A DNA stretch of 39,060 nt from an uncultured Dehalococcoidales bacterium. Lineage in GTDB: Bacteria; Chloroflexota; Dehalococcoidia; Dehalococcoidales; JAUYDJ01. Under the pieces are notes generated by a model, which made no database searches, was not told the origin of the DNA, and was given only the letters and a program-made list of their open reading frames with translations. Below are positions 1 to 39,060 of this stretch, one piece after another (position 1 is the first letter of the stretch; each line of letters begins with the position of its first letter). The stretch covers positions 1 through 39,060 of the forward strand of contig CAYFGR010000004.1 of assembly GCA_964343135.1 (NCBI GenBank), read 5' to 3'. The position numbers and the translations under genes are program-made.

Positions 1-70
1 CTTCCCTCAGGGAAGGGGGATTAAGGGGGATGGGGTTACTTCTTCCCTGGAAGGATAAAAGAGGGTGAGG
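1..70. repeat. REP-like purine-rich palindromic element (possibly truncated by the window edge)
   Basis: CTTCCC-TCA-GGGAAG hairpin followed by GGGGATTAAGGGGGATGGG, and a second CTTCC-CT-GGAAG hairpin; non-coding. Confidence 0.35.
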
Positions 71-145
71 TAGCCAACACTATTCTTTTCGGTGCTGACG
101 GTGTAAAATCTGGATACACCCAATAACAAACAAGGGGGAAAGGAA

Positions 146-229
146 ATGAACTACTGGATACTTCAATGTAACATCAACCATTATAGGTGTCTTGACCAAA
201 TGAGAGAGCTTAAGAATGATTCTGGATAA
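146..229 (+). pseudogene. 27-aa ORF resembling an EVE-domain protein N-terminus (remnant)
   Basis: RBS-like GGGGGAAAGGAA, then MNYWILQCNINHYRCLDQMRELKNDSG*; MNYW(I/L)xQxN is an EVE-type start. Confidence 0.3.
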
Positions 230-431
230 ATATAGAAGCAAAGGAGCGACGGACGCGCTTAATAAATCTCGGACTGAAATATACCAGACTTATCACAGAT
301 AAGTCCATATCAAAGGATGAGTTTGAAACTACCGGATTAGGAAATTTATGCATTTTGATTGCGCCTCGAAGGAGCATATGTAAACTTACAGAGGAAGAGG
401 GAGAAAAAATTAAGAGGATGATAGAACTTCG

Positions 432-1121
432 GTGAGGTCAAAATTGAAGACTCTGGGTATTGCGGCTAAATGGATATTTATTTTGTGTCTGCCCATTCTG
501 CTGATGTCAGCCAGTATTGGCGTGGCGATAAACAGCCTGGGGATGTATAAATATGGCTTTGAGAAATACAATATTAGCCAGACCACCGGACTGGCGGAGG
601 CCGAACTGGATAGAGCAGCCGCCGGTCTGATCAGCTATTTTAACTCTGGTGAGGAACACATTAGCGTTTACGTTACTAAAGATGGCGGACAATTTAAGCT
701 GTTTAACCAGCGGGAGGTTATTCACCTTAAGGATGTGAAGGGATTGATTTGGTTGAATTACCGGTTTTTGCTGGGAACACTGCTTTATGTGTTAATTTAT
801 GCCGGCGTTGTGCTGTTGTGGCGGAAGGGCTGGCGCCGGCTGGCTTCGGGCATAGTTGGTGGCAGCGGTCTTACTCTTGTTCTGATGCTGGCGTTGGGCA
901 TGGGGGCACTGCTCAGCTTTGACCGACTCTTTCTCCAATTTCATCTTATCAGCTTCACTAACGAGTTCTGGCAACTTGACCCGGCTCGTGACTACCTGAT
1001 AATGCTGTTCCCGCAGGGCTTCTGGTATGACGCTTTCCGGTTCTGTGGTCTGGTAACGGCAGGAGTGACGGTAATTCTGGGTGGGGTGGGGCTGGTATAT
1101 TCAAAACGGGCGCAGGGGTAG
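432..1121 (+). CDS. TIGR01906/DUF1461 family integral membrane protein
   Basis: Motifs FNQREVIHLKDVK, FLQFHLISFTN and DYLIMLFPQGFW; about 4 TM segments. Confidence 0.85.
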   Translation: MRSKLKTLGIAAKWIFILCLPILLMSASIGVAINSLGMYKYGFEKYNISQTTGLAEAELDRAAAGLISYFNSGEEHISVYVTKDGGQFKLFNQREVIHLKDVKGLIWLNYRFLLGTLLYVLIYAGVVLLWRKGWRRLASGIVGGSGLTLVLMLALGMGALLSFDRLFLQFHLISFTNEFWQLDPARDYLIMLFPQGFWYDAFRFCGLVTAGVTVILGGVGLVYSKRAQG

Positions 1122-1457
1122 TGTGCCTGAAGGGGGGGGGATTGGTGGGGAGTAGTAGATTTTGGCTTTAACGTAAGGTAGCTGGATTGGCGGTATCTAC
1201 GTTTAGTAAAAACAAAGTTGCATATCGTTAAGATTGCTGGGGATGTCGTTTATTCTCCAGTAATCATGCAATTGGTAATTTTTGAAAATAATCTTCTGTC
1301 TCATTTATGTCTGTAATGTTTTGATAGTAATCCCATCGAAATAACGCTTTCAAATATCGTGCGTGAAAGTGAATAAATCTCAGCAACCCTTTCAGGTTGT
1401 TCGAGATATCAGCTCTTTACCGCCTACCTCTCCATCTTATTCAGTCTCCCCATCGCC

Positions 1458-2518
1458 TCATTCTTCTCTCCGATTCTGCTTGGTCTTGTGGATGGCTTTT
1501 CTCAATAGCTCGATTGACTGGTCGTAGGTCTTCCTGTCTACAGGGTAGGGAATGCCGTCTTTGCCGCCGTGGGCAAAGCTGTAGCGGGCGGGGTCTCGGT
1601 AGCGGGGGGTAATCCCGTGCACCAGTTCGGAGATAAGACTTAAGGCACGGAAGGTCTTGGCGCCCACCCCCGGAAGGGCCAGCAACTGTTCAAAGCCCTC
1701 TGGTTGACGTTCACAAATACTTAACATAATCTTATTCAGGCTAACGGGGTGGAGGTCTTCGGTGGTCAGGTAGTGGCGTGACGGTAGGTGCAGTATCTTT
1801 ATTCTCTTTGCGTCGGTGAGGATATTTTCCGGTCTTTCGTTAAGGGCTATCTCAGCGATAGTGGTGCGGGCGGGGTCACTTTCACCGGCGACCAAATTCA
1901 GCGCCGGTCCGCTTGTCTCAGGCTGGATAGTGGTGTGGGGATCATTGACAAAGCTGGTAACGGCTTCACCCAGCCAGTGGTAGCGGCGGGCGTAGCGGGT
2001 GGTTTCGTTCATTCCCTGCTGGACTACAGTCCACGAGCCACCTTTGGTAAACAGGATGGTATGGTGATAGAGCTGGTAACCGTCCTGAACGGCGGCACTA
2101 TCTGCCTTGGCGGATATTCGGCGGGCATAAACCAGTGGCGGCGGGTTCAGCGAGAGTAACTCCCCCCCCAGTATTCCAGTTCGGCCGGAGTCTTTCGCGA
2201 GGTTTTACCTTTTCCGCTGGCCACAAATGAGCCCAGGTCTTGTTCCAGTCCTTTGATGCCTTGCTTGAGGGCGCCGTAAAGGATAGTGGTAATGCCGCTG
2301 CTGTGCCAGTCAAATCCCAGAATACAACCAAATGTCTGAAACCAGTAGGGGTGCGCCAGCCGCTTCAACATTTCCTCGGCGCCGAAGTCGGCAACAACAG
2401 CGATAGTAATCTCCCGTGCCAGTTTGACCATGCGTTCAAACAGCTAGCGCGGCGTCTTGCCACCGTGCAGGGGGATATTGGCAATACCGGTTCGTTTCAG
2501 GGTACTTCTATCTGACAT
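1458..2518 (-). pseudogene. DUF763 family protein, disrupted
   Basis: ATG 2518 MSDRSTLKRTGIANIPLHGGKTPR*(TAG 2444-2446, expected W)LFERM...GFDWHSSG; frameshift in G8 tract 2162-2169; resumes ...SAKADSAAVQDGYQLYHH...VVQQGMNETTRYARRYHW...FAHGGKDGIPYPVD. Confidence 0.9.
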
Positions 2519-2922
2519 GTTAATCCAGTTTAATCATTTTTGGGCACGGTATCAAGATTACCACTGCGGTGTGCAATAGTCAGATTTAGATATGGATATT
2601 CTGCCTGAGAAAATGTATAATACAAAAGGGAAATTATTTATTATTTTGGTCTCGGTTGGGGGACCTGTATTTAGATTAGAGACACAGGATTTATGATAAT
2701 GAATCCATGTACCGAGAGTGGAAGAAGTGCTTGGAAACGCGCTCAGGTTTTGCCCGGAAGTTACCTGATGCGGTACTTGTTTGGGGAGAGTTCCGTTGTT
2801 CCGCCGGAGGATTTTCCGTTTTGACTGGCGATAAAAAGGATAGCTGACGCAATGGAGTCCAGGGGTATATTCCCGTAATCGAAAGCAAATACATTGATGG
2901 AAATAGAGAAAGGGATATCTCA

Positions 2923-4698
2923 ATGACAAATCATAAGGTACTTAAGAAATGGGTTGAAGAGTGTGCCGAGTTGTGCCAGCCCGATGACATTCATTGGTGC
3001 GATGGCTCGGAGGAGGAGAAAGAACGCCTGGAGCGAGAGGCTTTTGCCACCGAGGAACTTATTCAGCTTGACCAGGGGAAACTCCCGGGGTGCGCCTACC
3101 ATCGTACCGCCGTTAATGATGTTGCCCGCACCGAAAACCTGACATATATCTGCACCAGCCGGGAGGAAGATGTTGGCCCGACCAATAACTGGATGAGTCC
3201 GGAGGAGGGCTATGAAAGGGCGGGGGCTATTTTCCGGGGTTCCATGAGAGGCCGCACCATGTACGTGATTCCGTTTTCCATGGGACCGGTTGGCTCACCT
3301 TACAGCAAGTTTGCCGTCGAACTAACCGACAGCATTTATGTCGTGCTGAACATGCGCATTATGACCCGTATAGGCGAGGCAGTACTTGACGCTATTGGTG
3401 ACCATGGTGAGTTCACCAAAAGTCTACATGGTAAGGCGGAGCTGGATATAAATGAGCGTCTCATCCTCCACTTTCCCGAGGATAACGTCATCTGGAGTGT
3501 GGGCAGTGGCTACGGCGGCAATGTGCTACTGGGGAAGAAATGCCTTTCCCTCCGTATTGCTAGTTACTTGGGTCGGCAGGAAGGTTGGCTGGCTGAGCAT
3601 ATGCTCATTGTTGGTATTCAGGACCCGCAGGGTAATATGACGTATATTGCCGGAGCCTTTCCCAGTGCCTGTGGCAAAACTAACTTAGCCATGCTTATCC
3701 CCCCCGATGCTCTAAAGAAAAAGGGATTTAAGGTGGTAACCATTGGCGATGACATTGCTTGGATGCGGATTAAAGAAGACGGACGGTTATGGGCGATTAA
3801 TCCCGAGTTCGGTTTCTTCGGTGTGGCTCCCGGTACCAACTGGAAGACAAATCCGAACGCAATGGCCACCGTCCAGAAAAATACCATCTACACCAATGTT
3901 CTCCTCAAGCCGGATAAGACGGTTTGGTGGGAAGATGGCGACGGGCCGCCGCCGGAAGGTTGGGACTGGAAAGGGAATTATTGGAGACCGGGCATGACTG
4001 ACACTGAAGGTACAGTCATAGTCGGAGCTCACTCGAATAGTCGTTTTACTGCCCCGGCGTCACAGTGCCCTTGCATCGCTCCCAATTGGGAAGACCCCGA
4101 GGGTGTGCCGATTTCAGCTTTTCTCTTCGGCGGCCGACGGGCACGCGTGGCACCGCTCGTCTACCAGTCCTTTAACTGGCAGCATGGTGTATTTGTTGGC
4201 GCTACCATGGCATCGGAACGGACGGCTGCCCAATACGGTAAACTCGGTGAGGTGCGGCGCGACCCCATGGCTATGTTGCCATTTTGCGGTTTTAATATGG
4301 CTGATTACTTTGGCCACTGGCTTGAAATGGGTAAGCGGTTGACCAGCCCCCCCCAAATCTTCCATGTTAATTGGTTTCGTGCCGATGATAAGGGCAGGTT
4401 TCTTTGGCCCGGCTATAGTGAGAATCTGCGGGTTTTGGAATGGATAGTCGGGCGTTGTTGCCAAGACGGGGCTGAGGCAAGAGAAACGCCAATTGGCTAT
4501 GTGGCACCTCCTGGTGCACTTGATATGGAAGGCCTTGCTCTGCCGGATGGGGTAATGGAAAAGCTGCTTTCCGTTTCCATTGAAGATTGGAAAGAGGAAC
4601 TTAAGGGGATTAAAGAATTTTTTGTTCAATTTGGGAACAGGCTTCCCAGAGAGATGTGGGACGAATACCGGGCACTGAATCTTCGCCTAAAAAGCTGA
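2923..4698 (+). CDS. pckG: Phosphoenolpyruvate carboxykinase (GTP)
   Basis: GSGYGGNVLLGKKC, FPSACGKTNLAM, GDDIAW, NPEFGFFGVAPG, HSNSRF, FHVNWF motifs; 591 aa. Confidence 0.96.
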   Translation: MTNHKVLKKWVEECAELCQPDDIHWCDGSEEEKERLEREAFATEELIQLDQGKLPGCAYHRTAVNDVARTENLTYICTSREEDVGPTNNWMSPEEGYERAGAIFRGSMRGRTMYVIPFSMGPVGSPYSKFAVELTDSIYVVLNMRIMTRIGEAVLDAIGDHGEFTKSLHGKAELDINERLILHFPEDNVIWSVGSGYGGNVLLGKKCLSLRIASYLGRQEGWLAEHMLIVGIQDPQGNMTYIAGAFPSACGKTNLAMLIPPDALKKKGFKVVTIGDDIAWMRIKEDGRLWAINPEFGFFGVAPGTNWKTNPNAMATVQKNTIYTNVLLKPDKTVWWEDGDGPPPEGWDWKGNYWRPGMTDTEGTVIVGAHSNSRFTAPASQCPCIAPNWEDPEGVPISAFLFGGRRARVAPLVYQSFNWQHGVFVGATMASERTAAQYGKLGEVRRDPMAMLPFCGFNMADYFGHWLEMGKRLTSPPQIFHVNWFRADDKGRFLWPGYSENLRVLEWIVGRCCQDGAEARETPIGYVAPPGALDMEGLALPDGVMEKLLSVSIEDWKEELKGIKEFFVQFGNRLPREMWDEYRALNLRLKS

Positions 4699-5007
4699 GC
4701 TATATCCAAGGTTCAGAGGACAGTACTCAAGCATTACCACCGGGGACAAATATCGGTGACCTGCCGTCCGGCTGATTTACTGGAACCAGAGATGGACACA
4801 GCTCGGGAGGCGATTAAGAATTTTTCTGGGGATATCGGGGATGTGCTTATTAATGCCATCTATCCCATCACCGGGCGGCGTTTCCAGAAGTGGAAATACG
4901 GTCTGGAGACGCCGCCTCCCGAAGTGCTGCCCAGGACCCTGGCGGATGTAATGCGCGAGGATGGGCTTATCACCAGAGCCAGGGTGGGCGAACTGGTCGA
5001 GAAATAG
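4699..5007 (+). pseudogene. C-terminal remnant of pyruvate carboxylase subunit B / oxaloacetate decarboxylase alpha-like protein
   Basis: ISKVQRTVLKHYHRGQISVTCRPADLLEPEM...DIGDVLINAIYP...KWKYG; the TCRPADLLEPE motif is typical; catalytic domain and RBS absent. Confidence 0.75.
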
Positions 5008-5221
5008 GCAGCATATTATCGGCTGTCGGTTACCTTTCCACACTGAAGGTGCGGTTCTTCAACGGCATTACCGTTCGGCAAGACGTATTGACCACTTTTT
5101 GAACAATACTAACGGTAATTATTACCGCTGAAATTCCCCCGTGACTGGTCTATCGGGTATTGACCTGGAGTAACTTTACCAAATTTTCACGTTTACAGCA
5201 TCGTATTTCATTTTATCAGGA

Positions 5222-5250
5222 TTGACAGAGGATGGGGGAGGTGTTATAGT
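5222..5250 (+). promoter_or_regulatory. sigma70 promoter of the glutamate-synthase-like gene
   Basis: TTGACA-17 bp-TATAGT with extended -10 TG. Confidence 0.7.
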
Positions 5251-5482
5251 TCAGCGGTTAATATACGGTAAATAGTTACCGCATACCAGCAACCAGGGTT
5301 GTTAATCAGTTGAGCTTGGCAGGCAGTTCCGCCGGAAATATCTATCAGGGCCGTGATGAAGGCGGCGGCCATTTTACATTTTGGTGATATATCTATAATC
5401 TATACCTAAGACTCAAGGTTAAAAAATCGTTCAGGGTAAAAAGAATATCGGCGATAATCTATAAAAAGAGGAGAGCTATAGC

Positions 5483-7075
5483 ATGAACCTACGACAGCCA
5501 AACGCCAGTGATGCCACCAGGACCGCCAATCGTTCCAAAAGTGTGGTGCCAATGAGCGGTATTTGTAGTCGCTGCATTGATGACTGTACCGGAAATTGTG
5601 AGGTATTCAAGTCGACTTTCCGTAGCCGGGAAGTAATCTATCCTGGTCCTTTTGGTAATGTTACTGCCGGCGGCGATAAAGATTATCCGGTTGATTACTC
5701 TCACCTTAACATTCAGGGATATGCTCTGGGAGCTGATGGGTTACCGCCCGGCGTTATTGCCGATTCAGATACGACGGCTTTTCCGTTAGTGGATACGGAG
5801 ACTGAGTATGGTTGGGACATAAAAGTTAAGATGAAGGTGCCTATGTTTACCGGTGCGCTGGGCTCTACGGAGATAGCCCGTAAAAGCTGGGAACATTATG
5901 CTATCGGCGCTGCCATTAGCGGGATTACACTGGTTTGTGGTGAAAATGTTTGCGGCGTTGACCCACAACTTAAACTTGACGCCGGTGGTAAAGTTATTTC
6001 GGCACCGGATATGGACCGCCGTATCGAAATCTACCGACGTTACCATCAGGGATACGGCGAAATACTGGTGCAGCTGAATGTAGAGGACACCAGGATGGGT
6101 GTTGCAGAATACGTTAGCCGGAAGCACGGACTGGATACTATCGAATTAAAATGGGGACAGGGCGCCAAATGTATTGGTGGGGAAATTAAGGTAAATAGTC
6201 TGGAACGAGCCCTGGAACTGCAGAAGCGCGGTTACATTATGACCCCGGAGCCTTCGAGTCCGGTTACCCAGGCAGCTTTTAAGGACGGCTCTCTAAAAGA
6301 GTTTGAACGCCATAGTCGTCTTGGTTTTGTTGATGAAGCCAGTTTTTACGTTGAAGTGCAGCGTTTAAAGGATTTGGGGTTCAAACGCATTACTTTGAAA
6401 ACCGGTGCCTATAGTCTGCGCGAGCTGGCGATGGCAATTAAGTGGGGTTCAAAGGCCAAAATTGACCTGATTACTATAGACGGGGCCTCCGGTGGGACGG
6501 GTATGAGTCCCTGGCGAATGATGGTGGAATGGGGTATCCCCAGTATCTACCTGCACGCCGCGACCTACGAATTCTGCCAGATGCTGGCGGATAGAGGCGA
6601 ACGAGCGCCTGATATCGCTTTTGCCGGCGGATTCAGTAGTGAGGACGGGGTGTTCAAGGCACTTGCTATGGGGGCGCCTTTTACCAAAGCGGTATGCATG
6701 GGGCGGGCTTTGATGATTCCAGGTACGGTTGGTAGAAATATCCAGCAATGGCTGGAGGATGGCAAACTACCTAAAACCGTTGGTCAGTTTGGCTCGACCC
6801 CCGAGGAGATATTTATCTGCTACGAAGAAGTTAAGAATCTGGTAGGCGCTGATGAAATGAATAATATTCCGCTCGGTGCCGTGGGAATATACAGCTATGC
6901 CCAGAAGATTAAAATTGGGTTGCAGCAATTGATGGCTGGCGCCCGGTGCTTCAGTGTGCCCGTCATTACCCGGCGCGAGCTTATGTCACTGACTGAAGAA
7001 TGCGCTAAGGTTACCGGAATACCCTACTTGATGGATGCTTACCGGGAAGAGGCGGTCGAGATTCTGGGGAGTTAA
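5483..7075 (+). CDS. FMN-binding glutamate synthase family protein (stand-alone FMN domain)
   Basis: IELKWGQGAKCIGGE, IDGASGGTGMSP, AGGFSSEDGVFKALAMGA; N-terminal Cys cluster CSRCIDDCTGNC; RBS GAGGAG. Confidence 0.9.
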   Translation: MNLRQPNASDATRTANRSKSVVPMSGICSRCIDDCTGNCEVFKSTFRSREVIYPGPFGNVTAGGDKDYPVDYSHLNIQGYALGADGLPPGVIADSDTTAFPLVDTETEYGWDIKVKMKVPMFTGALGSTEIARKSWEHYAIGAAISGITLVCGENVCGVDPQLKLDAGGKVISAPDMDRRIEIYRRYHQGYGEILVQLNVEDTRMGVAEYVSRKHGLDTIELKWGQGAKCIGGEIKVNSLERALELQKRGYIMTPEPSSPVTQAAFKDGSLKEFERHSRLGFVDEASFYVEVQRLKDLGFKRITLKTGAYSLRELAMAIKWGSKAKIDLITIDGASGGTGMSPWRMMVEWGIPSIYLHAATYEFCQMLADRGERAPDIAFAGGFSSEDGVFKALAMGAPFTKAVCMGRALMIPGTVGRNIQQWLEDGKLPKTVGQFGSTPEEIFICYEEVKNLVGADEMNNIPLGAVGIYSYAQKIKIGLQQLMAGARCFSVPVITRRELMSLTEECAKVTGIPYLMDAYREEAVEILGS

Positions 7076-7121
7076 ACCGCTGGCTGTTTTCCGGCCGGTG
7101 GGGGCTAAATAAAATGGGGCT

Positions 7122-7694
7122 TTAGGTTTGAGCCAGTCGCTTACCTAATTCAAACGCGTCTGACAGCGCCGTGGGGTGCTCTTTAATCTCGTCTCTTTTA
7201 TCCACGCCCCGGACGAGAAGCTCATCGGCATACTTTACGTTTATGGCATTGAAGAAGTATTTTATGATGAGTATCGAGCCTTCAAACAGTTGCTCGCCTC
7301 TGGTAGCCCCGACAGCGATAAAGGCGCCCTTTCTCCCCGAATTGGGCATAACCTGTTTGAGAACGTATTTTCGGGCCCAGTGTGCCTGGCAACGGTCAAT
7401 CAGCGTCTTAACCTGAGCGGTGAGACTGTAGAAAAACATTGGCGAGGCGATGATAATACGGTCGGCGCTGAGCAGTTTGGGGTATATCTCGTCCATGTCA
7501 TCCCGTATTACGCAATTGCCATCCTTTACGCAGGCGTAATACTCGCGGCAGGCGGTGATATTGAGTTTGTCCACTACCAGTTTTTCGATATCTGCCGCCT
7601 GACTCGCCGCCCCTCGCAAAGCCTCATCCAGCAGCAGGTCGGTATTGCCTTTTATCCTTGGGCTGCCCATAATTCCCAGAACTTTCAACCCCAA
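7122..7694 (-). CDS. Flavodoxin-fold iron-sulfur flavoprotein / NADPH-dependent FMN reductase family (start possibly TTG 7688)
   Basis: GSPRIKGNT, CVIRDDM, ASPMFFYS...KTLIDR. Confidence 0.85.
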   Translation of the reverse strand: MGLKVLGIMGSPRIKGNTDLLLDEALRGAASQAADIEKLVVDKLNITACREYYACVKDGNCVIRDDMDEIYPKLLSADRIIIASPMFFYSLTAQVKTLIDRCQAHWARKYVLKQVMPNSGRKGAFIAVGATRGEQLFEGSILIIKYFFNAINVKYADELLVRGVDKRDEIKEHPTALSDAFELGKRLAQT

Positions 7695-7723
7695 CCTCCA
7701 GTAAAGGAAAACGTAGAACCGGT

Positions 7724-8302
7724 CTAGAAGTGGTAGCGCTCCTTCTTTTTGAAGAAGTAGCCGGCAATCAGGCCGAAAACCAGACCACCGAGGTGGGCTT
7801 GCCAGGCAACAAATGGCAGGAACGAGAGTATCAGGAAACCGCCGATAACCGCTATCCAGAGTGGAATTGGAACGGGAATCGGGATGATAAATACCTTTAA
7901 TTTTGGTCTCATCATGGCAAGGGCACCACCGACAGCGAAGACCGCTCCCGAAGCACCAATGGCTACGGTAAATGATGGGCCGAGGAGAATAAATAAGATG
8001 TTACCGAGTATGCCGCCACCAAAGTAGGTCATAAGAAATTTGTTATCTCCGACCAGTCGGGACAGGTAGCTACCGAAGAAGTAGAGGGTGAACATGTTGG
8101 CGAAGATATGGCCGAAACCACCATGGAGAAATAAATTGGTTACGATAGTCCAGGGGTGCTGGATTATGGCTATCGGTATTAATCCAAAGAAGGAATAGAA
8201 AAACTCCCGGGATATGAGAGAAAACATAAATACTATTAGGGTCAGAATTATCAGGAACCAGATTGGGGTAAGTCTGAAGCCGGTGTAAGCATAGCGTCGC
8301 AT
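7724..8302 (-). CDS. Rhomboid family intramembrane serine protease
   Basis: FLHGGFGHIFANM, GASG catalytic Ser, AHLGG catalytic His. Confidence 0.92.
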   Translation of the reverse strand: MRRYAYTGFRLTPIWFLIILTLIVFMFSLISREFFYSFFGLIPIAIIQHPWTIVTNLFLHGGFGHIFANMFTLYFFGSYLSRLVGDNKFLMTYFGGGILGNILFILLGPSFTVAIGASGAVFAVGGALAMMRPKLKVFIIPIPVPIPLWIAVIGGFLILSFLPFVAWQAHLGGLVFGLIAGYFFKKKERYHF

Positions 8303-8303
8303 G

Positions 8304-9242
8304 TTATAATCGTCTCATAAATTCAGGACGAAGTAAAGCGGGCTCGCCACTCTGCAAAACGTGTTCCAGTTCCTTGAGCATCCTCTTTTTGTCCTGAGGT
8401 AACCGGCCCCGTACTGAAAAGTAGTTGGAGGCATGCATTGAGCTGAAGAAGCAGTTGGAGAAAGTAGCGTTCTCAATGATTGTCTTTAGTTCCTGGAGAG
8501 AATCGAAAGGAGAAACGGGGGTAAATATGCTCTGCTGCCACTGGTGATATAGGGGAGTATTCGGGACCAGGGTCAGGGTTAAGGCGCCGGCAAATTCCGG
8601 GTCAATCTCGGTGAGAATCCCGGTGGTTTCCCGGGAGTGCTCCCGGCTCCTCTCCACTCCGCCCAGCCCCAGGATTACGGTAGCCGAGAGAGGAATCTCC
8701 GTTTCTTTTAATCTCCTGCCGGCCGCCACTATCTGCTCGTAGTTTGCCCCTTTAACTACGCTGCGGAGCACCTCTTCATCACCGCTTTCAATACCCATGT
8801 AGATAATGCCTAATTTGAGTGCTTTTAGCTCTTTAAGTTCAGTCGGACGCCGGCGCAGTATATCCTGCGGTGTAGCGTAGATACCGATTCTTTCAATTCC
8901 GGGGAGTTTTTCGTTCAGGTGCCGGAGAGCCTCTCGTAACCGGGGGAAGGGATAGACCATAGCGTCGCCGTCCTGGAGAAAGACCCGCCGGCCATCCCAG
9001 TGTTTGGCGATAGCATACAGGGTATCGGGCATATCGGGCAGGCGAATACCGCTGTTCATGTAGAGAGCCAGGGCATCTATTTCCTTTTTAACTTCTTCAA
9101 TATCCCTTATCCCGAGTTTTGCTCCGTACCACATGCAGAAAGTGCAGGTATTGTTGGAGCAGCCTTTAGTCAGGGGTAGAAAGTAGCTTTTCCATTCGCT
9201 CGGGGGACGGATAACTCCCGGTCTCTCAAAAGGCATATTCAT
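8304..9242 (-). CDS. Radical SAM protein
   Basis: VIRPPSE...GCSNNTCTFC cluster motif, FLQDGD, YMGIESG, HASNY. Confidence 0.88.
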   Translation of the reverse strand: MNMPFERPGVIRPPSEWKSYFLPLTKGCSNNTCTFCMWYGAKLGIRDIEEVKKEIDALALYMNSGIRLPDMPDTLYAIAKHWDGRRVFLQDGDAMVYPFPRLREALRHLNEKLPGIERIGIYATPQDILRRRPTELKELKALKLGIIYMGIESGDEEVLRSVVKGANYEQIVAAGRRLKETEIPLSATVILGLGGVERSREHSRETTGILTEIDPEFAGALTLTLVPNTPLYHQWQQSIFTPVSPFDSLQELKTIIENATFSNCFFSSMHASNYFSVRGRLPQDKKRMLKELEHVLQSGEPALLRPEFMRRL

Positions 9243-10039
9243 AACCCGCTTTCTGTGGCGCTTCCGAATACGAATTGATTAATTTCGGCAAAATATTTAT
9301 CCATGCCCATCAGCATTATGTCATTGTGGTCAGCCCCATTAACGATAACCAGCCGTTTCCTTTTCGCCGCTGCCTTTTCAAACAAGTCCCTGGCTTCGGA
9401 GACGGGGATAAGACTGTCATATTCGCCGTGTAGAATAAGCGTGGGCAGGGTAATAGAGCCTATTTTAGCCAGGTTGGGAAAAGTGAGGTCATTCAGGGCG
9501 AGGGACTTGGCCGGGTAGCCCAGGTAGTTAATTAATTTTAAAATACTGGCGAAGCCGCTCTCAATGATTAATCCGTTTAGCTGTTCCGGATAGCTGGATA
9601 CCAGTTCAATGGCACAGATGCTACCCAGAGAACGTCCCATGACAAAAACATCACCGGTGTAATGCCCTTTACGCCGGATGTTAAGGAAGGCTTTAAAAAT
9701 AGGGTGAGTGTCTTTAACAATGTCGGTAAAGGTGGGCGTGCCGCCACTGGAACCATAGCCTCTATAATCAGTGACGAACAGGTTAAGGCCGTTTTTATTA
9801 TAGAGGGGGGCAATGGCGTCATAATCGCTGACCATTTCCCCGTTACCGTGAAAAAAGAGGATGGAAGGCGCGTCCGGCTGGTGAAGATAGTAGCGGCACC
9901 CAATTGATACCCCGTCGGCTACCGGAATATCGTAATCGGTTGAATTGGGTAGACCGCTACTGACATAACGGCGCGGGTAAAAGGTAAACTGTAGAATATC
10001 AGGTCTGTCCAGTATGGAATACCGGGTATCGTCTGGCAT
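9239..10039 (-). CDS. Alpha/beta hydrolase
   Basis: FFHGNGE, DYRGYG, GRSLG nucleophile elbow, HGEYD, DHND. Confidence 0.9.
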   Translation of the reverse strand: MPDDTRYSILDRPDILQFTFYPRRYVSSGLPNSTDYDIPVADGVSIGCRYYLHQPDAPSILFFHGNGEMVSDYDAIAPLYNKNGLNLFVTDYRGYGSSGGTPTFTDIVKDTHPIFKAFLNIRRKGHYTGDVFVMGRSLGSICAIELVSSYPEQLNGLIIESGFASILKLINYLGYPAKSLALNDLTFPNLAKIGSITLPTLILHGEYDSLIPVSEARDLFEKAAAKRKRLVIVNGADHNDIMLMGMDKYFAEINQFVFGSATESGL

Positions 10040-10068
10040 TACTACGCTCTTTTCTAATGTATCTCCAG

Positions 10069-10659
10069 CTAAGACTGGTTTTCGCTGGAGTATTTCCCAT
10101 GGAAAACGAAATCGCCAATCTCTTTCCGGCGGCGAGGGGGCGGCTGTTCATCGGGCCATCCTAAGACTATTAGCTCGACAACTATCAAGTTATCGGGTAT
10201 GTCCAGAATTTTGATTACCTCGTCGGTGTCAAACATGCCGATGTGAACTGTTCCCAGGCCGAGAGTATGGGCGACTAGGGTGGCATTCTGCATCGCTAGC
10301 CCCACATCAAACATGAGCCACCATTCACCCTTTTCCGTGGCCGGTTGCCCCTTAATATCTTCACTGGTATGACACCCGGAAAGCCCGCGCTGAGCGCAGG
10401 CAACGATAAGGATTGGGGCTATCTTTACGGCTTCGGTTGCTGAGTTTTTGGCTCCCGGCTTGCGAGTTCTCAGTATCTCCGCCAGCTTTCCTCTTGTCTC
10501 CGGGTCACGGACGATAATCAGCCTCCAGCACTGAGAATTTGCCCAGGAAGGAGCCCACCGTGCCGCTTCCAGGACAGCGTTGAGTGCTTCTTCGGGAACA
10601 GGTTCAGAACGATACTTCCTGATGCTGCGTCGTTCCTTTATGGCTTGCATAACTTCCAT
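10069..10659 (-). CDS. Nitroreductase family protein
   Basis: RRSIRKY, ARWAPSWANSQ, GLGTVHIG. Confidence 0.9.
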   Translation of the reverse strand: MEVMQAIKERRSIRKYRSEPVPEEALNAVLEAARWAPSWANSQCWRLIIVRDPETRGKLAEILRTRKPGAKNSATEAVKIAPILIVACAQRGLSGCHTSEDIKGQPATEKGEWWLMFDVGLAMQNATLVAHTLGLGTVHIGMFDTDEVIKILDIPDNLIVVELIVLGWPDEQPPPRRRKEIGDFVFHGKYSSENQS

Positions 10660-10911
10660 GGTGATTGCCTCCTTTTATTATTACTGGAGCTCGCCGCTTT
10701 AACTTAGGGCGGGTAGTCGGATTACTTAATGGGCATTATCATCTGTGGCTCCGGTAGTTTTATTGATGGTATTTGTGAAATTAGCTACTTTCGGAAAACT
10801 CCCCGTACTCTCCTATCGTACCGCTCGGTTATATTTAATGGTAAACTCTTTTATTCTATAAATCAAATGGGTTATGCGGGCAATCGGTGAGTGGCAAACA
10901 GGTACCCTGGC

Positions 10912-10940
10912 TTGAGACGTTAACTGTAGCGTGCTATAGT
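10912..10940 (+). promoter_or_regulatory. sigma70 promoter upstream of tRNA-Leu
   Basis: TTGAGA-17 bp-TATAGT with extended -10 TG. Confidence 0.55.
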
Positions 10941-11018
10941 ATGGAGTAGATTTTAATAAATGTTGTCAGTCTTGTCGTCACATCTTGAATTCGGTTAACA
11001 GGCGGACTGATTTTTGCT

Positions 11019-11103
11019 GGGGGAGTGCCGGAATTGGCAGACGGGCCAGACTTAGGATCTGGTGCAGTAATGCGTGGGGGTTCGAGTCCCCCCTTCCCCA
11101 CCA
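11019..11103 (+). tRNA. tRNA-Leu (anticodon TAG)
   Basis: Acceptor GGGGGAG/CTTCCCC-A-CCA, D-loop AATTGGCAGA, anticodon arm CCAGA-CTTAGGA-TCTGG, long variable arm, T-arm GGGGG-TTCGAGT-CCCCC. Confidence 0.96.
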
Positions 11104-11600
11104 TAGTGGACAATAAGGGGAACTACACAGGTCTCGCTAACCAACTTACTTTCGAAGGCCGGTAAATTATAGGCGAGTAAGACCCCCGTACCAGTGCCCC
11201 GTACTTCACTAATAAAACTCCTAATAAACGATTTCTTCTCAGCCAAGGTACTATCGTTAAGCAAATTGTGTAAGTCCGCCATGTACTGGGTCACGGTTTC
11301 CAGGTCTGCCAGCTCCACTCTTCTATCTGACAACAGCATTTCTAATTCATACCTGGATATTTGCAATTGTTCCTGGCGTTGTCTCAAGTCCTTAATACGT
11401 GGTGCTAGGTCGGCAAGCTGCAACGGCCCTGTTTCCAGGACATCAGTTTCCGGAACACCGGGTTTGCTTTCAAGGGTGCTGTTCAAGGCTGTTCTCAGGT
11501 GCTCCTCGGCATCAGAAAGAGTGTCCTGAATAGTGGTCGAGTCACTTCCGGCCACTTCCTTCTCGAGTTGGTCTAAATATTCATTAATGTCTTGTATCAT
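11052..11600 (-). pseudogene. Chimeric ORF: HAAS/sensor-protein N-terminus fused to a large serine recombinase C-terminus that reads antisense into the tRNA
   Basis: N-term INEYLDQLEKEVAGSD..TIQDTLSDAEEHL; C-term LETG.LQLADLAPRIKDL...EKKSFIRSFI.EV...IVHYGG then tRNA antisense; no catalytic domain. Confidence 0.7.
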
Positions 11601-11730
11601 CGTGCTCCCCTTCCAGTATAGTATTTACAGATACCTTGATCCGGGACCATATTTCGGCCCACCTTTTCAGAGTCTCCCGACCGGATTCGGTTATTCGGTA
11701 ATAACGCCGGGGCGGTCCGGATACCGAAAT
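11584..11730 (-). pseudogene. PadR-family regulator C-terminal remnant
   Basis: SVSGPPRRYYRITESGRETLKRWAEIWSRIKVSVNTILEGEHDDTRH*; stop overlaps the HAAS ORF start; N-terminus missing. Confidence 0.75.
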
Positions 11731-12024
11731 ATGTCAAACTTGAATATACTTAGGGAGTGCAATTATGCGGATGATTCAGGGTCTTTACAATTGATTAGGT
11801 GCCTATATATATTTAAATTCTAAGTATTTCTCCCATATTCGTTTGTATTAGATGGGAACCCTTCATATGAAACAGGTTGAAGGGAATTCAGGATACACTT
11901 TTGTAATTTTGGGTAGCCGGATTATTCCGGAGTGGCGTAAGGCTTACTGGAACGAGTATTTGCTGAATATTCTTGTCTTTCGGCCCCCTGTTCTTTAGGA
12001 TATTTACGGAAACATTGCGCTTAA

Positions 12025-12053
12025 TTGCAAAAGTATTGCTTTTGTGGTATGCT
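12025..12053 (+). promoter_or_regulatory. Putative sigma70 promoter of the RNA-binding module
   Basis: TTGCAA-17 bp-TATGCT with extended -10 TG; inverted repeat CAAAAG-N5-CTTTTG overlapping the -35 end and spacer. Confidence 0.45.
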
Positions 12054-12168
12054 TGGAGTAAGTTCCAGTTTAGGTTATGACAAGTTTCCCGAAAATTACT
12101 CATATAGAGTTTTCTTAGGTATTGGATGACCCGAACTCTAACTAATTATTAAGAGAGGAGGTCATCTA

Positions 12169-12468
12169 ATGAGTTTTCAGGACAAGTCTATCCAGTGCTC
12201 CGATTGCGGTATTACGTTTACTTTTAGCGCTGAAGACCAGGAATTTTTCCAGTCTAAAGGTTACACTAACGAGCCCAAGCGCTGTCCGGACTGCCGCCGG
12301 GCGAGAAAAGCAGAACGGTTCGGTAACGGCAGTTACGGAGCTCCGCGTCAGATGTTCCCAACGACCTGCGCTGAGTGTGGTGAAAGCACCGAAGTCCCCT
12401 TCCAACCTCGCGGTGATAAGCCCGTTTACTGTAGTGATTGCTATCGTAAAATCCGACCCAGTAGATAA
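12169..12468 (+). CDS. Zinc-ribbon protein (zf-trcl plus CxxC-x17-CxxC domain)
   Basis: CSDC...EQ-like EDQEFF...PKRCPDC and CAEC...VPFQP...PVYCSDC; RBS GAGGAGG. Confidence 0.9.
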   Translation: MSFQDKSIQCSDCGITFTFSAEDQEFFQSKGYTNEPKRCPDCRRARKAERFGNGSYGAPRQMFPTTCAECGESTEVPFQPRGDKPVYCSDCYRKIRPSR

Positions 12469-12536
12469 GAGAGGTTAAGCCAGGAGCCGTCTCCAGACCG
12501 ATTTCTCGACCTGGAGGCGGCCCGGGTAAGCGTGAG

Positions 12537-12725
12537 TTGTCTTTAAAAGTGTCAATACATGATGGTGAATCACAAGAGTCGCTGCTGCGCCGCTTTCAGA
12601 GAATGGTGCAGATGAGCGGTGTCTTGCGGGAAGTAAAGGCCAAACGCCATTTCATATCCAAGGGCGAGGCAGCCCGTATCAAGGCCAAGAAGAACGCCAA
12701 ACGGCGGCGGCGACAGGGATATTAA
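12537..12725 (+). CDS. rpsU: 30S ribosomal protein bS21
   Basis: GESQESLLRRFQRMV..SGVLREVKAKRHF.SK..A basic tail; 62 aa; TTG start. Confidence 0.88.
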   Translation: MSLKVSIHDGESQESLLRRFQRMVQMSGVLREVKAKRHFISKGEAARIKAKKNAKRRRRQGY

Positions 12726-12766
12726 TCCGAAGACGGAATAATATCCGGGATAAATGGTAAATATTA

Positions 12767-13045
12767 GTGAAAATATATGTGGGCAACCTATCCTTTGATA
12801 TTACCGAGGGCGAGATTGCGGCAGAATTCGGGACTTATGGTACGGTGGAATCTGTCGCCATTCCTTCCGACAGGCTCAGTGGGCGGCCCCGGGGCTTTGC
12901 CTTTGTGGAAATGGCTTCAAAATCTGAGGCCGAAGCCGCTATCGAGGGTCTTAACGGAAAGGTGCTAAAAAACCGTACTATCGTGGTCAATAAGTCGCGT
13001 CCCCGCTCGGACAACAGGGGTGGTGGCGGGCAGCGGAGATATTAG
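12767..13045 (+). CDS. RRM (RNP-1) RNA-binding protein
   Basis: RNP2 IYVGNL, RNP1 RGFAFVEM, Gly/Arg tail. Confidence 0.93.
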   Translation: MKIYVGNLSFDITEGEIAAEFGTYGTVESVAIPSDRLSGRPRGFAFVEMASKSEAEAAIEGLNGKVLKNRTIVVNKSRPRSDNRGGGGQRRY

Positions 13046-13147
13046 GCAACCCGGCGACTCGGCTTCGTACCGATAACGGTGTGTATTTTACTGAATCGTC
13101 CGTCGCAAATCGGGGCAGCATAACCGATTTGAAAGTAGAGGGGTACC

Positions 13148-13480
13148 ATGAATATCTATGTGGGAAACCTATCGCTCGAAACGACCGGAGACGAACTGCG
13201 TACGGAATTCACGCAATTTGGGGAAGTGATCTCTGTGACCATCATGGACGATAGGTATATTGGCAGCGGCCAACCGAGGGGCTATGGATATGTTGAAATG
13301 GCCTCGAAATCCGAAGGCGCTACCGCGATTGCCAATCTGGACGGGAAAAAACTGAGGAACCGGATTGTTACTGTCGTTGAAGCCTTGCCTCTCTCGAGTA
13401 AAAACGGAACGGGACCTCTCAATATCGGAGGCAGCAACCGATTTAATAAAAAAAGAGAAAGAAGATACATGGTTAATTAA
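13148..13480 (+). CDS. RRM (RNP-1) RNA-binding protein
   Basis: RNP2 IYVGNL, RNP1 RGYGYVEM; RBS GAGGGG. Confidence 0.93.
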   Translation: MNIYVGNLSLETTGDELRTEFTQFGEVISVTIMDDRYIGSGQPRGYGYVEMASKSEGATAIANLDGKKLRNRIVTVVEALPLSSKNGTGPLNIGGSNRFNKKRERRYMVN

Positions 13481-13525
13481 ACATCTGCGTTGCAGGTGTT
13501 TGGTCAGTATTTTTCAAGGAGTTTA

Positions 13526-14740
13526 ATGAGTTTCGATACTTTTAATTTTCATCCGAGCATCATGTCCGGTGTACGTGCGCTCTGTTATTCCACACCTACA
13601 CCAATACAATTGCAGGCCATGCCGCCGATTATACAGGGGAGAGACGTTATTGGTTTAGCCCAGACCGGAACTGGTAAGACGGCCGCTTTCGCACTGCCGA
13701 TTTTGCAGCGTTTGCAGTCAGGCTCACGAGGTTGTGTTCGGGCTCTGATAATCTCGCCCACACGCGAACTGGCGGATCAGATATGCGAGGTATTCAGCAA
13801 ACTGGGGCGTAAAACCAGAGTGCAAAGTGTGGCTGTCTACGGTGGGGTGAGCATGGAACAGCAAATACGGGCGCTGTGTAGCAGGCCGGAAATCGTCGTT
13901 GCCTGTCCGGGCCGACTGCTTGACCACCTGTGGAAGGGGACAATAAATTTGGCTGAGCTGGAAATCCTCGTTGTTGACGAGGCCGACCGTATGTTCGATA
14001 TGGGCTTTCTGCCTGATATACGTAATATTCTGGGGTGCATTCTGCACAAACACCAGACATTGCTTTTCTCGGCCACCATGCCCGCCGGTATCCGACGCCT
14101 TGTGCGTGATATCCTGCATGACCCGGTCACCGTACAGATCGGCCGCACCTTACCGGCAAAAACGGTGTCACATGCCCTGTATCCGGTACAACAGCACCTC
14201 AAAACAACTTTGCTTAAGGAAATATTGAATAAAACCAAAACGGGGTCAGTGCTTGTCTTTACCCGCACTAAACATCGTGCTGAACGTGTGGCACAGCAGC
14301 TGGTAAGAGTTGGCTTTAGGGTGACTTCACTGCAGGGGAATCTGTCCCAGAACCAGAGGCAGGCGGCGCTTACCGGATTCCGTAACGGCTCAATCAAGAT
14401 TTTAGTGGCGACCGATATTGCTGCCCGCGGTATCGATGTTTTGAGTATTTCCCACGTCATCAATTACGATATGCCGGAAAGTACGGATGACTACATCCAT
14501 CGAATCGGTCGTACCGGACGGGTCGATAAAAATGGTGATGCGTTAACATTTGTGACACGTGCTGATGCGAGTAAGATACGGGCTCTTGAGCAGCTTCTTG
14601 ACACGCCGCTGGAACGTATGACGCTTCAAGACTTTGATTACAGTAAGCCGGCACCGGACAGAGAACTACGTCCTTCGCAGCAGCCGCGACGGCGCTTCGT
14701 AAGAGGACAAGCGATGGGTAGACCAATGGCGAGATGGTAG
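13526..14740 (+). CDS. DEAD-box RNA helicase (RhlE-like)
   Basis: PTPIQ, AQTGTGKT, PTRELA, DEADRM, SAT, ATDIAARGID, HRIGRTGR; start at ATG 13526 after RBS AAGGAG. Confidence 0.95.
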   Translation: MSFDTFNFHPSIMSGVRALCYSTPTPIQLQAMPPIIQGRDVIGLAQTGTGKTAAFALPILQRLQSGSRGCVRALIISPTRELADQICEVFSKLGRKTRVQSVAVYGGVSMEQQIRALCSRPEIVVACPGRLLDHLWKGTINLAELEILVVDEADRMFDMGFLPDIRNILGCILHKHQTLLFSATMPAGIRRLVRDILHDPVTVQIGRTLPAKTVSHALYPVQQHLKTTLLKEILNKTKTGSVLVFTRTKHRAERVAQQLVRVGFRVTSLQGNLSQNQRQAALTGFRNGSIKILVATDIAARGIDVLSISHVINYDMPESTDDYIHRIGRTGRVDKNGDALTFVTRADASKIRALEQLLDTPLERMTLQDFDYSKPAPDRELRPSQQPRRRFVRGQAMGRPMARW

Positions 14741-14760
14741 AAACATAAACGATGTTATGC

Positions 14761-14922
14761 TTAGGTCTGGCTATTAGTCAATATTGGTTTATCTAATTCG
14801 TCTTTAATACCAGTATCTACCGCACTACCATTCCGCCCCAGATACTCTAGAAAATCATCTATTTTGCTGTCAGCAACAATAAACTCTATACTATTGTTGA
14901 TAAGTACGTAGTTATTTGGCAT
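14761..14922 (-). CDS. Small hypothetical protein (53 aa), absent from the ORF track
   Basis: RBS AAGGAGG 6 nt before ATG; MPNNYVLINNSIEFIVADSKIDDFLEYLGRNGSAVDTGIKDELDKPILTNSQT*. Confidence 0.6.
   Translation of the reverse strand: MPNNYVLINNSIEFIVADSKIDDFLEYLGRNGSAVDTGIKDELDKPILTNSQT
14840..14904. repeat. 65-bp direct repeat, copy 1
   Basis: AGATACTCTAGAAAATCATC...ATTGTTGATAAG; 58/65 identical to 23775-23839 by manual alignment. Confidence 0.9.
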
Positions 14923-15478
14923 TGTTTGCCTCCTTTTTACCTGCGCTCAAGGAATAGTTACCATAGATTATCACAGGTTAGCTAGTAATCGGTTGACTAT
15001 TCCACCGGCCCAAAATTCAGGGGATTTCTGTTTTCCCTCCCCAGTTTGGCAGCTGTAGTGCTCACTCAAAGTCTAGGGTCGGGGTGCCTTAATTGAATGC
15101 ATTTCTGCAGATGGCGCCGCCGGGAAATACCGGAAATACCCGCTGTCCGCGTGATCGGAAATTGTGAAAGATAATTTAGTTATGCTAAAATATGAATGGT
15201 GCTGTATTGCCTGTTTACCAGTTATTCCAAAATATCGGCCAAAACATATATTTGTGTCTTAAAGTCTTAAGCCAGGCAAGATGCTGGAGCGGAATGACTT
15301 TTGTAGACATGATTGAGATGTAAAAGGAACTGATATCGGTACATTAAGCCTGAGAGCGGAATATTACTTTATTGCAAGTGTGAATTCCCGATGACTAAGA
15401 GCGGTTAGACCGTGTGCTTTGATACCTCACCTTTTCGCACATTCTGGCTAAAACCATGAACCGTGAAAGAGTGATTAA

Positions 15479-16057
15479 ATGATGGCATTAGATATACCAG
15501 AGACAATTACTCCTAATCCGAAGTCTCGCGTGATGATAGAGGAGCTGAGCGGGCAGAAAGTATCCAGTTGTTTTCAATGTACAAAGTGTACCAACGGGTG
15601 CCCGGTAACATTCGCCATGGATATTGCGCCCCATAAGCTGATTCACCTTCTTCAGTTCGGCCAAATTGATGAAATTCTCTGCAGTGATACTATCTGGGTG
15701 TGCGTTTCATGCGAAACCTGTACAACAAGGTGCCCCAATAGTATCGATATCGCGCACATTATGGACAGCCTGCGGCAACTATCCCAGTGTCAGGGTATCA
15801 AGACTTCCCAGCATAGTATTACTGCCTTCCACTCCGCATTTCTAGCCTCAATAAAAAGGCACGGTAGGGTACACGAAACGGAGATGGTTCTCACTCATGC
15901 GATTAGGGGCGTCGGATTGTTTGGACTTCTGAAGCTCGCCGGTCTGGGGTTCAACATGTTCCGAAAAGGGAAAATCAAGCTAATGCCCAGCCGTATTCGA
16001 GCAATAAAAGACATAAGAAAGTTATTCACAAAAGCTGAGGGCGGTACAATATGCTAA
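15479..16057 (+). CDS. hdrC: Heterodisulfide reductase subunit C-like
   Basis: CFQCTKCTNGCP and IWVCVSCETCTTRCP. Confidence 0.92.
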   Translation: MMALDIPETITPNPKSRVMIEELSGQKVSSCFQCTKCTNGCPVTFAMDIAPHKLIHLLQFGQIDEILCSDTIWVCVSCETCTTRCPNSIDIAHIMDSLRQLSQCQGIKTSQHSITAFHSAFLASIKRHGRVHETEMVLTHAIRGVGLFGLLKLAGLGFNMFRKGKIKLMPSRIRAIKDIRKLFTKAEGGTIC

Positions 16058-16908
16058 GTGTTTTGTATTACCCCGGGTGTGCCCTTGACGGTACGGCCAA
16101 GGAATATGGCGAGTCTACCGAAGCCGTGTGTAAGGCTCTTGGCGTAGAACTGAAGGAGTTGGATGACTGGACTTGTTGCGGCGCGTCATCGGCCCATGCT
16201 ACAAACGACTTGTTGTCCGTGAGCCTCCCCGCCAGGAATATGGAGATTGCCGATAAGGTCGGTCTGGATCTGGTGGTTCCCTGCGCTGCCTGTTACCACA
16301 GGTTAAAGTTTGCCGAGAAGGAATTGCTGGCGGGAAAGGACATAGACGGCATCACACGCCAATATGAAGGTAATATCGGCGTCAAACATTTTGTGGATTT
16401 CGTATGGGAAGACATCGGTGAGAAAACCATAATTTCGAAAATAAAGAAGCCCCTGAAGGATTTGAAGGTAGTCTGTTACTACGGTTGTCTTATAACCAGG
16501 CCCCCTAAGATTACCGATGCCAGGAATCCCGAAGACCCGCAGACTATGGATAAAGTAATGAAGAGTCTGGGAGCAGAGATTAAGAACTGGTCGTATAAGA
16601 CTGACTGCTGCGGGGCTAATCTGGTACTTACCCGCACCGACATTGCCCTGCAGTTGATTCAGAAGCTTCTTGATAGGGCAGAGGAGGCGGGGGCGGATTG
16701 CATTGTTACCGGGTGTCCTATGTGTTTCTCAAATCTGGATAGCTGGCAAAAGGATATTGCCCGGAAAACTGGTAAAAATATTACGATACCGATTTTCTAT
16801 TTTAGCGAATTGATGGGTCTGGCATTCGATGACGCATCTGTGCCGAAGTGGTTGGGGCGACATTTTGTGGACACAAGTCCACTGCTCGAGCAGAAAGGAT
16901 TAATCTAA
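16051..16908 (+). CDS. hdrB: Heterodisulfide reductase subunit B-like
   Basis: Two CCG domains: YYPGC, WTCCG, CAAC, YYGC, DCCG, CPMC. Confidence 0.93.
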   Translation: MLSVLYYPGCALDGTAKEYGESTEAVCKALGVELKELDDWTCCGASSAHATNDLLSVSLPARNMEIADKVGLDLVVPCAACYHRLKFAEKELLAGKDIDGITRQYEGNIGVKHFVDFVWEDIGEKTIISKIKKPLKDLKVVCYYGCLITRPPKITDARNPEDPQTMDKVMKSLGAEIKNWSYKTDCCGANLVLTRTDIALQLIQKLLDRAEEAGADCIVTGCPMCFSNLDSWQKDIARKTGKNITIPIFYFSELMGLAFDDASVPKWLGRHFVDTSPLLEQKGLI

Positions 16909-16919
16909 AAGGTGCGACC

Positions 16920-19900
16920 ATGAACGGTGACGGAAATACAGAGCGGGCGAATCACCAAAAAATAGGGGCGGTTATGGTAGTGGGGGGAGGCATCAGCGGG
17001 ATGCAGTCGGCGGTGGACCTGGCTAACTCTGGCTTTAAGGTGTATCTGGTTGAAGAAGCCACCGCTATTGGCGGCAGGATGGCCCAGCTTGATAAGACCT
17101 TTCCTACTAATGACTGCTCCATGTGTATGATATCACCAAAGCTGATTGAGGTGGTAAAACATAACAATATTGAGATTATTACTAATGCCCAGGTGGATTC
17201 AGTAGACGGCGAAGAAGGCAACTTTCAGGTTAGTGTATTAAAGAAGCCCCGATACATTGATGAAGTTAAATGCACCAGCTGTGGAGATTGTGTTGAAGCC
17301 TGTCCCGTCATGCTATCGAACGAATTTGAACAGGGTTTGAACACCCGTAAGGCAGCTTATAAACGGTATCCCCAGGCCATACCCGACACCATGGCGATAA
17401 GCAAAACAAATAGACCGCCATGCAAACTAAGTTGTCCCGCAGGGTGTAACGGGCAGGGTTACATTTCCCTTATTTCCCAGGGAATGTATGTTGAAGCACT
17501 TAATCACATCAAGCAATGGATACCTTTGCCGGCAGTCCTGGGTAGAATATGTCATCATCCCTGCGAGCTGCAGTGTAATCGAAGCGAGATAGGTAAGCCG
17601 GTTAATATTACACGTCTGAAGAGATTTGTCGCCGACCATGTTCGAAAACAAAGAGAAGGTGGTTTAATTCCACCGGAGATAAAACCGGTAATAGACCACT
17701 CGAAATCCAAAGTTGCTGTAGTAGGTTCAGGGCCATCGGGACTTTCTTGTGCCTCCGATTTGGCCAGAAACGGTTATCCGGTTACTATTTTTGAGCAAAA
17801 CTCCGAGCCCGGCGGCCAGCTGCAACTCACTATCCCCAGGTATCGACTGCCCAGGGATGCATTGGCCGCTGAAATTCAGGATATTATCGATATGGGCATA
17901 GAATTGAAACTTAATACCTCTATCGGTGTAGATACCTCCCTCAATGATTTAAAATCACAAGGTTATGAAGCAATATACCTTGCCGTCGGTGCCCAGAAGA
18001 GCACCGGCCTGTCCATTTCTGGGGAAGACCTGCCCGGGATTCTGCCAGCGCTTGATTTTCTGAGAGATGTCAATTCGGGCAAAGAAATCAAGATCGGTAA
18101 AAAAGTAGTAGTTACCGGCGGCGGTAATGTAGCTATAGATACCGCCAGAACTGCCCTTAGATTTGGAGCGGAAGTCAGCATTATTTACCGCCGTACCGAA
18201 GTAGAAATGCCGGCACTCCCCGAAGAGGTTGAAGGTGCCAGAGAAGAAGGCATCAAATTTCAATTCCTTACTAACCCTAAGCAATTTTTGAGTGATGGAA
18301 AGAATCACTTGGTTGGTGTTGAGTGCAACGAAATGGAGCTCGGTGAGCCTGATGAAAGCGGACGGCGGCGTCCGATTGCCAAACCCGATACTTTCACTAT
18401 CGAATGTGATATGGTGATAGTAGCCATAGGGCAGGGCACCGAACTACCCGGCCTTCTAGACGAAACAGCTATAAGAACTAAGCCGAACAGCTTTATTGTC
18501 GCTGACCCGTTGACTCTGGCTACCAGCGAGCCGGGTATTTTTGCCGGCGGCGATGGAGTTACCGGTCCGAAGTCGGCTGTCGAAGCGATAAACCATGGTC
18601 ATGAAGCCGCTATTTCCATTGAGCGTTACCTCACCGGAGGCGATCTTAGCGAAGGACGTGAAAAGCCGGAAGAAGAGCCGTCCCCGCTGCCTGAGGGTGA
18701 ACATGAGGAGAAAGAAAGGTTATCTGCTAAAAAAATATCACTGGAGAGGAGACTCTCCGGTTTTGACGAGGTAGAGCCATGCTATACGGAAGAGGAAGCC
18801 CGGGCGGAGACCGAACGTTGTCTTGATTGCGGCTTGTGCAGCGAATGTCTCCAGTGTGTTGCCGTTTGCCAGACTAACGCTATTTACCACACTATGAAAG
18901 AAGAGACACTCCAGTTTTCGGTGGGCTCGGTGATCTTGGCGTCCGGATTCGACCCCTTCGATGCTTCGCTTAAGGGTGAGGACGGCTATGGGCGTATGAA
19001 AAACGTTGTCACCAGCCTTGAATTTGAACGTATTCTGTCGGCTTCCGGCCCTTTTCAGGGGCAGGTTTTACGTCCTTCGGATGGTAAACATCCGGTGAAA
19101 GTAGCCTGGATTCAGTGCGTGGGCTCAAGGGATGAAGCCTGCGGTCAGGATTATTGCTCTTCGGTCTGCTGCATGTACGCCACGAAAGAGGCAATTATTG
19201 CCCTCGAGCATGATAGTAGCCTACAACCTACCATTTTCTATAACGATCTCAGGGCTTTCGGCAAAGGGTTTGAAAGGTATTACGAATCAGCCAAAAACAA
19301 GTTTGGCGTACGTTATATAAAGGGTATTCCGTCAGCAGTTAAGGAACCGCAGCAAAGTAATAATCTGCTTTTAGACTATATTGGCGAAGACGGGCAAAAA
19401 ATTGAGGAAGAATTCGACATGGTCGTCTTATCAGTCGGGTTGGTGCCTTCCGCCAGCAGTAAAGACCTGGCTGGCAGGCTTAGCATAGAGCTGGATAAGT
19501 TCGGCTTCTGCCGTACTGATGAGGTGCAGCCTAATGTTACCTCGCGACCCGGCATTTTTGTTGCGGGCGCCTTTGAAGCTCCCATGGACATACCTGAATC
19601 GGTGATGAGCGCCAGCAGCGCCGCGTGCCTGGCATCACAGGTAATAGCCGATGTCCGTGATACGATGGTAACGGAAAAGGTATACCCCGATGAAATAGAT
19701 GTAGATGGGCAAGAACCACGAGTAGGCGTATTCGTCTGCCGGTGCGGAACGAATATTTCCCGGGTTGTTGACGTACCCGGCGTTGCCCAGTACGCGGCTA
19801 TGCTGCCAAATGTGGTACACACCGAGGAAAATCTCTATACCTGTTCTACGGATACGCAGGACAAAATAATCGAAGTAATTAAGGAAAAGGGATTAAACCG

Positions 19901-21383
19901 CGTGGTAGTGGCAGCCTGCAGTCCGCGAACCCACGAGCCGCTGTTTCAGGACACGATACGAGAAGCGGAGTTGAATAAGTTCCTTTTTGACATGGCCAAT
20001 ATCAGAGACCAGTGTTCCTGGGTCCATGCCGCCACAAAGCCGGAGGCTACTCTAAAAGCCAAGGACCTGGTTAAGATGGCGGTGGGCCGCGCCGCAACCC
20101 TACAGCCCCTGCACCAGTCACCGGCAGACTTAACACACACTGCTCTGATTATCGGCGGAGGGCTGTCGGGGATAACGGCGGCTCTCTCACTTGCCGAGCA
20201 GGGATTTGAGTCTGTCATAGTAGAAAGAGAACTGGAGCTGGGCGGTAATTTGCGGCATATTTATTACTCCGAAGATAAGACTGATCCTCAAGAACTACTC
20301 TCCGCGCTGGTTGGTAAATTGGAAGCGGAGCCAAAGGTGAAAATATATAAGGGTGCAGTAATTAAAAGTTTCTCTGGTTATTTAGGAAATTACAAGACTG
20401 AGATTACCACGGCTGAAGGAAATGCCGAAGAGTATGAGCACGGTGTTGTTATTGTGGCTACCGGCGGGGTCGAACTCAAGCCTGAGGAGTATCTGTACGG
20501 CCGGACGGATAAGGTTTTAACCCAGTCCGGACTTGAGGAAAAGATTGCAAGTAACCGCGATGATATTAAAGGTTTGAAATCGATAGTTATGATACAGTGC
20601 GTGGGTTCACGGGAAGAGGGGCACATGTATTGCAGCCGTGTCTGTTGCAGTCACGCAATCAAGAATGCCCGTAAGCTAAAGGAACAGAATCCGGATACGG
20701 AAGTCTACGTCCTCTACCGGGATGTGCGCACCTACGGTATGCATGAGATCAGTTATAAGGAAGCCCGAAACAGCGGGGTAACGTTCATCCACTACGACAT
20801 AGAAAAGAAACCCGAAGTTACCGAAGAGAACGGCAAACTGACGGTAAAGGTTTTTGATGTAACGCTGGGAACAAATGTCATACTTGAGCCGGACATGGTG
20901 GTTTTGAGCGCGGCTACCCGACCTCAACCCGATGCCGAAGAATTGGCCAGTAAGCTTAAACTGCCGTTGACTGAAGATAAGTTCTTCATGGAAGCTCACT
21001 TGAAGCTGCGGCCGCTTGATTTTGTTAATGATGGTATATATCTTTGCGGTCTGGCTCATTCACCGAAATTCTTCTCGGAGTCAATCGTTCAGGCCAGGGG
21101 AGCCGTATCACGGGCAATGACAGTTCTCTCGCGACCGCACCTCATGGTAGGCGGCGTAGTTTCGGTGGTAAATACGGATCAATGTATTGCCTGCCTGACT
21201 TGCGTACGGTCTTGCCCGTTCCATGTGCCCAAGATAAACAGCGACGGTGTTGCTGAAATAGAGGCAGCGGGCTGTCAGGGTTGTGGTATCTGTACCGGAG
21301 CCTGTCCCCGTAAAGCCATAACATTGCAGCACTATACGGATGAACAGGTTATGTCCAAAATAGCCGCCTTGTGCGCTACTTAG
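16920..21383 (+). CDS. hdrA: Large HdrA-like (HdrL-type) flavoprotein: two HdrA modules with an inserted GltD/NfnB-like NAD(P)H module; 1487 aa
   Basis: GGGISG, QLDKTFPTNDCSMC, GSGPSG, GGGNVA..YRRT, QCVGSR..YCS.VCC twice, GVFVCRCG, ACSPRTHE, NIRDQCSW, terminal 2x[4Fe-4S]; start taken at ATG 16920. Confidence 0.92.
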   Translation: MNGDGNTERANHQKIGAVMVVGGGISGMQSAVDLANSGFKVYLVEEATAIGGRMAQLDKTFPTNDCSMCMISPKLIEVVKHNNIEIITNAQVDSVDGEEGNFQVSVLKKPRYIDEVKCTSCGDCVEACPVMLSNEFEQGLNTRKAAYKRYPQAIPDTMAISKTNRPPCKLSCPAGCNGQGYISLISQGMYVEALNHIKQWIPLPAVLGRICHHPCELQCNRSEIGKPVNITRLKRFVADHVRKQREGGLIPPEIKPVIDHSKSKVAVVGSGPSGLSCASDLARNGYPVTIFEQNSEPGGQLQLTIPRYRLPRDALAAEIQDIIDMGIELKLNTSIGVDTSLNDLKSQGYEAIYLAVGAQKSTGLSISGEDLPGILPALDFLRDVNSGKEIKIGKKVVVTGGGNVAIDTARTALRFGAEVSIIYRRTEVEMPALPEEVEGAREEGIKFQFLTNPKQFLSDGKNHLVGVECNEMELGEPDESGRRRPIAKPDTFTIECDMVIVAIGQGTELPGLLDETAIRTKPNSFIVADPLTLATSEPGIFAGGDGVTGPKSAVEAINHGHEAAISIERYLTGGDLSEGREKPEEEPSPLPEGEHEEKERLSAKKISLERRLSGFDEVEPCYTEEEARAETERCLDCGLCSECLQCVAVCQTNAIYHTMKEETLQFSVGSVILASGFDPFDASLKGEDGYGRMKNVVTSLEFERILSASGPFQGQVLRPSDGKHPVKVAWIQCVGSRDEACGQDYCSSVCCMYATKEAIIALEHDSSLQPTIFYNDLRAFGKGFERYYESAKNKFGVRYIKGIPSAVKEPQQSNNLLLDYIGEDGQKIEEEFDMVVLSVGLVPSASSKDLAGRLSIELDKFGFCRTDEVQPNVTSRPGIFVAGAFEAPMDIPESVMSASSAACLASQVIADVRDTMVTEKVYPDEIDVDGQEPRVGVFVCRCGTNISRVVDVPGVAQYAAMLPNVVHTEENLYTCSTDTQDKIIEVIKEKGLNRVVVAACSPRTHEPLFQDTIREAELNKFLFDMANIRDQCSWVHAATKPEATLKAKDLVKMAVGRAATLQPLHQSPADLTHTALIIGGGLSGITAALSLAEQGFESVIVERELELGGNLRHIYYSEDKTDPQELLSALVGKLEAEPKVKIYKGAVIKSFSGYLGNYKTEITTAEGNAEEYEHGVVIVATGGVELKPEEYLYGRTDKVLTQSGLEEKIASNRDDIKGLKSIVMIQCVGSREEGHMYCSRVCCSHAIKNARKLKEQNPDTEVYVLYRDVRTYGMHEISYKEARNSGVTFIHYDIEKKPEVTEENGKLTVKVFDVTLGTNVILEPDMVVLSAATRPQPDAEELASKLKLPLTEDKFFMEAHLKLRPLDFVNDGIYLCGLAHSPKFFSESIVQARGAVSRAMTVLSRPHLMVGGVVSVVNTDQCIACLTCVRSCPFHVPKINSDGVAEIEAAGCQGCGICTGACPRKAITLQHYTDEQVMSKIAALCAT

Positions 21384-21402
21384 CTTGGAAAGGGAGTAAA
21401 TT

Positions 21403-21837
21403 GTGGTTGAAATGTTTGAACCCAAGGTTGTTGCCTTTTGCTGTCATTATTGCGCTTATTCGGCGGCCGACCTCGCCGGTTCTATGAGATTGGAGTATCC
21501 ACCTAATGTTCGCGTCGTAAAGACAATGTGCACGGGCAACATAGACCCCGCTTATCTGTTAAAGGCCTTTGAGGAGGGTGTCGACGCGGTTTTTGTAGCT
21601 GGCTGAGAGGAAGGCGATTGTCATTTCCTGGAAGGAAATCTGAGGGCGAAAAAGCGGGTTGAGCAGGTAAAAACACTGTTGCGAGAGGCCGGTCTTGAAG
21701 ATGACCGAATTGAAATGTACAACATTGGCGCATCCGATGCGGTACAGTTTGCCGCAGCCTGTAACGAGATGACAGAAAGGGCAAGAAGTTTGGGCCCCAA
21801 TCCTTTAGGAAAGAGGGAGGAGGCAGAAATAGTATGA
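21403..21837 (+). CDS. mvhD: MvhD/FlpD iron-sulfur subunit, selenoprotein (TGA 21604-21606 = Sec)
   Basis: FCCHYCAYSAADLAG...MCTG...VFVAG-U-EEGDCHFLEGN...LGPNPL; frame stays open to TGA 21835-21837, overlapping the metV ATG. Confidence 0.93.
21607..21640 (+). promoter_or_regulatory. Bacterial SECIS element
   Basis: Hairpin ATTTCCT-GGA-AGGAAAT (21623-21639), starting 16 nt after the in-frame UGA, with G in the apical loop. Confidence 0.7.
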
Positions 21838-22508
21838 TTATCGGCGAGAGAAAACCGTTTGATGAAATAAAAGAAAGCATAAAAGACTGTAAAAAAATAT
21901 TGATACTGGGTTGCGGTACCTGCGTCAGTGTTTGTATGGCTGGCGGTGAAAAAGAAGTGGAACTCCTTGCTTCCCAACTTAGAATAGCAGGTAAGTTAGA
22001 AAAAAGGGATATTGAAGTTAGGGAAGCTACTATTCAGCGGCAATGCGACCGTGAATATATCGAACCGATAATTGACATGGCCAAAGACTGTGATGTTATT
22101 CTCTCTTTGGGTTGCGGGGCCGGAGTGCAACTCGTGGCTGAAATGCTGGAATCTTTACCGATTATTCCGGGATTAAATACTCGTTTCATTGGTATAACTG
22201 AAGCGGAGGGAGTTTGGGCGGAACGCTGTCGTGCTTGTGGGGACTGTAAACTTGGCAGTTATGGTGGAATCTGTCCGGTGACGATATGCGCCAAAGGACT
22301 GCTTAACGGCCCTTGCGGTGGCGCATCCTTTGGTAAATGCGAGGCGGATAATGATAGGGATTGTGCCTGGGAATTGATATATAACCGCTACAAACAGCAG
22401 GGACGATTGGATGAGCTTAAAACATTCGTAGCGCCTCCTAACTTTAGACTCCAAGATCATCCGGCTCGCCGGGTGAAGGAAGAAGAGTGGGCTAAGCCCG
22501 TAAGTTAA
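21834..22508 (+). CDS. metV: Methylenetetrahydrofolate reductase small subunit MetV
   Basis: GCGTCVSVC.AGGEKEV, RQCD, CGAGVQ, CRACGDC, CPVTICAKGLLNGPCGG, CAW. Confidence 0.9.
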   Translation: MIIGERKPFDEIKESIKDCKKILILGCGTCVSVCMAGGEKEVELLASQLRIAGKLEKRDIEVREATIQRQCDREYIEPIIDMAKDCDVILSLGCGAGVQLVAEMLESLPIIPGLNTRFIGITEAEGVWAERCRACGDCKLGSYGGICPVTICAKGLLNGPCGGASFGKCEADNDRDCAWELIYNRYKQQGRLDELKTFVAPPNFRLQDHPARRVKEEEWAKPVS

Positions 22509-22558
22509 CAAATCTGTAAATATCTAGTATGAGAAGAGCCGAACGGGGAATGTAATTT

Positions 22559-23663
22559 ATGGATTTCAGGCAAATACCAGAACTAAGAATAGGTAATTTG
22601 GAGTCAAGAATACCAATTGTTCAGGGAGGGATGGGCGTTGGCATTTCTTTATCCGGTCTAGCTTCGGCGGTGGCTAATGAGGGCGGTATTGGTGTTATTT
22701 CCGCGGCGGGAATCGGTATACTGGAATCTGACTTCTATGGTAACTTCAAAGGAACCAACAAGAGAGCCTTGCGAAGAGAAATAAAAAAGACAAGAGAAAT
22801 GACAGCGGGGGTTATTGGTATTAACATAATGGTAGCCCTTTCAGATTATTATGACCTTCTGTAAGTTGCATTGGACGAAGGCGCGGATGTGGTTTTTCTT
22901 GGCGCCGGACTGCCATTAAAGATGCCGAAAACACTACTACCGGATAGCTCAGGGAAAGCGGCGGTTAAGGTTATTCCGATAGTATCTTCTGCCCGGGCGG
23001 CAAAACTGATATTCCAATATTGGGGGCGGAACTACAATCATGTACCTGATGCCGTGGTTGTTGAAGGCCCATTAACTGGGGGGCATCTCGGATTTAAGCA
23101 GGAGCAGATTAATAATCCTGACTACACACTGGAAAAAAATACTGCCGGAAGCAATCTCGGTGATAAGGCCGTATGAGCAACATTATGATAGGAGTATCCC
23201 AATTATCGCTGTCGGAGGGGTATATACCGGCGCCGATGTACGCGAATTTATCCAATTAGGCGCTCAGGGAGTACAGATGGTAACTAGATTCGCGGTAACT
23301 CACGAATGTGATGCCTCCACGCAATTTAAGGAAGCATATATAGAGTGCAAAAAAGAGGACCTTACTATTATTGATAGCCCCGTTGGATTGCCGGGAAGAG
23401 CCATAAAGAACCGGTTTCTTGAGAAGATAGTTGCGGGAATTAAGAAACCAATCAAATGCCCCTGGAAGTGTCTGAAGACCTGCGATGTTGATAGTTCGCC
23501 GTACTGCATTTGTGCTGCCCTGACTAATGCCAAAAAGGGCATACTTGAAAAAGGATTCGCCTTTGCCGGGGCTAGTACCTATCAGATAGATAAAATAATC
23601 TTCGTTAGAGAGCTTATTAAGACGTTACTAATGGAATATAAAAAGACAGCTGCCATTGGATAA
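22559..23663 (+). pseudogene. Nitronate monooxygenase / FabK-like flavoprotein, disrupted
   Basis: PIVQGGMGVG, GAGLP, VEGPLTGGHLG, SPVGLPGRA; in-frame TAA 22862-22864 and +1 frameshift in A7 tract 23133-23139. Confidence 0.9.
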
Positions 23664-23774
23664 CGCATCACAACATAAGGCTAGACTAAAAGTGCAGCGG
23701 CCGACTATCCGGCCAGTGTCGGTAAAACTTGAACGAAAGCGCTGAAGTGTTAAAGAAGGCGAATTTGGCGCTGT

Positions 23775-23839
23775 AGATACTCTAGAAAATCATCCATCTT
23801 GCTATCAACAACAATAAACGCTATCCCATTGTTGATAAG
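23775..23839. repeat. 65-bp direct repeat, copy 2
   Basis: Matches 14840-14904; contains inverted repeat TATCAACAA (23803-23811) / TTGTTGATA (23829-23837). Confidence 0.9.
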
Positions 23840-23864
23840 CACAAAAAGCTTCAGACTCCCGTTT

Positions 23865-24665
23865 TCACGACTGAGCTATCGGCAGGTTAAATACCCGGAC
23901 AGGGTTTTCATAAACTACTTTACTAACTTCGGTATCAGAGAAGCCCAGTTTTCTCATTTCCAGGGCAACCTTGGGCACCGTTAATACATCCGCCGAGACT
24001 CGTAAAGCAGTGTCGCTATCAACCATCACCCGGTCGAGAGGAGCCTCCTTCAATATTCTGGCGGCATCCTCAGGGTCGAGTTTGCGCCAGGGTTGTACCG
24101 TTATTTCTGCGATACAACCAAAATCTATAATATCTCGTAGAATTTCACCGTCAGCATGACTGATGATTACCTTTTCTTTATCGAGTCCAAATTCTTTTAT
24201 TCTCTTGAAATGCTTGTCCAGCCAGCTTTTCTTGTCCATTGGGGGAGTGTGAAGACGAACCGGTACATTGTGTTCACTGACTACCTTTAGCTGCGCTCTT
24301 AATACCTCTTCCTGCTTATTAATGTCGGGGTACGTAAATGACCGGGGGTCTACCCCTATTTCGCCAATACCAACGACTCCATTCTTTTCCAGATACCTGG
24401 GAAGTGCCGCAACTACTTTTTCCCAATCGGGAGGGATGCACAACATATTAATTCCGATGGTAACAAAGGCATCAATTAGAAACTCGGACCCCCTCGGCAC
24501 ATCCCAGCTAAAGGTGCGGTCGTAAAATTCCAGCACCCACTGTGCTGATGGCGCCGGCAGCGGACCGGCATCGGCAATTACAGCTACGATACCAGCTAAA
24601 GCCATTGATTTAAGATGCGCCCGGTTAACCGAGTCCATGTGAATGTGTGGGTCGATCATCTTCAT
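23865..24665 (-). CDS. TatD-like metal-dependent hydrolase
   Basis: IDPHIH, GIGEIG, LHTP, SHAD, VDSD; RBS AGGAGG. Confidence 0.88.
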   Translation of the reverse strand: MKMIDPHIHMDSVNRAHLKSMALAGIVAVIADAGPLPAPSAQWVLEFYDRTFSWDVPRGSEFLIDAFVTIGINMLCIPPDWEKVVAALPRYLEKNGVVGIGEIGVDPRSFTYPDINKQEEVLRAQLKVVSEHNVPVRLHTPPMDKKSWLDKHFKRIKEFGLDKEKVIISHADGEILRDIIDFGCIAEITVQPWRKLDPEDAARILKEAPLDRVMVDSDTALRVSADVLTVPKVALEMRKLGFSDTEVSKVVYENPVRVFNLPIAQS

Positions 24666-24685
24666 GGTGCTACCTCCTTTTGGGT

Positions 24686-25858
24686 CTAGTTTTTGGTCCT
24701 GTTTTCAGGCTGTTTCGGCTGTATCTCGACTCCAGATTTCAGAGTCATACGAGGCGTAAGTAATAGGTTCCCCTTAATTGTGGTATTCACAGAATCAACA
24801 AAGGTAAAATCCCCTCCGGATGGTTCTAAAATAGTGATGTCAGCCGGCATACCTGTGCGGAGGCTGCCTCGCCGGTGTTCCTCGCCTAAGGCGCGTGCCG
24901 GGTTAACAGTGGTAGTCTCAATCACCTTTTCTAAGCTCATTCCCAGGGCAAGAAATGCCGACATTATCCGGGTTAAAGCCAGACCGGGGAAGGGAAATAT
25001 GGTACTGATGTCAGTGCTGAGTGTGCTGGGGAAAATACCCATGTCCAGCACTTTTCGGGCTATACTGAAGCTGAGATTCCCGGAACCTTGCGCCAAATCT
25101 AAAATTACCCCTCTCTCAATAGCCTCTTTAAGCTCGGAGAGCACACTGCCATCCGGTTTGATAGCCTGACCCATTTTCGGGGTGTAAATATGGACAAGGA
25201 TATCTCCTTTATTCAGGAGGGACAGCACTTCTCTGGTAAGAGATTCCATCATCTCCTCAGAAGCATTTTCGGCAGGGTCCTTGCCGATATGTACCACGAG
25301 AGGAACACCAGCTTCGGCAGCAATTTCTTTACCGAGTTTTACGAGTTGAACTCCATATTTCTCGGCTACTGCCGCCACCGCTCGCACCTTGACGCCTTTC
25401 ACCTGCCGCCGGTTTTCCGCTATTGTTTTTAGCGTAGCCGGGGCGTCTACCTCATAATGATTCCAGTCCTCCGGCAGAGTGGTCTGTCCGGTAGGGTGTA
25501 GTGCCAGAAAGCAAAAAACGTCTGTTTTGGCTCGCTGAATAATAAGCTTATTAAATTCAGTGAAGTTAGCGGGGCCGGTACTGCCACCATCACATACCGT
25601 AGTTACTCCGGAGAAAACGCCATCTTCTTCCGGGTCAACTCCAAACGGGGTTAGTCCCCCGGTAACGTGAGCATGAATATCAATGAGTCCGGGAGTCACT
25701 ATCTTACCGGTAGCATCAATTTTCCGTTTTGTCTGATTGGAATCGATGTTTGGAGCCACAGATGCTATTTCGCCTTGGTAGATAGCGATATCACTCTGAC
25801 CGTAAATACCCTGAGCGACATCGATTACTTTTCCCCCCTGCACCAGCAGGTCATACAT
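24686..25858 (-). CDS. Amidohydrolase (dihydroorotase-like / deacetylase family)
   Basis: PGLIDIHAHV, GVTTVCDGGS, GVKVR, VVHIG, LVHIY, LSTD, TVNPA. Confidence 0.9.
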   Translation of the reverse strand: MYDLLVQGGKVIDVAQGIYGQSDIAIYQGEIASVAPNIDSNQTKRKIDATGKIVTPGLIDIHAHVTGGLTPFGVDPEEDGVFSGVTTVCDGGSTGPANFTEFNKLIIQRAKTDVFCFLALHPTGQTTLPEDWNHYEVDAPATLKTIAENRRQVKGVKVRAVAAVAEKYGVQLVKLGKEIAAEAGVPLVVHIGKDPAENASEEMMESLTREVLSLLNKGDILVHIYTPKMGQAIKPDGSVLSELKEAIERGVILDLAQGSGNLSFSIARKVLDMGIFPSTLSTDISTIFPFPGLALTRIMSAFLALGMSLEKVIETTTVNPARALGEEHRRGSLRTGMPADITILEPSGGDFTFVDSVNTTIKGNLLLTPRMTLKSGVEIQPKQPENRTKN

Positions 25859-25937
25859 TTTAATTCTCCCTGAAATTACATTCGGTATGTTGAGACAGGC
25901 GTAATTTCTACTTGGCGGAATGGATTGTACGCCGTGC

Positions 25938-27857
25938 TTAGAGGGATAAACCGGTGCTGAGAGCGGTTGCCATTGCTTCAGTTACTAATCCCGGCTTCAT
26001 CGCATCGCCGATGAGATAGACATCGGGGAAAACTCCCTCTAGCAGCCGGTAGAGTTCCCTATTCGGTTTTCGACCAGTTGCCAGCACTATGGTATCCGCC
26101 GGTATGGTATGTTTTCCGGTCTTGTCCCTGACGACTACGCCGTCTTCAGTAATCGCCGCCACCTCTGTGTCAGTTTGCACGTTAACTTTACATTTCTTTA
26201 GAGCGTCCAGCATTGCTGACCTGACCGTAGATGGCATTAGTTCCTTTGCCACTGTCTCCAGCATTTCGACGACGGTCACCCTTCTCCCCTGCTGAGCGAG
26301 ATGGTGAGCAGTTTCACACCCGGTCATGCCACCGCCGATAATGACCACGTTCTCACCTACCCGGGTCCTGCCGGTAAGTATAGTCTCATTTAAAGATACA
26401 TTGTCGTTATCGATGCCGGGGATTTCGGGCGGTGCCTCACGGCTACCGGTAGCTACGATGACTACATCGGGGCTAATCTCTTTGAGTGCCGGTAAGCTGA
26501 TATTATTATTGAGCACTAAATTAACACCGAGCTTCTGATTCTGATATATCAGGTACCTCCTGAGTTTTTCCATGAGTTCTTTATTCGGTGTGATGGCAGC
26601 CAGAATCAATTGTCCTCCCAGTACAGCTTCCTTTTCGTAGAGGGTTACATCGTGACCTCTCTCCGCGGCAATCCGGGCTGCCTCCAGCCCGGCAGGGCCA
26701 CCCCCGATTATTACGACATTTCTCACTTTCTTAGCGCGTGTAATGGTGGATTCCTTCTCTTTTCCGGCACAGGCATTAACCGTGCAGGTCACCGGAGTAT
26801 CATAGTACGCAAGGCAATCCCGACAGGAGGAGTCGCGAACGCAGGGCCTGATGTCCTCTAATCGACCTGCCGCCACTTTCAAGGGTAACTCCGGGTCGGC
26901 AAGCAAAGCCCTACCCATAGCTACCAAATCCGCCTTATTCTCGAGCAGGATTTTCTCCCCAAGTTTAGCATCTATCCCTCCCGACGCTATCACGGGACAT
27001 CCCGCCACTTTCTTTATCTCGCTGGTAAATTCAACGAAGTATCCCGGTGGGGTATAAAATGACCGAGCCGGCGGTACACCGGAAACATGAATCGCATCCA
27101 ACCGGCTGTTCCGAAGGATTCCAACCAATTCCTTGGTTTCCTCAAGAGTAATACCGTCTTCCAGACCGGTTTCCTCAGCGCTGAGCCGGCACCATACTGG
27201 ATAACTGGTTGTGACTGCCCCCCTTACGGCTTCAATAACTTCCAGCAGGAATCTAGCCCTGCTTTTCAAATCACCACCGTAAACATCCTGGCGTTTATTC
27301 TTAGCGGCGGACAGGAATTGTCCGATAAGGTAGCCGTGAGCGGCATGTATTTCCACACCATCGAATCCGGCTTTTTGCGCTCTGCCGGCCGCCTGGGCAA
27401 AAAATTGCACCACGCTTGATATTGCGGCAGGAGTTAATCCCTCGGGCATTTCTTTGCGTGTCGATTTTATGTAGGCATCCTTGTAAGCGAGGGGTGATGA
27501 CGATACTGGGGGAAGCGGCGTAAGATCTTGCCGGGAAACACTCCCGCCATGATGAAGTTGAAGGGCTGCCTTGACGCCGTGCCGGTGGATAGCTGCCACC
27601 AATCGGCCCATGCCTGGAATGTATCTATCATCATCTATAGAAAGTTGCCTGAGCCAGCATTTATTACGGCTCAGGTCGATACTGGTCGCCTCGACGGTGA
27701 TTAGCCCTACCCCACCCTTAGCTCGTTCTTCATAGTAGGCGATTACCTTGTCGCTAACATAACCTTCTTCAGCGCCATAATTAACTACCATCGGCGCCAT
27801 TACAATGTGGTTATTTAGTTCCATTGTGCCTAATTTGTAAGGCTTCATGAGCCGCAT
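25938..27857 (-). CDS. NADH:flavin oxidoreductase (OYE barrel plus FAD/NAD module; FadH/enoate-reductase-like)
   Basis: VMAPM, EIHAAHGYLIGQFLS, GRALLADP, GGGPAG, GGGMTG; start at ATG 27857 after a G-rich RBS. Confidence 0.92.
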   Translation of the reverse strand: MRLMKPYKLGTMELNNHIVMAPMVVNYGAEEGYVSDKVIAYYEERAKGGVGLITVEATSIDLSRNKCWLRQLSIDDDRYIPGMGRLVAAIHRHGVKAALQLHHGGSVSRQDLTPLPPVSSSPLAYKDAYIKSTRKEMPEGLTPAAISSVVQFFAQAAGRAQKAGFDGVEIHAAHGYLIGQFLSAAKNKRQDVYGGDLKSRARFLLEVIEAVRGAVTTSYPVWCRLSAEETGLEDGITLEETKELVGILRNSRLDAIHVSGVPPARSFYTPPGYFVEFTSEIKKVAGCPVIASGGIDAKLGEKILLENKADLVAMGRALLADPELPLKVAAGRLEDIRPCVRDSSCRDCLAYYDTPVTCTVNACAGKEKESTITRAKKVRNVVIIGGGPAGLEAARIAAERGHDVTLYEKEAVLGGQLILAAITPNKELMEKLRRYLIYQNQKLGVNLVLNNNISLPALKEISPDVVIVATGSREAPPEIPGIDNDNVSLNETILTGRTRVGENVVIIGGGMTGCETAHHLAQQGRRVTVVEMLETVAKELMPSTVRSAMLDALKKCKVNVQTDTEVAAITEDGVVVRDKTGKHTIPADTIVLATGRKPNRELYRLLEGVFPDVYLIGDAMKPGLVTEAMATALSTGLSL

Positions 27858-28061
27858 CTTTGCCACCCCCCTTGTAAACGGAAAAATCCTAGCCTGCCGG
27901 GGTGTTTTAATATATTGAAAACATGGCACACCGGTGGCCTGTAGTCTCCAGAAAAGCAAAGAAAAAGGTAATGTTTTGCCTCAACCGATTACCGTTATCA
28001 CTCATCCATTCTTTTAGCGTAGTGATGCCAAAAGAAAATGACCGTTTTCACCGCTGATAGG

Positions 28062-28535
28062 TTAATTATCCTGCCTTTTACGTAATTCCGCCGCCCGCAG
28101 TACTGATTCAATTATCTGCTCGTAACCGGTGCATCTACAGAGATTACCCTCTAAGGCATCTTTTATCTCGTCAATGGTGGGGTCGGGATTTACGTCAAGC
28201 AAGGCTTCCGTGGTTAGAATTATGCCCGGGGTGCAATAGCCGCACTGGAAGCCATTGTTTTCGACGAATGCCTGTTGTACTCCATCTAATTGACCTTCTT
28301 TGGAAATGCCCTCAAGTGTAATAACGTCAGTGCCATTTACCTGTACCGCCAGCAACAAACATGACCTTACCGCTTTCCCATTCACCAGAATAGTACAGGT
28401 TCCGCAGGCGCCTTCATCACAACCTCTTTTAATGCTGGATAATCCGGTGGTGTCCCTCAGCACATCAAGCAGAGTTGCCCCCGGTTCTACATCTTGTTCG
28501 ATGGGTTCACTGTTGAGTTTATAACGTACAATCAT
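28062..28535 (-). CDS. Xanthine dehydrogenase family [2Fe-2S] small subunit
   Basis: GCDEGACGTC...C, QCGYCTPG, NLCRCTGY. Confidence 0.94.
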   Translation of the reverse strand: MIVRYKLNSEPIEQDVEPGATLLDVLRDTTGLSSIKRGCDEGACGTCTILVNGKAVRSCLLLAVQVNGTDVITLEGISKEGQLDGVQQAFVENNGFQCGYCTPGIILTTEALLDVNPDPTIDEIKDALEGNLCRCTGYEQIIESVLRAAELRKRQDN

Positions 28536-29407
28536 TATTCACCACGTCCTAATTGATTTAAAGCTCTCCTGGTTAAAACATACGCCATTTCAGTACGGTA
28601 TTCCGCCGTCGCTCGGACGTCGGTAATCGGACAACACTGTTCCCTAACCAGATGAGCGGCTCGGGTTATGTTCTCCTCATTGACGGCGTAACCGGTTAAT
28701 GCGTCTTCAACCCGGTTTACTCTGATTGGCGTAGGCGCCACGGCACCCAAGGCTACCCTGACCTCCGTAAATTTACCTTCCTTCACATTGACAAAGGCGG
28801 CTACCGAAGCTACGGAAAGGGTAAAAGCCTTACGCCGGCCAAACTTGATGAAAGTAGACGAGCCCTCATGCAGGGGGATAATAATTTCAGTCAATATCTC
28901 ATCCGGTTTAACAATTGTTTGCTCGGGACCCACGAGAAATTGACTGACAGCAACGATCCTTTCCGCGTCCGCACTCTGTAACTTCACGGATGCATCGAGA
29001 ACCAGCAGCGCCGGAGCAGTGTCGGCGGCGGGAGAGGCATTACATATGTTACCCGCAACTGTAGCCCGGTTCCGGAGTTGTGACGCCGCCAGAACATGAA
29101 TTGCTTTAGCGAGCGCCGTCACCTTTTCCTTTACAACTGACGATACCTCAATATCAGCCAGTCTGGTTAGTCCTCCGATACGAAGGTTATTATCAACTAA
29201 TTCGATAAACGATAATTCGGCAATATTGTTTAAATCGATGATTACTTCGGGGGAGACCGTCCGTTTTTTCATTTTTAGTAGCAGGTCGGTGCCCCCGGCG
29301 AGTAATCTCGCCGTTCCCTGATGCTCTTTGACCAGCTCAAGCGCTTCCGCCAGTGAAGATGGCGCATAATAGCTGAAATTTTGTATCGGTCTTAGTTCAG
29401 TTATCAT
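28535..29407 (-). CDS. Xanthine dehydrogenase family FAD-binding medium subunit
   Basis: AGGTDL, RNRATVAGNICNASPAAD, GAVAPTP, DVRATAEYR. Confidence 0.94.
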   Translation of the reverse strand: MITELRPIQNFSYYAPSSLAEALELVKEHQGTARLLAGGTDLLLKMKKRTVSPEVIIDLNNIAELSFIELVDNNLRIGGLTRLADIEVSSVVKEKVTALAKAIHVLAASQLRNRATVAGNICNASPAADTAPALLVLDASVKLQSADAERIVAVSQFLVGPEQTIVKPDEILTEIIIPLHEGSSTFIKFGRRKAFTLSVASVAAFVNVKEGKFTEVRVALGAVAPTPIRVNRVEDALTGYAVNEENITRAAHLVREQCCPITDVRATAEYRTEMAYVLTRRALNQLGRGE

Positions 29408-31724
29408 TATTTTTTTCCTTTATCGCGAAACAGATTTTTTCTCTATCTAACGGTATCTCATTAAACCTGATTCCCGTGGCATTATGTATTGCGTGGATAA
29501 TTGCCGAAGGCGTTGATATTAAGGCAATCTCTCCGACCCCCTTTACGCCAAAGGCGGAGTACTTGTACTCGTCTTCCACACTGGTGACCGGCGCCATTAC
29601 TGGCTTATCTTTTATTGTTGGTATCAGGTAATCAGTATAGGATGGATTAAGAATCCGGCCGCCTTCTCTCTGAACAAACTCAGTGAGGGTGAACCCCATC
29701 CCCATCACGCCGCAGCCGTAAGCTTGACCCCGGACAATCTCGGGCTGAACTATTTTTCCCGCGGCAACCCCGGGATACATTTTCAGAACGTCCACTTCTC
29801 CTGTCTCAATATCCACATCCACCTCAACAAAAGTGCAACCGAAGGTATAGGCGGCGTAAGGATCACCTTGTCCTGTCTCGGGGTCAGGGTAACCTCTTCG
29901 CGCCAGTATAAAGCCGAATTCGGCGGGGGAATATCCCCTCATGTACATCTCGAAGGCAAGGATCTGGAAATTTATTTTGGTGGAATTATTGTTGATATTA
30001 AAGGCTTTGCCATCCTCGATTGCTACTTCTTCAACTTTGCAATTGAGTAAATCGGCGGCTACTCGGTTGAGGTTTCTTCTCAGCTTTAAAGCAGCGTCCG
30101 CCGCTGCCGTGCCGCCAATGAAGGTACCCCGCTGACCATGTGTCTCGCCGCTGTCTGGCATTTTACTGGTGTCATTTATCTCAGTCCGTATCCATTCGAA
30201 CGGAATTCCCAATATTTCCGCCACCATCATGACATGAGAGGTAATTGTCCCCTGGCCTAACTCCACGATGCCGGTGGCATAGGTGACACTACCGTCACTA
30301 TTGATGATTACTGAAGCACCGGCCCAGTCTTTCTTAAATCCGGTAGTACCGCAGGCGTGCCAACTGAGCCCAACACCAATACCCCTCCGCTTGCTACCTG
30401 ATTTATAGTTCTGGCATTCGGCTCTCTTTTTTGTCCATTCCACATTTTGCGCCATTGTAGCGAGCAGTTCTTTAATGCCTACTGAGTGGTCTAAAAGCTG
30501 GTTTGTGCCCGTCCTTGAGCCGGGAACCAGGGCATTTTGAAGTCGGAATTCTACGGGGTCAATCTTCAGCTCTTCAGCCAGTATGTTCATTTGAGATTCA
30601 GCGGCGAAGAGCATCTGTGGATTCCCAAAGCCATTATAAGCTGAATTAGGCAGGTTATTAGTGTAGACGGATTTACCTCTAATCTTGACGTTAGGCACCT
30701 CGTAGACACCGGTTGCATGATAGGCAGCTCTTTTCATTATACCCAGAGTCTGTGTTGAGTATCCCCCCGCCTCAACAGTATAATCGACCTCGATTGCCTT
30801 CAGCTTGCCATCTTTCGTGGTACCGGTCTTGTATTTAATATCGAAGAGAGACCGATTATAGCGATAGGCAGCTGACTCATGCCTGGTAAAAATCATCATT
30901 ACCGGCTTGCCAAGACGGACGGCTGCCACTGCCGGTAAAGCACAGATTATGGGACCGTAGGCATCCTTGCCGCCGAAACCACCGCCCAGCGGCGGAGTAA
31001 TTATGGTAACGGCGGATTCTTCCCAGCCTAGAATTGCCGCGACATTGGATTTAGTCCGGAACGGGTTCTGGGTAGTCCCGATAATGGTGACCCGACGGTG
31101 ACCGGTGGGGATGGCAATGGCGGCCTCCGTCTCCAGATAGGCGTGATCCTGAGAGCCGGTATGATAGGTTCTCTCTATAATCACATCGCACTCTTTAAAG
31201 GCTTTGTCGGTATCTCCTTTAGTGATTTTTACCGTTCCCGCGATATTTCCCTCTTTATGTATTTTAATATCACTGTTTACGGCTTCTTCAGGGTTAAAAA
31301 TTGCCGGTAATTCCTGATAGTCAACCTTGAGCGCATCAACACCTTGCCAGACAGCCTTTTCATCTTTTGCCACGATTAAAGCTACGATATTCCCGATGTA
31401 TCTTGCCTTATCTGTGATTAACGGCTGGTCCGGCAGCATATATACCACTTTGTTAATACCCGGTATGTCCTCACTTGTCAGCACTGCCACAACGCCGGGT
31501 ATGCAAAGGGCTGATTCCTTATCAACTCGCTTTACAATGGCGTGGGGATAAGGGCTTCTGACCACTTTTGCCACCAGAGCCTTATCAATCACGTAATCAG
31601 CCGTATATTGCATCATGCCGGTAACTTTATCTACGGCATCGACCCGCTTGACATTAGTTCCGACAACGGTGTAACTGGAACGGTGCAATACCTTCTTTAT
31701 TTCCTCAAGATACTCGATGTGCAT
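29397..31724 (-). CDS. Xanthine dehydrogenase family molybdopterin-binding large subunit
   Basis: RSPYPHA, QDHAYLE, GGGFGGK, AYNGFG, ELGQG, KGVGE; RBS GGAGGAG. Confidence 0.94.
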   Translation of the reverse strand: MHIEYLEEIKKVLHRSSYTVVGTNVKRVDAVDKVTGMMQYTADYVIDKALVAKVVRSPYPHAIVKRVDKESALCIPGVVAVLTSEDIPGINKVVYMLPDQPLITDKARYIGNIVALIVAKDEKAVWQGVDALKVDYQELPAIFNPEEAVNSDIKIHKEGNIAGTVKITKGDTDKAFKECDVIIERTYHTGSQDHAYLETEAAIAIPTGHRRVTIIGTTQNPFRTKSNVAAILGWEESAVTIITPPLGGGFGGKDAYGPIICALPAVAAVRLGKPVMMIFTRHESAAYRYNRSLFDIKYKTGTTKDGKLKAIEVDYTVEAGGYSTQTLGIMKRAAYHATGVYEVPNVKIRGKSVYTNNLPNSAYNGFGNPQMLFAAESQMNILAEELKIDPVEFRLQNALVPGSRTGTNQLLDHSVGIKELLATMAQNVEWTKKRAECQNYKSGSKRRGIGVGLSWHACGTTGFKKDWAGASVIINSDGSVTYATGIVELGQGTITSHVMMVAEILGIPFEWIRTEINDTSKMPDSGETHGQRGTFIGGTAAADAALKLRRNLNRVAADLLNCKVEEVAIEDGKAFNINNNSTKINFQILAFEMYMRGYSPAEFGFILARRGYPDPETGQGDPYAAYTFGCTFVEVDVDIETGEVDVLKMYPGVAAGKIVQPEIVRGQAYGCGVMGMGFTLTEFVQREGGRILNPSYTDYLIPTIKDKPVMAPVTSVEDEYKYSAFGVKGVGEIALISTPSAIIHAIHNATGIRFNEIPLDREKICFAIKEKNNDN

Positions 31725-31803
31725 CTTACTCCTCCAAGCAATGTCTTTAAATCCAGCAGCTGACTTTACCCTCTGTCTCGTCGTCTTCTTCTCAAACGGT
31801 AGT

Positions 31804-31832
31804 ATTATAACACGCTAGTGCCTTGCCGTCTA
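31804..31832 (-). promoter_or_regulatory. sigma70 promoter of the Mo-hydroxylase operon
   Basis: Minus strand TAGACG-17 bp-TATAAT with extended -10 TG. Confidence 0.6.
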
Positions 31833-32232
31833 ATAAATAATTGAATATAGCGATTCGATAAACAAACTCTCTATTAAGGACGAAAATACAGTAGAGATGA
31901 ACTCATCACTTATCATAATTTACCGTCCTTATGTCGATGAGCCGGGGACTACAGTTGAAAACAGATGGTAGTATGACGAAGGAGTACAGGGGGTCGGTTG
32001 CGTTGAAGGATAGTGAGGAGCTTTATTCTGATATGCCAGGTTGAAAGATACGGCAGGTGTGAGATATAGTTTGCCATTTGGAGGTCCAGATGGAATTGAG
32101 AAGGGACTGGAGTAATCATCCTAGGTATTGCTGGTGTTGTCGCCACCATTAATATTCTGGTAAGATAACCCATGCAAGTGACGACAGTCTGGAATCTGGC
32201 GATTTTGGACTGTAAGGTAAAGGTGATAGAAA

Positions 32233-33519
32233 ATGGTGGACTTAAGTCTGGAACTGGCGGGTGTGAAGCTGAAGAATCCACTTGTATGTGGTGCCGGTCC
32301 AAACACCAAGAACTTTCCCACAGCCGTCAGTTGCATAAAGGCTGGCTTTGGGGCTATCGTCGTCCGCAGCCTCCACCAGCAACATCTGAACGAATTGACA
32401 CCGCCATTTAGGGAATTCTGGCACATATACGGCGGCGGTAGAGACTTCACCAAATCACTGTATTCTTTTCAATCAACCGGGGCACCGGCGCGGCGCGTTA
32501 ACACCGGTGTTGCCCCCGGCTTCGGAGGTGCCGTACCGTTACCGGAGCGGGAAGAATGGGCTGAGGAAGTGCACAAGATAACACGCGTTGCCCAAAATTA
32601 CGGTTGTGCCGTAATCGCCAGCATTGGCTGGTGTGGCAGTAATCTATCCGATGAAGAACTATGGAAAGTAGAAGCTAGGTTGATGACCGAAATTGGCGTA
32701 GATGCTCTTCAGTTGCATACGGCACCCAGTCCTGCTACCGAACCCGGTAGATATATGACAATTGCCCCCCAAAAATACCTGGGGATGCCGATTAAAGCCG
32801 CCAAGGCGGTAAGTCACCTGCCGGTTTTTGTCAAACTTCCCGTTGATTGCTGCGATACGATTACCATGGCCAGTATTGCCCAAAAGGCAGGCGCCGATGG
32901 AGTAGTTCCGGTTACCCGTTGGGTATCGCTTCCGGTTGACATCAACCACGAGAGGGAACCAGTCTGGAGAGCCCCTGGTATTGGTGGCCCCTGGTCGGCA
33001 CCCATCATGAATGGTCTCGTTTTCCGTATGCGCCACGCCCCACAACCTATCGGCTATCTGTTTGGGGAATCAGCCGATCAGTTCCCGGAGGCGGTGCCGG
33101 TGACCGTACCCATTGTACCCTCCGGGGGAGTCAGGTCTGGTGCCGATGTAATCGGCTACATTGTCGCCGGTGCTAATGCTGCCGAGGTGTGCGCCCAGAT
33201 TATTATTGAAGGACCGGGCGTGGCTGGTCGTATCGTAAGAGAGATTAATGACTGGATGGCAGGGAAAGGCTACACGAAAATCGCTGATTTTCAGGGCATT
33301 CTAAGGCTATTGGAGCCAGCACGGGCAAAGGATATCCCCCAGTGGCTGCCCGTGGTGGACGAAAATTTGTGCAATGCCTGCATGGACTGCATCAGGGGGT
33401 GCTCGAACCAGGCAATCTCCCTGGTGGAACAGGTTGCCCACGTTAAAGAGACTCGCTGTGAAGGCTGTCGCAACTGCTACAACATCTGCCCTACCTACGC
33501 GATATCCCTCAAAGATTAG
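32233..33519 (+). CDS. Dihydroorotate/dihydropyrimidine dehydrogenase (PreA)-like FMN protein with C-terminal 2x[4Fe-4S]
   Basis: LKNPL..GAGP, PVFVKL, GADGV, SGGVRSGAD, AGANAAEV; CNACMDC..GC and CEGCRNC..ICP. Confidence 0.85.
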   Translation: MVDLSLELAGVKLKNPLVCGAGPNTKNFPTAVSCIKAGFGAIVVRSLHQQHLNELTPPFREFWHIYGGGRDFTKSLYSFQSTGAPARRVNTGVAPGFGGAVPLPEREEWAEEVHKITRVAQNYGCAVIASIGWCGSNLSDEELWKVEARLMTEIGVDALQLHTAPSPATEPGRYMTIAPQKYLGMPIKAAKAVSHLPVFVKLPVDCCDTITMASIAQKAGADGVVPVTRWVSLPVDINHEREPVWRAPGIGGPWSAPIMNGLVFRMRHAPQPIGYLFGESADQFPEAVPVTVPIVPSGGVRSGADVIGYIVAGANAAEVCAQIIIEGPGVAGRIVREINDWMAGKGYTKIADFQGILRLLEPARAKDIPQWLPVVDENLCNACMDCIRGCSNQAISLVEQVAHVKETRCEGCRNCYNICPTYAISLKD

Positions 33520-33595
33520 AATACGTTATTAGCCACCAGCCACATCTGGTGGGTGAGTTTAACAGGGAACTGAACAAGAAAGGAAGTAATTCAGC

Positions 33596-34537
33596 ATGAG
33601 ATTGGTGACTTTTGAGACTGCCACTAATGGCGAGAGGCTTGGCGCACAGGTGGGTGACCATATTATTGGCCTGGCATTGGGTAGCGAAGCTTACCAGACC
33701 GCGACCGGGGACAAAATCTCTGTATTTTCTTCTGACATGATGACATTTCTGGACCAGGGTGGTGCCGCCATAAGTGCTGCCCGAAAGGTGATAGAGTGGG
33801 TCAGCCGTCAGATGGAAAAGACCGGGAGAGTTACAACCGTCTCAGGTGACCCGGTATTCTACAATCTTGACCAGGTTCGTCTTCGTGCGCCCGTGCCCCG
33901 GCCACCCAAGATTTTGTGCCTCGCACTCAATTATCGGGCACATGCTGCCGAGGGTAAAATTGTTATGCCCGAGAAGCCTTATGTCTTCATAAAACCGGGC
34001 ATATGGCCCGTAATGGGGCCGAATGATAAGGTCATTCGTCCCACTAAGAGCCAGAACTTCCTTTATGAGGGTGAGCTTGCCGTTGTCATCGGCAAACGTT
34101 GCCGCCATGTGTCGAGCGAAAGAGCCTATGAGGTCATTGCCGGCTATACAGTTGTCAATGACATATCGGCGCGTGACCTGGGCAAGACGAATATACCAGG
34201 ACTGGTTGATTGGTTTCGAGCTAAAGCTTTCGATACATCGCTACCCATGGGACCCTGCTTAACCTTGAAGGATGAGATTGACGACCCTCATAATCTTCGG
34301 CTGACCGTACGCGTTAACGGGCAGACAGTGCAGGACGCGTCTACGTCCGAGATGGCCTTCTGGATTCCAGAGTTAATTGAGTTTATCTCCGAGTTTATTA
34401 CGCTCGACGCCGGTGATATTATTGCTACCGGTACACCGGGAGGTTCTACCACTGCCCTGAAGGCTGGAGACCGGGTGGAGGTGGAAATCACTAAAATAGG
34501 CGTACTGACCAGCATCATTGTCGATGAAGATAGATAG
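33596..34537 (+). CDS. Fumarylacetoacetate hydrolase family protein
   Basis: CLALNY, YEGEL, NDISARD, KAFDT..PMGP, GDIIATGTPGG. Confidence 0.92.
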   Translation: MRLVTFETATNGERLGAQVGDHIIGLALGSEAYQTATGDKISVFSSDMMTFLDQGGAAISAARKVIEWVSRQMEKTGRVTTVSGDPVFYNLDQVRLRAPVPRPPKILCLALNYRAHAAEGKIVMPEKPYVFIKPGIWPVMGPNDKVIRPTKSQNFLYEGELAVVIGKRCRHVSSERAYEVIAGYTVVNDISARDLGKTNIPGLVDWFRAKAFDTSLPMGPCLTLKDEIDDPHNLRLTVRVNGQTVQDASTSEMAFWIPELIEFISEFITLDAGDIIATGTPGGSTTALKAGDRVEVEITKIGVLTSIIVDEDR

Positions 34538-34654
34538 ATACATACATACGAGCGGAGATAGTCCATCAACCAACGCTACGCCGTAGTCTTCTTAAATCAT
34601 AGCCTTATAGCAAATAAGATTTATTTCAGAAAGTTAATAATTCTTACTTTAGTA

Positions 34655-34683
34655 TTGACACAAAGGGGAAAAAACATTATAAT
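34655..34683 (+). promoter_or_regulatory. Perfect-consensus sigma70 promoter of the TRAP operon
   Basis: TTGACA-17 bp-TATAAT. Confidence 0.75.
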
Positions 34684-35023
34684 CCGTCCTAGTTTAGGGC
34701 GTTTTATTTATGAAGTACTTGCGGTCGTGTAAAACAGGGTCGGGTGCGGTAAAGAATATACTGTTAAGTATTTTTAATGTTATATAGAACGAGAGAAGAC
34801 GTGTGGGGGTTTCGAATTAATCACGAGAAAGACTGAAGCGCCTTTTTTATGTTATGCTATAAATCCACTAATTTGTAGAGAATATATAAGCTGGTAGCAT
34901 ATGGAATAAGAAATAACGATGACTTCGATTATATATAATAGAAAGATAGAAAGGGGGTGATTTGCAGGATAATAGTAGGAATACTAACTAAAGCAGCAAA
35001 AATACCCAATAGGAGGGAGAGAG

Positions 35024-36136
35024 ATGAAGAGAAAGATAGTATTTTTCAGTTTAATTGCAGTACTTCTGGCATTACCTCTGGTGGCTTGTGCTGAGCCCAC
35101 ACCGGCTCCAGTGCCAGCACCGGCACCCAAACCAGCACCGGCACCCAAACCAGCTCCAGCACCGGCTAAAGCCAAGGCTGAAGCCCCGGCTGAAGTCATC
35201 ACCTTGACTATGGATACGGCTGCCGATGGGACATATGTAACCAATCCCTATCCGCGATTTCAAAAGTGGGTAGAGCAAGCAACTGGCGGACGGATAAAAA
35301 TTAAGACAACGGTAGAAATGCTCGATGACCCCATGATTGGTGCCGTTGAAGGACGGGTTGACATCGGCTACCAGCGGCAAGCCTGGAGCGCTGGGACCTT
35401 TCCTCTCTGGGACATCAGTACCTTCCCATTTTTCTGGAACGACTCACACGAATACGAGGCAGCCATGTGGGACCCGCGGCTTGTTTCAATATTTGATAAG
35501 TCATATGGGGAAGCTGGCCTGGTCAGGATGTTTGAAGGACCGTCTGGCGCCATGGAGATTATTTACAGTAATAAAAAATACCCGACGTTACAAAGTTTAC
35601 AGGGAGCAAAACTCAGGGCAGCCAGTATGACAATCGTGTGGTCCATGCAGATGGCAGGGCTCGCACCATTACGTATGCCCCCTTCCGAACTTATTGACGC
35701 CGTCAGGCTGGGCACGGTGGATGGTATTCATACCAACCGGGCTTACGGCATGGAAATAGGGCTTATCGACGTTGTCAAATATGGCAGCCTGTGGCCGTTC
35801 AGCTCAGATTTTATGCAGGTATTTATCATGAACAAGGACAAGTTTGATTCACTGCCTGCCGATCTGCAATCAATATTAAAGGATGTATTCCTTGAAATGA
35901 ACGGGCAATCATTTGTGGGGGGACACGAGGCCAGGCTTGTTGCGATAAGCGCCTTCAGGTCGACTAATGTAGAAATTATAACTCCTGAGAAGGCAGAAAT
36001 AGACAAAGTCGTATCACTGTTGGTACCCGGCCTCTTTGATAAGTGGGTTGAGAATGCCGGTCCGCAAGCGGCAGAAGTTCTGTCTATCTTGACCGAGTAT
36101 GCTACCGGACCCGCCGCTGTTGCGCTACGTAAGTAG
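35024..36136 (+). CDS. dctP: TRAP transporter substrate-binding lipoprotein (DctP-type) with Pro/Ala-rich tether
   Basis: Lipobox LVAC, PAPAPK repeats, TGGRIKI, QGAKLR, GTVDG, FDSLPADLQ; followed by dctQ and dctM. Confidence 0.88.
   Translation: MKRKIVFFSLIAVLLALPLVACAEPTPAPVPAPAPKPAPAPKPAPAPAKAKAEAPAEVITLTMDTAADGTYVTNPYPRFQKWVEQATGGRIKIKTTVEMLDDPMIGAVEGRVDIGYQRQAWSAGTFPLWDISTFPFFWNDSHEYEAAMWDPRLVSIFDKSYGEAGLVRMFEGPSGAMEIIYSNKKYPTLQSLQGAKLRAASMTIVWSMQMAGLAPLRMPPSELIDAVRLGTVDGIHTNRAYGMEIGLIDVVKYGSLWPFSSDFMQVFIMNKDKFDSLPADLQSILKDVFLEMNGQSFVGGHEARLVAISAFRSTNVEIITPEKAEIDKVVSLLVPGLFDKWVENAGPQAAEVLSILTEYATGPAAVALRK
35114..35167 (+). repeat. 18-bp tandem repeat encoding the PAPAPK linker
   Basis: CCAGCACCGGCACCCAAA twice plus a degenerate copy. 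Confidence 0.8.
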
Positions 36137-36146
36137 TATACTAGTG

Positions 36147-36218
36147 GCACAGGTAGCACAGGTAGCACAGGTAGCACAGGTAGCACAGGTAGCACAGGTA
36201 GCACAGGTAGCACAGGTA
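36147..36218 (+). repeat. Perfect 9-bp VNTR (GCACAGGTA)x8 between dctP and dctQ
   Basis: Eight exact copies, flanked by ACTAGT at 36140-36145 and 36220-36225. Confidence 0.97.
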
Positions 36219-36280
36219 AACTAGTAATAGGGGAAGCTAAGATTAAGCGATTAGGTCACGTCATTGAGGGTCTGGCCAGC

Positions 36281-36757
36281 ATGCTCGGCTATATCGCAGG
36301 GTGGTTGGTGCCAATTATGATGGTGCTCGTACTGGTGGAGGTATTCTCCAGGTATGTGGTGAACCGACCACTTATGGTGGCTGACGAGTTTGGCGCCTAC
36401 CTGTTGGTGGCTGTCTCCTACCTTGCGGCAGCCTACGCCTGGAAAGAAAAGGGGCATGTTCGTATCACTGTCCTGGTTAGTAGGCTGCCGCTAAGGATAT
36501 CAAACCGGTTAAGGCTGATAACCCTTTTGCTGGCGCTCATCGTTGCCATTGGACTAAGCCAGTCAGCTTACAGCTATCTGCAAACTTCCTTCAAATTAAA
36601 TATGGCATCCGGTTCATGGTTACACTTTCCCCTGCAGGGCCCCCATATGACCCTGATGATTGGCTTCGCCCTTCTGACCCTGATACTAGCGGTAGAGTTT
36701 ATCCGAGCCATAATGAATCTCCGTCGAGGTGAAAGAGTTGAGGAGGAGAGTAGATGA
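36281..36757 (+). CDS. dctQ: TRAP small permease (true start may be ATT 36242)
   Basis: EVFSRYV, ADEF..YL, GHVRIT; 4 TM segments. Confidence 0.88.
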   Translation: MLGYIAGWLVPIMMVLVLVEVFSRYVVNRPLMVADEFGAYLLVAVSYLAAAYAWKEKGHVRITVLVSRLPLRISNRLRLITLLLALIVAIGLSQSAYSYLQTSFKLNMASGSWLHFPLQGPHMTLMIGFALLTLILAVEFIRAIMNLRRGERVEEESR

Positions 36758-38049
36758 GCCTGGAGTTAATAACTATTTTCCTTCTAGGCGGCCTGCTTCT
36801 TCTGTTGATTATTGGGACGGAAATCTTCGTGGCGATGGCGATAGTGGGCGGTCTCGGGCTATGGTTTATTGTTGGGCAAGGTCCGGGTCAATTTGCCCGG
36901 ACCGCCTTTTTATTCATGGATTCATTTGTTCTTACCGCCATGCCGCTTTTCATATTTATGGGTTCGATATTTGCCAATACCGGCATCACCCGGTATCTCT
37001 TCACCGGCGCCGATAAAATTCTTGGTGGTTTACCCGGAGGTGTGGCCTGTTCCGTCATCGGCGCTGCTGGCGTCTTTGGCGCTATAGCTGGCTCCACGGT
37101 AGCCTCCGCGGCTACTTTCGGCAAGATTGCCTACCCTGATATGGAAAGATTGGGCTATCACCCCAGGCTGGCCCTCGGCTCAATAGCCATAGGGGGCACT
37201 CTGGCCGTTCTTATCCCGCCCAGTATCATTCTGATTGTCTATGGTTTCTGGGAAAGGGTTTCCGTAGCCAAGCTCTTCGCCGGTGCCATAATACCCGGGA
37301 TAATACTGGTATCACTCCTCGTACTTACGGTTATCGTGCAGGTGAAGCTCAAGCCTAGCATGGCACCAAGTCCACCTAAAATTACCTGGCGGGAAAGACT
37401 ATCGGCGGTAAAGGATATAACACCATTTGCGATAGTCATAATTACGGTATTGGGGGTGATTTTCGGAGGTGTTATGACCCCTACTGAAGCGGCCTCCCTG
37501 GGCGCTCTCGGCAGCATTGTTCTCGCCCTGGCATACCGGAGAATGACCTTCGTCGCGCTTAAAGAAAGTATGTGGAGCACGGCGAAGATAACATCAATGA
37601 TTGCCTTTGTCATCTTCACGGCCAAGGTACTAGGCATACTCTTTGCCCAGATAGGGCTTACCGAGTTATTCGCCGCCTTTATGACAGACCTGCCTTTCGG
37701 CAAGTATGGTATATGGGTCGTTGTCTGTGTAATGTACCTTATCATGGGCATGTTCTTTGATACCATTTCCATGCTGCTACTGACCCTTCCCTTTATCAGC
37801 CCGCTTATGGCGGAGTTAGGTTTTGACCCCATCTGGTTTGGCGTAACTTATGTGGTGCTAGGTGAGATTGGGATAGTTACCCCGCCCTTCGGTTTGAATC
37901 TGTTTGTTCTCCATAGTGTTGTTCCCAAGCACGATATCATGGTCATTGCCCTCGGTGCTCTACCTTTCGTGATTCCGACACTGCTTATGGTAGTGGTACT
38001 GACGGTTTTCCCCCAGCTTGTCCTGTGGTTACCCCGCCTACTCTACTGA
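36754..38049 (+). CDS. dctM: TRAP large permease
   Basis: AMPLFIFMG, GTLAVLIPPS, TPTEAA, DPIWFG, TPPFGLNLF. Confidence 0.93.
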   Translation: MSLELITIFLLGGLLLLLIIGTEIFVAMAIVGGLGLWFIVGQGPGQFARTAFLFMDSFVLTAMPLFIFMGSIFANTGITRYLFTGADKILGGLPGGVACSVIGAAGVFGAIAGSTVASAATFGKIAYPDMERLGYHPRLALGSIAIGGTLAVLIPPSIILIVYGFWERVSVAKLFAGAIIPGIILVSLLVLTVIVQVKLKPSMAPSPPKITWRERLSAVKDITPFAIVIITVLGVIFGGVMTPTEAASLGALGSIVLALAYRRMTFVALKESMWSTAKITSMIAFVIFTAKVLGILFAQIGLTELFAAFMTDLPFGKYGIWVVVCVMYLIMGMFFDTISMLLLTLPFISPLMAELGFDPIWFGVTYVVLGEIGIVTPPFGLNLFVLHSVVPKHDIMVIALGALPFVIPTLLMVVVLTVFPQLVLWLPRLLY

Positions 38050-38224
38050 TCAACCACGATTGAACTTAACCTGTGAATAACCTGCCTTCGGTGATAATAC
38101 CGGTTAATGTTCCGTAGCTTCACTTTCTTATCTTTTTAAATATTCAGCATTATTGTGAAGCAATATTAAGATGAATTGTTCAGTGGGTTACAGGCTGGCT
38201 TTTAGTTTGGCTCACAACCTTAAC

Positions 38225-39060
38225 TTAAGTCTCGGTGGTACTCTTCGCTTTCTCAAACTCTCGTTTCATCCTCTCGAGTTCTATAGAAAGTCGCTCCCAT
38301 TCCTCAATGAGCGAGCTTATAACTTTCTTCAGTCGGTGATGTTTCTCGATGGTGGCGATGACCCGCGCGCTAACCCCATAATACCCTTCATCGGAAAACA
38401 AGCTCTCAACCTCTCTGAATTGTTGCTCAAACTTCGAAAGCTTAGCCTCGATTTCAGCTATTCGCTTTCTGGTGGGGGCACTCTCCCGGGAATACTTATT
38501 CCTTAGTTCCGCCTCGATTAGCTTACGCTGGCGCGGTCTATTATTTGTCGCACTTTTCCCGATAACCAGGGAGACCGGCACTTCGGAAATCTCGGACACT
38601 CCCTGTCCCAAAGACTCCTTCCAATTGAGGTAGTCATCATAATTTCCGGTTAATACGTACAGGTTGCCATCCTTTATCTCGATGATCTTATTGGCAATCT
38701 GGCGAATTAGCGTCCGGTCGTGGGTGATGAAACAAAGGCTTCCGCGATAGGCTTCCAGGGCATCGGCCAGTATCTCCCGCGAGGCAATGTCAAGGTGGTT
38801 AGTCGGCTCGTCCATCAGCAACATATTGGCTGATTGCACCAGCATCTTGGTTAGCACCAGACGGCTCTTCTCACCGCCGGAAAGGACGGATATTTTTTTA
38901 TAGACATCATCACCGCTGAAGAGAAAGGCGCCCAAAATCTTCCTTAGTTTCTGTTCCGGTTCATCTGGAACTGTGTTCTGCAATTCAGTAAGTATATTAT
39001 TTGTCGGATCGAGAAGCTCAAGCTGGTACTGGGCATAATAGGCAGTGATGACATTATGCC
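38225..39060 (-). CDS. ABC-F family ATP-binding protein (partial; 5' end outside window)
   Basis: Frame open to the window edge (AYYAQ); [25 protein letters not shown]-terminal coiled coil. Confidence 0.92.

Follow-up and report, generated by a model that had tools for sequence, protein, structure and literature searches.

Does the divergent gene cluster at positions 23865–38049 of the window (the whole 39,060-nt stretch of DNA analysed here, from a marine Dehalococcoidales bacterium) encode one catabolic pathway, or has it been put together from separate parts? In this cluster a Mo-hydroxylase operon with ring-reducing and hydrolytic enzymes lies beside a reductase–hydrolase–importer unit, and the original prediction had read the whole as an anaerobic N-heterocycle pathway with its own TRAP importer. 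All eleven predicted genes were confirmed in place and family by the ORF listing and by Pfam and NCBIfam scans, and all appear intact; no window enzyme scored above a curated NCBIfam equivalog cut-off. The left operon (six genes, minus strand) is compact, with overlapping XdhL, XdhM and XdhS genes and downstream gene gaps of 20–204 nt (ORF listing), and the right half comprises five genes on the plus strand. We favour, with moderate confidence, the reading that three units, each with an evolutionary history of its own, have come together here as a patchwork in place of one conserved pathway. It looks like a patchwork for the breakdown of ring-shaped organic acids, all reactions and the substrate class being inferred.

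The first unit, XdhLMS, consists of the Mo-pterin-binding large subunit XdhL of the XDH family (29397–31724, minus strand, 775 aa; Pfam Ald_Xan_dh_C, MoCoBD_1 and MoCoBD_2), the FAD-binding medium subunit XdhM (28535–29407, minus strand, 290 aa, 11-nt overlap with XdhL; FAD_binding_5 and CO_deh_flav_C) and the small subunit XdhS (28062–28535, minus strand, 157 aa; Fer2 and Fer2_2), which carries the Cys patterns of two [2Fe-2S] clusters. XdhL remained under every NCBIfam equivalog cut-off (best XdhA, 513 bits against 780). With chain scores summed, its closest solved relative was the nicotinate dehydrogenase of Eubacterium barkeri (NdhL and NdhM; 3hrd_A 281 bits, 3hrd_B 173 bits), in line with the predicted chemical logic of the left half, and the best single-chain PDB match was 4-hydroxybenzoyl-CoA reductase (4-HBCR; 308 bits, 1.8e-90). 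XdhL retains its GGGFGGK motif, the Gln at the Mo site and the catalytic Glu, with Asp at the position of bovine E802 and Asn instead of Arg in the 'AFRGFG' motif, so that the non-canonical active sites foreseen for several enzymes were found here in these two exchanges but not in the Mo-site Gln or the catalytic Glu. Seven orthologous XdhLMS loci were compared, six from 401 sampled Desulfobacterota genomes and one from a further 362 genomes within the order of the window, two of the seven being without upstream sequence. The L-M-S order was kept in all of them, with XdhM (52–67% identity) directly after XdhL and XdhS (63–65%) always present. A canonical PreA-type (DHOD/Fer4) reductase retaining K574, N668, C671 and N736 of DPD stood directly upstream in three loci, and the neighbourhood included a UbiD decarboxylase (2/7), CN_hydrolase together with DUF2848 (1/7) and carboxylate transporters (3/7: TTT in one, TRAP in two), company that also agrees with the predicted left-half logic. 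XdhLMS belongs to a large Mo-hydroxylase clade widespread in anaerobic sediment lineages. Its most likely role is to hydroxylate, beside the heteroatom, a heteroaromatic ring that bears a carboxylate and probably contains nitrogen; for the left operon as well, such an N-heteroaromatic acid would be a sensible substrate.

The second unit comprises three co-oriented genes, which no other examined locus combines with this XdhLMS. The first encodes an OYE-type FMN domain joined to a four-Cys cluster and FAD/NAD(P)H domains (25938–27959, minus strand; Oxidored_FMN and Pyr_redox_2). Translation probably begins at Met35, near 27857, since homologues span 93–96% of the query and the Pfam match begins at residue 37. 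The sequence contains HAAHGY (205–210) and Cys 373/379/382/392 as presumed functional motifs. The second product is a metal-dependent amidohydrolase of the cog3964/PRK09237 type (24686–25858, minus strand, 390 aa; Amidohydro_1/3), which scored 354 bits against NF006689/PRK09237, just short of the cut-off of 371, and contains HxH 61–63, H190, H223 and D283, presumably the metal ligands. The operon ends with a TatD-like metal hydrolase (23865–24665, minus strand, 266 aa; TatD_DNase 57 bits, weak Amidohydro_2 match), with AF_1765 (3guw) as its sole PDB relative and with HxH 7–9, E102, H139, H170 and D216 in what we take to be their usual roles. PDB matches of the amidohydrolase were 2ogj (closest, 3.8e-50), 8wzy, 8je0 and 2ics; enamidase 2vun was absent at E ≤ 1e-5, which speaks against an enamidase-like step. 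In PMC4987910, 2ogj is reported to be a deacetylase without dihydroorotase activity, and ring opening by the window enzyme is therefore a guess. For this operon a hydroxylate–reduce–hydrolyse logic is plausible: the OYE/FAD iron-sulfur enzyme would act as an NAD(P)H-linked ene-reductase that saturates an activated C=C bond, and the amidohydrolase, with a putative binuclear metal site, and the TatD-like protein would then follow with one or two hydrolyses, either ring opening or acyl/amide removal. Five loci from related genomes with amidohydrolase homologues of 45–51% identity had MmgE/PrpD (4/5) and UbiD (2/5) neighbours and no XDH genes, and another genome of this order holds a paralogous co-oriented operon of OYE_FAD (34%), a TAXI-TRAP transporter and an amidohydrolase (36%).

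The third unit begins with a PreA-like FMN barrel protein with two [4Fe-4S] clusters (32233–33519, plus strand, 428 aa; DHO_dh and Fer4) and an FAH-family enzyme (33596–34537, plus strand, 313 aa; FAA_hydrolase, 224 bits). The AlphaFold model of the PreA-like protein (pLDDT 78) had pig DPD as its best Foldseek match (E 1e-21). The catalytic Cys and the pyrimidine-binding Asn residues of DPD are missing from it (K574 is replaced by R45, N668 by H162, C671 by a variable residue and N736 by R229); here the prediction of a non-canonical active site held. Bit scores fell from 758, 512 and 385 to at most 253, marking a small subfamily set apart, which by its sequence is non-canonical. Its 13 orthologous loci (42–64% identity, next best match 30%) span at least four phyla, with members in Dehalococcoidales, Desulfobacterales and other Deltaproteobacteria, Aerophobetes and Family XIII. 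An FAH gene adjoins the PreA-like gene in 11 of them, dctPQM is present in six, with TAXI-TRAP, MFS or ABC transporters elsewhere, and a GntR/FCD regulator is found in five. The closest PDB chains of FAH were HpaG (1gtt), YisK (8sky) and LRA6 (8gsr), and its sequence has E158, E160 and D189 as presumed motif residues. The PreA-like flavoenzyme would use its ferredoxin-type clusters to reduce (or desaturate) a cyclic enone with a carboxylate group, giving a 1,3-dicarbonyl that FAH would then either split at a C-C bond or decarboxylate.

The importer of this unit, which appears to be independently mobile, consists of DctP, a 370-aa TRAP solute-binding protein (35024–36136, plus strand; Pfam DctP), and the small and large membrane subunits DctQ (36281–36757, plus strand; Pfam DctQ) and DctM (36754–38049, plus strand; Pfam DctM). 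From its sequence DctP is a lipoprotein (lipobox ending at Cys22, Pro/Ala-rich linker to about residue 57), and the Arg of its 'GAKLRAAS' stretch, singled out in the original prediction as a KLR Arg, indeed aligned with its Arg counterpart in 4n6d and 2pfy, both TRAP binding proteins. The description as the pathway's own importer fared less well: the TRAP genes are closer to a same-genome paralogue (DctM 72%, on contig C36; DctP 43%) than to those of the orthologous PreA–FAH loci (DctM 49–51%, DctP 27–32%), and dctP has its own perfect TTGACA-17-TATAAT consensus (12/12), immediately followed by a hairpin and T-run (34655–34701, plus strand). RNA-library contigs identical to the window begin 3' of this consensus, at 34833 and 34841, and identical metatranscriptome contigs span 34833–36212, over dctP.

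In the reading of the original prediction, the eleven genes would together serve one carboxylated N-heterocycle in a dedicated anaerobic route: TRAP would take it up, XdhLMS hydroxylate it, the OYE and/or PreA-like enzyme reduce the ring, the amidohydrolase open the lactam and FAH cleave a C-C bond. The full set was found together nowhere else among the loci and genomes examined, an outcome that the original prediction itself had named as a refutation: the XDH, OYE, amidohydrolase and TatD genes were missing from all 13 orthologous PreA-like loci, and window-type OYE, amidohydrolase, TatD, PreA-like and FAH genes from all seven orthologous XdhLMS loci. Five genomes with the PreA–FAH pair had no XdhL match above 34% identity, five with an XdhL orthologue had PreA-like matches of only 27–33%, and in G001, a member of the same family with XdhLMS at 65–70%, the best OYE and PreA-like matches reached 38–39% and 31%. 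As the PreA-like/FAH unit and XdhLMS travel independently elsewhere, the locus looks like a patchwork and not like one fixed new pathway. A single route would also contain two ring reductases, the amidohydrolase is not enamidase-like, and such a route sits poorly with the separate dctP promoter consensus and with the occurrence of the PreA-like/FAH pair beside four kinds of transporter without any XDH. Its compact divergent arrangement of intact enzymes, the theme of XDH, DHOD/Fer4 reductase and carboxylate transporter that recurs at orthologous XdhLMS and in 8 out of 66 distant PreA-like neighbourhoods, and one RNA library with short identical stretches of genes from each half are in its favour, and we regard it as unlikely. 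The clade sizes are sharply unequal, with at least 108 XdhL clusters at ≥58% identity among the 120 listed and only 8 OYE clusters at ≥57%; a conserved XDH–OYE–amidohydrolase operon in the close relatives carrying these 8 OYE homologues is possible. In this connection, the longest contig of one OYE cluster member and that of one XdhL homologue both measured 7647 bases, and about 0.3 such coincidences would be expected by chance (estimate).

Another reading concerns the substrates, which might be N-free hydroxy-aromatic or alicyclic acids, for example of the resorcylate or cyclohexenone type. XdhLMS would then hydroxylate or dehydroxylate the ring or work as a Michael hydratase-dehydrogenase. 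Ring reduction would fall to OYE, esterase or lactonase activity to the amidohydrolase-superfamily enzymes, ferredoxin-dependent ring reduction to the PreA-like protein, and cleavage of the cyclic 1,3-diketone to FAH. The best single-chain PDB matches of XdhL and OYE are aromatic-CoA enzymes, 4-HBCR and 2-naphthoyl-CoA reductase (NCR, 6qkg, 2.4e-84; next to DCR, 1ps9), and Alicycliphilus has an XDH-family enzyme that hydrates alpha,beta-unsaturated carbonyls and then oxidises the alcohol (PMC3044224). The missing pyrimidine-binding Asn residues, the deacetylase closest to the amidohydrolase and the neighbours of PreA-like/FAH elsewhere (Amidohydro_2, SDR, Cyclase, an OYE-like protein and an S15 hydrolase) fit as well. 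However, Pfam and NCBIfam scans of the window proteins found no CoA ligase or CoA transferase in the cluster, XdhM reached only 131 bits against the 4-HBCR-type model TIGR03195 (cut-off 405), the two nicotinate dehydrogenase chains together outscore 4-HBCR, and orthologous XdhLMS stand beside canonical DPD-type reductases and CN_hydrolase, pointing to C-N chemistry. We rate N-free substrates as unlikely, slightly more so than the single route.

Finally, the two halves could be functionally unrelated, lying side by side only because XDH-family loci and transporter-linked catabolic units are so dense in this small genome. At least eight XdhL paralogues with varied partners in 1.01 Mb, the independent inheritance of both halves and the separate dctP promoter consensus suggest as much, but by estimate any one unit would be adjacent by chance with a probability of about 2% (some 8 XDH loci among some 1000 genes), and analogous functions fill the same slots beside orthologous XdhLMS elsewhere. 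We consider unrelated halves very improbable. In the patchwork reading, the third unit occupies the slots of the canonical PreA and carboxylate transporter, and may therefore serve the same substrate stream. The halves share a 508-bp divergent intergenic region (31725–32232) with promoter-like sites for both operons (31832–31804, minus strand; 32041–32070, plus strand; each 10/12, consensus matches only), which could allow co-regulation in this organism.

Among known systems, nicotinate fermentation in E. barkeri (Mo-dependent hydroxylation, partial ring saturation and hydrolytic C-N opening by enamidase; PMC9304392) follows the same order of chemistry. Its dehydrogenase is a split L/M pair whereas XdhL is a single chain, its 6-hydroxynicotinate reductase is set against OYE/FAD and DPD-like types in the window, the window amidohydrolase is unlike its enamidase, and no B12 mutase or other downstream enzyme of that pathway was matched among the window proteins scanned. 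The Aspergillus nidulans nicotinate pathway similarly has an XDH-family Mo-hydroxylase (HxnS), an OYE relative that saturates a hydroxypyridine ring (HxnT) and hydrolases of the saturated ring (the cyclic imidase HxnM and the amidase HxnN) (PMC9304392). In the fungal route, however, two monooxygenases that depend on O2 are required between these steps. HxnT has one domain, against three with Fe-S and FAD in the OYE-type enzyme of the window, and HxnM belongs to another hydrolase family. With reductive pyrimidine catabolism (PreT/PreA or DPD, dihydropyrimidinase, beta-ureidopropionase), the modelled PreA-like protein shares the DPD domain IV–V fold, and orthologous XdhLMS loci the canonical PreA-type proteins and CN_hydrolase, but the window's PreA-like protein is paired with FAH in place of dihydropyrimidinase and Pfam and NCBIfam scans found no PreT-type partner in the cluster. 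OYE shares the FMN barrel, Cys cluster and FAD/NAD(P)H domains of the 2,4-dienoyl-CoA reductase, 2-naphthoyl-CoA reductase and BaiCD family, yet its scores of 488 bits for BaiCD and 432 for bilirubin reductase lie far under the respective equivalog cut-offs of 825 and 750, and it has no CoA-activating enzyme nearby.

All eleven genes of the divergent cluster described in the original prediction were recovered in place by ORF listing and Pfam/NCBIfam scans. On the minus strand lie the three XDH-family genes xdhL (29397–31724), xdhM (28535–29407) and xdhS (28062–28535), followed by genes for an OYE/FAD iron-sulfur flavoprotein (25938–27959), a cog3964/PRK09237-type amidohydrolase (24686–25858) and a TatD-like hydrolase (23865–24665); on the plus strand lie genes for a PreA-like DHOD/Fer4 protein (32233–33519) and an FAH enzyme (33596–34537), and dctPQM (35024–38049). 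Overlaps join the three XDH genes, and gaps of 20–204 nt precede the next three leftward genes, so the six look like a single operon. None of the enzymes of the cluster reached an NCBIfam equivalog cut-off; the OYE, amidohydrolase, TatD-like and FAH proteins have their motifs for catalysis or metal binding intact, as read from the sequence. The source genome, in which the window is contig C4, comprises 1.01 Mb at 70.6% completeness; the window sequence was found in marine, seawater and vent metagenomes, and the names of its homologues fit a marine source.

While these gene observations held, the interpretation placed on them, a dedicated route that imports, hydroxylates, reduces, opens and cleaves a carboxylated heteroaromatic, was supported in part: the window's set occurred together in none of the 13 orthologous PreA-like loci and none of the seven orthologous XdhLMS loci, which argues against a single conserved pathway of eleven genes. 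Adjacency in one genome had thus made too strong a case for one new pathway. We lean, by a modest degree, towards regarding the eleven genes as three units with different histories: XdhLMS, the OYE/amidohydrolase/TatD trio, and the PreA-like/FAH pair with the TRAP importer. The locus represents a known kind of catabolic logic, built from two conserved but uncharacterised units together with genes added locally, and no report on these gene combinations was found within the literature searched.

Between them, XdhL, XdhM and XdhS have complete domains for MoCo binding, FAD binding and two [2Fe-2S] clusters (Pfam), as in the three-subunit L/M/S type of the XDH family. In alignments to 1rm6_A and 3hrd_A, XdhL retains what we take to be the Mo-site Gln ('TTQNPF') and the catalytic Glu ('GVGEIAL'), and GGGFGGK is also kept; Asp occupies the position of bovine XDH E802, the purine-binding Glu after GGGFGGK, and Asn replaces the Arg of 'AFRGFG'. 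Three class assignments were rejected: xanthine dehydrogenase proper, on account of the Asp at the E802 position and of scores below cut-off (XdhA 513 vs 780 bits, pucD 488 vs 784), 4-hydroxybenzoyl-CoA reductase (TIGR03194 433 vs 995 bits, TIGR03195 131 vs 405), and a nicotinate dehydrogenase of the Eubacterium barkeri type with split L and M chains, as one 775-aa chain here spans both 3hrd_A and 3hrd_B. The top single chain among solved structures was 4-hydroxybenzoyl-CoA reductase (308 bits), which is outscored by E. barkeri nicotinate dehydrogenase when its two chains are summed (281 + 173 bits).

The XdhL orthogroup is large, with at least 58% identity in 108 among the 120 clusters listed, and the sources named are Deltaproteobacteria/Thermodesulfobacteriota, Chloroflexota, Acidobacteriota and three archaeal MAGs; its closest homologues share 70–95% identity. 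Orthologous XdhLMS was found in 6 of 401 genomes sampled from the phylum Desulfobacterota, in one of 362 other genomes of the window's own order (G001, from the same family) and, at E <= 1e-200, in none of 401 genomes from the class of G435, a sampled genome; among 400 genomes of the class Dehalococcoidia, no XdhL match exceeded 39% identity. The L-M-S order was preserved in all seven orthologous loci, with identities of 63–71% (L), 52–67% (M) and 63–65% (S). A DHOD/Fer4 protein that retains all four of these DPD residues (Lys, Asn, Cys, Asn) is encoded immediately upstream in three of the seven; UbiD decarboxylases are present in two, CN_hydrolase together with DUF2848 in one (DUF2848 against the FAH profile gave an hhalign probability of 2.3%), a TTT transporter in one and a TRAP transporter in two. 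These neighbours of the clade, a canonical pyrimidine-type reductase, a C-N hydrolase, an aromatic-acid decarboxylase and carboxylate importers, make a carboxylated N-heteroaromatic our best guess for the substrate of XdhLMS. The window-type OYE, amidohydrolase, TatD-like, PreA-like and FAH genes occurred in 0/7 of these loci, and in five genomes carrying orthologous XdhLMS the PreA-like protein had matches of just 27–33% and the amidohydrolase matches of 33–34% in two. In G001, XdhLMS is followed by a different TRAP transporter, the best matches to the OYE and PreA-like proteins reach 38–39% and 31%, respectively, and an amidohydrolase orthologue (58%) sits behind another XdhL paralogue.

A second, paralogous XDH L/M/S set (30–34% identity) adjoins the orthologous XdhLMS in three of the seven loci (L228, L229 and L230, all in Desulfobacterota genomes), and the window's own genome holds at least eight XdhL paralogues (29–33% identical; contigs C4, C52, C19, C12, C33, C31, C13 and C49, loci L206–L213). 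Their surroundings vary: AFOR, XdhL, XdhS, UbiD and Amidohydro_2 lie together on C19, XdhM, XdhS, an M20 peptidase and FAD_binding_2 on C45, and TctA, FAD_binding_2 and XdhL on C52, while XdhMSL and CoxG on C33 have an OYE gene alongside. Genes for a CN_hydrolase, a canonical-type PreA paralogue (402 aa) and a fused XdhS/L (904 aa) are consecutive at C13:7316–12477 (L211), an arrangement resembling the Desulfobacterota locus L230 (DUF2848, CN_hydrolase, PreA, XdhLMS, TRAP). Although abundant, marine Dehalococcoidales have yet to be cultured, and what they use as carbon is mostly guessed; at least eight XDH-family loci in a genome of ~1 Mb point to a lifestyle of anoxic ring-compound hydroxylation.

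The OYE protein has the architecture of 2,4-dienoyl-CoA reductase-type Fe-S flavoenzymes, with an FMN barrel, a four-Cys cluster and FAD and NAD(P)H Rossmann folds (Pfam), and carries HAAHGY at residues 205–210 (His/His/Tyr), Cys 373/379/382/392 and two GxGxxG motifs. Only eight clusters matched it at >=57% identity, and its close homologues span 52–88%. A metagenome scan with the OYE alignment gave, among the matches listed, paralogues of <=48% identity only, a result with no bearing on the true orthologues; the 80 loci of this paralogue scan contained no XDH genes and two distant DctM genes (30–34% identity). The cyclic-amidase-like identity proposed for the amidohydrolase was not supported: no full-length similarity to characterised cyclic amidases was found, matches to hydantoinases and dihydroorotases spanning the N-terminal ~100–130 residues only, cyclic-amidase equivalogs scored <=77 bits against cut-offs of >390, and the enamidase 2vun was absent from the PDB matches at E <= 1e-5. 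The HxH, His, His and Asp metal ligands are present, and NF006689 (cog3964/PRK09237 group) reached 354 bits, narrowly short of its cut-off of 371. The nearest solved relative is 2ogj, described in the available portion of PMC4987910 as a deacetylase with no dihydroorotase activity. Homologues from the same order (45–51% identity) have MmgE/PrpD neighbours in four of five loci and UbiD in two of five, and one same-order genome contains a co-oriented unit of OYE_FAD (34%), TAXI-TRAP and amidohydrolase (36%). The trio would carry out reduction and then hydrolysis after hydroxylation by XdhLMS, a reduce-and-hydrolyse continuation paralleled by the E. barkeri nicotinate route and, for the OYE step, by that of Aspergillus nidulans, as far as the accessible text of PMC9304392 covers them. 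The dip cluster for dipicolinate was rejected as a model because it is aerobic, with an O2-dependent monooxygenase.

The PreA-like protein is predicted to combine an FMN TIM barrel and two [4Fe-4S] clusters in the fold of DPD domains IV–V (AlphaFold pLDDT 78.1), and its best Foldseek match was pig DPD (E 1.2e-21, TMq 0.64). Across the whole PreA-like orthogroup, pig DPD K574, N668, C671 and N736 correspond to Arg45, His162, a variable residue and Arg229-Trp230, of which H162 and R229-W230 are invariant, and the orthogroup has three insertions besides the changed residues. Canonical PreA/DPD was rejected, as the catalytic Cys (C671) and the pyrimidine-binding Asn residues (N668, N736) are missing and the PreA model scored 118 bits against a cut-off of 335. 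These pocket changes speak against a pyrimidine substrate and favour one whose carboxylate or enolate oxygens are recognised. Few proteins belong to the subfamily, and a wide gap separates them from the rest: in a search of 1.84 billion representatives, three full-length proteins scored 758, 512 and 385 bits and the next 253, and the ESM Atlas returned generic DHOD/Fer4 clusters only. The FAH enzyme (FAA_hydrolase Pfam, 224 bits) has E158, E160 and D189 invariant in eight orthologues, presumably the Glu-Glu-Asp metal site, and its nearest solved relatives are HpaG, YisK and LRA6. 1,3-Dicarbonyl acids are the usual substrates of FAH partners, which cleave or decarboxylate them.

The 13 orthologous loci (42–64% identity; next best 30%) came from a genome-wide scan for which PreA-like orthologues were aligned, and belong to Dehalococcoidales, Desulfobacterales, other Deltaproteobacteria, Aerophobetes and Family XIII. 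In 11 of the 13 the FAH gene directly adjoins the PreA-like gene, and six include dctPQM; elsewhere TAXI-TRAP, MFS or ABC transporters accompany the pair, and recurrent neighbours include GntR/FCD regulators, SDR, FAD_binding_2, IlvD/Edd, Amidohydro_2, cyclase-family and S15 hydrolase genes. The window's XDH, OYE/FAD, amidohydrolase and TatD genes occurred in none of the 13 loci, and five genomes with PreA-like loci had no XdhL orthologue (best match 34%). The PreA-like/FAH pair stands as a unit by itself, linked to a transporter.

All three TRAP components, DctP, DctQ and DctM, are present (Pfam), and the carboxylate-binding Arg that had been noted in DctP is indeed kept, aligning with the Arg of 4n6d and 2pfy. 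DctP residues 1–57 (35024–35200) comprise a signal peptide, a lipobox to Cys22 and a ~35-residue linker rich in Pro, Ala and Lys. The window's TRAP resembles a paralogue encoded on C36, a contig of its own genome (DctM 72%, DctP 43%), more than it does the TRAP transporters of the orthologous PreA-like loci (DctM 49–51%, DctP 27–32%). Next to this paralogue (C36:558–8320, L214) are genes for a B12-binding corrinoid protein, an MtmB-family methyltransferase and an aldehyde:ferredoxin oxidoreductase, neighbours that may indicate import of a methylated amine acid and its demethylation. Within the 486 bp that separate dctP from the FAH gene there is a perfect TTGACA-17-TATAAT (34655–34701, +; 12/12 positions of the sigma-70 consensus) ~320 nt upstream of dctP, immediately trailed by a G+C hairpin and T-run, which matches no Rfam family and, judged from its sequence, may be a leader or attenuator. 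In two metatranscriptome runs of one sample, contigs were identical to the window across dctP and dctQ (34833–36692), with starts at 34833 and 34841, downstream of the promoter consensus, and short identical pieces fell in the TatD, OYE, XdhS and PreA-like genes; contig depth was 15–117 over dctP vs 2–5 elsewhere, values that, like the uncovered parts, cannot rank expression, being taken from contigs of libraries that may contain DNA. Some of these contigs have loose ends within the DctP linker repeat region. DNA runs of other studies contained the region at >=99% and ~97% identity as short pieces only, and the junction between the XdhL and PreA-like genes was bridged by no contig from the RNA libraries or DNA runs.

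The two halves may nevertheless share a substrate in this organism, as the right unit stands where XdhLMS elsewhere has a canonical PreA and a transporter beside it; against this, the halves were inherited independently and dctP has a promoter consensus of its own. Equal contig sizes were discarded as a proxy for synteny, the estimated coincidences expected by chance being ~0.3 for 7647 bases (OYE and XdhL homologues) and 1–2 for 5842 bases (PreA-like and XdhL homologues); moreover, the 5842-base XdhL fragment lacks the N-terminus, at odds with a divergent layout. That the window joins two undescribed anaerobic catabolic units, the Mo-hydroxylase clade and the PreA-like/FAH pair, here coupled into one route, appears to us unlikely. 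If so, the clade, shared by bacterial and archaeal sediment lineages, would act with PreA-type reductases, UbiD and C-N hydrolases on a pyridine- or pyrimidine-type carboxylate, for example nicotinate or a spore- or algae-derived analogue, and a ferredoxin-linked DPD-like ring reductase, its pyrimidine-binding residues swapped for His/Arg/Trp, would together with an FAH C-C hydrolase remove the aromaticity of a meta-dioxo ring acid (resorcinol or dihydroxypyridine type) and open its ring. Nitrogen-free hydroxy-aromatics as substrates are also improbable in our estimation: precedents are a resorcinol reductase that depends on ferredoxin and whose step precedes a hydrolytic cleavage, for which the available portion of PMC10470551 names no genes, and an enzyme of the XDH family by which alpha,beta-unsaturated carbonyl compounds are first hydrated and then oxidised (PMC3044224, in the part available), and the neighbours of the XdhLMS clade favour the carboxylated N-heteroaromatic instead. 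Direct tests are possible for both the XdhLMS clade (partners PreA, UbiD and C-N hydrolase), present also in Desulfobacterota MAGs, and the small PreA-like/FAH subfamily; knowing what they act on would supply further steps in the anaerobic turnover of heterocycles or polyphenols in sediments.

Several features flank the cluster. Rfam at gathering thresholds had no match within it, its sole match in the window being a tRNA (11019–11100, +). At 15479–22508 (+) lie genes for HdrC-like and HdrB-like (CCG) proteins and a 1511-aa HdrA-like fusion with a DPD domain-II Fer4_20 segment, and downstream of the fusion one for a MetV-like protein with a methylene-THF reductase C-terminal domain. At the right edge, the gene for an ABC-F family ATPase (38225–39058, −) extends beyond the window. 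A nitronate-monooxygenase-family gene (22559–23663, +) is split into three ORFs by an in-frame TAA (22862–22864) and a frame shift after a seven-A run (23133–23139); as a contig of a ~97% identical strain has one base missing at 23133, the shift may be peculiar to the strain or have arisen in assembly.
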